A stretch of DNA of 64,000 bases, from NCBI GenBank assembly GCA_001599295.1, contig BCGN01000001.1, positions 1,302,001 to 1,366,000 of the forward strand, written 5' to 3'. The notes below the pieces were generated by a model. The model searched no databases. It was not told where the DNA came from and worked only from the letters and a program-made list of their open reading frames with translations. This document shows positions 1 to 64,000 of the stretch, piece after piece. A program made the translations under genes and the position numbers. Within the stretch, counting starts at the first letter, position 1. Each line of letters begins with the position of its first letter. Origin of the DNA: Sporopachydermia quercuum (Eukaryota).

Positions 1-1379
1 TTCACCAAATTCATTAATTCTGCGCCGGACATTCCTGGGGTACCTCTAGCAATAACTGTTGGGTCAACATCAGCTGCACATTCAACGTTCTTCATATGAT
101 GCTTCAAAATATCAGATCGGCCTCTGACATCAGGTAAATCTACATTAACAATCTTATCAAATCTTCCTGGACGGGTTAATGCTTTATCTAGAGATTCAGG
201 GAAATTTGTTGCGCCAATAATAATGATACCTTCAGTTTGAGAGAAACCATCTAACTCAACTAGTAATTGGTTTAACGTTTGTTTAGCATATGCTTGATCT
301 CTAGGATTTCTCTTACCTCCAATAGCATCTAACTCATCAATGAATACAATGGCGGGTGATTTGGCTCTGGCAGCAGCAAATAGTTCTCGCACTCTTTTTG
401 CACCAACACCAACATACAATTCATCAAATTCGGATCCTGACATGAAGAAGAAAGGAACTCCTGCTTCACCAGCGGTAGCTCTTGCTAATAATGTTTTACC
501 AGTACCTGGTGGACCTGTGAGTAAGACTCCTTTTGGCAATTTACCACCTAAACCTGTGAATTTAGTAGGATCGCGTAAAAATTCTACAATTTCTTCTAAT
601 TCAGCTCTTGCTTCATCAACACCATGAACATCGGAAAATCTAACGTCAGACTGAGCCATGTCAGCATCTTTAGCTCTCGTAGAATCTCCTCTTCCAAGAA
701 TCGAACCGGAATCTGAAAGAAACTCGGCACCGGTTCTGATGGCATAACCAATAGCAATTACAGGGATCAAAAATCGCAGTAACTTGGTGAACAATGTAAG
801 ATAAGACTCAGTGACAACAACGTGAAGAGGTTCAGCTTTGGTGCCTGAACCATAACCCATTGACCCAATGCCAAAATTTCCTTGATTGAATCTTGCCTGT
901 CTTGTATTGGCCTCTGTATTGTAATTATTTCCACCGTTATTTCTTAAGGACTCATTGACAGCTGCTGCTTTACTGTGTTGCCCTATACGTTCTAACGCTA
1001 AAGCATACAACATAGCACATTCTTCATTAGAAGAAATTCCTGGGGTTTCAAATCTGGAAACAACAATATGAGGATAGTTTGCTTCTAACAATAGTTTATA
1101 GAAATCCGCTTGAATACCAGGATTCACTAATTCTCTGTTAGCAACCCGTTCTTTAGCTGCAAGTACTTCGTTATTGATATTTGACCCATTTCCTAATGGA
1201 GAGACCTCTGAAGCGAGCTTTGATTGTGATGTCGACGAAAATAACCGAATAGAAGGTGATTGGAGTCCACGAGATAATCCTGATTTGATTATAAGGGTTG
1301 CTGACGGTATTGATGCTCGTAATAGCAAGTTGTTACCATTCCTAAGTACCCTACCTTGTTTCAAACATCTGGACAGCAT
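1..1379 (-). CDS. YME1: Mitochondrial i-AAA protease (FtsH family), 5' part; gene runs off the window start
   Basis: Not in the ORF track because its stop lies outside the window. Manual minus-strand translation from ATG at 1379 gives [15 protein letters not shown] (presequence-like), the Walker [24 protein letters not shown], the Walker [13 protein letters not shown], the [13 protein letters not shown] and [16 protein letters not shown]. Confidence 0.93.
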
Positions 1380-1949
1380 TTTTGATCAAAAACATAAAGC
1401 TCCTCCTTCTTTTGCGTTGTGTTCAAGTGAATGAATAAATAATGCAATCTGACAAAAACAATTATGGTCTAGAATGTCTTGTTTGTTGCTATTTTCAAAG
1501 TGTTCCCTGTAAGAAATACTATCCTGTTGAGATGTAATACTCAGTGATTTTTATGGGAGTAACTGATTAGTGCGATTGATTAAATATAATAACTTTTTTC
1601 TATGAATGAACTATCACCGCTTTTGTTGAACTACTACTACAACAACAACCTCTACTTCTTCTTAACGCATAATAAAATGGTTTATATTGGTTGTCAAACA
1701 GCTCAACGAGCGAGCTATAAATGGATAATTCAATAGATAGACCCTTTGGTAGATAAATAGATAGGAATGAGTAAATTGGTGATAAGAATGGAGAGAGAAA
1801 GGAAGGCAAGGATGGAAGATCAGTTGAGAAAATAAGACCCTTCCACGGAAGCTTAGGGACTGATAATTTAGAAATTTGCCTTCGAAGCGTGACATAGTAA
1901 GTCATGAATAACGGACAAACGTGTCACATTATTATATGAATATTTTATA

Positions 1950-2140
1950 GTCACGTGGGCCAGAGGAGCTTATGATAGCTTTAGACCCCCAAAGTCGTGC
2001 ATTACTGAGCAGTCATGTGCCTGAGGAATGGGTGCTAAACCTTTGTAATGTTACAAAAGATAATGGCACGTTATGTGACAAAATGTATCTATAGTAAGTA
2101 TTGTGTGACATATTTTTCAGGTAAGTCTTTCTATCACGTG
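1950..2140. promoter_or_regulatory. E-box (TCACGTG, Cbf1-type bHLH site) pair upstream of YME1
   Basis: GTCACGTG at 1950-1957 and TCACGTG at 2134-2140, plus several degenerate GTCAC/GTGAC half-sites nearby. Motif match only. Confidence 0.35.
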
Positions 2141-2247
2141 CCTTGATTTTCACTTCTCTATATGGTTTGTGTTTGCATTATTTTTACATAATTCAGTTGC
2201 AACCATCATAAAAACTAAATAATTAACTAGAATAATATAATACATCG

Positions 2248-4545
2248 CTACACATGAATAGGGGCGGGTTTTGTTGACGGTGGAGCAAAAACGTTCAAAT
2301 CAGAATAGTCTTTGTTGTTCTCAATTGTAAGTCCATTCTCATTTGCGAGATGAAGTAGACAAATGAAATAGAAACTTGTCGATATCTCACTACGAGACTT
2401 GGAATCATAAATCGCACCAACATTCTCAACCAATTTAGAAAACTGTAAAGGTTCCACAGACCCTTCAACTTTCTCGGGTTCTTCTGGAATGTCAGGTCTC
2501 ACAATTGAATTTCTAGCACTATCATTCACTAAACTTAGCCTGCTCTTTGTTCTAATCTCCAAATTGTTTACTTCAGTATCCAAGACTTTCCATAAATTAT
2601 CTTTCAGAAGCTTAACATTCACTTTCTTTGCTACACGGGAATAATTTAATCCCCCACCTGCCATTCTTGATCTTCCTGATGCTCCCATATTGTTGATATT
2701 GGTTTGATTAGCAGCTAGTAAGTTTGTATTGTTGTAATCGACCCTTGTTTCACCTTCTGGGTATTGAGAAGCACCTCCGAAAAAGTCGTCACCATCAGCA
2801 TCATCGAAAACTCCGGGGTCTTTATCATCATTTTCATTGTCCATTTCGAAGTTGACTTCATTATTGTCAGCCTGTTTTCCTAATGCTTCATTCTCTTGGT
2901 ATTTATTGGCCCAGAAGTTCTCATCCATATCATTTAACTCTGATTTCCTGTTATTAATGTTTCGTCTAAATACTGAAAGATTTTTGTCGGGCTTCATGAA
3001 TAACTCGATCAACTGTCTGGAGCTGAAATGACTATCGAAAGGTAGTAAGTTTTTATCTGCCACAATAATTTGAGTCTTCGGTATGTTTATGGTACCCCCC
3101 TGTATAAATAATTCATCAGAGCTCACATCTCCTTCGGATATAAAATCAATCTCAAATTCTTCCTTTTTCTTTCTTGATTGGCTTTCCTTTGGTTGTTCAC
3201 CATTTTCATTAATTCCTTTTTTATTGTGTTTTTCCATTTTATTACGGAACGATTGAATTTTCCAGTACTCCGGACCTTTCCACGATTTTTTCATTTTCTC
3301 GTCAAAATAAGCCATTAAATCAGTATCAATTATCTCGCTAGCTTGGTCTCTAGCTTGGTCTCCATCATTACCTTTAAGATCGCCGTTAGTGTTAACCTCT
3401 TCCTTCAAATGCCCATCTTCAGTGAAACACTCATCGGGCAAAAGAACTTGTGAGATATCCGGTTCGATGTCGTGGTCTTCCTCGTTCATTGTGAAATCGT
3501 TTCGAACATCAAACTCTCCTAAAGCAGAATTCTCATGATTTTCAGTTGATAGTTCGGCAATTTCTTTCAGAATATCAGTGTTTCCGTTCATCTGCAAGAC
3601 AGATTCTAGTTGAATCAAAGAAGGACATATGTCACAGTCATCCAAATCCATAATTTGTATTTGATTTTTCAGCTCTGTTAGATCAATAAACTCTGGCTCT
3701 TTCAAAGGAACAGAATCCATCTCTACTTCTTCATCGTCTTCTGCAACATCTTCTTTTTCGTTCTCTTCGCTTTCAGCCTTGGCCTTCTTTCCATCAACTT
3801 CATTTTCAAAAGCAGGATCAACTTCCTCAGCATCAAATACAATTCTACATTTAGAATCAACGTTAAGACTGTTCAGGAGTAAACTTTTAGCACCGCCTTC
3901 ATCGAATTCACTGAGGGCTTTCTTGAAAACGGGATCAATAGTTAACTCTTTGTCAAGTTTTTTCGTCTTAATGACATTGAAATCCTTCACTATTGTTGAT
4001 TCAGCTTTTTTATTTTTCCTCTTGGATGCTTTCTTTCTACTAGCTGCACTGTCTTCCTCTATGTCATCGCTTTCGTATTCTTCAATATTATCATCGTCGC
4101 AATTATTTTTACCTGTGCTGTCATCGTTACCTTCTCCGCCATAGCTTAATCCACTGATCAGTAAACCAGTGTGTGTAGCAACTGAATCAACTCTTGATGA
4201 GTAAATTTTGACACATCCATCTAAGGTACATGATGCTTTCTGAAAGTTTATGCTATCACCATCTTTCAGCACTGACATATCATGAAAGTAATCAATAAGA
4301 GCGAAATTCCAACTATTGCTTGAATTAATTTTGTTATCAGTAGCTAATTTAATCCATTCTTCAAAATTAGCGGTCATGGTTCTTTTGTCAGACATATGAA
4401 CTGCTTTATTGAACCCAAGAATATCGTCTTCATTTTCTTCGTTATCATCAAGTAGGACATTCCGTAGCATGCTATTCCCATTAACAGAATGTGATACTTT
4501 TCTGGATTCATTTTTTTTCGCTGGTGCGATTGACCTTCGAGCCAT
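2248..4545 (-). CDS. BRN1: Condensin kleisin subunit (Brn1/Cnd2/barren, CAP-H)
   Basis: 765 aa ORF with NFEEWIKLATDNKINSSNSWNFALIDYF, NFQKASCTLDGCVKIYSSRVDSV and the C-terminal winged-helix motif ISTSFYFICLLHLANENGL. Confidence 0.95.
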   Translation of the reverse strand: MARRSIAPAKKNESRKVSHSVNGNSMLRNVLLDDNEENEDDILGFNKAVHMSDKRTMTANFEEWIKLATDNKINSSNSWNFALIDYFHDMSVLKDGDSINFQKASCTLDGCVKIYSSRVDSVATHTGLLISGLSYGGEGNDDSTGKNNCDDDNIEEYESDDIEEDSAASRKKASKRKNKKAESTIVKDFNVIKTKKLDKELTIDPVFKKALSEFDEGGAKSLLLNSLNVDSKCRIVFDAEEVDPAFENEVDGKKAKAESEENEKEDVAEDDEEVEMDSVPLKEPEFIDLTELKNQIQIMDLDDCDICPSLIQLESVLQMNGNTDILKEIAELSTENHENSALGEFDVRNDFTMNEEDHDIEPDISQVLLPDECFTEDGHLKEEVNTNGDLKGNDGDQARDQASEIIDTDLMAYFDEKMKKSWKGPEYWKIQSFRNKMEKHNKKGINENGEQPKESQSRKKKEEFEIDFISEGDVSSDELFIQGGTINIPKTQIIVADKNLLPFDSHFSSRQLIELFMKPDKNLSVFRRNINNRKSELNDMDENFWANKYQENEALGKQADNNEVNFEMDNENDDKDPGVFDDADGDDFFGGASQYPEGETRVDYNNTNLLAANQTNINNMGASGRSRMAGGGLNYSRVAKKVNVKLLKDNLWKVLDTEVNNLEIRTKSRLSLVNDSARNSIVRPDIPEEPEKVEGSVEPLQFSKLVENVGAIYDSKSRSEISTSFYFICLLHLANENGLTIENNKDYSDLNVFAPPSTKPAPIHV

Positions 4546-5114
4546 TTTGTTTGCTGTTTGAAAGTCTGCGGTAGTATATTCTTGAGTCTACTCCCCTATC
4601 AATCCAGCTGTTTGTTTAGTTCGGTCTGTTTGTTAACCTAGCGTATCAGTCAATCTTCCAATAACCTATAATACACTTGTTGCTTCACCCGCCAATGCTG
4701 AATTGCTATCTGTTCTGGCATCTATAAATCTGCATAAGATAAATTCAACTTAGCTGACTATTAACGATCGTTTTTGTTGAAAATTTCTTGATCAATATTC
4801 AATATAAAACAATGAATATATAAAAGATAACTGCTTATTATTTGCAATCAAAGAAGCAAACAGAGTATTTGGTTGAGCTTTCCTTGGTGTAGTTACAATG
4901 TATTAGGATATTTGTTTACCTTTTACCTGGAAAGGGAAATATTTATAATGAGAGTAAATAAGGTTTATACAATAAAACGTAGGTATAAGCATTGCATGCA
5001 TCTTTGTGCATATGTTTAAACCATAAATTAATGGCAGATGGTATTTGTTAGTGTTCTCTTTATTAGCCGTAAATACTCTCATTATCATGATTATCTTTAT
5101 TTTTCACTATGAAA

Positions 5115-6261
5115 TTATTGTTTAGGAGCTGGATACAAGAGATCTTCAGGTTTTTGACAATAATGTAATATGCGTCCTATTCGTTTTATCTCCTCCAGTG
5201 CGGCAGGCTTGGGGACTTCAAGCATTACTTCTTGACACTTATTAATTACTGCTAATAATCTATCAAGATCCTCTTTGTTCCTATATTTATGTTGGAGGTA
5301 TTTCATTGTTATCTTTTCATTAGCATTCATTGCAGCTGCAAGAGCAATCTGCGGAGGTGTAAACAGAAATGGAGCGTCCGAAAACAAACTCTCATGTATT
5401 ATATCACGAGCTTTATCATGTAATGATCCAAGTTTTTCGATAGCAACAGAAGGGTCATTGCTGAATGTGTCTTGAAGGTCCAAGAAAAATCCGTATATTG
5501 GTCTGTAAGGATGATGAACCAGTAATGTGAATTCCAAACTCTGTAGTATGAGGAATTCCAGGTTTAGCACTGACTCAACACTGGTCTTAGGAATGGCCGC
5601 GGCGAAATCTTTCACTGGAATAAGGAAATTTTCAGTTTTTGCTGCTAAGAACAAACAGGTGGGTCTAAAGTATTTGTAAGCGTTAGTTTCATCATTCGAA
5701 ATATCGTACTGCGTTTTTACATACAAGACATTTTTCGGATTATATACCATAGTGCTGTTCTTTAGGTAAAACCTTCTGAGGTAAGCTATAGCTGTCGCCT
5801 GATAACTGGTTAATATTATATTCAGAGTGTATTAATCTCCTTGCCAAAAGCCTGAGCATAAATTCAAAATCCCCTGGTCTCTAATAAAACTATCAACATA
5901 CTCTCACTTGAGTAGGAAGACGAAAGAACTTACAAAGTTCCAACACTTTCCTGGAATAGTAATGTACTAATGTAGATTCCTCTTCTATCGTTAAAACATC
6001 AATGCTTTCAACTTCCGGTGGTTCTGCCCGGCTTTCTTTTATTTTCTGTACCTTGGCTTCCACATATTCTTTTCCTGCTTTATTCTTTTTCTCCAGTTCA
6101 TTCCTCAGCTGGTGTTCAGTGAACGACCATAGTCTGAACTGTGACGAATTCCTGTATAAATCATCATCTGTACGAAATTTCTTTTTCGGAGGTTCTTCTG
6201 ATACTTTTGATGACTTGGTACTTGTAGTATTACTACTGGTAATAGATTGAATGTCTGACAT
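5115..6261 (-). CDS. CCL1: Cyclin H, TFIIH/CAK-module cyclin (3 exons: 6261-5902, 5798-5725, 5664-5115)
   Basis: DDLYRNSSQFRLWSFT N-terminal motif. Introns 5901-5799 and 5724-5665 (GTATGT...YTAAC...YAG). The spliced product reads LPTQVRATAIAYLRRFYLKNSTMVYNPKNVLPTCLFLAAKTEN (cyclin box). Confidence 0.9.
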
Positions 6262-6754
6262 AGTAGATCTTATAGTGTGATAGGAGAAACAGAACAACCA
6301 GTAACTAAATAGATCATATTCATGTACTAAGCTATTTCCGAATTTTTCATTTCTAGATAATATATACTTTCACTTGTTAAATCCAGCTTCCTCAGTTCAA
6401 TACTTCCAAAGTAATATGGCCTGAATAGTCTCAACGGCAATAAATGCATTCAATAATACAAACAGCAGTGTGTATGCTTAATTACTATTATTTAGTACAA
6501 GTTGTAATTATTAAGAAAGTGGCCAGAATTGTATATCTTTCTCATTAAGCGAGTTCGAAGTGAGACTTGATTTGAAATGTTTTATGTTTACGTCATCCAA
6601 CAGAGTAGATAATCAAATTGAATGATTGACCAGAGCTGTTGATCTATATGCTTATTTAAGGACCAGAGAATGATTAGTTGCTCTTATTGTGATTCTAAAC
6701 GAGATTATAATAATAGCTTGAAAAGTCCATAAAAAGAGTTACTTCATTACTAAG

Positions 6755-6784
<30 letters not shown>
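6755..6784. repeat. (ACT)10 microsatellite downstream of ATP1
   Basis: Direct reading of actactact... followed by degenerate copies. Confidence 0.9.
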
Positions 6785-6785
<1 letters not shown>

Positions 6786-6979
6786 GACTTCTTCTACTAC
6801 TTCTTCTATTACCACTACGACTTGAGCAAAACATAAATGAATATACTAAATGTATTAGTATTACTTAGAGATAGGAAAACAAATAAAAACAGATAAGATT
6901 GGTTGACGAAAAACAATCAACTCATCGAGCAATTCGATTTCATCTCCCATTTCAACTAGCATGAATAGTTTTTAATGAT

Positions 6980-9237
6980 TTAGTTGAATGACTTGACAAA
7001 AGTTTCAGTAACGGACTTGAGCTTAGCCAAAAGTTCATCACTTAAAACACCCTTTTCAGCAATAGCAGAAAGAAGTTCAGTTTCGTTAGCCTTCAAGTAA
7101 GACAAGAAATCAGTTTCGAATTGACCAATCTTGTCAACAGGGATTTCATCCAAGTAACCGTTAACACCAGCGTAAATAACAGGAACTTGTTCTTCAGCAC
7201 CTAAAGGAGAGTATTGCTTCTGTTTCAACAATTGGGTTAATCTTTCACCTCTAGCCAAAGTAGATCTGGTTGAGGCATCCAAATCGGAACCGAATTGGGC
7301 GAAAGCAGCGACTTCTCTGTATTGGGCCAAGAAAAGCTTCAAGGAACCAGCGACTTGCTTCATAGCCTTGACTTGAGCAGCGGAACCGACACGGGAGACG
7401 GATAAACCGACGTTAATAGCAGGTCTAATACCTTTGTAGAAAAGTTCGGCTTCCAAGAAAATTTGACCATCAGTAATGGAAATGACATTGGTAGGAATAT
7501 AAGCAGAGACATCACCACCTTGAGTTTCAATGACAGGTAAAGCAGTCAATGAACCGCCACCGTTAGCATCGGAAAGCTTAGCAGCTCTTTCTAAAAGACG
7601 AGAGTGGAGATAGAAGACATCACCAGGGTAGGCTTCACGTCCAGGGGGACGTCTAAGCAAAAGAGACATTTGTCTGTAAGCGACAGCTTGCTTGGACAAA
7701 TCGTCGTAGATGATCAAAGCATGCTTTCCGTTATCTCTGAACCATTCACCAAGAGCACAGGCAGTGAAAGGAGCCAAGTATTGAAGAGGAGCGGCCTCAG
7801 AAGCAGTAGCAGCAACAATGATAGAATACTTAAGGGCATCTTGTTGTTCTAAAGTTTGGACAAGTTGAGCAACAGTAGATCTCTTTTGACCAACGGCAAC
7901 GTAGACACAGTAAAGCTTCTTGGATTCATCAGAACCATCGTTCCATCTCTTTTGGTTAAGAATAGTGTCTAAAGCAACAGCGGTCTTACCAGTTTGACGA
8001 TCACCAATAATCAACTCACGTTGACCACGTCCAACAGGCACTAAAGCATCAACAGCCTTCAAACCAGTTTGCATAGGTTCGAAAACGGATCTTCTGGGTA
8101 AAATGCCAGGAGCCTTCAATTGAGCTCTGGAAGTGCCAACGGATTCAATAGGTCCTTTACCATCGATGGGGTTACCTAAAGCATCAACTACACGTCCCAA
8201 CATACCAGGTCCAACTGGGACATCGACAATCTTTCCCGTTCTCTTGACAGTTTCACCTTCCACGACAAGTCTATCAGAACCGAACAAGACAATACCGACT
8301 TGGTCAGCTTCCAAGTTAAGGGCCATACCCTTGACACCAGATGAGAACTCAACTAGTTCTTCAGCTTGACAGTTGGTGAGACCGAAAACACGAGCGATAC
8401 CATCTCTGTTCTTTTGGTTAGTAACAAAACAGAAGTCAAAAATAAGTGTATTGTAGATCATTAGTCATCAATAACAACCGCAAAAATACATAGTCGATTG
8501 TTCCATTGTTCCATTGTTCCATTGAACTATTGAATCATCAATCAACAAACGAATAAAAACAATCACATATCTAGCATCCATTAAACAGTAGCGTAAATGA
8601 CAACATCAATAATCATCAAAATAATGATTCAGCACAATTTGTACATTCTTAATTGATTTATTGTTTGATTGTTGTGAATATATGTTGTCTGCTTTGAATT
8701 AGGGCGACGGCCTACATAGAAAAAAGGGGTCGGGGGTAATTCTGGCTATCCGAATCAACGTCCAACGATAAGTGAAAGTTGGCCGAGAATAAATCAAATC
8801 TGATTGAGATGGTACGGGGAAACGAGCTGAATTGACTTGCAATTGGGTTGAAGTTGCAAAGTAATTGAATCTAACAAGCACTGAATTGTAGAAATATTAA
8901 ACATACCCAACGGATAAAACACGACCGGTTTCACTGAGGTTGGCTTCTTCGGAAACACCTCTGATACGTTCTTCGAGGATGGAAGAAACTTCGGTAGCAG
9001 TAGCCTTAGCTTCAGCATAACCTCTTCTTTGAAGAGCTGGGCGGATCTAAAAGTTATTGATATTAGTAATTGAACTCAAAGACAGATCGATTATTCATAA
9101 AATTCATATTTGACCCAAATCGCAATCTCAATTCCAATTACAATTCCAATTCAAACACATACTGAAGCAACAGCAACTCTTCTAGCAGTGACACTAGCAG
9201 CGGCACGAGAAGAAACACGAACGGCAGATCTAAACAT
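6980..9237 (-). CDS. ATP1: Mitochondrial F1 ATP synthase alpha subunit (3 exons: 9237-9163, 9046-8907, 8405-6980)
   Basis: Walker A GDRQTGKT and [24 protein letters not shown]. The Arg/Ser/Ala-rich presequence [15 protein letters not shown] lies in exon 1. Introns 9162-9047 and 8906-8406 have GTATGT donors and TACTAA branch points; splicing restores [15 protein letters not shown]. Confidence 0.97.
8497..8524. repeat. Tandem 8-mer (ATTGTTCC) x3.5 within ATP1 intron 2
   Basis: Direct reading: attgttcc attgttcc attgttcc attg. Confidence 0.8.
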
Positions 9238-10866
9238 TATGAATATATAATAAATGGATGATTCAATGGTGATCTTTAATGGAATCAATGGACCATGGAT
9301 TAAAACAATTCACCGTAGTACTTACCTCTTGACAGCAAAAGAAAAGAGAAGTAGTTAACCAAGAGTGATGGAAAAAGTGGAAGAAAATCAAAAAAGGGAG
9401 TTGTCAATGGGAGAACTGGAAGAAAATCTCTAGAGTTTTCACTTCAAGCCGAAGAAGGGGTCTCAACTGTTTCAAATGGAGCCTAGAGACAGTATTCTAT
9501 GAGACTTATATAGGTACAACTTTAACGTACGTGAGAATGAGTGAATTTTTGTAAGGATGGGTAGCGGGCAGTCAAACCTTAGACCCTTTGGTTTGGAAAG
9601 TGCTTATAGTAACCGAGGAAACTTCCTTGACATTATGTATGAACTCTCATCCCTGACATTCATTCGTATACTGAAGAAACAAAGATACCTAGACCCGTTT
9701 TCAACTGCTGGTAAGAGACTCTCTGCGTCTGGTTCTAATCCAATAGTAATTCATACTCAAATCGATGGTCTCTTCATTTTATTCAATGGGGAATGCTACA
9801 TTCACTACTGGTGTATGGGTTTGTTTGCTCTTATGTAAATTCAATTGCAAATCCATGAGTTCATTCTGATAGACTTCATGCAATTTCACCACAACTTGCA
9901 TTCAGACCCTGGGTTTGTGATGAGTAAAAGTTGCAGAAAAATGATTAGATTGATTGTGAAAGATTGTCATGTCAATTTTCAATTATCTGAGAACAACTAA
10001 TAAAAATAAGAGATGTTTCTGTTGTATAGAATTAATAAAATACTTTAACCAATTAAATACATAAGTTAGAATAAATTGACAACTTGAGAGGAGGTTTTTC
10101 ATTTAGTCACCATCCAAAGTAGCATCTATTTACCTTGTGAGTAATGTTACTTCAACTTCCTTCCTTCTCCACTTGTCATTTTATCACCAGGGGCTGTTTA
10201 GCGAAATTCACTTACATACAGGTCAATGGCACTTTCAGGGGTTAAGTAACAAATGTTTTGCTAAATCTACTTTATATAATGATCGAAAGAAAGGGTCTCA
10301 TATTCCGAACCCCGGTTCTCCATGCTTGATGCGAAATGCGAAATGATCCGGAACTTAGCATCAAGTATCTTCCGATACAGAAGACAATAGACCCTTCTCA
10401 TGATCAACATATCAACCAATCAATCTTTCAGGGTGTTCAGAGCTGAAGTGTGGGTGTATTAATAAAATCTCATACCTATCCCCTACGACTAGCTTGTGTA
10501 TTCAAGTAGAATTATATGATGTTTGGGTGTTACTTATTTTGAACTACACCAATTTATTATATGATTATGCTATCAAATATTTGTTATCCAAGAACACTAT
10601 TGGCTGATGATGGAGAGCGAACCCTCAAGTATCATCCCAAACAAAAGGTGGTGTGGTTTTGAGCAAATAGTGGGACACAAGATTCTTTTAATGGGGAGGA
10701 AACAAGTGGTTGTTGTCTTGCTATATATGCCCTGTTCATTGGATGAATATACTGTGAATCACGACGAAATAGCAAGCTATAAACAGAGTAAGAAGGAATT
10801 TATTGCGGGAGAAATATTGACTCGACGATATTTTATTTCATAACATCATTGTATCAATATATCACA

Positions 10867-11259
10867 ATGTTTTCAAGAGTTGGATTACGAGCTTTCTCTA
10901 GAAAGTACAGTACTGAAATCCCACAATGGGCTTACAACAAACTCCCAGCTGATGCTGCCAAGGGTGCCGCATTCAAGGCAAATCTCGACGCTGTCAGAAC
11001 CCATGCGGGACACACTTCTAACATCTGGAAGAAGATTTCTATTTTCGCTGTTGTCCCTGCTCTACTTGCTACCTGTTATAACACCTACTTGGTCGAAACT
11101 GCACATGCCAAACATCGTGAACACTTAAAGCATGTCCCTACCGAAGAATTCCCTGTCGAGTACGAATTCCAAAACATCAGAGTCAAGGATTACTTTTGGG
11201 GTGATGGTGATAAGACTCTTTTCTGGAATCCTATCGTGAACAGGCACAAGAGAGATTAA
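10867..11259 (+). CDS. COX13: Cytochrome c oxidase subunit VIa
   Basis: MFSRVGLRAFSRKY presequence, WKKISIFAVVPALL TM segment and the COX6A signature YEFQNIRVKDYFWGDGDKTLFWNP. ATG at 10867. Confidence 0.95.
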   Translation: MFSRVGLRAFSRKYSTEIPQWAYNKLPADAAKGAAFKANLDAVRTHAGHTSNIWKKISIFAVVPALLATCYNTYLVETAHAKHREHLKHVPTEEFPVEYEFQNIRVKDYFWGDGDKTLFWNPIVNRHKRD

Positions 11260-11796
11260 ATTTGAAGTCATCAGGTATAGCCGATTGCATGGCTGGAGCA
11301 TTTGTTGTTCGATGTGATTTAAATGCTAATTCTAGCTGCAGTTATGTTGGTTCATTTTTTAATAAAATTTTGTCATTGATTTAGTGGTTCTATAACTCTG
11401 TTCGTTCTGTAACTAACTCTGTTCGGCCCATGGCCATTGTTTTTCATTATACTCGTCATTTATATATATTCGATCAATAGATGCATAGCAATGTTTCTAT
11501 GTAGTAATCCATGTTGCATATTGCAAACATCTAAGTCATTTAATCGTAGTCGACTGAAATCTTCTTTCGTCTCTACAGTGGACTTTGAAATTCAGAGAAT
11601 CATTAAATTTTCCGTTAATCAAGTATGAAATACCAGCAAAACTAAAAAATAAACACTATAGATACACTTAAATAAATCTGAATGCATATTCACTCTTTAG
11701 GGAATAATCTGAGCATTCATCTCAGTCAACTGTTTGATAGAAGACTTTTAGCTTCGCCTCGTCTTTCACAAGATTGTATCTCCATAAAAAAGATCA

Positions 11797-13257
11797 TCAT
11801 AAAGCAGAAAATATAAATAAATTATTAGTTGCTGCAATGGCGACTGAGTTTTCTTGAGGATGCCAGCTCAAATGAAGAATGCTCTTCTTATAGTCAATGT
11901 TTTCTGTGTCTATGTCCTTCCTTATGCCACCAATAATGCCTTTCTTACGTCGGTTGATTACGGAAGGCGCATTCATCCGCTTCGTTTTAAAGGCGCTCTT
12001 ATCAGCTTGAAGCACGATTTCAGTTTCTTCATCTTCTTCGTCTTCATCTTCATCTTCATCTTCGTCATCTTCATCTTGAACATTGACTGTTCTGGATTTT
12101 TTCTTCTTTCCATCATCCTCTCCTACTGCATTCGGATAGATCATAAAGTTATTGTTGTAAGAACCAGTCATAACGCTGCGTCCATCCCCGGAAAACACAA
12201 CTTCAAACTTATCAAAAATAGCATCGTTCTCATATGGATCACACAATCTGTCCCTCAAATGGTCATGTACATTTATTGTCTTTACAGGTTCTCTTTCCAT
12301 ATTCACATCCCAAATTTTCACAGTCAAGTAATCACGAGAGACAATGTATCTTCCGTCTTGAGAAAACTTGACATCTGATATAGATGATGTAATTTCTGTA
12401 AAAAATGAATGCTGTGCAGGATCCATCCACTCTTCAAATATCTTAGCATGCGAATCGCAAAGTGCATTTTCTCTCATATCTGCCAATTTGATGGTTCCTT
12501 TACTTGAAGAATACATGAAAAGATTGCATGAGGTAGGATGAAATTCGGCACAAGTTATAACTTCTGTAAGCTCTTCCATATTTGCTGGTTTGATATCAAC
12601 AATATTAAAAGATTGATCAGCAATAGCCATATTCCAAAGATTGATACGAAGATCGTCAGCCGAAATGAACGTTTCGCCATCGGAGTTGACAGATATGGAA
12701 TTAATGTGGTAAGCATGCGCGTTGGAGTAAATCCTTCTTGGGGCGGCTGCGATAATCGTATCATGAAGTGTCATACGAGGAAGTTTCAATGAAGACATTG
12801 AAATAGGTTTCTTGTCAACATTAGTGTTTGCTGGTCCAAGAACTGATGAGCTAGTGTTCGCATCTGAAAGATTATTTTCTGAAACTATTTTTAATGACTT
12901 TTCATATATTTTCCATAGCTTGATTGTTTTGTCGTTGGTTGATAACAGAAAATGAGCTTGGTTTTGGCGTTTACACCACTTGATTTTATTGATTTTCTCT
13001 TCAATCTCCAACGATTTCAAATAATCAAACTCGGCATCATGAGATTGAAATTCGGTATGAAATCTGTATTCACATCCCTTTTTGCTTTCATTTCTTTCAA
13101 AAAGTACCACACGACCACCTTTATCCCCAGTAGCAAGATAATTACCTGTATGATCAAACTCCACTGTCGATATTATATCAGCCTCTGTGATGTTCTCTAT
13201 ATCTCCTTTATCACCAAAGCATTGGGAAAACTTCCAGTTGTGGTTACTCAAAGCCAT
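11797..13257 (-). CDS. CDC55: Protein phosphatase 2A B55 regulatory subunit (WD40)
   Basis: [65 protein letters not shown] and ATNNLFIF. Confidence 0.97.
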
Positions 13258-14999
13258 TGCTTATCGATTTTTCGCTTTCACGTTCTGATTCACTTTATAT
13301 ATTTATCAAACAAACTGTTATTCATTTAATTTCAGTAAAAAAAAACTAAGGTAAAATAAAAAGGCTTATTTTCTATCTTCAATTGACTAATAAGTCCTTC
13401 CCAAGTGAACAAAAGAATGACCCGAATTCTCCTTTCATGTACTTCACAACTAGTGTCCAGTGTTTGGTTCACTTTTGTTCTGCAACATACAATGAATTAA
13501 ATTTGAATCCAATCGAAGTCGCATATCAAAGAAACTCTTAATAAAACAATAATTGATTGATTCGTATATATTCATTAATGCATTTAAAATATGTTCCGTA
13601 GTTTCCATTTTGCGATCGGTCTTCGCTACAAAAAATGTTTGCTGGATGAGGAACAAATTAAGAAGCAAAAAGGTTGAGCTACTTTTGTGATCACGTGTTA
13701 ACGCAAGCCTTACTTCATACTATAATGATACGAGGTGCTACGTTAGAGGTTACTGTAGTTACATATTGGTAGGAAATATAAGGAAATTGTGTTATATATA
13801 TAGAAAAATATGGTTTGGCGTATTCTGAATAAATAAACAGTTCGTAACATTAAACAACGAAGAGTAGAAGTATAACCTTCATCAATGATGTGAAGTGATA
13901 ACACCTAAGACAATGTCAGATTGTTGACGGAAGCTCTTGGTGGAAAGTCATCTATGTCTGTTTGCTCTATCAACAAGAACTACAACTCGCATACCTGGTG
14001 TAACAGGCTCTTTCTGTTATTGGCAATTATTATCTCAAGAAAAAGTCGGTCGATCTTTCTGATATATATGTATCGAATTCATATCTCCATATATAATATA
14101 TCAATATTAAAATACGTAGATCTTCCCCGTACAAAAATATATGATCTTGAGGTCACCCCTCACATTCTCTAATTGAAACTGTTTACATAATCAAATAAAG
14201 AAACGAGGTTTACCTTCCCAAGCATACTGAACATACAACAGATCTTTACTATGGCACTTTAATCAAACATTATGGATTATGTAATATACAATCAATCCGT
14301 CAGGAAAATTTCCTAGCCAAAATAAAGTGGTCTGACACTAACACAAAAAACTTCGAGTTTGGGGAGAGAGACTGTCAAAGAAAAAAGCATAATGAATTAT
14401 TGAAGGAAAAATCAGAATAGCTGATAATGATGCTATGTTATTGATTTTCTTAATTCTAGATGTGTTTTTTGTATCAATTGCTGTTCTATTTTCTAGTACC
14501 TCAATAAAATGTAATTTCCACTCACAAAAATTCGACCCAGAATGTACATTGTCTTATTCAGCCAACAAGGAGTCAGCAAACAGTAAGCTACATAATGCCA
14601 AACGTAACTCATCCTACTATTGGTCCCATTTCTTATCAATTTTCTCATGAAAGCGATTATATTAAAACTATTCATATAGAAATAAATACTTATTATAATT
14701 GTATCATCGATTTCTCAATAATTCCTAGTGAAATTTTCCTTAGTTTATAATCATACCATTACGCCAGTTTCCGCAGGTGCCAATTTTGAAAATCAGCATA
14801 CAAATTCGGGCAGGAAAATCCTTTACGTTTATTTGCTGCTTTCGGCCACTGTTTTCTTCTTCCTTGTTTTTTGGAGATCGGCAAATGTAGAGTAATTAGA
14901 AAAGAAAGTAGACTGATACTTTGTTTGTTTATTGATTTGTTTTAATCTATGGATAATCCATTGAGGAACAGCATCAATTTGATCAATATATAATTAAAG

Positions 15000-15953
15000 A
15001 GTAAGTTAACAGAGTTGATTGGAGGGAATCTTAGAGCTAAACAGTCAGTCATATGAGTGTTCCTGATTGGATGAGGTGGGATGAGATAAAAAAAAGTTGA
15101 GAATTTTTATGAATCAATAGCTTCAAAACCAAAATGTGAATAAGTGTGAATATCGTGATGGAATATTGTAGCCGTTGTTGGTACACTTGTTGGTGTTTAG
15201 TGAAAGAGAAAGAAATGTTAGTTCGATAAATGGTAGTTGAGATTATGTGATATAAACAGCTTAGTAGAGCATTTCATGTCAGTCTACAATGTAAATCGAT
15301 ATTGATAACTACCAGAATCAATTTTTTTATTTTTTATTCATCTGGAAGTATAGGCCTTTCCCCAATCTTGAGTTCTGGCCGTTTACTGTCGCAGTATTCG
15401 GATACTTCGTCCTCGAGTTTTGCTCTATGAAACTCGTATTTCTTATGTGTTTATCGAATGATTCTAACAAATTTTAGTGTTTGCACTTATTTTACGTCGT
15501 CAAGCTGCTTTTGCTGTCAGATCTCCGGCTGTTAGAGCTTTCTCTGTTGCTCGCGTTTCTTTCTCCGACAAGGTCGCTAAAGTTGCTAATACTTTGGCCG
15601 ATGTAGATGGCCCAGAAAGTCTTTTTGGTCCTGGTGCTAAAGAAAACACCATCCCTACTGATTTGGAACAAGCCACTGGTTTAGAACGTCTTGAACTTTT
15701 GGGTAAATTAGAAGGTGTTGAGGTTTTTGATAACTCCGTTCTAGACTCAAGTAGAAAAGGTACCCTTACTGATCCTATCATCATTGACTCATATGATGAC
15801 TACAGATATGTCGGATGCACCGGCTCTCCAGCTGGATCCCACGAAGTCCTCTGGATGAAGGTTCAGGAAGAAGATGTTTCCAGATGCTGGGAATGTGGTT
15901 CCGTGTATAAGCTCAATCCTCTTAATGTCCTCAAGGATGACCATCATCATTAA
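15000..15953 (+). CDS. COX4: Cytochrome c oxidase subunit IV (COX5B family); start codon split by intron 15001-15477
   Basis: PTDLEQATGLERLELLG and the Zn ligands in VGCTG...HEVLW...RCWECGSVYKL. Branch TTCTAAC and TTTAG acceptor immediately precede TG TTT GCA; donor A|GTAAGT at 15000/15001. Confidence 0.92.
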
Positions 15954-16214
15954 GCACTGGTGATAGGAATAACATCCCCTTTATATTCTCACCATTTTGT
16001 TTATTTTATTATTACGCAGCATTTGGTTAGTATCGGATTGATGTATTTGCTCATTTATCGTCAGTTTGTTTGTAGCCATAAGCACATTTTATATTTTCTC
16101 ATATTTATACTTTTGTAGGAATAACTATTTACTATCAGAGTCTACTCAAGGCTTGAAAGAGCCCATCATTGATCTATTTTCATCTACTTCAAAGAACCTC
16201 TGCAGTCAATCTAT

Positions 16215-17469
16215 CTAAACTGGGGTTAAACCAGGTCCATTGCTCTCCAAAACATTTCTGATATTTGCAATACAAATGTCCATAGTAGTTTCACTATTTT
16301 CAAAAGTTGCAGACCCGATATGAGGCAACAATTTAACATTCCATTTTTTTAATAATCCTTCGTGAACAATAGGTTCTTTCTCAAAGACATCTAATCCAAC
16401 TGAAGATACATGGCCACTATCTAAAGCTTCGACTAAATCGTTTTCATTGATCAAAGCACCTCTCCCCACATTCACAATTTTAACTCCTGGCTTCATTTTG
16501 GCAATTGAATCTTTGTTTACCATATATTTCGTTTCTGGAGTCAAAGGCAAAGCCAGAACAAGAAGGTCAATATTTGGTAAGATGGAATCTATATCGGTGT
16601 GATAAACAGCAGGATATCCCAGGTCCTTAGTTTCTTCTTCAGATAAAGGTTGTCTTTTAACGTAATGAACTTTCATCCCTATGACATCCAATCGTTTTCC
16701 AATGGCTTTCCCAATGGCTCCAAACCCAACAATACCAGCTACATGACCATAAGGCTCATGAACGCGCAGTCCTCCAACTTGATGACCATACGCAAACCTT
16801 CCCTTCTCAAAATCATCAGTTGGTAGTCCCGTTTCATTATCAAATGTCTCAGAACCCAGTCTTTCACGACTAGCAAGAACATGACCTGTACTTCTCAGAG
16901 TATGTTCAAACATTGATGCAAATCGGAAAGTATCCAGTGTCAAGAGCAATGCAATATCAGCTACTCTTTCAGAGGCTCCAACATTGGCAGTTGGAGTGTT
17001 ACAAAATATGATACCTTTAGCCTTTAAAGCATTAATATCAAATGCATCATGGCCTGCTGGTTTACTTGCAATAATTTTCAAAGTATCTGGTAAAGCATCT
17101 ATAATATCATCGTTAAATTTTCCTACTTTCTGCTTATCATTAGTACTATATTCTATTTCAAACTGTCCTAAAAAAGTAATGAAGTAGCAACACTATCTTC
17201 TTTAGACATACGTGGAATCCTATCCAAGAACTCAAAATTGCTGAAATATCGTTGAACTTGGTTTTGAAGTCTTCTATCAATTGTTCTCGATTATTTGGTA
17301 CTTCGTAATTCTAGTGAAACTATGTTAGACCTTGAATCATGTCCATGCAAGATAATGCTACTGTATTGCTAATACTTACAATTACTTCATAATCCTCCAA
17401 GAACTTGGCCTCAGCGTCCGTATGAGCTTCGTTAAATCCAACGAAAAGAACCTTTTGTTTATTTGTCAT
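16215..17469 (-). CDS. D-isomer-specific 2-hydroxyacid dehydrogenase (glyoxylate reductase / D-mandelate dehydrogenase-like; 3 exons: 17469-17380, 17310-17212, 17129-16215)
   Basis: Rossmann motif GIVGFGAIG and catalytic Arg/Glu/His motifs VNVGRG, DVFEKE and PHIGS. Two phase-0 introns (GTAAGT...CTAAC...TAG; GTATGT...CTAAT...CAG) join MTNKQKVLFVG in frame. Confidence 0.85.
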
Positions 17470-18521
17470 TTGTCTAGTTTTGAATATACTATGCCTTGCA
17501 ATAACCTCCTTGTCTCTTATTAATGGTGTGGGGTATTGAAACTAGATCTGACGTATACTATACTAATGTTTGTTTGCTTTCTTTCAGTAGCGAATAGACC
17601 TAAATGACCTTCTTGATAGATACTTGAGATGTTGTTCTGAATTTATTAATTTATTAATTCAAGAAAAGTTTGACCGAAAATTTAGTACAATTTGATAAGG
17701 AGAAAAACAACATCCAAGCACTTTTAAGGTTTGAATTTAGTCCATCCGAAATATATTGGAAAATTAAAAGATCTGACCCGATTTTATTAAGTACTGCGAA
17801 TTTTTACCTTAAAGGATAAGAGATCGAGAAAACTCGGCCTAGCTACTCACTATTATGAAACATTTTATTTCCAGTTTTTGCTACCTAGTAAATATATTAT
17901 TATCCTGATGTGTGTTGTATTAGGTTGGAGATACCTATTTCATTACTATGGCTACGAATTATGATATTTCCTATTGTTCTCATGTTATCCCATAGTGCTT
18001 ATTGGCTTAATAGTAGACAAGAACTTACTCTGTAACAGTCTGGTAGGAAACTAACCCAAAACTCTTGTCAATTATGGGACCACATAAATGAAAGGGAATC
18101 GGCTCTGGGCGGTTGAACATGGAAGAACCACATCGTTTCCGTGCTTATTACCTATTAAGAATCAAGAACTCGGCTGATTTCATTAATTGTCGATAGAAAT
18201 GAGTGCATTGCACTCAGGGATTGTGTGGATACGTTGTAAATGATTGATTGGTCCATAGCATGTTTTGGGATCCGATTACGTGATTTCAAGTGAGTATTCC
18301 TTAAGGTGATTAGGTAACGCTACTCTGCATAACTATTGTAAGTGATCGAATATCTACTTTCGTGTAACCATTACAGAGTAGGACAAAATGAAATAGTTTA
18401 GCAAACATACTGATTGCATGATGATGAGCGAAATACTTTACCAAAAAAAAAGTTATAACATTCTATGCTAATGAAAAATAGATCCTATATAATAAATATG
18501 TGAAACAGAGAAAGGCATAGC

Positions 18522-19259
18522 TTACAAGTCTGCTCTAGTAAGTTTTCTGATATCGTTAGGCTCGTCACTCGTTAGTACTTTAGGACCACTGAAAGGTTCA
18601 CAATCCTTTCTCTTTCCATTCAAAGGACCAGGAATAACTGTTTTACCTGCTTGGAAATCCTTTAAGATACTAATAGTGCCTTCGGCAGTTAGATCTTCGT
18701 AATAATCGTCATTAATAGCAATCATCGGAGCATTAACACACGCACCAAGACATTCAACTTCGGATATCGTGAACAATCCATCAGGAGTTGTTTGACCTGG
18801 TTTGATGCCAAGGTGACTTGTCACAGCCTCCATGATAGAGTCTGAGTTGCACAGTTGACAAGGTGTAGTAGTACAGACTTGGATATGATATTTTCCCATA
18901 GGTTGACGGTTGAACATGGTGTAAAAAGAAGCCACTTCATAAACACGCATTGGTGGAATATCAAGCATTTTGGCTACATAATTCATAACGGAAATTGATG
19001 TGAAACCAAGTTGACGTTGACCAAGGTCAAGCAATGGCATTGTAGCACCTTTCTTATATTGAGGCGGATATTTCGCAATAATTTCTTTTGCTCTTTCCAA
19101 ATTTTCAGGAGTGAACTCAAATGGTAAATCTGGATTGTTGGTTTTAGTATTGCGATGAACAGAAAGGATGTGTGATCTAGCAACGCTAGCGTTGCTGAAA
19201 GAACGGACGTTCTTCATGCCAGCTAATGGTTTCCGCAATGCGGTCCTTATACAAGACAT
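18522..19259 (-). CDS. NDUFV2: NADH:ubiquinone oxidoreductase (Complex I) 24-kDa subunit, 2Fe-2S (NuoE/NUHM)
   Basis: [33 protein letters not shown] and the 2Fe-2S ligands [10 protein letters not shown] and [11 protein letters not shown]. Confidence 0.95.
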
Positions 19260-20217
19260 TGTGAAGTGAATATATGCAAATCAGTTCGTTAAGTGTGATG
19301 GAATTCTTTCCCTGATGATAATCCCGGTCTGTAGTATAGTTTCTATGCTGCAACTCTCTACCTATATTCTGAATTATCGTTCGTTGATAACCAATTTTGT
19401 TAACCACCAATAAAAATGCAAAATCTTAGTAAATACTGGCAAATTAGTATTGGATCCTTATTTGTTCTTCACCCTTCGTTTCTATAATTCCCCTATTCTT
19501 CTTTCTTTATTACTTCACCGTCAATGATCTCACAGTGGTGTATCAAAAAGAATAATGAAACTCTTGGATATGGAAATAATAATAAAGAATTGACCTGACC
19601 TGACCTATATATGCTTCTCATAGTAAAATCCTCCAACGGTACACTCTTGTGTACGGACCATAGGTGTCTCTTATTATTAATGCAAGACTTTCTATTTGAT
19701 TGTGTGGAGTTTGTTTGGAGTTATTCCGCAAATGATCATATCAACACAACAACAATAAAACAATCAGTCGGTTGAGATATTAGAGTGAAAGTCGAATATA
19801 ATATTATTATTGGTAAATTAGCAACCGCTTCTATTTTTGTACTTTGGAACGACTATCAATCAGGTCTGCATAATACTTCANAGTATTTAAGTTACTCTCC
19901 TATTACTTGAGCTCTACAAAATAAAAAGATACACGTTTTACGTATAGAGTAATGGACAAAGATATTTCAAGTCAACTGATTGGCTAGTGGACATAAAGTC
20001 TCATTTGAACTTGATATTAATGATTATGTGATATTGAAAATATATGTAAGAATATGCGGAGTAGGTACGATACACATTGATCTACATGAGAGAAAAGTGG
20101 ACAAGAAAATTTGATCTAATAATTAGAGTATTATTTATAGGATATTTAGGTAGCAGCATCAAGATAATACATTTGATTGACATGGTAAGTGTAAGTGTTA
20201 AATTGGTATTAATTAGA

Positions 20218-22027
20218 TTAATCATCTTGATCCCAGTTACCAGGTCTAGGTTGTTTCGGCATCTGAGGACCACCAGCACGTTTAGCCATGATGATCTGGT
20301 CAACAGAAAGAATAGTGTTGGTAGTGTCAGTAGCCAGTTCGATTGCCTTCTTCTTAGCAGCAAGTAAATCAAATATTTGTAGCTCTTGGGTATTCACGAG
20401 GTTTGTTTCGGTTTCTCCTTCGGCATCAATTCCAATAACGAAACCGTTAGATTCCTTTGAATGACTAGCATATAATCTACTTAGCACTTCACTAGCATCA
20501 AGGCCAGAATTTTCAGCCAAAGTACGAGGAATTATTTCAAAAGCTTCAGCAAAAGCCTTTATGGCATGTTGTAATATACCAGGAGTCTTTTCTCCATAAG
20601 CCGTAATTTTACTGAGCAATTCAGCCTCAGTGGCACCTGCACCAGGAACCAATCTGTTATCCTTAGTTAAACCCTTAATCACGTTAACACCGTCATCAAT
20701 AGCACGCTCAATATCATCTAAGTTATTTTGTGTGGCACCTCTAACAAGGATTGTAGCTGTTCGCGTGGTTTCCTTTTCCTGTCTCAAGACTGTTACTCTG
20801 TCTCCACCAATCTCAACGGTTTCAACAATGTCAATAACGCCCATCTCATCAGGCATGGGGGCACCCAGTCTTGGTAATGGTGTAGCACCAACAACTCTGC
20901 AGACTCTTCTCAAATCAAACTTGCTGGGAACTCTTAAAACTAAAATACCGTATCTATTCAAATAATGTAGAGCTAACTCACCAACATTTGCTCCAGCGAT
21001 GATCACTTTCAATCCTGAGTCAGATAGTTCTTTTACCATAGCTTCAATTTGTGCTTCTTCTCCCTTAGAAAAGTTCAATAGCTCATTAGCATTGTGCAGT
21101 AAAACGGTACCTTTAGTTTCGGTAGTTGTGATATCAATGGGACAAGTGAAAACACCAACTTTTGATTTTCCAACCTTCTTGACGTGTCCCTCAGGTTCTC
21201 TTGGAAAAACCATACCTTTCACAACTTTACTTCCTTCTAAACTATTTCCCATAATTTTGACTACCCTAACACTATCAACATTGAAAGATTTTACGTTCTT
21301 GGGTAAAACATACTCAATAGCTTCAGTGACCAGTTCAGCAAGAAAATCTTCATTACCAAACTGTTTTGAAGCAATAGCAGTTTTTACCGCCTTGGCTAAT
21401 TCAGTCTTGGAGGAAAAGTCTTCAACTTTATCGACGACCAATTTATCTAATGTGTCTAAGGCATATTTCTTAGCTAAATCGTATCCTTGAACAATCTCTG
21501 ATGTGCTCAATCCCAATCTCAATAAGTATTCAGCCTTGTTTAATAATTCTCCCGATAAAGCAATCACTAAGTTTGTGGCATCACCAATCTATTAACTCGT
21601 TAGTACTCATATAATTAATCATTCAAAATGTTGAAAAAAGTGCCTACCTCTTGTTCTTGCTGTTGACTTGCCATGACTATTAGTTTGGCGGCAGGATGTA
21701 CGACATCCAACTCTTTCATCATTGTTGCAGCATCATTTGTTATGAAAACTTTTTGAATGTCTAAACTCGTCCAGTTAGTTTTGTTCTTTTTACTTGTTCA
21801 TAGTTGCAATTCGATTTCATATTACGAATCCGTAAACCAAACATCCATCACATACGATTAACGACAATCTTGTTTCGACCACATGGTCCTATGGATGTCA
21901 AAACCATCGAGGAAATTTCTCTACATGCTTGAATATTTCTGTAAACTGCACCATCTTCTCGTTGATATGTTTGATAGCCAGGCTTGAAAAGCCCAGCATT
22001 AGGAGCTGAAGGTAATCGAAGTGCCAT
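20218..22027 (-). CDS. CCT8: Chaperonin CCT/TRiC theta subunit (3 exons: 22027-21856, 21760-21648, 21588-20218)
   Basis: MALRLPSAPNAGLFKPGY start, TSIGPCGRNKIVVN, ITNDAATMMKELDVVHPAAK, QEIGDATN and C-terminal VDQIIMAKRAGGP...NWDQDD. Introns 21855-21761 and 21647-21589. Confidence 0.95.
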
Positions 22028-22835
22028 TCTGATTTGTTTATCTTCGTTAGTGAACTCTGACTCTAAATTTTGCAATCACAGTCAAAATTCAATTGTCGGG
22101 ATATCTATTTAAAAGTAAGTGATATCTCTTTTAGATCCAGTTAATATACCATCATCAATCGTTGGTTGACGTGTTCTTCGCCTTCATAACCGAATTTGAT
22201 TCACTTTCATATTTTCTGAGGCACTGAAAATTGAATTTTTCGCGTTGTCCCAGAATCTAATGACTGATTACTAGTACCAATATTTACCTACTGGTGTATA
22301 TTTCAGAACCACAATCTTTTCCTGCAGAGTTCTGGGTGCTTGAGGTGAGTTGTGGTTACTTCTCACACCATTTGGGGACTTGAATAAACAATCTTTGTAC
22401 GGAGAAACAGCGATTTCTATTGTATCGGAGACCTGTAAAAAGGAAATCCCCTTAACCTACTCACCAAGAATAGGTACGACACATCAGCAATTACCCTTCG
22501 GCTAGTATTCAATTTAGTCAACTTGGGAGAAGTTTTGTTAGTAAACAGTAGACTGGCAAATCAGCTGGACTACCGAAGAATACAGAAAACCAATGGGTGT
22601 TGGTATTACTATAGCGTAAGCAAATGCTGAATATCAAAGGTCAATTGACATACGGGATATGAGGTAAAGTCTCTGTAGTGCTTAATAGCTGAAAGATAAT
22701 ACAAACAAGTAATGTTGCCAGTTTGAAAATCAAGCAAGATCTCTCCTTCTATTACTTTGGAAGTTGTATGTATCTATATTTACTAGCTTTGTAAATCTCT
22801 CTGCAACAAGAGTAGTGAAACGATAGATAATCATA

Positions 22836-25244
22836 ATGGCTGAAGTTGTAAAGAATGAGACTGTCAGGTCGAAATATAAACCTGATAACGCAAAAGATTT
22901 ACTAGATAATGAAGAATATGATCCTTTGCCACATCTCTCGCAGTTACTATCTGATTCCTCTTCTTTGAGATTGGTTCCCATTTATCTTGATCATATAAAT
23001 AGCTACAAGAAGGATTTGGATCATGAGTTAAATCAATTACTAAACGAATATGAGACTGATGACGCCAATGTGGATTTGAATACAACGGATGCTGAATTAG
23101 AAACATTAATAAAAGATGTGATAGCCACGCAGGAAATTGCAGAAAAAACAGAATCTAAGATCTCTCAAATGACACAAAGCATAAAACAATTGGATGAGGC
23201 TAAGAAGAATTTAGTTCTGTCTGTGACAGTTCTCAAAAGACTTCAGATGTTTGTTACTGCCTTTGAAAAGCTGAAGCAGTCAATGAGACAGAAGAATTAT
23301 GAGGATACATATCAAAGCTTGGGAGCCCTTACAGAATTAGCAGAATATTTCAAAACGTATAGGAGTGTTGATCAAGTTGCCATAATCAGTAAAGAAGTAA
23401 ATGTAGTGGAGCAAGAACTTGTGGATCAAGTATTTAAAGATTTTGAGGAAGCATTGTCTCCCAAAAGGACGGAATTTATAGATCATTCGTTATATTCGGA
23501 AATGGAAAATGCTTGTAAATGCCTCGATTTATTAGATAAGTCTTATCACGACAAACTAGTAACGTGGTATTGTAATCATCAACTTCGAGAACTGAGAGCA
23601 ATTTTCAAGAGTTCTGATGAAGCAGGTTCTTTAGAAAACGTATCTAGGAGATATGCATATATGAAGAAAACTATGAAGTTCCATGAAGATACTTTCTCTG
23701 CATTATTTCCTGATAACTGGAATGTTGAAATATATTTAGTAATGGCATTCTGTGAATCAACGAGGTCAGACATTATTGATGTATTATCTACTTCTGGTAA
23801 GAATACTAGTATTCACTTGCTTCTCTCGGCATTGCAAGATACACTAGAGTTTGAATCACTTTTAGAGAAAAAATTCCATGAAGAAATCAAGGAGCAACCT
23901 CAAGGAAACTCCGTTGAAGAATTTGGTGGTAAAATATCAAGTGCTTTTGAACCTTTTCTCAATATTTGGATTGAAAGTCAGGATTCTGTTCTGCAGAATA
24001 TGTTTCGAGAATTTATTGCTAATGGAACCAATATACCAGAAGATAAAGCAAAGTCCACAGTTATTCCGTCATCAGCAGACTTGTTTTATACCTATCGGCA
24101 GCAACTAGAACAATGTGCTAAATTATCAACTGGTAGTGCATTAGTTCCTTTATCCAAGCTTTTTGCTAAATGGCTAGATAGGTATTCTCAACAGGTGCTC
24201 AAGAAGTCATATCCTGAAAGAATCGTAAATGATGATGATATCAAAACTGTTTGTTTGATTATTAATACAGCAGATTACTGTTCAGCTACAATAAGTCAGT
24301 TAGAAGAAAAACTCTTGGAGATAGCAAATGAAAGTGTGAAAGACAAAATAGATCTCAGTGTCACGCAAAGTACATTCGTTGCAATTGTTAATTGCGGGAT
24401 GAGTTTATTAGTAGGCAAAGTTGAACAAGATTGTGATATTTCATGGAGAGAAATGCTGAATTCCAACTGGGCTAAAATACAACAAGTGGGTGACCAAAGC
24501 AATTATGTGCTAGGCCTCAAAGTGAATATTGAAACCTCATGTCAAAGTATATTTCCTAAGATTACCCGTGAAATATATAAACGATCGTTTTGTGATAAGA
24601 TTGTGGAGTATGTGGTTAACACATTTCTGAAGAACGTTGTAAGATGCCGACCTATTAATGAGATCGCCGCTCAACAGATGCAACTTGACCTTTATGTACT
24701 GAAAACAGTTTTCATGAAATTACCAACAATTGCATCACCAGAAGAGAAAACGCCTTCCGCTTTATATTCAAAACATGTGACTAAGAGTATGATGAAGATG
24801 GAAACTATTTTGAAAGTTCTAATGACAAGTGCTTCACCTCCAGAAGGATTAGTTCAAAATTATTTGTTCTTAATAGGAGATAAATCTACAACCAACTTTA
24901 TAAAAATACTAGAGCTGAAAGGAGTGCCTAAATCAAAACAACATGCAGTACTGAACCATTTCAAAGAGCTTATTTCAGCACATGATGATCTGATAGAGCA
25001 TTCGGCTTTAATGGATTTAATTGATGTACCACTGGAATCAGGTCCTTTAAATACGTTCTCTCTTCATCTATCGCGATCACCATCTTCACAGTCAACAGCT
25101 AGTACATTTTCAACATTAGCAAAGCCTAAAAGAGAGAGTATGGAAAGAACGTTGGAGAACTCCACTAACAAAATTAACGAAAATATTAAAAGCTTCGGAA
25201 GATTCTTTAGAAGAGATGCTAGTAATCCAAGCAAACCATTATAG
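22836..25244 (+). CDS. VPS53: GARP/EARP tethering complex subunit Vps53
   Basis: 802 aa; IKQLDEAKKNLVLSVTVLKRLQM, EAGSLENVSRRY, IINTADYC and AAQQMQLDLYVLK match the Vps53 family. Confidence 0.9.
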   Translation: MAEVVKNETVRSKYKPDNAKDLLDNEEYDPLPHLSQLLSDSSSLRLVPIYLDHINSYKKDLDHELNQLLNEYETDDANVDLNTTDAELETLIKDVIATQEIAEKTESKISQMTQSIKQLDEAKKNLVLSVTVLKRLQMFVTAFEKLKQSMRQKNYEDTYQSLGALTELAEYFKTYRSVDQVAIISKEVNVVEQELVDQVFKDFEEALSPKRTEFIDHSLYSEMENACKCLDLLDKSYHDKLVTWYCNHQLRELRAIFKSSDEAGSLENVSRRYAYMKKTMKFHEDTFSALFPDNWNVEIYLVMAFCESTRSDIIDVLSTSGKNTSIHLLLSALQDTLEFESLLEKKFHEEIKEQPQGNSVEEFGGKISSAFEPFLNIWIESQDSVLQNMFREFIANGTNIPEDKAKSTVIPSSADLFYTYRQQLEQCAKLSTGSALVPLSKLFAKWLDRYSQQVLKKSYPERIVNDDDIKTVCLIINTADYCSATISQLEEKLLEIANESVKDKIDLSVTQSTFVAIVNCGMSLLVGKVEQDCDISWREMLNSNWAKIQQVGDQSNYVLGLKVNIETSCQSIFPKITREIYKRSFCDKIVEYVVNTFLKNVVRCRPINEIAAQQMQLDLYVLKTVFMKLPTIASPEEKTPSALYSKHVTKSMMKMETILKVLMTSASPPEGLVQNYLFLIGDKSTTNFIKILELKGVPKSKQHAVLNHFKELISAHDDLIEHSALMDLIDVPLESGPLNTFSLHLSRSPSSQSTASTFSTLAKPKRESMERTLENSTNKINENIKSFGRFFRRDASNPSKPL

Positions 25245-25391
25245 TGCAATAGAATAGTTCTAAAGTTTTCGCCTCTGGCTTCAAACAGATGAACCATCAA
25301 ATACAAATTTCAGTATTGTAGTTGAGGATCTACTGTTCTTCGACATTTGTTTTCTCCTCTGGCTTTTTGAACTTTTTGATATTTTCTTCTT

Positions 25392-26252
25392 TCATGTTTC
25401 TGAAGACTTCTCGCTCTCATCTATAAGAAAAATATAATCATGAATATCATCACCAAAATTTATTACATCGCCCGATTTCAGCTCCACAAAGCGCTTGGAT
25501 GGTAATTCTTCTCGTGAAAGGTAAGTTCCATTGGTGGACTCCAAATCTATTAAGTACGGTTTTATGACATATTCCTTATTGAATTCACCAATTTCTCTTT
25601 TTCTATACTGAATCACGGCGTGCTGTTTTGAGCAGGAATCATCATTTATAGGTATCTCACACACAGAATTATCTCTCCCTATAAGGTACCAACTTTTGAA
25701 ATTCAATGGATACTTGTCTACTATCTCTTTTCCTTTAAATTTGTAAAGTAGAAATGTTCTCTTTTTCTCAGGTAGACTACTTTCTGGGGGCTCAACATAT
25801 TGTACTACTACTTCGTTTTTCTTCTTAGTGGACTTTGCTAGTAGTCCCGAATTTCCCAAGTTTGGTTTTTCTTTCTCAATAACTGTGTCAATACCATATT
25901 TTTTGTCCTCTCCTGACGATGTGTAAGTTGCAACGGTTGGCTTACCTAGTCCCCTGGTTGACCTATCATAATATCTATCATATTTATGTTGCTTTCTACC
26001 ATTATTTGAGCTGTATCCCCTTTCATTTAGTTGGTATCTTCTTTCATAACTTCGACCATTTTTATCATATCTATCATTCACATTCCTTTCATATGGTTGG
26101 TCTGAAAATCTCTCCTCATCCCAATCCTCTTTGAAAGTGCTGTCTCGTTGTCTGTAATTCTCACGTAAACCTCCAAAAGCTTCTCTTCTTTCATCTCGTT
26201 TCACTGGAGATCTTTCCCGATGATGAGGCTTCTGATCCCATTCATCACTCAT
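25392..26252 (-). CDS. PML1: FHA-domain RES-complex splicing factor (Pml1/SNIP1)
   Basis: Arg/Asp-rich N-terminus, KPNLGNSGLLA, YVEPPES and the FHA core YLIGRD...SCSKQHAVIQYR...PYLIDLESTNGTYL. Confidence 0.85.
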   Translation of the reverse strand: MSDEWDQKPHHRERSPVKRDERREAFGGLRENYRQRDSTFKEDWDEERFSDQPYERNVNDRYDKNGRSYERRYQLNERGYSSNNGRKQHKYDRYYDRSTRGLGKPTVATYTSSGEDKKYGIDTVIEKEKPNLGNSGLLAKSTKKKNEVVVQYVEPPESSLPEKKRTFLLYKFKGKEIVDKYPLNFKSWYLIGRDNSVCEIPINDDSCSKQHAVIQYRKREIGEFNKEYVIKPYLIDLESTNGTYLSREELPSKRFVELKSGDVINFGDDIHDYIFLIDESEKSSET

Positions 26253-26503
26253 TTTAATTATCTAACATATATCACGTAATTCTATGACCATTCATTCACT
26301 ATATGATTTCAAATTACAAAATCCCCTCTGTTCTTCTGGCATGTCGATTCGTACTAATTACCACCCATTCGTATCAACGAGTAAAACAACTTTGTAAACA
26401 TTGTATTTTAACCATCCACAATCGAACTCAGAATGTTTTTTATCACACACAAATCACAAAAAGTTATCTATCCTCTCTCAATTCAGTAAGGGGAACTTCA
26501 CGT

Positions 26504-26570
26504 CTCATCGTGTTATCTTTCACCTCCCAAAAATTTAGATTTGGTAAAGGTTAGTAAAAATTTTGCTCAT
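26504..26570. promoter_or_regulatory. PAC (CGATGAG on -) and RRPE-like (AAAAATTTT) ribosome-biogenesis motifs upstream of DBP4
   Basis: ctcatcg at 26504-26510 and aaaaatttt at 26556-26564, followed by gctcat. This fits the Ribi regulon membership expected for DBP4. Confidence 0.5.
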
Positions 26571-26815
26571 TATGGAGAATCTAAGCAAAGAGAATACCAG
26601 AACATAATAAATACATCAACAAGTACAGCAGCGAACAGAGTCTTAATAACTAGAATAGAGTTTAAAAATTCTTGTATAATTGTCGATAATCGAAGTTGGT
26701 GGTTGTTATTGTAGTGTACTGTTTGGTTGATCAACTTCTTAAGTGTGTCAAATAGTGTCTGAGATTACTAGTTCATTTGTTCACATCAAATTTGATATCA
26801 TATCAGTTTCGTATA

Positions 26816-29285
26816 ATGGCTAAAGGTAATGAGAAACAGAGAGGCATTGGTAGCCAGAAACGTAGTACAGATTTACGTAAACAACGAAGGAAACAAGAAG
26901 AGCAAAACTTGCTGAATTTGAAAAAAGCGGTAAAGGAATTTGTAAGTAAAGGGCTCCTTGAGGATTGAAACTCTTCTAAGAAAAGAAGATGGTTGAGAAA
27001 GCATCAGAGATGCACATCTGCTATCTATCTACATCTAATGGTAATATGTTACTAACAAAATCTTTTAGGATATTAAAAGCGAGTTTAGCAAGTTCTCTGA
27101 GTTACCTTTGAGTAAAGAAACACAAGAAGGATTAAAGAAGTCACATTTCTCTAGATTGACAGAAATTCAAAAGCAAAGTATAGTAAATGGATTAAGAGGA
27201 GCTGATCTTTTGGGAGCAGCGAAAACAGGATCAGGTAAAACCCTTGCATTCTTAATTCCAGTGCTGGAAAAGCTTTATCATGAAAAATGGACAAATCAAG
27301 ATGGTTTGGGTGCGCTGGTTATTTCTCCTACAAGAGAATTGGCTGTACAGATTTTTGAGGTCTTAAGAAAAATAGGCAGATACCATTCATTCTCTGCTGG
27401 TCTTGTTATTGGTGGTAAAGATGTTAAGGAGGAAATGAGACGAATCAGCAAATTGAATATTCTCATTGCTACCCCTGGTAGACTTCTACAGCATATGGAT
27501 CAAGCAGTCGGTTTAGATTGGACCAATCTTCAAATTCTTGTATTGGATGAAGCAGATCGAATTCTTGACATGGGTTTCCAAAGGACGGTTGACAATATTT
27601 TAAAGAATATTCCCAGAGAAAGACAAACTCTTTTGTTTTCTGCTACACAAACAAAATCCGTTTCCGACTTAGCTCGTCTCAGTTTAGTGGAGCCTATGTA
27701 TATCTCCACCGAAGTAGCAAATACATCTGCTACACCATCATCATTAGAACAGCATTATACAGTGGTACCCCTTGAAAAGAAACTAGACGTTTTATACAGC
27801 TTTTTGAAATCACACTTGAAAAGCAAGATTCTAGTGTTCTTCTCTTCGTCTAAACAAGTGAGATTTGTTTTTGAAACATTTCGAACTCTACAACCTGGTA
27901 TTCCATTATTGCACCTTCATGGAAGACAGAAACAAACAGCAAGAATGGAATTCACCAATAAATTCTCTTCAGCACAATATTCTTGTTTGTTTGCTACTGA
28001 TTTAGTTGCCAGAGGTATCGATTTTCCTTCTGTTGATTGGGTCATTCAAGTTGACGCACCTGAAGATTCTGCAACATATATTCATAGGGTCGGTCGTTCG
28101 GCAAGATTTGGTAAATCAGGTAAGGCTTTATTGATGTTAACACCTTTTGAAGAGCCGGGTATGCTAAAACGCTTGGAAGCTAAAAACATTCATCTTGACA
28201 AGCTTAACATTAAGGAAAGCAAACTGAAATCAATCAAGAATCAATTACAGGCATTATGCTTTAAGGATCCAGAAATAAAATATATAGGTCAAAAGGCATT
28301 CATATCATACTTCAGATCCATATATGTTCAAAAAGATAAAGAAATCTTTAACGTGAAAGATTTACCAGCTGAAAAGTATGCAGAAAGTCTTGGTTTACCT
28401 GGCGCTCCTAAGATCAAGATTTTAGGTAACTCTGAAAAGATTAAGGAAAAGAAGAACGAATCTAGAAAGTTGAAGAAGTTGCTCAGAGATGCTGATTCTG
28501 ATGGTGAGATAGAAAATAAAGACACCAACACCGTTAGAACCAAATATGATAAAATGTTTGAAAGAAAGAATCAAAATGTTTTATCCGAACATTACCTTGA
28601 CCTTACTGGAACAGCATCAAATGGAAGCACTGAAGATAATGATGAAGATGGCGGGGATGATTTCCTACAGGTTAAGCGTGCTGATCACAATCTGGTTGAA
28701 GACTTACTTGACTTGACTCAGCCTGTTTCTAAGAGACAAATGAAGAAAGCACTTTCAAAGAAAGCAACTGTAGCTGGATCGGGTAAACCTCAGAAGCTCT
28801 TGTTCGATGAGGAAGGTAAGCCGCATGAGTTATATGAACTTGCAAATGAAGAAGACTTCGAGAAAGCTGGTAATGCAAGTGAACAAATTGAGAAGTTTGT
28901 CACTAAAGAAAGACAAGAAATGGAGTTTGTAGATACAGAGGATAAGGAAGTAGCAAGAAATAAACGAATAGAAAAGAAAAGGAAAAGAAAGGAAGCTGAA
29001 AGGTCGGCAATGGGTGGTGATAATTATGATGATGACGAAAACGACGATGATGATAGAGGAGTTGCATATCTCGCTGGTGCATCTGATAATGAGGAATACG
29101 ATAGCAATGATGGTGACAATTCTGATGATGAGAATGATGGGTCAAATTCTCCTCCTGCAAAGAAAAACAGAAAATGGTTCCAAGATGATTCCGATGCATC
29201 TGATAATGGAGTTGTCGAGATTGAAGATCCTCAAACTTTGGAAGACCTTGAATCTCTTTCTCGTAAACTTCTTAATAATGATTAG
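26816..29285 (+). CDS. DBP4: DEAD-box RNA helicase Dbp4/Hca4/DDX10 (2 exons: 26816-26941, 27069-29285)
   Basis: [26 protein letters not shown] and HRVGRSAR, plus the Dbp4-specific [20 protein letters not shown]. Phase-0 intron 26942-27068 (GTAAGT...TACTAAC...TAG). Confidence 0.93.
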
Positions 29286-29611
29286 TCAAGAGATAAAGTG
29301 GAGTCTCGTATAGACTTTGTTCTTCTCTTACTCGCGTATAATGCATGAAATATATGTACAGTTTCCTACAATCAGCTCTGTAAAGACATCCTATGTAACT
29401 ATTTTACCTTCACCCATTGCTATTGTATGCTTATTATTCTGAAATTGTTTCAAAGATTTTGCAGTTGATGATTTTGGTGCTTTCCGCTAACTTCTTTCCA
29501 ATCCGACCTCCAAAATCTACGTTGACATCCAATACCTTCTAGAGTTAGATACTCGGGGAGATTCCTACCAATAATTGGTAATATATTGTTATGTCCATAA
29601 TAATCCAGACA

Positions 29612-29872
29612 TTATATTGAACCGATCACAGCCTTATTAGGATCATACCCAGAATAATCACCACCATCACTGTCTTCATCTTCAATCTTGGTGTTGATTA
29701 TACTTCTTCTTGCATTTGGTTCACTTCTTGCGGCAGCTGTTCGTTTCCTTGGAATGTTATCAAGCTTATCTCTACTAGGAATCATTCCTGCTTGTCGTAA
29801 TTCAATATCAACATCCTTGGGTGTTTTGTTCTGTTTCTTTAAGAGTTCCTGTTTCAATTGCTCTCCGTTCAT
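29612..29872 (-). CDS. Possible small hypothetical protein (86 aa)
   Basis: ATG in A-rich context (TCAAAATG), charged hydrophilic composition and located in an otherwise empty 1.6 kb gap. No family recognised. Confidence 0.3.
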   Translation of the reverse strand: MNGEQLKQELLKKQNKTPKDVDIELRQAGMIPSRDKLDNIPRKRTAAARSEPNARRSIINTKIEDEDSDGGDYSGYDPNKAVIGSI

Positions 29873-30875
29873 TTTGATTAATTATGACGAATCTATTTGT
29901 AGCATGGAAAGAATAAATAATGATCCGATGATAATAATAATTCCCGTGATTGCATGAAACTCTTCTTTCTTTAGACGTAACGCAACAGCTTGGTTTTATG
30001 TATTTATTCTTTGAAAACGATGAATCAATCATCAAATTTCCGGCCATAGAAAAAATGAGAATATTATTACAAGTCTTCGATATAACTCATTTATCCTCTG
30101 TTTGTTATAGAGTATTCACTTCGCTTCCTGTTCTATATATACTTAGATATGTTTCAAACTAGGAGTTGGTCTTCATGCACCTGCCTGAACAGAATGTTAC
30201 TTTGTGATGTATGAACTTTCAATGTCTGACCTTATGTCACTTCAAAGAACAATTAAATTGATACACAGGAGAACATAATCATAATAAGTAATATCCTAAT
30301 ATGTTTTGCTATTTTTTGTTGTGGACTATCCTATAATTATAAATAACAAATTGGTCTCAAAATTATCCGTTACATTCCCTATACGCTTAAACTGTATTAC
30401 GTGAAGGTAAAAATTCGTTTTCATATGAAAAAGATTCTGCTAAATCAAATTTGCGCATTTATTTTATTATTCCTATATGTAACAAGATAACAAAACTCAT
30501 ATCAGAATTACATTAATTGTTACAAATATATTATATTAGATGATACCAATCTGGTAAAGGTAAAATAAATGAGTAGGGCCTGTAACTTATTGAATTTTAT
30601 GCGAACAGCTGATGAATCTTGATGAAAGGGATTTGAAAGAATAAAATGGAGATTAAAACAACAAGATTGTGAGATTATTGCAGCATCAAATAAATAAAAA
30701 TTACTAACTGTTGGCGAGAGGAGTGAGAGGATTGATCTGTAAGGAAACAGAAAGACCAAAAATTATAGCCGATGAGAGATACTGTGGAACAACTGAAAAC
30801 CGCAAAAGCGTCAAACAAGTTTCTCTTTAGAAGAATTCACCTAACAAACTCCTATCATAACACATAGCGTTAATT

Positions 30876-32197
30876 ATGTCACTATCAACATCAGTTTCAC
30901 CAAAAAAAAGGAATTACTCATCGCCTGGCGATTTGAGTGAAAACACTTTAAAACCATCCATAATGAGATTATCACAACCTTTCATTAGCGAACTACAGAT
31001 CAACACATATAGATCTCAGTCAATGCCCCATATAAGTCCAAAGCAATACCAAGATCTCATGTTCAATACTAAGGAATTCATGCAGAGCATATCAGAAGTA
31101 CTAAGTTTGTAAGTAAAATAGTACCTATTCCACCCACTACTGGTGCCAAAGCTAATGATTCAGAACTAAGACTAACGACATCCTATTTTCATGTTATCTA
31201 GACCCTCAAGAGTTATTGGTGTTGCTTTAACACTATTCCAAAGATACTTTCTTCACAATTCATTAAAGCAAGAACTAATTCAGGTATGTTACCAAACCAT
31301 CGAGAAGAGAAGGACATTGTTATATTTGACAGTAGTCGACATTTTTTGATTCTCAAACTGACAATACCGTTTCCAGGATATTTCAATCATTTGCTTGTTC
31401 ATAGCAGTGAAAACAGAAGATACAGTAAAGAAGCTTAGAGATATAATAGTAGCCGTTCATAAAGTACAACAGAAATCATGTAACTTTGATTTGATAGAAA
31501 GAAGAAGGAAGGTAATTGCTCCGTTGGAAAGGCATGTTATAGAATCAATTGACTTTGATTTCAGGATATTGCATGCTGAAGAATATACCATAAAAGTAGC
31601 AAAAAAAGTAAGAGCAAAGGAAGAAACCGCCATGTTGGCATGGTGCATCTGTCTAGATGCTTATGTTACTGATATTGCATTGGAAGTACCTGCTCATAAT
31701 ATTGCATTGGCATGTGTCATACTAGCAGGTAAACTATGTAAAGATAGCATCTTCCCATTGAATGCTAGCGATTTCTACTGTGAAAAAGATTCCGTCAGAG
31801 GTATGTTGGTATCGCTAAGAAGAAAGACAAAATGAGGAAGAACTCGGAAAGATCTTTCTATATGTTGTTCTAATGTTAATCATACTAACAACTTTCAGAC
31901 TCACTAATAGAACTAACACATTTATTCATAAACTTCAGCCATCGTACCGAATTAATGAAAATCTGGAGGTTCTCTCCTCAAAATTTTCTGGATATTCAAC
32001 AGGAAATGAAATTACCTTCAAAAAAGGAAAACTTTGCATTGAGGAATCGGATGCTGAAAATCGATGGCCAACCATTCTACAAACTAAGAGATTCTTCAGT
32101 GAGTGATAAAGGTACTATGAGGTATTTCTATGGTCCATCAAATGAAAGATTTACTGTTGAGGTTGCTAGAACATTCGATAGCAAGAAATCTCAATAA
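30876..32197 (+). CDS. CTK2: RNA pol II CTD kinase cyclin (Ctk2/cyclin K-like; 4 exons: 30876-31108, 31202-31283, 31377-31800, 31899-32197)
   Basis: Three GT-AG introns join ORF fragments into LPSRVIGVALTLFQRYFLHN...DISIICLFIAVKTEDTVKKLRDI...LERHVIESIDFDFR (cyclin box) and C-terminal KGTMRYF. Confidence 0.8.
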
Positions 32198-32276
32198 AAC
32201 GACAACTATTATCAATAAGTATCATTTATATACCTTCCTCTCACTAAGGATAATAATTAAATCCATAAGCCATCAA

Positions 32277-33452
32277 TCACTCGGGAAAGAGCTCCTGTTT
32301 CCATGAAAGGTATCTTTGTTTTCTATATGGATCCTTTTCAACTAGTTTACCTAATAAAATCTGTATAACATTCTTATCCTCATCACTGAATTTCTTCGAC
32401 TGTAGTTTATACAAATACTGTGTATAATATACAATTGAATCAATGCACCATTTACTAGATTCTTCCATCTCGTATAATTCTTTTATGGAGCTTAATTCTG
32501 ATTCAAGTACTTCAATTAAAGCTGTTGTATCAATTCGTTTCACCAAATCATCGGACGTAATAAGCCAACGATGATATATCCAAGCGGATTGATCTTCTGG
32601 ATCCATGAAAATTGCTTGTTTTACATACTCTAGCTCTGATAACAAGAATTTTAGAAGATCATTGATCTGAAAGTTCTCGCATCCTGAATCAATAAGCCTA
32701 GGAATCAGTTTTGATCTATTATGCCATGCAGAAAAATTTGAGAAATTTTTATTAATTCTTTTGGTGGTGTATTCGAACTCCTCTTTCAACATAGGTTCTC
32801 CACTAATAGTTTCAATATTTCCTACAACATATCTTCTATAATGCCATCCAAAGAAGTTTCGTTCGTCCATATCTAGCAACATATTAACAAGACCTAGTTC
32901 CTTCATCCAATCAGCTTTAGGATGCGATTCAAGGCACCATCTTCTATGATTCCAAATCCAATAGGATTTTGGATAAGACTTCATCTTCTTAGTGATGAAA
33001 TCTAGTTCTTGATTCAGCAGAAGAATCTTACGGTCATTTTCACCTTCAGTTCTAGATTCTTCACCACATGATGGGTTGGTGAATAAGCCATTGATAAGAA
33101 TCCTTCTACGGAAATTCCATATAGTATAGAACTCAGGGTTCAAATCTAGTAGTTCCGTGGTATGCTTGAACGATTCAGCATCATATTTTTCTTTCTCTTT
33201 CTCATCTAGTACTAATTTCTCTAGTGATCTGTACTTTTCAATTTGCACCTTCTCCTTTCTCCTCTTCTCTTCTAACACTTCTTTACTATGTCGAACCCTT
33301 CTTATACCATGCTGAACAGCGTTAGTTAGTATTTACTATACTGTATACTTCGATCAGCGCCAAAAAACACCAACAGTTTGAATCAGAAACTCAGAGGCTC
33401 AATTGTCAACATAATAATGAAAGGATCATCTCCTTCTGCTCAAACTTACCAT
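32277..33452 (-). CDS. BET4: Rab geranylgeranyltransferase (GGTase II) alpha subunit (exon 1 = ATG only, 33452-33450; exon 2 33311-32277)
   Basis: PPTA repeats NPEFYTIWNFRR, PKSYWIWNHRRW, ERNFFGWHYRR, NFSNFSAWHNRS and DPEDQSAWIYHRW. Intron 33449-33312 restores the conserved MHG start. Confidence 0.92.
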
Positions 33453-34122
33453 TATGGGACGCTAAGGAACGGTAAAGTTATATTAACAGCAATAAGGCGT
33501 CAGCTTCAAAAATAAACCAGTCTATATTTAAACCCTATGCTTCAATTGTCGAACGGAACTATCTATTTCACCACCATACCTTAGAAGCGAACCTCATTTC
33601 TTTGTATTCTCAACTACCTTTATATTAGTTCAATCTCGCCGTCTCAATACAGGTGCTAATTGATACTCTTCAATATTTTTCTTCACGTTGAGTCTCCATT
33701 CACAAGATGGGAGCTCTGAAGATATTCATTGACTTCTCATGGATTACCATACCAAAGGGGAAACTTGTTTACTTGATAGCTTGATTTAGTAGAGAGGTGT
33801 ATGTAGTAAATCGTTAGTTTTCGTTAAAAAGTTCATTATTGCTCGTAAGATTTAAGTGGAAAGTGGATATCTTGAGGTCAATGAATGATTTCTAATTGTC
33901 TGAATATGCAAAATAAAAGAAATTTTTGGATGCAAGGCTACAAGGTGTTGTAAACAGAGCATCACAGGAAATTGACAAGCGCAGAGTACTATATTTGATC
34001 ATCTGTTACACTGTGATTCATCGGACTGTTTCATTAATTTAGAGCGAAAGTGACACGAAAATAATCTAGTGGTCTTCAAAGATAACATAGTGACTAGGCT
34101 TGATAATAATCTGAAAATTAAA

Positions 34123-35074
34123 ATGAGCAGTAATTCGAATAGCGAAGCTGAATCTAGAAAAGAAGGAGAAGCTCCAACAAGGTCTAGACTATCTATCAGA
34201 GGCTCCTCGAAGATTGTATCCGAATTCTTCGGTATGTTAGTAGTAATGGAGCTAGCCACTTCTATATATGCCTCTGGGAAGGAATAAAAAAGAATTGGTT
34301 TCATTTTTATTTTTATTTACTAACAGCATTATCAAATAGAATACAGTATCAATTCAATCTTGTATCAAAGAGGTATATACCCCCCAGATGATTTTCAGAT
34401 TGTGAAGAAGTATGGATTAAACCTTTTGGTGACTGTTGATGATGAAGTTAAAGCATATATTAGAAGGATAATGTCTCAATTGCACAGTAAGTATTATAAT
34501 CTGATAGCACTGGGGTAGCGGCAAAAAATGGTGAAGTAAAGTGGCTAAACCTTTTAGATAATTGTTTAACTGAGGACTAACATTTATACAACTAGAATGG
34601 GTCGTTGGGGGACAAATATCAAGGTTGGTTGTTGTGATAACTGATCGTGATACCACAGAAGTAGTTGAAAGATGGCAGTTCGACGTGGAAGTGATAGTTG
34701 AAGATGATAAAACGTCGGAGAATAAAGAAAACATAGCTACTACGAACACAGCACAACCAACAATGAAAGCCAATAATACGAAGGTATCACAAGATAAAAC
34801 ACTACCTGAGATTCAAGCTGAAATTAGAGCCATAATTCGTCAAATCACAGCATCAGTCACATTTCTACCAGAATTACAAGGTGGTCACTTGAGTTATACA
34901 TTTAACGTACTTGTATACGCTGATAAAGATGCCAAAGTTCCTAGTGAATGGATTGATTCAGATCCCAAGGAAATCACAGGAAGTATAAGTGAACAAGTAA
35001 AGCTAAGAAGTTTTACCACTAATAATCATAAGGTCGATACATTAGTGTCTTACCGAATGAACGACGCGTATTGA
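34123..35074 (+). CDS. MAD2: Spindle assembly checkpoint HORMA protein (3 exons: 34123-34231, 34340-34486, 34596-35074)
   Basis: Spliced [56 protein letters not shown] and LRSFTTNNHKVDTLVSY. Confidence 0.93.
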
Positions 35075-35483
35075 GTGATATATTAATTGGTAGTTAGTTT
35101 TAGCTAGTTGAAACAATTTTCTATGTTCTCTTTCTTTAGTTATGTATAAGATTAATTCTATTTGGTACCTGGTAAGCATGGATCATGTGGTTAGTTTGTA
35201 TCTATCGTATCCTACGGTTTGTAAGTTTAAAACAACAAAGTAATTTTTTAGTTTGGATTTCTTATTTAGAAGAACTTTTATACACGATATCAGCAAACTA
35301 AGCGCCTGTGGTATGGAATAATATGTAAAACACAAGCCTTAAAATAATCTGACAAACTATCTGTGATTCAATGGTATGACATAACAGAAAGTCAAGAAAA
35401 CAGAAAGGTATATATATATATGTAGTTAAGAATTGTTGAACGAACTTTGCTCCATATTATAAAGTAGGAAATCATAAAATGCT

Positions 35484-37517
35484 TTACAACTCATCATGGT
35501 CGAAATCAAATTCGAAATCTTCATCATCATCATCATCAGCACCAGTATCACCATCACCACCTGCACTACCATACATCTTGGAAGTGATAGGATAGGCAAC
35601 TTGGCTCAACTTTTCTTTTTGTTCTTCAATTTCTTCAGCGGTAGCACTATCAGCATTGTCTTCAATCCACTCCAAAGTATCCTTGACAGCATCCAAAAGA
35701 ACTTCCTTGTCATCGTCAGAAATATGTCCCCCAAATCCTTCCGGATCATTGACCTGATTCTTCAAAGACATGGCATAGTTCTCCAAACCATTCTTAGCTT
35801 CGATTTTTGCTCTTAATTGAGCATCTTCTTCGGCATATTTTTCAGCTTCAGCAACCATTCTGTCAATATCCTCTTGAGATAATCTACCCTTGTCGTTCTT
35901 GATAGTAATAGATTCAGACTTACCAGTTCCCTTGTCAGTAGCGGCAACCTTCAAAATTCCGTTAGCATCAAGTTCAAATGTAACTTCAATTTGAGGGACA
36001 CCTCTTGGGGCAGGTGGGATACCGTTTAATTCGAATTTACCTAATAAGTTGTTATCCTTAGCTAAAGTTCTTTCACCTTCAAAGACTTGAATCAAAACAG
36101 TAGCTTGGTTATCAGCAGCTGTGGAGAAAATTTGGGACTTTCTGGTAGGAATAGCACTGTTTCTGTTGATTAACTTAGTCATGATACCACCTGTAGTTTC
36201 AATGCCTAAAGTCAGAGGATTAACATCAATGAGAACAATGTCATCTACACCTTCTTCTCCAGAAAGAACACCTGCCTGAACAGCAGCACCATAAGCAACA
36301 GCTTCATCAGGATTGATACCCTTACTGGCCTTCTTTCCATCAAAAAACTTCTCTAATAGTTCTTGTACCTTGGGAATTCTGGTAGAACCACCAACCAACA
36401 CAATATCATCAATATCAGATTTCTTTAAACCAGCATCCTTCAGAACTTGTTCAACTGGTTTCAAGGTATTTCTGAACATATCCATATTCAGTTCCTCAAA
36501 CTTAGCTCTGGTTAGAGTTTCACTGAAATCAACACCATCGAACAAGGAGTCAATCTCAATTCTCGTTGACATTTGTGATGACAGAGTTCTCTTTGCCTTT
36601 TCAGCTTCTCTCTTTAGCTTACCTAGGGCCTTGGGATTTCCTGTGATATCAGCATCGTACTTCTTTTGGATCAATTTAGTGAAATATCTGACAATCTTGT
36701 AATCGAAATCTTCACCACCTAAATGAGTATCACCAGCAGTTGCTAAGACTTCAAAAACACCACCTTCAATAGAGAGAAGGGAGACATCGAAAGTACCACC
36801 ACCTAAATCGTAAACGATAATTTGCTTTTCGCCATCAGTCTTGTCCAATCCGTAGGCGATAGCAGCAGCAGTTGGTTCATTAACGATTCTCAAAACGTTC
36901 AAACCAGCAATCACACCAGCGTCTTTAGTGGCTTGTCTTTGAGCATCGTTGAAGTAAGCAGGAACGGTAACAACAGCATGGGTAACTTTCTTTCCTAGAT
37001 AGTCTTCAGCAATTTGCTTCATCTTACCGAGAACCATACCAGAAATTTCTTCAGGAGTAAATTGTTTAACATCTTCATTTACTTCTACTTCAACCACGGG
37101 TCTGTTGTCCTTGTTGACAACCTTGAAAGGATAATGCTTGATATCTTTTTGAACAGTCTTGTCATCATATTTCAGACCGATCAGTCTCTTGATATCAAAA
37201 ACTGTATTATGAGGATTGGTGGCAGCTTGATTCTTAGCAGCATCACCCACTAACCTTTCACCTGGAACAAATGCAACATATGAAGGAGTAATTCTGTTAC
37301 CTTGGTCATTTGCTAAAATTTCCACTCTACCATTCTTCATAACACCCACACATGAGTATGTAGTACCGAGATCGATACCAATAACTGTACCATACTCTTC
37401 AACATCATCAGCTTGAACAAGTGCTCCGTGTCCTGATTGATAAAATGGGAAAGCTACTAATGTCAACAGCACCACAACCAATGAGAATGGCAAGAAAAAT
37501 CGTGATAATCGTGCCAT
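35484..37517 (-). CDS. KAR2: ER Hsp70 chaperone BiP
   Basis: Signal peptide [37 protein letters not shown] and C-terminal HDEL. ATG at 37517. Confidence 0.97.
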
Positions 37518-38521
37518 CGTGAAATAATCCTTGGGGTTATTCAATGATCAATACTTTTATAGATCGTATTGTACCTCGCCGAATCAATAAAATTACCACC
37601 CAACAACTTATTGTAATGTAATGAATTATCGATTATTAAATACTACTTCTAATAAATAATAATCGTAACCATTGAAAAAGTCAATCGTTCTAGTATCACA
37701 ATCAATCAATCAATAAAACCAGCAAGAAATTGAGATCAACTTTTATCAAATCAATATTTCAAGTGCTTCTCAGGTAGGAATCAAGTAGACGCAATACTCT
37801 TTCTTAAATATAATGGAATTTCCTAATGGACAGGTCACAGGTTTTCCACCTTTCCATTAACGTTTCCTTTAGTTTCTCTTCTCTTTCCGAAATGGCAACG
37901 TAATGGCCATCTGAGCCTAATTTGGTAATAGCGTTCGTAACGTTCGTAACGTTTAATGAGAGATGATCCGGATAGGCTATGATTGAAAAAATTTAATTTG
38001 TAAGGTGACACTCTAACTGAAAAGAAAAGATAATGACCAGTTGACATTGAATAGCGTGGTGGCTATTGTTGTGGCAATTATGCTTTATATAGATAAAATG
38101 TGTTTATGTGGTGTTCTAGTGATAAACTGGCACAAAAATAACGATAATGCTCATCTCATATCAACAAACAGCAAACAGTTGACAGGGTAGTTCTTCCTGT
38201 GCACAAAGAACTAAAATCGGGAACGTGTACTTTCAACGAAAAGACGGAAAAAATACTATTGTAAGAATACGAGAGCAGATAATTAAGTGTAGCTTTATTG
38301 ATCAAATATTGACTGAAAGATATGTGGATTGGCAAGGTAAACACAATCATTTTTGTTATCCAATTGATCTACAGACCTGTGAATAGCTAGACATCAACCA
38401 ATAAGTAAGTTAAATTAAATTTCTCCAGTTAACTACTCCATCGACGATTCTTAAGATTAGTGCAACAGAATAAACCACATCTCCTTTCTTTCATCTACTT
38501 TCTACATCAATAAGAAAGAAC

Positions 38522-38529
38522 CTCATCGC
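38522..38529 (-). promoter_or_regulatory. PAC motif GCGATGAG in the KAR2-TAD2 divergent intergenic region (likely acting on TAD2)
   Basis: ctcatcgc on the + strand is a perfect PAC consensus; further GATGAG at about 38744-38749. Confidence 0.4.
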
Positions 38530-38964
38530 GCGAATAACCAGTGATCTCCTATCTACCTATCTCATTCTCACGTTCTGCCTTATCGTTTTGGCTCCCAAAA
38601 CGCAACGCGTAAACGTTCTGGAACCCAATGGAAATTGAAATAATGGGGTAAACGCCAGCAAAGCAGAAACGAAAATAATATTGTACGGATGTTGGAATTC
38701 TGTGGCGTTGTACTTAGGCATAATTTGTGGTTGAATATTTATGAGATGAGACGTGATGTTGAAAGATTGCAGAAAAGTTTGTTGTAAGGAAATAGTATTG
38801 TATTCTGAGTGATCTGAGAAAGCTTTGAAAAGCATATGAATCAATAATGTGCTGAGGAATGACAAGGAGAAACAGCAATGTACTTAGCATTGTGTTCTAT
38901 GGAATGCTATAGATATAAATGGTTTCAGTTCAAATATTATTAGAATGTAACAATTTGTTGCATA

Positions 38965-39947
38965 ATGGTTGAAATACAAAGCATTAAGTGGAACAGGTCT
39001 CTTGAGCCTCATGTCGGGTTTATGAGAGAAGCACTAAGTATGGTCAGTAATGATTTGATCGGAATGGCAATATAAGGGCTGGAGACGATAATTTGTGGTT
39101 TGGAAATATTAAGGGAGTTGAATTAACAAGAATTTGGTTATTTTAGGCTGAGAGAGCTCTTGAGTTTAAAGAAGTTCCCGTTGGCTGTGTATTTGTTCTG
39201 AACGGTAGAGTAATTGCCAGAGGAATGAATGATACCAATCGATCATTATGTGTAAGTAAACTGTTGGAATGAGAATGGAGACAATGACATTGTGTGATTT
39301 CTGATAAGAGAATGTAGAATATATTAACAGAGCGTGTCAAGGGTATCAAACACGCAGAGTTTTCGGCTATTGATGAGGTTTTGAACGTGAGAAAACTACC
39401 CACAAGTTCATTCCAGGATATGGATTTATATGTTACTGTTGAGCCTTGTGTTATGTGTGCATCTGCTTTAGCACAGTTGAATATAAGGCGAGTATTTTTT
39501 GGTGCAGCCAATGATCGTTTCGGAGGAAATGGATCTGTTTTGAAAATAAATCAACCCACAAATTACGCAGCGTATCCCGGATTTCTTCGTGAGGAAGCCA
39601 TATTGCTTTTGCGGAAGTTTTATGTCAAAGAGAACACCAAAGCACCGAATCCGAGAGATAAAAAGAAAAGAATTCTGAAACAGCAAGATTTTCCAGATTT
39701 AGATTTCCGCCTTTACATCACCAAAGAAGAATTCATAACTATGTATGGAAAAGAGAATGTTGCACTTTATGACATACCTGCAGATTACTCCATCAGTCTT
39801 GACTCATTAGTTGGATGTGAGACTAATGAGTGTCAAAATGTTACAGAGCAGGATGAAAGCTGTGATGAAATTTATGATGAAGATGCAAGCAATAGGAAGA
39901 GACGAAGGAATGGTCAAGGAGCATCCGATGGAAACAAAAGAGATTAG
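38965..39947 (+). CDS. TAD2: tRNA-specific adenosine-34 deaminase catalytic subunit (3 exons: 38965-39042, 39147-39251, 39342-39947)
   Basis: Spliced FMREALSMAERALEFKEVPVGCVFV...GMNDTNRSLCGIKHAEF (HAE) and LYVTVEPCVMCASAL (PCxxC), then FGAANDRFGGNGSV. Confidence 0.88.
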
Positions 39948-40168
39948 ATTTAGGATTCTTAAAACTGCAATTAAGCAAAACTTTGAGTATGAGACATGCT
40001 TCTATACCATGTAGGAAACGTACTAATAATACTTTACTATCAAAAGAGAGATTCGTTATATTTCCCAGAAGGCTGAAATGACTAAACATAATAACATCAA
40101 ACGAAACCGAGCGCAAACGTTTGTAAAATATCATGACTATTTCGTAAAATCCCATCTCACCCCACAAT

Positions 40169-41560
40169 TTAAGAGAGCTCTGCCTCAACCTTCTCCCAAT
40201 CTGATATGACATTTTCAAAGAATTTTATGTGGCTATCAGCTAAATCTCCAAGTGTATCTTTCATTTCTAACGCCTTAATTGTATCGAAATACTGTATCTC
40301 GTGATAAGTTTGATCTTCAAACGCATCAACTGTCTTTTTAGCGTTCTCAACTTCCACTGTTAGATGGCTTATCTTGCCTTCAAGTTTATTTAGACGGTCC
40401 TTTCTAGATTGCTCATGATCGACACCTCTTAAATCTTCGACCTTCATTCTAAGGAAGTTGGAGCCTCCACCTGATTGTAATGAAGATTTATCATGAGCTG
40501 CTTTGGCCAGATAATCAGACAAAGCTTCATAATCAATTTGCTTTTGATCCTTCTGCTTCAATAACATCTTTAATGATCCAACATAGTATTCCATATCTTT
40601 TAGTGACACCATATAGTTATTATCAATTTGCTCTTTCAGTTCCCCAAAGCCCTTTGATAATTTTGATAATCCCTCAGAGAACGCAACGAACTCTTTATTC
40701 AATCTAGGTTCAAGATCTGCGAGTTTGAGTATGTGGTTAGCAAAATCTTTATAGTCAGATTCCAATTCTCCTTCTCTTCTGACTACTTTAGTGAATATCT
40801 TCTCTAAACCACTAAGATTATCATCTAATTTGTCAGCCTTTTCTTTCACTTCGACAAACTCTTTAGATTGAACATGAGCCTTTTTGAATGCATTCATGAA
40901 TGAATCTGAGATACTGTCAACAACACTCGGTTCAGCAGCTGTAACTTGATGTCGGATAGTGACAGACTTCTTGAATGAATTCCAATCTGTACTTTCTAAA
41001 AAGGTATGATAAACATTTGACCTTTTCAACACAGGGTGATTAGATATTCTAGACAAAAATCTGTTTAAAGAGTTAGCCCTTTTGCTCGTAAACTCTTTAC
41101 CAAATCGATCCCCAGTAATGTATTCTAATCTTTGCTTATCGGGTAAAGGGGGAACAGCACAAGCGGGAAAATCTGTGAGAAGGGCTTGATATAGGAAATA
41201 AAAATCAGAAAATCTTCTTCTAATACGTAATGAAGATGTTTGAAATACTGGTGAATTGCTCTCTGTCACGATTAAGTATGAAACAAATGCGTTAGGTCCA
41301 TCTTGTTCTTTCTGTGGGTCAGAAACCACAGACCGGATATAAATGTTATCAACTCTTCTACCTTCAGTATCTCCTAGCGAAATAGCTTTATTTTCACTAG
41401 TGTCGTTCTCGTCAACTCTGCTTTTGCCCTCTGATATAGCTTGATCTTCAGTTGGTTCCTCTAAGATAGGCTGAGTACTAGCAAATGTGTCTTCTTTGTT
41501 CCCATCACCGGTTTCTTCTTTTCTGTCCCAAGTGACAGACGAAAAATCACTTTCTGACAT
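40169..41560 (-). CDS. SNX4: Sorting nexin Snx4/Atg24 (PX-BAR)
   Basis: PX domain IRRRFSDFYFL...CAVPPLPDKQRLEYITGDRF and BAR region QKDQKQIDYEALSDYL, KVEDLRGVDHEQSR. Confidence 0.92.
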   Translation of the reverse strand: MSESDFSSVTWDRKEETGDGNKEDTFASTQPILEEPTEDQAISEGKSRVDENDTSENKAISLGDTEGRRVDNIYIRSVVSDPQKEQDGPNAFVSYLIVTESNSPVFQTSSLRIRRRFSDFYFLYQALLTDFPACAVPPLPDKQRLEYITGDRFGKEFTSKRANSLNRFLSRISNHPVLKRSNVYHTFLESTDWNSFKKSVTIRHQVTAAEPSVVDSISDSFMNAFKKAHVQSKEFVEVKEKADKLDDNLSGLEKIFTKVVRREGELESDYKDFANHILKLADLEPRLNKEFVAFSEGLSKLSKGFGELKEQIDNNYMVSLKDMEYYVGSLKMLLKQKDQKQIDYEALSDYLAKAAHDKSSLQSGGGSNFLRMKVEDLRGVDHEQSRKDRLNKLEGKISHLTVEVENAKKTVDAFEDQTYHEIQYFDTIKALEMKDTLGDLADSHIKFFENVISDWEKVEAELS

Positions 41561-42435
41561 TTATGTCAATAAATAAATTAGTTTAACAATAGCTGCAGTT
41601 CTTCAACTGAATAAATGAATCTTCGCTATATAATCACACTTAACAAACTGCCGTTGAAAATCTCCGACTTGAACTCCGATAAGCCCTTATCAATGTCTCT
41701 TCAACTCAATGCGTAATTAATTATCCTTTACTTTCTGCTTAAGACACACTCATCCACTATCAAATACCATCAAGTAGTCACCAATATATCATATCAAATT
41801 TGAAATTTCTCTGCTATAAATTACTTGCAAGCAATCCTGGTTCAGGTAATGAGTTTCCTTAAACAACAAACAAGCAAGCTCACCACTTACATTAATCAGC
41901 TATCTTCACACTTCTGTAGTCTTCCCCTCCCATCCTGTCAATTGCCGCAAATGAGATGATGAAGGGCGAAACAACACGAGAGGAGATGCGATGCATTTGA
42001 GGTGAATGGGTGGTTTGTATCCAAATGATTATTACATCATCAAGCAATGCATAGGGAAAAGTTTAAGAGTCACATGACTCAAAATGATGAACGCGAACCA
42101 ACCCTTCAATGATTTGAAATATAAATAATGGAAAGCGGTAGTTCCGCAAAAAACAAATAAACAGGTCATACCTATCGTCGAACAGCTCTTACAATTCCTA
42201 ATAAGCAATACGTATACAAACGGAGTAGTTGATTTAAGGAGCATTAGTGGAAGGCGCAATCTAAGCGTCATTCTTTCATAAGTTGTAACGTCTACTATTC
42301 TGTTTATTCAATACGCGTCCTATATAACTGATCTGAGTAATAAGTTTACTATAGGTATTTGAAAGTTGGAAGACAGAAACGAACACTAATTAAATTATAT
42401 TGAGAATAACATTGGTCAATAAGACTCTATCAACA

Positions 42436-45411
42436 ATGAGTTTACAACCTGCTCATCATAAAAGCAAAGCCATAGTTGAAGGCACGAAACTCACACAGGT
42501 GAAAGAGCACCTGTTTTCTGACTTCATTTTCCATATAATCGAATCAAGAGACTTGGTCATTGACGAAATAGAAACTCTAGAGAAACTACTTCGCCTTAAC
42601 GGAGCAATAGAAGTTATCATATCAAGAGAATCCGTGTCTCAGCGAATTGCAAATGGAGCTAGAATCGATTTCAGAACTGTATCACATATAATCGCTAGTA
42701 ATATCGATTTCCCGGAATATGACGAGGCAAACGAATTGATGATTCCAGTGATTAAACCCCAATGGGTCACTGATAGCGTTGAACGTCATAGATTATGCGC
42801 ATTCAGACCTTATTCTCCCGATCCAAGATTTATTTTCTCTTCTGTATTCATCACCTGTATAGGCATACCCGATGGTGATAAAGACGCTATATATAGTGGG
42901 GTACGAGCTTTAGGTGGTCAATGGTCGGATTCGTTGACCAAGTTCACTACTCATATAGTTGCATTAGATGCCAATGAAAATGCGTGTAAATTTGCTTTAT
43001 CGCGAAATGAAACACTGGAAGAGCAAGAGAAGGTGAAAATCGTTCTACCCCATTGGATAGATGATTGCTTCAAACTAAGGAGAAAAATTGATGAAGTTCC
43101 TTATATGTTACCTAATCCTCCTTTACTTCATTTGCATTCTGTCAAATCCCGACTACGGGAGACTGTTGATCCAAAAATTGGTTCTAATTTAGATGTGTTG
43201 ATGAAACTAGATATCGGCTCTGATTATCATAAGGAATCCAAGTTTCCCAAACTACCAGATTTTCCTGAAGGTATTGAACCTTTCCTTAATGGCAGAAGAT
43301 TTTTCTTTGGAACAGATATAAATGTATCAATGCATATGAGAAGATCGCTAGAAGACGCAATTATATGTGCAGGAGGTCAAGTGGTTTGCTCAAATAACAG
43401 CACTTTCAATAAAAGCAACAAACATTGGCTGAAATCTTCTAATTGTGATGCTTATGTTGGTCAATGGAGGGAAGGCGAAGAATATGTCACTGCCTCTAGA
43501 AACAAGCTTTTTGTTGGCAATCTTAACTGGATTTATTGGATGTGTGCCCATAATCAATGGTCTGCTCCACATAAAAGATTACTACATTATCCTTATGTTA
43601 AGGGAGGTATGCCAGGAATGCAAGATTTACAAATAGCTACCGCAAATTTCTCATCTGATGCAAGATACTATCTTTACAAGTTAATTGAAGCTATGGGAGG
43701 TAGTTTTACTCGTACTTTAACCAAATCAAATACTCATCTAATATGTGCAAGAAAGTATGGTAAGAAATACGAGTTTGCTGAAAAATGGGGAGTGAAAGTT
43801 ATTAATCATTTATGGATTGAGGAGTCTTATGCTAATTGGTTTTTCCAAGATCCTTCAAAGCCTCGGTATCTACATTTCCCAAAACTTACTAATTTATCAG
43901 AGGTCGTTGGTCAAACCCAACATAATTTGCAGGTATTGAGAAAGTTCTATACAACATCAAACGAAGCCAACGATTTATCAGATGTAAGTGTTGTTCTGGA
44001 TAGTCAAGATGAGCCAGAGGATAATACTGAGAATGAATTATCTCTTCCTGTCTCAACGCATAAGGCTACATCACCTTTAAGGCCATTCAATAACAGTAAA
44101 ACTACGAACAAAGAAAACGTACCTAAATTAAAACAAAAATGTGATGTTTCTAATGCCAAACAATCTGTAGAAGTGAATGAGACTATTTCTACTACTAATA
44201 AGAAATTATCTTCAAACTTCAGCACTTCGATCACTCCTCTTCAACCGAATAATAAACATGAAAACCTTCCAAGGAACCTAACTCCTTCAGCTAATGATGA
44301 TACTTCTTCAACACCACGAGTTGGCAAAAATCCCCTGAGAAAAGCCAGAGCAGCTGCTGAGGAGAAACTGCATAATAATATCCAAGATCTGAACTTGTTC
44401 TCCAAACAGCTGAAAGGCCATCATGGTCATATTAGAAGTGACGATATGCCTTTATTACCGTTTGAAATAAAAGAAAAAGAGAAGGCAAAGGCGAAGAAAC
44501 AACTGAAAAAGGAAACAGCAACTAATAATGAAGTAAAGGCAAGCGAAGGAACATCTGTTGAGCCAGAATGTGATTTGGAGAATAATGAGAAAGAAAACAC
44601 AACTAAAGCTAAATCAGGAAGGAAAAGGAAGAGTGACACTATCAAGACAGAAGATAAGAAGAAGCAAAAGACTGAAAGCCCTGTTTCAAATGATAAATAC
44701 TTTGGTAGAATGTCTCTTCTTATCACTGGATATGAAGGAATTATTAGTCGTGTTCATACTAAATTAATGTCAGAATTAGGTATAAAGATAGTATCTAAAG
44801 TTGAACAATGTTCACATTTAGTTGCACCTCGGATTCTCCGAACTGAGAAATTTCTCTGTGCTTTAGCTTTTGCTCCTGATATTCTGAGTACTAAGTTCTT
44901 ATCTACTCTATTTAATATATTCAATGATAATGACAATGAGGTTGAATCTGTTGTCAAGGAATTAGATAAACGATTGCTCAAGAGTAATTTGCTAAAGGAA
45001 TTTGCTATTACTGACAATGAAAATGAGAAGGAGTTGAATTTGAAGATAGGGGAGACGGTTGAACGTGCTAAAAAACTTGCTGGAAGTAAAAAGAAGTTGT
45101 TTGATGGCTACACTTTCAATGTGACTCCTGGGGTTCCTGGTGGGTTTGCTGTTGTACAGCATATCATAAAAACACATGGCGGTGAAGCCTTCAAAGTGAA
45201 AACCTCAGTAAGCACGAAATTCGAATCATGTAAAAATGGTAAGTGTATTATGATCTCAAAGCCTAAAGATAGAGCATATTATGATAGTTTCAAAGCTACA
45301 ATGAAGGAAAAAGCCCAATCGTGTATGGTTTACGATTGGAGTTGGGTATGTAATTCTATTCTACATATGAAGGTTTTGGAAGAGAATGAATCAATAGATT
45401 TGAAACTATAG
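42436..45411 (+). CDS. RTT107: Multi-BRCT DNA-damage scaffold (Rtt107/Brc1)
   Basis: N-terminal BRCT repeats (RPYSPDPRFIFS, VLPHWIDDC, VGNLNWIY, LLHYP, INHLWIEESY) and a C-terminal BRCT pair (HLVAPRILRTEKFLCAL). ATG at 42436. Confidence 0.85.
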   Translation: MSLQPAHHKSKAIVEGTKLTQVKEHLFSDFIFHIIESRDLVIDEIETLEKLLRLNGAIEVIISRESVSQRIANGARIDFRTVSHIIASNIDFPEYDEANELMIPVIKPQWVTDSVERHRLCAFRPYSPDPRFIFSSVFITCIGIPDGDKDAIYSGVRALGGQWSDSLTKFTTHIVALDANENACKFALSRNETLEEQEKVKIVLPHWIDDCFKLRRKIDEVPYMLPNPPLLHLHSVKSRLRETVDPKIGSNLDVLMKLDIGSDYHKESKFPKLPDFPEGIEPFLNGRRFFFGTDINVSMHMRRSLEDAIICAGGQVVCSNNSTFNKSNKHWLKSSNCDAYVGQWREGEEYVTASRNKLFVGNLNWIYWMCAHNQWSAPHKRLLHYPYVKGGMPGMQDLQIATANFSSDARYYLYKLIEAMGGSFTRTLTKSNTHLICARKYGKKYEFAEKWGVKVINHLWIEESYANWFFQDPSKPRYLHFPKLTNLSEVVGQTQHNLQVLRKFYTTSNEANDLSDVSVVLDSQDEPEDNTENELSLPVSTHKATSPLRPFNNSKTTNKENVPKLKQKCDVSNAKQSVEVNETISTTNKKLSSNFSTSITPLQPNNKHENLPRNLTPSANDDTSSTPRVGKNPLRKARAAAEEKLHNNIQDLNLFSKQLKGHHGHIRSDDMPLLPFEIKEKEKAKAKKQLKKETATNNEVKASEGTSVEPECDLENNEKENTTKAKSGRKRKSDTIKTEDKKKQKTESPVSNDKYFGRMSLLITGYEGIISRVHTKLMSELGIKIVSKVEQCSHLVAPRILRTEKFLCALAFAPDILSTKFLSTLFNIFNDNDNEVESVVKELDKRLLKSNLLKEFAITDNENEKELNLKIGETVERAKKLAGSKKKLFDGYTFNVTPGVPGGFAVVQHIIKTHGGEAFKVKTSVSTKFESCKNGKCIMISKPKDRAYYDSFKATMKEKAQSCMVYDWSWVCNSILHMKVLEENESIDLKL

Positions 45412-45745
45412 TACCGGGATAAATGAATAATTATGGAGAATAGATTTGGAACGGAAGTATTTAGGATACAATGAATAACTGTGATATTAATTACTATGTA
45501 TTCCTCATCTATTAGTACTACGAATATAAATACATGCCCTTATATGAATAGTAGTAGTTAGTAGTAGCGACAACTCTTTGGGACTCTACATTATAGAACA
45601 TGATAATTTAATGGAAATCGAGGAATAATATAACAAGAAATGGAAATTCAAGTTTTTATTTAATATAAGTGAAGAGTTCAATTACTGAACTAGGCCACTA
45701 CATACCAATATTAGCAACCAGACAGCCTTCAAGGGATTACGTTAT

Positions 45746-48656
45746 TTAAGCATCGTAGGTAGTGGCAGAAACGTTACCACCTCTTCCAGTCCAGTTGATG
45801 TGAATATCCTTACCAGCAGGTAAAGATTTGGAAGCAAATTCAGGTAGAACGCGGAAAGTATGAGCACCAAAGTAATCACGTTGAGCTTGCAACAAGTTAG
45901 CTGGTAATCTAGCAGATCTGTAACCATCGTAGAAAGACAAGGCAGTTGCAAAAGCAGGAGTAGGAATACCCCAAGTGAAAGATTGGGCAACAATCTTTCT
46001 CCATGATTCTTGAGCTTTGGAGATAGCCTCATTGAAGAAAGGATGGAATAACAAGTTTTCTAGGTCAGGATTCTCCTTGTAAGCCTTAGTGATTTCACCA
46101 AGGAAAACCGATCTGATGATACAACCGCCTCTCCACATAAGAGCAATAGCAGCATTGTTTAATTTCCAGCCGTATTCCTTAGCAGCTTCACGGATGAGCA
46201 TGAAACCTTGAGCATAAGAAATAATCTTGGAAGCATACAAAGCTTGTTCTAATTGATCAATGAATTCCTTCTTGTCGCCAGTGAATTTAGGAACAGTTGG
46301 TCCTTCTAAAACCTTAGAAGCTTCAACTCTTTCACCCTTAATAGCAGACAAACATCTGGAGAAGACGGCTTCACCAATAAGAGTAACAGGCATACCTAAG
46401 TCCAAAGCACTGATAGCAGTCCACTTACCAGTACCCTTTTGACCAGCGGTATCCAGGATCTTTTCAACTAAAGGAGTTCCATCCTCATCATTGTATTTCA
46501 AAATGTCACTGGTGATTTCAATCAAGAAAGAGTCTAAAACACCCTTGTTCCAGGTAGTGAAAACTTCACCAATTTCATTATCAGATAAACCAGCGCCTCT
46601 CTTCAATAAATCATAAGCTTCACAAATCAATTGCATATCACCATATTCAATACCATTATGAACCATCTTAACATAGTGACCAGAACCAGCTTCACCAACC
46701 CAGTCGCAGCATGGTTCACCATCAGTTTTAGCGGCGATAGCTTGGAAAATTTTCTTAATGTGGGGCCAAGCATCAGGATGTCCACCAGGCATCAAAGAAG
46801 GACCATATCTAGCACCTTCTTCACCACCGGAAACACCAGAACCGACAAACAGAATTCCTTGTTCTTTTAGTTCCTCGTATCTTCTGTTAGTGTCAGGGAA
46901 ATGTGAATTACCACCATCAATGATGATATCACCCTTATCCAAGAAAGGTAATAATTGTTGAATGAAGTTGTCAACAGCGGCACCTGCTTTGACCAACAAG
47001 ATGATTCTTCTGGGTCTCTTCAAGTTGTCAACTAATTCCTTTATGGAGTGAGCGCCAATAATTGATTTTCCCTTTGCTTCATGTTCCAGAAAATTATCAA
47101 CCTTAGAAACAGTACGGTTGTAAGCAACAACAGTGAAACCGTGGTCAGCGGCGTTGAGGATCAAGTTTTGACCCATAACGGCCAAACCAATAAGACCAAT
47201 ATCGCCACTATAAAAAATTTGTTAGTAATCCGATAAGCTTTTTTAATCATTCTGCTAATAAATAGAGAGTTATTGAAAGACAAAATCACCTTGAAGGTTT
47301 CGCAGCCAACTTCACCAGCATTTAATCAAATATGATTTGTGAGGATCTATCTACCTACTATCACATACATAGCACTCATCTTCTTCTCAGGGTTGAGATG
47401 CCTTAGCACAGAAGACACTCTATTCATTTTCATCCAAATATCAATGCCTATCTTATGCTAAACTGCTCATCAAACGAATGAGAAAGACATGGATGGGTAT
47501 GTATAATTTAACACATAACATCAAAAATAAAAATAAAACATCAATTGCAAATTTCAACTCGTCGTATTATAGCCATTCAACCCCCATATCCTTATATCAT
47601 CTCATCGCCATAACCTTTTACTTTCTTTCATCCACTATAAATATAATCCCACTTTTATCTTTCAACCTCCAGCTCCAAAAATCCGTGGGGGGTTATTCTT
47701 CATTTTATCATGTTCCTCGCTTCACCAAAAGAATCCAGTTTAAGCACAGCACGTGATAGTAGTTTACATCTCCTAAATACCCTCTCCCATAGTTTTAAAG
47801 TTCCGGTACAATTAAAATAAGTATGTCTTTCTTTGTACGGAAGAGGGATACACAAATTGATTTATGGAGCAAAGAAGAGAGAGGGCGAGTAAGGAAAAAG
47901 AATGAGCCGGAAGAAAGTGAAGATGAGAGAGGCATAAATATGAAAGATGGGGTATTTTGATGTAACTAAAAAGAGTATGAGAAGGTATAACTTGATATAA
48001 ATAAGTAGGTTTGTCGAGAGAAAAAGATGAAGAATTCACGCAAGGTATAAGAACACTTAGGCGATATGCAGTATACTATGTTGCATGCATATGACGAAGG
48101 AGTTGAAAATTCAATGAGTGTGATAAAGGATATGAGCACATCATAAAGTCAATGGTATGGTATGTATTGTCAAGAGGAGCAGATAATAGGGTATTATAAT
48201 AGGATGAATTTTTCTGACCATGAGAGTTTGAGGCTTTTGAATGGTGATAAAATATGCACAATTGATAATCGATCCATATGCTTTTGTTCAGAGGATAACG
48301 TCAAGGCTGAAAGAAGTAGGAGCATGGCCATATTAACAATTGAAAGAAGAATGCACAGTGCGCAACTCTTACATAAAAATATGAACATTCTTCATCGAAA
48401 TTCTTTCTGAACAATTCCTAACCGTAATCACATAACATATCCTTCTGATGACTATTCAATTGTCAAGGATTCATCTATCTTATGCAAAACAGCTATTGGC
48501 AATCCAATTGAATCCCAATCTTCTAATAGTCAATTCATTTACCATTCAGTTATCAAGAACAACAAAAACATACTAGCCAGCAATGTTTTTTTCAAGCTAT
48601 CAAACCTCTCAATATCATCTTCAATCAAAAATTTCAACATACGAAGGAGCAGACAT
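45746..48656 (-). CDS. GND1: 6-phosphogluconate dehydrogenase, cytosolic isoform (exon 1 48656-48643; intron 48642-47208; exon 2 47207-45746)
   Basis: Spliced MSAPSGDIGLIGLAVMGQNL, GHYVKMVHNGIEYGDMQ and QAQRDYFGAHTF. Donor TC|GTATGT, branch TACTAAC and acceptor TATAG|T; strong codon bias. Confidence 0.95.
47369..47433 (-). CDS. GND1: Alternative first coding exon of GND1 encoding a PTS2 peroxisomal targeting signal
   Basis: ATG AAA ATG AAT AGA GTG TCT TCT GTG CTA AGG CAT CTC AAC CCT GAG AAG AAG ATG AGT GCT AT|GTATGT translates to MKMNRVSSVLRHLNPEKKMSA(I). The phase-2 donor matches the exon 2 acceptor. Confidence 0.8.
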
Positions 48657-49789
48657 ATTGTGAACGCTTTTTATTTTAAATATACTCTTGAACAATATTC
48701 TATTCTAAATTAATTGCTATCGCTTTATTACAGACAACAACAACTACAACAACAAGTATCTCAATCTATATCTCCAAAATATATATCAACATTCATTCTG
48801 AAAGAAAGGAAAAGGAGTTTATTCTTCCTTGAAAATTAGGATACTACTTAACTTATAAAGAAGGGAGATGGTAGTGAGTGTGCCGAAATAAGGTTCTTCA
48901 TTATAAAGTTCATTTCAAATGTATACGTAACAGTGATTTTTAGTAATGAGAGCAAACCGGAAATGATATTATGAGGAAAAACAAGTATCATTAGTCATTG
49001 AGGATGTGAATGCTGTGTGATCTATAACCTGTAGATGATGATGAGTACTTTATGCAAAAGATGGAGCAATTGGTTGAAGCAAAAACTTTCTGTTGGTGAT
49101 ATATACTAATGTTTATCATGCAGCTTAATCAGAGTGATTCTTTATGTGAAGACGTATTGATGTGCGGACCTATTGGTGTGGTTATGCAGTGCTAACAGCT
49201 GCTGATGCATATGAAGGAACGAGAAGTAATTGATGAGATGGTTGCACGTTGAGATGAAAATGTGAGTATTTTGTTTAATTAGTGGACCAAGAAGAGCAGT
49301 AAACCAAGCATAATATATATTTTACATTTTGAGAAGCTGTCTGTGAGATGGAACTAATATCTAGTGAAAATCATTACCAGTCATACGGGAAATAAGGAGC
49401 TTGTTGTTCATGGTGCATCCCTTCATTCCTTGCGTTGACGTTTGATCTAAGTAATTTCATGATTTGACAAGATGCAATAGAGGATCGCAACAATATCAGA
49501 TCAGATCTCTGAAAAGGATTATACGAAGATTCCAACTTTTCAATCCATTNTGACAGCTTAACGCTGAAATGTTATAATCTATTGGAACATAGATCGTTAA
49601 TCCTAATCTGAATCACCTCCCACACATCTAGTTCAGGAACGGAACAATACATGATATTTTACACTCCAGACTTGCGACAATTACAGAAAATACCTAGGGA
49701 ACCTTTCGATTACCAATTTTTGCCTTTGCAAGAAGATGCTGACCTGCCAATTGTTATCCAACTACTTCATACAATAATATTTATCAGAT

Positions 49790-49816
49790 AAATGGTCTAA
49801 ATGGTCTAAATGGTCT
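49790..49816. repeat. Tandem 9-mer (AAATGGTCT) x3 in the GND1 upstream intergenic region
   Basis: Direct reading. Confidence 0.8.
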
Positions 49817-51109
49817 AGAAGCCATCCTTCTGGGTACTTTTGCATAATCTCCGTTATTACTACAATTTCCGAACTGTTTTCATTCACCAGTATCCGTACA
49901 GTATTTATTGCTTGACAGTGAACCAGTTTATTGACTCAAGAAGAACAAATAACGAGGCAAAAACTCCATAAGCCTTAACAATAAGACTTGCCAATTCCAA
50001 CTACTACAAAATCATTCCACCTGAGTGTATCCTCTGCTCCAGCTAATACTATAACCCCCTTTTATCTACGTAGATCGACCTATTGCCTTTACATATGATG
50101 CATTTATCCATTACCTTACAAATTCGTGCATAATTATTCTCCAACAAAATTCGGTTTGGGCTTCCGTACATCAAATCTCAATCTCCTGTCCTTGTTTTCT
50201 GATTTCCGTTTTCCTACAAGAGTGGGGGGTCTCGTTTTGATCTCTTCAGGGGTAACCTACAGATGAGAATACTTTGCAAAAAATTTGAATTCAACCGAAT
50301 ATTCATAGTAGATCTATAAAGTTATCATCAGCATCACCAAGCAAAACAAGTCTTGCCTTTAGTCTCATCATTATCTACGATTTTGACCTACGAGAACTGC
50401 ATATTATCATCCACCATTTCAATCATTCCTTTAGTCTGGATCACATCATCAAGCATTCACAATGTATTTCGGAAACGATAAAAAAACAGCTATACTAATT
50501 CCGGAAATAATGTATACTCGCAGACTTCTCTCTTCCGTATAAATCTCCCCTCTGCAGAGAAAAATAATATGAAGACCGGAGAAGGATTTATTGACATAAA
50601 ACGTTCTATGCAGCATGTTCAAAGCCGGTTTTTAGTGATAAATGGTAACAGTGCTGTGAATTCATGGCTTGGAATTGACAGATGATTCATTCTTCTTTCT
50701 CGTATTAATGTGTTTTGTTTCTTTTTGAATCAAGGCCCACTCAAATCTCTTGCAATAATTCAGGTTTAATAAATATAGGTATGGCTAACACTAAATTCAC
50801 TTATTCAATCTTAAATAGGAAGTGTCCGGAAGTATCATGATCGGGCAAACGTCAGCCGGAAAAAGTAACTGTGGCACCTTACTTATTCTGAATGTTTTTA
50901 TTTTATTTTTTTATGTTTCGATTCATTTGATTCCGATGGATTTTTCTATTGTTCCTTAACGGAATAGATGTTTACAACCTACAGTAGAGGAAGAGAATTA
51001 GATCACGTGATACCCAATTGCTAGTCATCAGCTATTACTTAGTCGATACAGCAACTGAATAGTAAAAGTAATGGAATGAGGATGGTATTATGAGACTATT
51101 ATTATCTAT

Positions 51110-54100
51110 CTAAACTTTAGTTGTATGATTATCCTCCAATTTATCTTCGCCGTCAGAGATTAGGACAGTTGGAAGCTGGACCTCTAATTCATTTGACTGT
51201 TTCTTTTCTTGACCTCCAGATTCGCTTTCACTTTCCAATGGCACATCTTCAGTATCTTCTAGAGCAGCATCATTTTCTTGATTTTGATCTTCCTCATACT
51301 CCTTTGGTATATTAGGTAACTCTTTCGATAGTCTTTTCTCAGAACCTTCAACTCGAATGCTCGAGGAGTTTATCTTTATTCCCAATGGACTAATATTTCT
51401 CGGTCTAGTAAGGTTTCTTACATTCAAACGACCACTTCTTTCTGGTGACGATAAAGATAATTGTTTCAATTCTGGCTCAACTGTCAATTGTTGTATAGAT
51501 ATTGGTCCCCCTACATTCCCACCTTCAATATTTAAAGTATTAGTTGAGTTATTAAGTACCACACTCGAAGGACGACTATTTGATCGACTTCCTGGTCTTG
51601 AATGTCCTTCTGGTTTATATCCTTCTGGTTGTCGTAAAGCTGACTGCAGTCCATTTGAATCATTTTTCAATCTTTTGATATAATTCTCTTTGCATTTAGC
51701 CAAAACATTGGAGAACATAGCTTCACAATTAAATACTAAATCTTTCATCAACGAGGTAAACACAATATAATCATTGATTGTTACTGCTTGTGATAACATA
51801 CTATTAACTTCATTATCATCATTTCCTGTAACTAATTTCCTCACCCTGTCATTATATAAGAATTGATTATGAGGTCTTATGATCAATCTTGAGATTCTAC
51901 CTTTCTCACATATTTCTTCAAACTTTGATACTCTTAAAGACGCTATTTCAGACTCAGATAACTCAGTTTGCGTATTATTACTTTCCTTAGTTAAGATCTC
52001 GGTCAAGTGATATAAATGGTCACACATTAGCTTCAAGGAAATAACATTAGTCCATGACAGTTGCCCCATTTGCTTGGTAAGCAATTGCAGCCTTGTAGCT
52101 AAAGAAATATCTCTTGCATAAATAGATTTGAACATTTCGTAATTGGTGTAAGGTATCAAAGGATCAGGTAGCTCTAATAGGAATAATTTTAATGCCCCCA
52201 CAATAGTTGATGTTGGAATACCAGAGTAGACTTCAACATCAAACCCATAATCAATAATAGGTTTACCATCATTGTCCTCCATTTTTGGTTTTGAATTCCC
52301 AGGTAAATTCAAAGATTCCATAATTCTTTGTTTCAATCGATACACTACTGATAGATTTGCTTCTAAAGGATAACACCAAGCTTTTTCTAGTCCTCTGGTA
52401 AATGTACCGTCCAGTTCGGCAGCGCTCTTACTGAATTTTCCTTCTCCTTCATCCTTTGAAGATGCCACTTTTTCGTCAAAATCTTGTTTCTCCTTTCCCT
52501 TACTAATATCATCTTGCTTGACATGTTCAAACGGTTTGTCTTTATTTGGTTTAGTATCCACGTAACTTACGTTGGCAAGATACTCTAAAGTCTTCACTAG
52601 AAATTCAGGAGCATAGAAATGATCATCAATAATGAAATGATCATTTAACTCGTCGATAGGGATATCTGCAGGTGTTTTCTTGGTTAATGCAAAATAATGA
52701 TGCTGTTGGCGTTTAACTAAGATACTCAATTCAACACCAAACAGTTGATTCTTCAACCTAGTGGAAGGCTTTTTCAATTCACCTGTATCTTCCTTTCCTA
52801 GTTCTTCTGTATCAATGTCTACCGTCCGAGTATCATTATAGTAATCGGAATACACTGTTTCATTAGGAACAAAATAACCTGTGCATCTAGTATACATAAA
52901 ATTAGAAAACTGAAGATCAAGATTCAATCTTCTGAATACTCCTTGAGCTAATGCTTCAATTTCTCTAAATCCCGGTTGAATCTTGACAATTAGCGTATCG
53001 TGAATTTGTTTAAACACAGTGGCCAAAGCTTTAATTCTGGTTAGCTCAAATTTCTCCATAGACGAATAATGAGCTAGTATTATCTGTTCCAGGTCTTGTC
53101 TTTGCTTTTCTAATTCAATTAAGGCTGTTTGATACTGAACATCAGCTTCTTTAACAGCTTTCCGTATCACATCACTAGATTGCTGCTTCCCTTTAGCGAT
53201 TTGATTAGCCTTTGCTTTGATTGAAGACGCAATTGACTCAAAATAACTACCAAACTTCACGTTATCGCTATTTGCCTCACTGTTCAATGTTGATGCTTCT
53301 GAATATGACGATTCAGAGTCACTATCATCAGTCTCATCAGCACTCTCACCAGGTTTCTGAGTAGCTTTTTCTGCTGTGGCTATAGAAGACTCTTTATGTT
53401 TGAATTGATTTATTACACCTGATAAGCCAAATGTAGAGTCTGTCCATTCATAGCGTAGTTTGGGATCAAAATGACGATATTTTGTTGAGATCCCGCCAAT
53501 CAATGGCTTCAGAAATCCATAAGACACTAAATCAGAAGCAAATTTCTCTCTCCAAGCAACTGATTGATTGGTCTTACGAAGAAGATCACAACCTCTGATA
53601 TATAATAGTATATCTGAACCAGTAGAAACATTATGAGTTACAGTTCCTAAAGAGAATAGTTGATTATACCGGAAATCACCTCTAGGAGTTGTTTGAAGCA
53701 AGTTGTATAGAACTCTTGAGAATTCGTTCAGTGATAATGATTCCACACCTATTTTGATAAGTTTCGCACTAGGATTTTCTCTATAAGCTTTCAAATCAAA
53801 ATCACTTGATAAATCATTGGGATCATTAGTATTTTGCTCTTTTGTAACATCAGGTTTTGATGATGCTTGAAAGCGACCAGTTAAAGATTTTTGTAGTGCC
53901 CCAAAAGAACCCTTTTTAATTTCATGTATGCTGTTCCTCCTTTCAGTCAAGGGCTGCTTTTCGATCAGATCCAATTCAAGTATATTCTGCTGAACTGGTG
54001 ATACTGTGTCAGATTCTAACTCTTCTGGCTGCTTTTCGGGTATTGCTGCCAGATGAACAGAGTCTTCTAGCTCTTCGCATTTTGCTAAATATCTTTTACG

Positions 54101-54745
54101 GTATTTTTCACATTCAGTTATTTGTTTCTGATATTCACCATATTTAGATATCAAAAATAATCTGGAAGCTTTAACAGCTTTAGTATGAGAAGTCGTCCAA
54201 GCAGAGAATGGTCCAATAATGGAATCCTTCAATGTCGCAGCTATTTTCAGATGTATATCACCTTCTAGTTTCATTGATTCTAACGTTGCTTCATACAAGG
54301 AGAGTAAAGTTGTTGGTTTTGGGGGTTCTGGCGATGATCGAGGCGTAGATGCTTGTGACAGAGGTAGCTTTTCTCTACCTCTTGGAATCTCTAGTAATTG
54401 AGAATCATTTGATTTACTACTATTTGATTTGAACAATTGTATACCGGATTCTGTCATTTTCTTCACCTCTCCAATAAATTTATTATCGTTGAAATTTACT
54501 AAGTTATCGTCGTTATATTTGCCTGCTCCAAAACCATCTTTTCTGGGAGCATTTGTAAATATTAAGGCACCAAGCTTCTCACCATGTATTAGTTCAATTT
54601 CCATTCTAACTGTAAGCAAATCTACCACTTCCTGACATTCAACACAACCACGGAGCATCAGCTGGTACAAGATATTGATACCAGTGATATAATCTGACGT
54701 CCAAAACGAATCAACGAAATGGGCTTGGATCGGCATTCCTGTCAT
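51110..54745 (-). CDS. F-BAR + DEP + RhoGAP protein (Rgd2/Rga8-like)
   Basis: N-terminal FVDSFWTSDYITGINILY...RMEIELIHGEKL (FCH), DEP-like STGSDILLYI...DLVSYGFLK, and GAP-like LFGVEL...GALKLFLLELPDPLIP. Confidence 0.75.
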   Translation of the reverse strand: MTGMPIQAHFVDSFWTSDYITGINILYQLMLRGCVECQEVVDLLTVRMEIELIHGEKLGALIFTNAPRKDGFGAGKYNDDNLVNFNDNKFIGEVKKMTESGIQLFKSNSSKSNDSQLLEIPRGREKLPLSQASTPRSSPEPPKPTTLLSLYEATLESMKLEGDIHLKIAATLKDSIIGPFSAWTTSHTKAVKASRLFLISKYGEYQKQITECEKYRKRYLAKCEELEDSVHLAAIPEKQPEELESDTVSPVQQNILELDLIEKQPLTERRNSIHEIKKGSFGALQKSLTGRFQASSKPDVTKEQNTNDPNDLSSDFDLKAYRENPSAKLIKIGVESLSLNEFSRVLYNLLQTTPRGDFRYNQLFSLGTVTHNVSTGSDILLYIRGCDLLRKTNQSVAWREKFASDLVSYGFLKPLIGGISTKYRHFDPKLRYEWTDSTFGLSGVINQFKHKESSIATAEKATQKPGESADETDDSDSESSYSEASTLNSEANSDNVKFGSYFESIASSIKAKANQIAKGKQQSSDVIRKAVKEADVQYQTALIELEKQRQDLEQIILAHYSSMEKFELTRIKALATVFKQIHDTLIVKIQPGFREIEALAQGVFRRLNLDLQFSNFMYTRCTGYFVPNETVYSDYYNDTRTVDIDTEELGKEDTGELKKPSTRLKNQLFGVELSILVKRQQHHYFALTKKTPADIPIDELNDHFIIDDHFYAPEFLVKTLEYLANVSYVDTKPNKDKPFEHVKQDDISKGKEKQDFDEKVASSKDEGEGKFSKSAAELDGTFTRGLEKAWCYPLEANLSVVYRLKQRIMESLNLPGNSKPKMEDNDGKPIIDYGFDVEVYSGIPTSTIVGALKLFLLELPDPLIPYTNYEMFKSIYARDISLATRLQLLTKQMGQLSWTNVISLKLMCDHLYHLTEILTKESNNTQTELSESEIASLRVSKFEEICEKGRISRLIIRPHNQFLYNDRVRKLVTGNDDNEVNSMLSQAVTINDYIVFTSLMKDLVFNCEAMFSNVLAKCKENYIKRLKNDSNGLQSALRQPEGYKPEGHSRPGSRSNSRPSSVVLNNSTNTLNIEGGNVGGPISIQQLTVEPELKQLSLSSPERSGRLNVRNLTRPRNISPLGIKINSSSIRVEGSEKRLSKELPNIPKEYEEDQNQENDAALEDTEDVPLESESESGGQEKKQSNELEVQLPTVLISDGEDKLEDNHTTKV

Positions 54746-55752
54746 TACTAATGAATCAGTGTATTTATTTGTTTATGTTGATGATAATTGACAATGGCTT
54801 GATCAGTCAGGAAATTTCTTTTATTAATTTTATTATGAGAGGACTTCCAATACTATATTTTACTTCTATCCTTTAGCCACACTACTAAGACAAACAGCAA
54901 ATGTTGATTATAATGGCGATTTGGTGCGGTTGGTAAATCACAGCGACTAGTGAAGCTATTCTACTGCTGGTGATTTATTCATATTAACACAGAAAGTAAT
55001 TACAACGATAAGAAGAATAGGTATGCATGAAATAGGAAGATGCGTCTTGGGTGCATAACCTATTAATAGTAGTTCAGGCTGATACAACAATGTTAGTTGT
55101 TGATTTCATAAGATGAAGCTGTGAAAGAATGTTAGAATTTCTCAAGTTTTGAAATGATTTAGGAAATAATTGATTCTAATAAATGATGGTCCAATAGAGG
55201 AATGAAAACTCGTTACTGATGAGAGTTGGGGGTTGACTTCGCTTATTGAATGCTTTCGTTGCCTATGACCTGTCATCCAACAATAAAGTGATGTGCATTA
55301 CATGATATAACTATTACTGATATTCATTTGCTATTACTTTAACCTAAAATATAAATATTCTAATGATCAATTAAAGATCATTTTATTTATTTTTAATTGT
55401 TCCGTTGTTGGTAAACCAGTCAACTAACTGCGAATACAAGCCAATTCGACTGTGCAAGTATCATGCAAAGTCATGTAAGATCTTGCATACCCAATGTCCA
55501 AATATTATATGCCAACTGTCAATGTGTTAATTTACAGTTGATCAATTGGTTCCCTTCAAATGAATATAAATGCATCATATATTAAATTATTAAGATATTC
55601 AATTGACGTAAGAGGAGGAAGAAAGAATAAAGCTCAGTAGTATTATTGAGGGTTATCACCATTAGCTAACTGCTTGTTTCTTTACATCGTATCAATGCTG
55701 TTATGTACATTCAACTATACTCAACTCAGAAGTACTTTGTATATCTGATTAA

Positions 55753-56472
55753 TTATATTAAACCGCGCTTTCTATTTTGTTTCTTTCCAAATGCTGTACT
55801 AACAACTTCAAAGAAAAAAGTAATAAAATCCTGTAGTTTAGATATCACTAATTTTGCCAATCCAACTGATTTTCTCTTAACTTTTGCTGCAGAGGAATCA
55901 TCGTCAACTTGTAATCCTTGAAATGAACCTTTTCGTCCTGTAACTTCAGGTTGATCATGCATACTTGGTAAAATATTATCACCTACTGATAATGAAACAA
56001 ACAGTGAGAAAGGAATAAACCATATACATATTCCATAGAAAGATGCAACTTGTGCAAATGTTGGTATCGCTGGAGGTTTATACGCTGCACTCATACGAAC
56101 TTCTGGTGGTGGTAGTATCGTTTGAGCATTGAAATGTCTAAACCATAAGAAATGATTTAATAGCACCAACAAGCATGATGCAATGAATACTGGTGAAGAC
56201 AGTGAAATGTAAGGGAACTTCTTCAAGTTTTGCAAGTACACAAGATTCGTTGAAATAGATAATAGTGTTAGTAGAAAAGGAAACCCATCAAAAAGCCATA
56301 GTAGAACCAATATTCCAATTATTCCAAATATTGATCGGCTTAAAAACCTTTTAGTGAATTCTGAATGTTCCTCTACCAATTCGCTTAGATAGAACAATCC
56401 CGACGCTATAGAAAGGGTGAGAAATCCAAACCCTAACACGGTCCCAACATATGATAGTAGTGTGAAGAACAT
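55753..56472 (-). CDS. SVP26: ER-Golgi cargo adaptor Svp26/TEX261 (Erv26 family)
   Basis: FLTLSIASGLFYLSELVEEH, LVLLNHFLWFRHF and ASFYGICIWFIPFSLFVSLSVGDNILP; multi-TM. Confidence 0.9.
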   Translation of the reverse strand: MFFTLLSYVGTVLGFGFLTLSIASGLFYLSELVEEHSEFTKRFLSRSIFGIIGILVLLWLFDGFPFLLTLLSISTNLVYLQNLKKFPYISLSSPVFIASCLLVLLNHFLWFRHFNAQTILPPPEVRMSAAYKPPAIPTFAQVASFYGICIWFIPFSLFVSLSVGDNILPSMHDQPEVTGRKGSFQGLQVDDDSSAAKVKRKSVGLAKLVISKLQDFITFFFEVVSTAFGKKQNRKRGLI

Positions 56473-57483
56473 TGCTGCTGTTCTTGAGGACTAATTCTTC
56501 TTTAGCTAATACCGGTGGAAATATTTGTATGGTAAACCAGTGATAATGCAACTATAACGATAACGTTATTGAAAATGAAATTATAATAGAATAACCAATT
56601 GATATTCAGAAAGAACTCTTCTGCCTAAATTATTACTTCAGTGCTTACTACTGCTATCTATCACGCCCTTGATATATTTAATGGTACACGATAAACCAGT
56701 GTGTAAGTCAACCTATTGCACTGCACTATCAAATGACAACTATTGACTACTCTTGTTCAAATATAGCATCTTCTTCTAAACAAAATTATTAGCAAATTGT
56801 AATCAATAGTTATATTTCAAGAGTATAATACAATACCTTTCATTGAATGAATCTATTTAATTGATACTTTTATTATCTGTTCTTTCTTGTTTGAAGCGAT
56901 CAGCCCTTCGGTTCACAAAACAGACAAGACGAGACATGTGGCGAGGTGATAAGGAGAAATATACCCCGTATGGGACAATGAGTTTTGATCTAGACTTTGT
57001 TTTTTCAGCATTATGGAGAGTTAGTTAGTGATCGACATTACAATTCCCAGCTTATTTTTGGCAGGTAGCAATACTATAATTTGTCTAACTCGTTATGTAC
57101 AACTGTGTATATTTATGAAAATTTCAATAAGCTTTTGAATCTACACGCTATTGAAGCAGCTGATGTGTACCTACGTGTGCTCGCAGATGCGCTAATACTA
57201 AGGGTAATCCATTTCGAAATTATGCTTGCAACAACCCTTTAATGGAGAAGGTAAAAAAAAATGGAAAATCAATATGGCGTGTCCTACAGTTTTTGACAGT
57301 TCACTTAATGCTTGATTGAATGTTATTGTTTTTAATGCAATATTTAGGGGAATCTATAGGAAGAGTAAATTATAGGCAAATGCTAGAAATTTGCATTCAT
57401 AATAGTAGGCCGCGATTGGGTTGAGTTGTGGTTGCTGGTCATATCATCAGTTGATCAATTAACAATATAGCTTAGACATACTA

Positions 57484-60441
57484 TTATGTATGTTTGACAG
57501 ATAGAGCAGGTTCAAAATTTGGCAATACACAAATCCTGAAACAATCTCTGGAACAAAGAGCCTTTGCAGTGTGAATCATGTTACAATCTTGTTCGTTGTA
57601 TTGCAAATTCAATTGATACATCTTGTTCCATTGAAACAGAGTGTTCAATGGAGTAGTGACAGTTTTAGCTGTTTTCCGATCAATGAACTTCCTTATAATT
57701 TTCCATATATTGAAAAACGAAAATGATATCTTTGGATATAAACCAGTTGGTCTATGGAAAAATCCTTTGAGTATTTTCTTGGTGATAGACAGGAATGAAG
57801 CAAATTCACCAAATGAGTCTTTATGGTTCAGAAGAAAATCTAACTGTCCAATTACAATATATTGACTCACTTTATCTTGTGACCCGTCTTTGGTAACAAT
57901 TTCCCAGTATTTCTCAATACTTGAGAGGACTGATCTAGTTGGAATATTTGAGTTTAGCAGCAAATGCCAATATATCTGATCCGTTTCATTTGATGTACTA
58001 GTCAATAGTGACGCATCGGTGAATTTATCTACCTGGTATAACTGTACCAATTGATATCTAATGCTTTGCTCTGATATTCTCAAAACTTCACCGAAGGACT
58101 TTCGTGGGACTTTCTTTCTCAGAAATGAATTAAGCGAGTTCTGATATGGCACTTTGAGGAAATACTGTTGTATAACATAAGCTTCAGCCATATAAACGCA
58201 TTCTAAGCTCAATTCATAGTTGGAACTGAAAGACAATGTTCGATCATCATTATTAGGGTCATGTAGATACTCAGCAAGAACCGTTATTCTGTTCAGAATA
58301 TCATCGACATCAGTTTCAGGATCCAGTTCAAATAAATCATGTTCTAAGGGTGTGACAGCGCTAAGAATCTGCCTGAATATTTGTGTCAAGCTGTCATTAT
58401 CTATTTTTTTCTTTTTAATGAAAATCCAATGCTTTAGAGAATTTATCCATATACCAATTATATGTGATGCACGGAATCCTCCACTGGAGACACTTGTTTT
58501 CACCTTTTGGGCCAACAAGTTCCACTCATCAATCCTCTGTAAATCATGTTCTATCACGGAAGAGTAAAGAGGCCAAAATTCAGGGCAGTTTCTGATACAC
58601 TTTGTTACCAGTTCTTCTTTGACGTTTATCTGTAGATTCAAATTTAAAATTATCTCGATATAAATATCAAACAATAACTCATTATTGCATTGTTTGCTGC
58701 CCCAAAACAGTTGAAGAACGATCAGCAAAGTTTTCACGTTCATTGTATCATCAAATGACCTTATATATCTTGTTGACATGAAACCATCGATAGTGTTGCA
58801 AACTTGACAATCAAAATATTCTTCTATTGACATTTCTATTTCTTCGTTCGACTTGCAGCATATTGATATCCAATATGCTATTTCCTTCTTAAATGACACT
58901 CCTAGAAAATGTAAAACACCAATCACTAGTAGTAGTTTTCCCTCTTTTGTTTCAATATTTGTCAGAAACATTCTCATATCCTTATATAACGGATATCTAT
59001 AAGGATCATCATCAATATATCTTGAACAATGGAAATCGCCTGTTCTATATTGATAATCGAGTGCACGTTCATGGTCTAGCCAATTACTAATAGATCTCTC
59101 AAAACTCTCGTTATTATGGATCTCAACAGCTTCTAATATAGATACATCTTTATTCGTACAATCATTTTCCTCAATTTCATAAGAAAATCCACTTTCAATC
59201 AACCCAGTTGTGTATTCCATATTCCAAGAGTTAGTTTTCCAGACGTCTGATCGATCAATAGAAGAATACACATACTTCATAAACATTTCATCATAATATT
59301 TCTTATCTATCTCCCCAAGTCCAGTCATACTATCCGGTTCAAAGAAATTCACTTGCAATAGACTGAATACTACCTGTTCACTTATTTCAAAATAGCCTGC
59401 ATCACGATATATTGATACAACATCGAATAAAAATGTCAGATGGGCAGCATCTGACCATTTGCTGCTCCAGTGGTCACAAAATTTCGTAAGAGTATCAAGA
59501 AGCCAAGAGAAACTCACCTTGAGTATATCAACACTTCGAGCAAGAAACCCACAGTAACTATCAACCAACTTGGGACTAATAACTACTCTGTGACATAGAT
59601 GAAACCATTTTTCGTTGAGTTGATCAAAATCCAAAAAGTACTCTGCCAATCGAAGATAATCATGTATAAATTGTTTATCATTGATTTGATTGTCTGAATC
59701 TTTGAAAGCTCTTTCATAAACAGAATAAATGATCTCTCTTTCTGCTTCTAAGGTTCTAGATTGATACCTAGTTACACAATGATACTTCTCCTGTTGTAAC
59801 TTGATCATCTCTTTCCACAGATTGACATCAAGAACATTGGCATCAATCTTAGCTTGTAGAACCGCTATTTTTGATCTAATCTTCTCGCTGGTGTAACCAT
59901 CATAATCAAAAGTATTCGATTCACTGACAGGTTTGGTTTTAGGTTCTCTGCTTAACCGTTTATAATCTGGCTCATTGTCATTTTCATCACCACTATCGAT
60001 ATTAGGCAAATTGATTATATCTTTCTTATCATTGAACAGAATTTCAGATCTTGGCATAGTAGCAGTAGAAGATGCTTCAAGCTTTTCTTTTGCCACACGT
60101 TTCCCACTTCTGTTTCTATCATTGTTATTGTTATTTCTATTATTTGCATAGTGTAGTGATTTATTATTATCTTGTCTAATACGCTTAGGAAGTGATTTAT
60201 CTCTTGTTATGTCTGTATAGAAATTGTCTTCGTTGACTAGAACATTTGATGTATTTCTGTAGGATTGAACGGAGCTAAAGTTGCTCTTCGGCTGAACATT
60301 GATACTACTACTATCATTATTAGTACTGGTCCTATTGTTTTTATGACCGTCCTTTTCTTTCTTCTTGTCTTTTGAACTCTTCGAACACTTTGAACTCTTC
60401 TTTTGATTATTAGAAAAGGAAAAGCTTGGAAATGAACTCAT
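57484..60441 (-). CDS. Probable NRDE2/Nrl1-like spliceosome/exosome-associated HAT-repeat protein (divergent)
   Basis: MSSFPSFSFS plus a Lys-rich N-terminus, DVNLWKEMIKLQ, YRDAGYFEISEQVVFSLLQVNFF, WLDHERAL and DDDPYRYPLYKDM resemble NRDE-2 family motifs. ATG at 60441. Confidence 0.6.
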   Translation of the reverse strand: MSSFPSFSFSNNQKKSSKCSKSSKDKKKEKDGHKNNRTSTNNDSSSINVQPKSNFSSVQSYRNTSNVLVNEDNFYTDITRDKSLPKRIRQDNNKSLHYANNRNNNNNDRNRSGKRVAKEKLEASSTATMPRSEILFNDKKDIINLPNIDSGDENDNEPDYKRLSREPKTKPVSESNTFDYDGYTSEKIRSKIAVLQAKIDANVLDVNLWKEMIKLQQEKYHCVTRYQSRTLEAEREIIYSVYERAFKDSDNQINDKQFIHDYLRLAEYFLDFDQLNEKWFHLCHRVVISPKLVDSYCGFLARSVDILKVSFSWLLDTLTKFCDHWSSKWSDAAHLTFLFDVVSIYRDAGYFEISEQVVFSLLQVNFFEPDSMTGLGEIDKKYYDEMFMKYVYSSIDRSDVWKTNSWNMEYTTGLIESGFSYEIEENDCTNKDVSILEAVEIHNNESFERSISNWLDHERALDYQYRTGDFHCSRYIDDDPYRYPLYKDMRMFLTNIETKEGKLLLVIGVLHFLGVSFKKEIAYWISICCKSNEEIEMSIEEYFDCQVCNTIDGFMSTRYIRSFDDTMNVKTLLIVLQLFWGSKQCNNELLFDIYIEIILNLNLQINVKEELVTKCIRNCPEFWPLYSSVIEHDLQRIDEWNLLAQKVKTSVSSGGFRASHIIGIWINSLKHWIFIKKKKIDNDSLTQIFRQILSAVTPLEHDLFELDPETDVDDILNRITVLAEYLHDPNNDDRTLSFSSNYELSLECVYMAEAYVIQQYFLKVPYQNSLNSFLRKKVPRKSFGEVLRISEQSIRYQLVQLYQVDKFTDASLLTSTSNETDQIYWHLLLNSNIPTRSVLSSIEKYWEIVTKDGSQDKVSQYIVIGQLDFLLNHKDSFGEFASFLSITKKILKGFFHRPTGLYPKISFSFFNIWKIIRKFIDRKTAKTVTTPLNTLFQWNKMYQLNLQYNEQDCNMIHTAKALCSRDCFRICVLPNFEPALSVKHT

Positions 60442-61193
60442 CTTGTTGGTAGTTAAGCTATCTGATGATATGCTATCTCTAACTGTCTTTATCAACTCTC
60501 TATTTCCATGTAAAACTATGATAGACAGCAATTACAATAATAAGTTCATAATCATATTAGACTTTACATCACTTACAACGTGAAGTATCTTTGAATCGAC
60601 TTGACCATTCCCCAAGTATAGACATCTTTCTCCACACTATTTATTCTCACAGAGCTAATGTAACCTTTGACCTTTACCGAACACAGTAAACACAAGAAAG
60701 ATATTTCTTTGATACAACAAGTGAACTAACAGCTTCATAGCTGGTATTTACCATCATAGTCATACAAACAACCATTTCTATTCTATTGTATACCTAGGAT
60801 CATAGTAATAAATAGTACATTGTTTCCTAGTAAGGTTCTCTGATGATGATGAGACGTGATGATAATCAAAAGACGATTATCTAAAGAAGAATTGACTGTT
60901 GATTTTTGTTACGAGTACTTACAATAAGAATATATAGAAATAACTAACATTTCTCAACGGTAAAAGTAAAAAGTAGAAAACAACTTGATATTTTATTGTT
61001 CATTGCTGATTTATTTTTTCAAGAAAGCTTGGTCTAACTAGCAAACTGCACTGTGATTGCACGTAGAACGCGTTCCAGCAAGAAAGATACTTTCTTGACT
61101 GGCAGCTGAAGCTAGATGATAAGATCAGTTACCAGAAAAACAACTTCATTGATTGTTATTGGAATATTTTGGAACGAATAGAGAGATATCGCG

Positions 61194-62788
61194 ATGACAG
61201 ATATATCATCGTATAATGAAGATATACAGTCTTTGGAAGCTGAAGGTAAGTGCTAATGGATTTTGGTATTCAATAAGATATATAGCTGTGTGGTAATTCA
61301 TACTTCAGAATTCATATATGGTACGCTTGGTTTCCATCATTGAAAAAATGGTAGACCATGTTGTTATCATCTAAGATACTTATTTTAGTTGCAATTAGTT
61401 GACAGGGCAGTTAGAAAGTTCTAACAAATCTTCCAGCATTCAAATTGCAGCAACAGCTTGATGACTTACGCTCCGAATTTGCAATCATTGATTCAAGCAA
61501 ATCTTTGAACTCAGTCATCTTAGAAGAAATTGTTGCTGCTGATGAAGTGAATACAACTCCGAAGAAAAAAAGAAGATTGAAATCAAATTGGAGTTCAACC
61601 GCAATTTCTCCTAGAAATAGTACGACAAATGTATCAAATAGAGAAGAGTTCGAAGTTCCTCGCGAGTTGCTTTCAAGGCTGTTTACCAAGCTGGATAAAG
61701 ATCTATACACATATTCAGATAAAACTCGTTTGAGTAATAAAGTGGCAGGAGAACTAAGTGAATTGAACAACATGGTTGAAAAGGTTCAATTAGAGAACTT
61801 TTACAGATTTACGGGAATTACTTGTTTCAAGATTGAAGACTTCAATGATACAGATGATGAGCAAGATGAGGATAATGATAACAATCCAGACGATAATACC
61901 AATAAGATTATACAAGAATTGTCGGTGATAAACAAAGAATCAACGACAGCTTTAGCAGGGAATGAGACCGAAAAACAAGGTAAAGAGAGCAATGATGGCC
62001 CTATTGAGCTAAGCTGGACAGATAAAAATCAGCAGAAGAGTAGTGATATGCATTATGAAACAGCTTCCGATAATCAGTCAAAAAATGCTAACGATGATAA
62101 ATTCCTTGGTATCAGAATAGAAACATTTGCTAAGGCACAATTTGGCAGTCCTCACTACATTGTATTGAAAAGAGACAACAAAACTAATGATTGGAGCTTA
62201 TTTAAATATACATTACCATCATTTATTCCTACACAGCAATTAGCTGATAAGTATCTCCCTACAGATATCGAGGTATGTGTATAAATTTGAGCCTGGAATT
62301 AAGCATTTTGCCCTAAGCTACTAACCATATCATGTACATAGCTCTTTGCCCGTCAGGTAAGAACTCAGCTCGTTCTTTATATGGAAAAGCTAAGGATAGT
62401 CAATATGCTTGATCCAAAAACGTACAATCAAGAGATAGAGATTTCTGGTAACCCAGATGAAGACACTGATTTGGTAGGATCAGTAGAAGTCAATAAAATG
62501 GAGTTTCCTAATGGTTTAGCATTAATCCAAAGATGTAATAGCGATTTGGCTGCCAAAATGATTGACATAGTTTTTAAAGATGGTCTAACAGCAAAGCTGA
62601 AGGTCACATCAATGGAGGTCATTGATGTTATGATCAGTGTTAAAATGTCTGTTTCAAATGATGCAAGAATGTCTAATGATGCGCAATTAGATACTAAAGT
62701 ACAGCAGTTGAGATTGATCCTTCAAGGATCGATAACAGGTTTACCAGCACGTCTGGAAGCATACGCACGGTCGTTGAAATTTAGATGA
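61194..62788 (+). CDS. MCM21: Inner kinetochore COMA subunit CENP-O/Mcm21 (3 exons: 61194-61245, 61437-62272, 62342-62788)
   Basis: ENFYRFTGITCF, FLGIRIETF, PHYIVLKR, LFKYTLPSFIP...LADKYL and, after splicing, LFARQVRTQL (CENP-O RWD motifs). Introns GTAAGT...TTCTAAC...CAG and GTATGT...TACTAAC...TAG. Confidence 0.8.
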
Positions 62789-62814
62789 TCTGAAGCAAGA
62801 AAATAAGGACAACA

Positions 62815-63618
62815 TTAGACATCAATTGGAAGCCATATATGCAGTATGGAATTCATGAAATAACCGCAAGAAAGTCCTGCTACTTTTTCAAAAAAAGTAT
62901 GATAAAATAATGATGTGATTATGAATGATAACCACCAGATAACAATAAAGAATGCAATAAAGCAACTACACCAATGTAATTTGGCTGCTTTGATAAACGA
63001 TCCAAACCCATTCGATATCGTATCTTGTCTTGTCAAAGGCAAATGTTCACTCAGACTAGAAGCATACTGGAAGTGCTCGAAAAATAGCATGAGTGTCATT
63101 TGAGATAGTATGAAACTATGACCTGAGAAATTAAATCCAGAGTTCCAGGATCCTCCTGATTTTCTGCAGCCAGCTGGAATTGTAGTATCAAGCTTCTTTG
63201 AGATTGCTAATTGTTCACTGTTAACGATGCAATGACCCCCTGACGAAACTGATATTCTATTTTGTATGGATGGACCAAAAAACCATACTATGAAAAAGAT
63301 AAACCATATTGTTTGAATAGCATATCTTATGGCAAATCTTACAAAATGACTTCTAACTTTGAACAGCGATCTACGATTTTCGTATGTTAGAAAATGGCTG
63401 TGAATCCAAATCTGATTAAGTATAAGTGCTAGTGTAGTCCAGTACCAACAATATGTTCCAAAAACTTCGTTGATGAAGTTACTTTTGACATATGGTTCTG
63501 TGGCTAACACACGGACTCGAAAAACTGTTCGAATAAACCAGCCAAGAACAAGGATCACTGGAAAAGACCAAATAACAATGGTTTTCAAGTTGGAGTACGT
63601 TTTATTAGAAATTAACAT
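62815..63618 (-). CDS. FIT-family (Scs3/Yft2/FITM2) ER acyl-CoA diphosphatase
   Basis: Multi-TM; KSNFINEVF, CRKSGGSWNSGFNFSGHSFIL and ITSLFYHTFFEK carry the two catalytic His motifs of FIT proteins. Confidence 0.85.
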   Translation of the reverse strand: MLISNKTYSNLKTIVIWSFPVILVLGWFIRTVFRVRVLATEPYVKSNFINEVFGTYCWYWTTLALILNQIWIHSHFLTYENRRSLFKVRSHFVRFAIRYAIQTIWFIFFIVWFFGPSIQNRISVSSGGHCIVNSEQLAISKKLDTTIPAGCRKSGGSWNSGFNFSGHSFILSQMTLMLFFEHFQYASSLSEHLPLTRQDTISNGFGSFIKAAKLHWCSCFIAFFIVIWWLSFIITSLFYHTFFEKVAGLSCGYFMNSILHIWLPIDV

Positions 63619-64000
63619 TGAATGTCCCCTATTGTATGGTATGCCTATACATTAAGTTGTGATTTATTACAATTCCTAGCACCTTCCTTTAAGCTGTGTG
63701 AGCCAGCTGCTTTTTCGTTTCTATACAATCAACTGAGATATTCCAATATTCATCTAGTTAATTGCTTCTTATTACAGCTTGCTAAATGGCCATTTTCCTT
63801 TAGATGGTTACCCACAATTAGCCAGTTCACTACATTGAGGACTTGTTTACACGCTATATCTACTGGAGCACGAATTGAGTAGGGATAGCATAAACAAGAT
63901 TACATCTCACTTCAAAATGAGGATCACGTGATAAGGGATTATTTGCCATTCACTATTATTTCATAACTTCACGTGATATGGCGAATACGAACTAAAACCG

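Follow-up and report, generated by a model that had tools for sequence, protein, structure and literature searches.

A PTS2-encoding mini-exon in the long 5' intron of a yeast 6-phosphogluconate dehydrogenase gene as a candidate alternative first exon

Exon 1 and a putative second 5' exon at the GND locus

The window, i.e., the whole 64,000-nucleotide stretch of Sporopachydermia quercuum DNA analyzed here, carries a gene for 6-phosphogluconate dehydrogenase (GND) on its minus strand. The main exon (exon 2) is 86% identical to Gnd of Nadsonia fulvescens and 78-86% identical to yeast Gnd proteins, and its protein matches carry Pfam PF03446 and PF00393. We found that the gene is a 6-phosphogluconate dehydrogenase ortholog with a 5' micro-exon and a phase-2 intron, and that a short open segment encoding a PTS2-type peroxisomal targeting signal lies within this intron. 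The features of the locus, in the order in which the gene is read, are as follows.

48643..48656, minus strand: GND exon 1, a constitutive phase-2 micro-exon of 14 nt (ATG plus 11 nt), made up of the codons for MSAP and two bases of the codon that follows
48637..48642, minus strand: distal 5' splice site, GTATGT, which opens a 1435-nt intron to 47208
47434..48636, minus strand: intron segment of 1203 nt between both first exons, in which an internal promoter and a start of transcription are predicted
47369..47433, minus strand: PTS2 mini-exon, 65 nt, phase 2, an ATG-started open segment that ends ...GCT AT at 47369
47395..47421, minus strand: PTS2 nonapeptide RVSSVLRHL, from the translation of the mini-exon
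47363..47368, minus strand: proximal 5' splice site, GTATGT, in the same phase as the distal site, which opens a 161-nt intron
47208..47362, minus strand: body of the proximal intron, with in-frame stops and with the shared branch point and acceptor inside it
47227-47221, minus strand: shared branch point TACTAAC, the sole TACTAAC and the sole CTRAY in 48800-47150
47209-47208, minus strand: shared acceptor AG, after which exon 2 begins at 47207
45746..47207, minus strand: GND exon 2, which by its translation and protein matches codes for 6-phosphogluconate dehydrogenase from GDIGLIGLAVMG onward and closes with a TAA stop

Splicing of exon 1 (48656-48643) to 47207 yields a protein of 491 aa with the canonical MS-x-P-x-GDIGLIGL N-terminus, as in many relatives. 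Exon 1 is identical at 13 of its 14 nt to exon 1 of a metagenomic yeast contig, L001, and on this match we regard the distal exon as real. The original prediction had described the mini-exon as a 65-nt minus-strand segment with ATGs at 47433 and 47427, the peptide RVSSVLRHL and a GTATGT donor, and all of these elements are present at those positions. It had further proposed that the donor and the phase (2) are those of exon 1 and that the mini-exon joins 47207 in frame, and indeed splicing of 47369 to 47207 gives an uninterrupted protein of 508 aa. The first ATG of the mini-exon (ATG1, 47433) has T at -3 and the second (ATG2, 47427) has A at -3. A third ATG (ATG3, 47379), also with A at -3, lies in frame downstream of the PTS2 and would skip the signal.

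The hexamer GTATGT is mildly enriched in the window, with 40 sites against 30.5 expected and 40 reached in 5 of 100 shuffles. Other junction-consistent candidate introns in the window measure 69, 127, 138, and 752 nt; an intron of 161 nt is of ordinary size, and 1435 nt is the longest candidate. These lengths bear on the possibility, which we consider quite improbable, that the proximal exon is the principal one. Under that reading, transcripts that start between 47427 and 47379 would use ATG3 (M-S-A-I, then GDIG) for the cytosolic enzyme, slightly longer transcripts would add the PTS2, and the distal exon would be minor or condition-specific. The context of ATG3, its M-S-A start like that of canonical Gnd, and the typical length of the 161-nt intron beside the exceptional 1435 nt are consistent with such an arrangement. 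However, the conserved MS-x-P-x-GDIG N-terminus comes from the distal exon, the exon matching that of L001, where the intron is also long (approximately 800 nt), and the 752-nt intron in an ATP1-like gene indicates that long introns occur here. The distal exon also has an ATG TCT start with A at -3, and an ATG TCT start is typical of highly expressed yeast genes.

We also considered whether the proximal M-S-A followed by GTATGT is a duplicate of exon 1. This candidate was rejected, as the serine codons differ (TCT and AGT) and the flanks cannot be aligned.

The mini-exon leader among Gnd proteins

The nonapeptide RVSSVLRHL (47421-47395) fits the PTS2 consensus (R/K)-(L/V/I)-x5-(H/Q)-(L/A), as printed in the Fig. 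1 legend of PMC7214817, which bears out the motif assignment made originally. Its arginine is residue 5 when counted from ATG1 and residue 3 when counted from ATG2, which places the motif near the N-terminus. The nonapeptide also fits the stricter Petriv-type pattern.

We found that MNRVSSVLRHLNPE, encoded by the mini-exon, ranks first of 57,237 14-mers in the six-frame translation of the window, at 15.7 bits against 10.2 for the runner-up, when scored with an ungapped matrix of 25 distinct relatives' Gnd leaders that was built with the window excluded. A short HMMER profile of the leaders gave a weaker, borderline result, in which the mini-exon ranks second of 2,752 segments (E = 0.19). The top HMMER match, an AUG-less open segment of 16 residues at 5078-5031, was dropped as chance. 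Among 120 relatives listed, there are 28 in which 17 or more residues precede the GDIGLIGLAVMG block, and 26 of these 28 contain the motif R-[LVIM]-x5-[HQAT]-[LAIVMF], which was loosened after the sequences had been inspected; the strict form R-[LVI]-x5-[HQ]-[LA] is present in 16 of the 120. A PTS2-like leader is thus already annotated or called in 26 of the 120 listed relatives by the loosened motif and in 16 by the strict one, and the novelty was overstated. The M-N-R start and the H-L-N-P end of the window leader are common to the leaders of Wickerhamomyces ciferrii (P0044) and of a second relative (P0043), and each of the three has 9 residues from H-L to GDIG. Our data indicate that the mini-exon leader is homologous to the Gnd leaders of other budding yeasts and is not a chance match. 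Directly after the motif, 26 of 26 database leaders have a T-N pair, which the window leader lacks. In L001 this pair is, at the DNA level, the ACTAAC branch point, and the pair may likewise represent the branch point in the other leaders.

The metagenome scan returned 584 relatives, of which 80 loci were kept. The four with at least 70% identity (L001, L002, L009, and L010) were inspected, the other 76 (62-69% identity) lying outside this set, and L001 is the only yeast-like genomic locus with usable upstream sequence. In a single-gene FastTree tree the window Gnd is placed beside Wickerhamomyces (SH-like 99), a rough placement since the sample holds best-scoring hits only and Saccharomycetaceae, the CUG clade, and Pichiaceae are absent from it. 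The lineage is very diverged: for Vps53, the best identity to anything in the protein collection is 43-45%, and the best Gnd match there is 86%, with no close relatives in the collection. That the motif, the AUG, and a consensus donor in the right phase are all intact despite such strong divergence argues for selection.

These features also weigh on the idea that the leader is an evolutionary relic of an ancestral alternative-3'-splice-site arrangement and is no longer expressed here, which we regard as unlikely. Loss of the PTS2 isoform is reported for O. polymorpha and Saccharomycetaceae, i.e., at least twice in budding yeasts (PMC7491326), and in the window exon 1 no longer connects in frame to the leader and promoter motifs were not found (see below). 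However, in the lineages reported as having lost the isoform no candidate PTS2 is left (PMC7491326), whereas the window has an open frame and a strict motif preceded by two AUGs, with the consensus donor in the only workable phase, all kept on a very long branch. The first rank of the mini-exon peptide among leader-like peptides in the window also argues against a relic.

Linkage of the mini-exon to exon 1

Exon 1 was joined in turn to each of 59 AGs. Three of these (47419, 47401, and 47374) give full-length frames, and all three lie inside the mini-exon and remove the arginine of the PTS2, so that 0 of 59 AGs join exon 1 in frame with the PTS2 intact. As a positive control, the same test was applied to L001, where 4 of 39 AGs gave an in-frame product that retains the signal. 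Furthermore, an in-frame TAG lies 9 codons upstream of the ATG at 47433, and upstream of the mini-exon no CTRAY branch site is found in 48800-47228. The mini-exon therefore has no in-frame read from exon 1, and a PTS2 isoform must start at the mini-exon's own AUG. The proposal that the mini-exon is neither a cassette nor an alternative acceptor product holds on these grounds.

PMC7491326 (section 10) describes PTS2-Gnd isoforms that arise via an alternative 3' splice site in C. albicans, L. starkeyi, and C. jadinii, and via exon skipping in Y. lipolytica (Fig. 5C); PMC3798809 and PMC7214817 also cite the C. albicans isoform. The window resembles the C. albicans type in the gene, in the position of the 5' intron, in a PTS2 leader placed between exon 1 and the main exon, and, as predicted here, in a minor peroxisomal isoform beside a major cytosolic one. 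In C. albicans, as described there, leader and main exon form one continuous stretch that exon 1 reaches via a proximal acceptor, whereas the window leader ends at a donor of its own, is separated from the main exon by a stop-containing intron of 161 nt, and has no T-N and no in-frame route from exon 1. In Y. lipolytica, according to the same source, the PTS2 occupies a small exon that is separate from the others, has a donor, and is included or not, and the mini-exon likewise has a donor of its own (GTATGT, 47368-47363, phase 2). In contrast, exon 1 of Y. lipolytica is spliced to this exon as to an internal cassette, whereas in the window the exon is preceded by neither an acceptor nor a branch site that would serve it, and the reading frame from exon 1 is blocked.

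A cassette exon and a proximal 3' splice site, both read from exon 1, are the only published mechanisms for budding-yeast GND. Nevertheless, we consider it highly improbable that either operates here, and the sequence already contradicts them: no acceptor keeps the signal in frame with exon 1, an in-frame TAG stands upstream of the mini-exon, stops separate the leader from exon 2, and a second branch-point-like sequence is absent.

A candidate internal start and a peroxisomal isoform

We favor, with slightly better than even confidence, a model in which GND has two alternative 5' exons with one branch point and one acceptor in common, and in which the proximal exon gives rise to a PTS2 isoform from its own internal start and thereby to peroxisomal NADPH. 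The 14-nt distal exon 1 would yield the ordinary cytosolic enzyme. The 65-nt mini-exon, with its ancient fungal Gnd PTS2 leader, would yield a minor isoform longer by 17 residues (15 from ATG2), which would be bound by Pex7, imported into peroxisomes, and supply NADPH there. ATG2 (47427) is probably the start codon of this isoform, as its context is good and it lines up with the M-N-R at the start of Wickerhamomyces-type leaders. Most simply, the isoform would come from a transcript that begins in the long intron, approximately 35-200 nt upstream of 47433, and then loses the 161-nt intron only. Internal transcription initiation, use of the 47369/47207 junction, and Pex7-dependent import are thus predictions of the model.

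The PTS2-Gnd isoforms published in the four yeasts above, together with the U. maydis signal, offer precedent for such a function. Two known systems resemble parts of this proposal. In Ustilago maydis, a functional PTS2 is encoded upstream of pgd1, so that the same enzyme acquires an N-terminal PTS2 extension by start-codon choice and no second gene is involved (PMC7214817); the parallel in the window is the downstream in-frame AUG at 47379. U. maydis differs in using a single transcript and near-cognate codons (AGG AUU), whereas the window has two ordinary AUGs on an alternative exon. NADP-isocitrate dehydrogenase of Aspergillus nidulans appears in a table of PMC3798809 as dually or triply targeted by alternative transcription initiation sites, which is like the mechanism proposed here in that the transcription start decides whether a targeting signal is included. 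The enzyme and the signals are different, and the table entry describes no alternative first exons with a common acceptor.

In 47369-51109 on the gene strand we found no consensus TATA (TATA[AT]A[AT][AG]), no CCTCGG/CCGAGG, and no ORE-type element, so that these scans give the internal promoter no positive mark. CCTCGG/CCGAGG are sites of a fatty-acid regulator. AUGs at 47470, 47490, and 47516 mean that a transcription start more than about 35 nt upstream would place short uORFs before the PTS2 AUG. Scans of 45000-51200 gave no Rfam match at E <= 1 and no tRNA gene. The intron segment also contains a 20-nt repeat (47448-47467 and 48475-48494, 18 of 20 positions matching) that does not extend into a longer duplication.

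The mini-exon donor could also be used on transcripts from the upstream promoter, by alternative 5' splice-site choice. Such transcripts would keep approximately 1.3 kb of intron as a leader. Leaky scanning or reinitiation on them would produce traces of the PTS2 isoform, or else they would be unproductive and targeted for decay, and would tune GND output in this way. Each donor is a perfect GTATGT, a single common branch point serves the two, and the proximal donor lies 141 nt from it, an ordinary distance here. Furthermore, the peroxisomal isoform in C. albicans makes up only about 0.1% of mRNA (PMC7491326), which suggests that very low output can suffice. A "zipper" pairing between 5' splice site and branch point, which might favor the distal donor, is no better than in shuffled sequences (z = +0.38; 25 of 40 shuffles as good). 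However, the exon 1 AUG would open a short uORF, and the 300 nt before 47433 alone hold at least 13 more AUGs, which would make translation of the PTS2 frame from the long leader extremely inefficient. Donor choice also leaves unexplained why a good-context AUG is conserved right before the signal, and we give it only a small probability.

Under the favored model of an internal start, the locus can be given a broader reading, which we put forward tentatively, at a little less than an even chance: an ancient alternative-splicing switch for peroxisomal Gnd was rebuilt as a transcriptional switch through a promoter in the 1.4-kb intron. The PTS2 leader would have acquired a 5' splice site of its own, and all its in-frame connections to exon 1 would have been lost. 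The intron promoter would set the timing of peroxisomal 6PGDH, e.g., on fatty acids, and the third AUG would let even internal transcripts yield some cytosolic enzyme.

Taken as a whole, the original interpretation is partly supported. Since PTS2-Gnd isoforms have already been published in C. albicans, L. starkeyi, C. jadinii, and Y. lipolytica, the biology is known, and the finding should be a modest surprise for specialists. What differs here, as read from the DNA, is the architecture, i.e., a leader with its own donor and a 161-nt intron, without T-N and without an in-frame link to exon 1. The mini-exon, at 65 nt, is too short for ordinary ORF-based annotation, as originally noted, and being missed in this way it would leave the peroxisomal proteome of this yeast under-called.

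Dual-targeted pentose-phosphate enzymes provide NADPH within peroxisomes, and across fungi the routes to dual targeting of Gnd include an alternative 3' splice site, exon skipping, and non-AUG initiation. A PTS2 on an alternative first exon would, if true, be a further route and a third budding-yeast architecture for the same dual targeting. It would show how easily the wiring is altered around a signal that is itself constant and keeps a constant distance from the Rossmann fold. Furthermore, a constant low-level ratio of splice isoforms would have been turned into a separately regulatable isoform, and the peroxisomal enzyme would be regulated independently of the abundant cytosolic one.

GND and its ordinary first exon

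We analyzed the minus-strand gene for 6-phosphogluconate dehydrogenase (6PGDH), GND, and a 65-nt segment of its long first intron encoding a candidate Pex7-dependent peroxisomal targeting signal type 2 (PTS2), referred to here as the mini-exon.

Features of the GND locus
45746-48656, minus: GND gene, by homology to budding-yeast Gnd
48656-48643, minus: GND exon 1, the ordinary first exon, a 14-nt micro-exon followed by a GTATGT donor
47433-47369, minus: PTS2 mini-exon (ATG AAA ATG AAT AGA ... GCT AT), starting with ATG, phase 2
47433, minus: ATG1, T at -3
47427, minus: ATG2, A at -3, aligned with Wickerhamomyces-type leader starts
47421-47395, minus: PTS2 nonapeptide RVSSVLRHL, fitting the consensus printed in PMC7214817
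47379, minus: ATG3, A at -3, downstream of the PTS2 and expected to give untargeted enzyme
47368-47363, minus: mini-exon donor GTATGT, same hexamer and phase (2) as the exon 1 donor
47227-47221, minus: branch point TACTAAC, upstream of the large exon
47207-45746, minus: GND large exon, 78-86% identical to many budding-yeast Gnd proteins

Among the matches listed, Gnd of Nadsonia fulvescens was the closest to the large exon (86% identity). Directly before this exon, TACTAAC is followed by TTTTTTATAG. Splicing exon 1 to 47207 gives a 491-aa product with the canonical MS-x-P-x-GDIGLIGL start common to many relatives, and 13 of the 14 nucleotides of exon 1 are identical in exon 1 of L001, a yeast-like metagenome contig. 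Since exon 1 both restores the canonical N-terminus and matches that of L001, we take the 1435-nt GND intron to be real; no other junction-consistent candidate in the window is as long (69, 127, 138, 161, and 752 nt). An ATP synthase alpha-like gene (8411-9240, minus) has an apparent 752-nt intron directly 3' of a 25-codon exon that resembles a mitochondrial presequence, indicating that long 5' introns are present in other highly expressed genes of the window. Three CTG codons of GND (45746-47207) lie at Leu positions of the relatives' consensus (DHFL, GILF, EKIL), and thus the organism appears to read CUG as Leu.

Just past the TAA at 45746, the GND 3' untranslated region (45539-45705, minus) holds GTATGT (45705), TACTAAC (45563), and an AG 18 nt on, a 167-nt intron-like unit between two convergent genes that may reflect chance or a 3'-UTR intron. 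The 2.45 kb upstream of GND (48657-51109) contain no ORF of at least 150 aa, no tRNA, and no Rfam match; a single ambiguous base (N, about 49550) and a short tandem of 9 nt (49778-49820) occur there. Further upstream is a 985-aa ORF (57484-60441, minus) with an NRDE-2 domain (Pfam PF08424, E = 9e-24).

Predicted splicing of the mini-exon

The original prediction placed the mini-exon correctly throughout. Its donor and phase are those of exon 1, the frame obtained by splicing it to 47207 is open over 508 aa, compared with 491 aa for the canonical product, and RVSSVLRHL is a PTS2 match by the published consensus.

Strijbis et al. are said to have found in 2012 that alternative 3' splice sites are used in C. 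albicans GND, with a PTS2 included through the proximal site. Hurtig et al. (PMC7491326) give junction reads for PTS2-including GND isoforms through an alternative 3' site in L. starkeyi, C. jadinii, and C. albicans, and through exon skipping in Y. lipolytica; they describe loss of the isoform in O. polymorpha and Saccharomycetaceae. In U. maydis pgd1, an upstream PTS2 is produced via non-AUG initiation, according to Kremp et al. (PMC7214817). These cases make a peroxisomal Gnd isoform from 5' intronic sequence already known biology. The transcript-sized metagenome contig L009 (1735 nt) encodes at 1-220 a 6PGDH whose AUG is preceded in frame by RLTSLSAHL, with no AUG from the prior stop to the motif, which looks like the U. 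maydis arrangement (PMC7214817).

We found that exon 1 could be joined in a full-length frame at only 3 of 59 AGs, all inside the mini-exon and each removing the Arg of the PTS2. A TAG closes the frame 9 codons ahead of ATG1, and the sole CTRAY between 48800 and 47150 is the sole TACTAAC, at 47227. A C. albicans-type extension is ruled out since none of the 59 AGs keeps the PTS2, the 161-nt spacer contains stops, and the TAG intervenes; a Y. lipolytica-type in-frame cassette is ruled out by the same AG count and the lack of an upstream CTRAY in that interval. Thus, an ordinary cassette or alternative acceptor, rejected in the original prediction as well, is contradicted by the sequence and hardly credible. 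As read from the sequence, the predicted PTS2 isoform must initiate at the mini-exon's own AUG.

Leaders of related Gnd proteins

In 28 of the best 120 Gnd relatives listed, at least 17 residues precede the GDIGLIGLAVMG block; a PTS2-like motif occurs in 26 of these under a pattern loosened after viewing the sequences, while the strict pattern is found in 16 of the 120. A T-N pair follows the motif in all 26 motif-bearing leaders, and the final residue is S or R in 25. In L001, the sole relative analyzed at the DNA level, the codons for T-N are the branch-point ACTAAC translated in frame, and the last Ser combines the acceptor AG with the base that opens the exon; we infer the same equivalences in the remaining leaders. 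The layout of the L001 locus (3188-4000) is classical: exon 1 measures 14 nt, the intron spans about 800 nt, the leader runs directly into the main exon, the branch point is read as V-T-N, and the motif ends H-V, not H-L. Of 39 AGs preceding the L001 leader, 4 would link exon 1 to it in frame without loss of the signal, as the published model requires. Whereas the relatives' leaders are contiguous with the main exon, the window leader ends at its own donor, 161 nt with stops before the main exon, and unlike all 26 it lacks T-N.

An ungapped matrix of 25 distinct relatives' leader cores, excluding the window, was run over all 14-residue windows of the six-frame translation of the 64 kb, restricted to open segments no shorter than 14 residues. 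The mini-exon's MNRVSSVLRHLNPE ranked first of 57,237 (15.7 bits vs 10.2 for the runner-up). A 14-column HMMER profile gave a less clear answer: the mini-exon came second of 2,752 segments (E = 0.19), behind a 16-residue fragment that lies elsewhere in the window and lacks an AUG. The leader shares with P0044 (Gnd of Wickerhamomyces ciferrii) and P0043, another relative's Gnd, an M-N-R start, an H-L-N-P end, and 9 residues to GDIG. The organism is very distant from all entries of the protein collection (best Vps53 identity 43-45%), and a quick single-gene tree with limited sampling sets it next to Wickerhamomyces on a long branch. The motif, the AUG, and the in-phase donor are intact despite such divergence, which argues for selection; that the leader is an unexpressed relic seems unlikely.

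Predicted transcript and its novelty

We propose as the simplest route a transcript that would begin within the intron, a short way 5' of 47433, and would then lose only the 161-nt intron, whereby the mini-exon would serve as an alternative first exon, as originally predicted. The AUGs nearest to ATG1 on its 5' side lie at 47470, 47490, and 47516. This intron-internal start is the inferred step, and we hold it to be somewhat probable. On the gene strand (47369-51109), no consensus TATA, CCTCGG/CCGAGG, or ORE-type element was found. The proximal donor might instead be used on upstream-promoter transcripts, giving a uORF-laden leader with protein traces or a regulatory unproductive isoform; we consider this account improbable. 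Less probable still is that the proximal exon is the main first exon via ATG3 and the distal one minor. No donor-to-branch-point pairing able to explain donor choice was found, nor any match in an RNA family scan around GND (45000-51200). Inside the intron of a highly expressed gene, a donor that matches the consensus perfectly and is optimally spaced from the sole branch point would presumably be a costly decoy unless used.

Two 20-nt stretches in direct orientation match at 18 of 20 positions, the similarity extending no further; one (47448-47467) is 15-34 nt upstream of ATG1 and the other (48475-48494) about 150 nt past the start of the long intron.

For 6PGDH, excerpts of reviews from 2013 and 2022 name only splicing and non-canonical initiation, and the mini-exon's architecture is absent from the types described in the portions consulted of the 6PGDH targeting literature. 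No report of it was found in the literature searched, and the supplement of PMC7491326 could bear on the point. The signal, the enzyme, and the logic of dual targeting are already known; the architecture in this window, with its predicted transcript structure, combines an own AUG, an own donor, and a shared acceptor with no in-frame link to exon 1.
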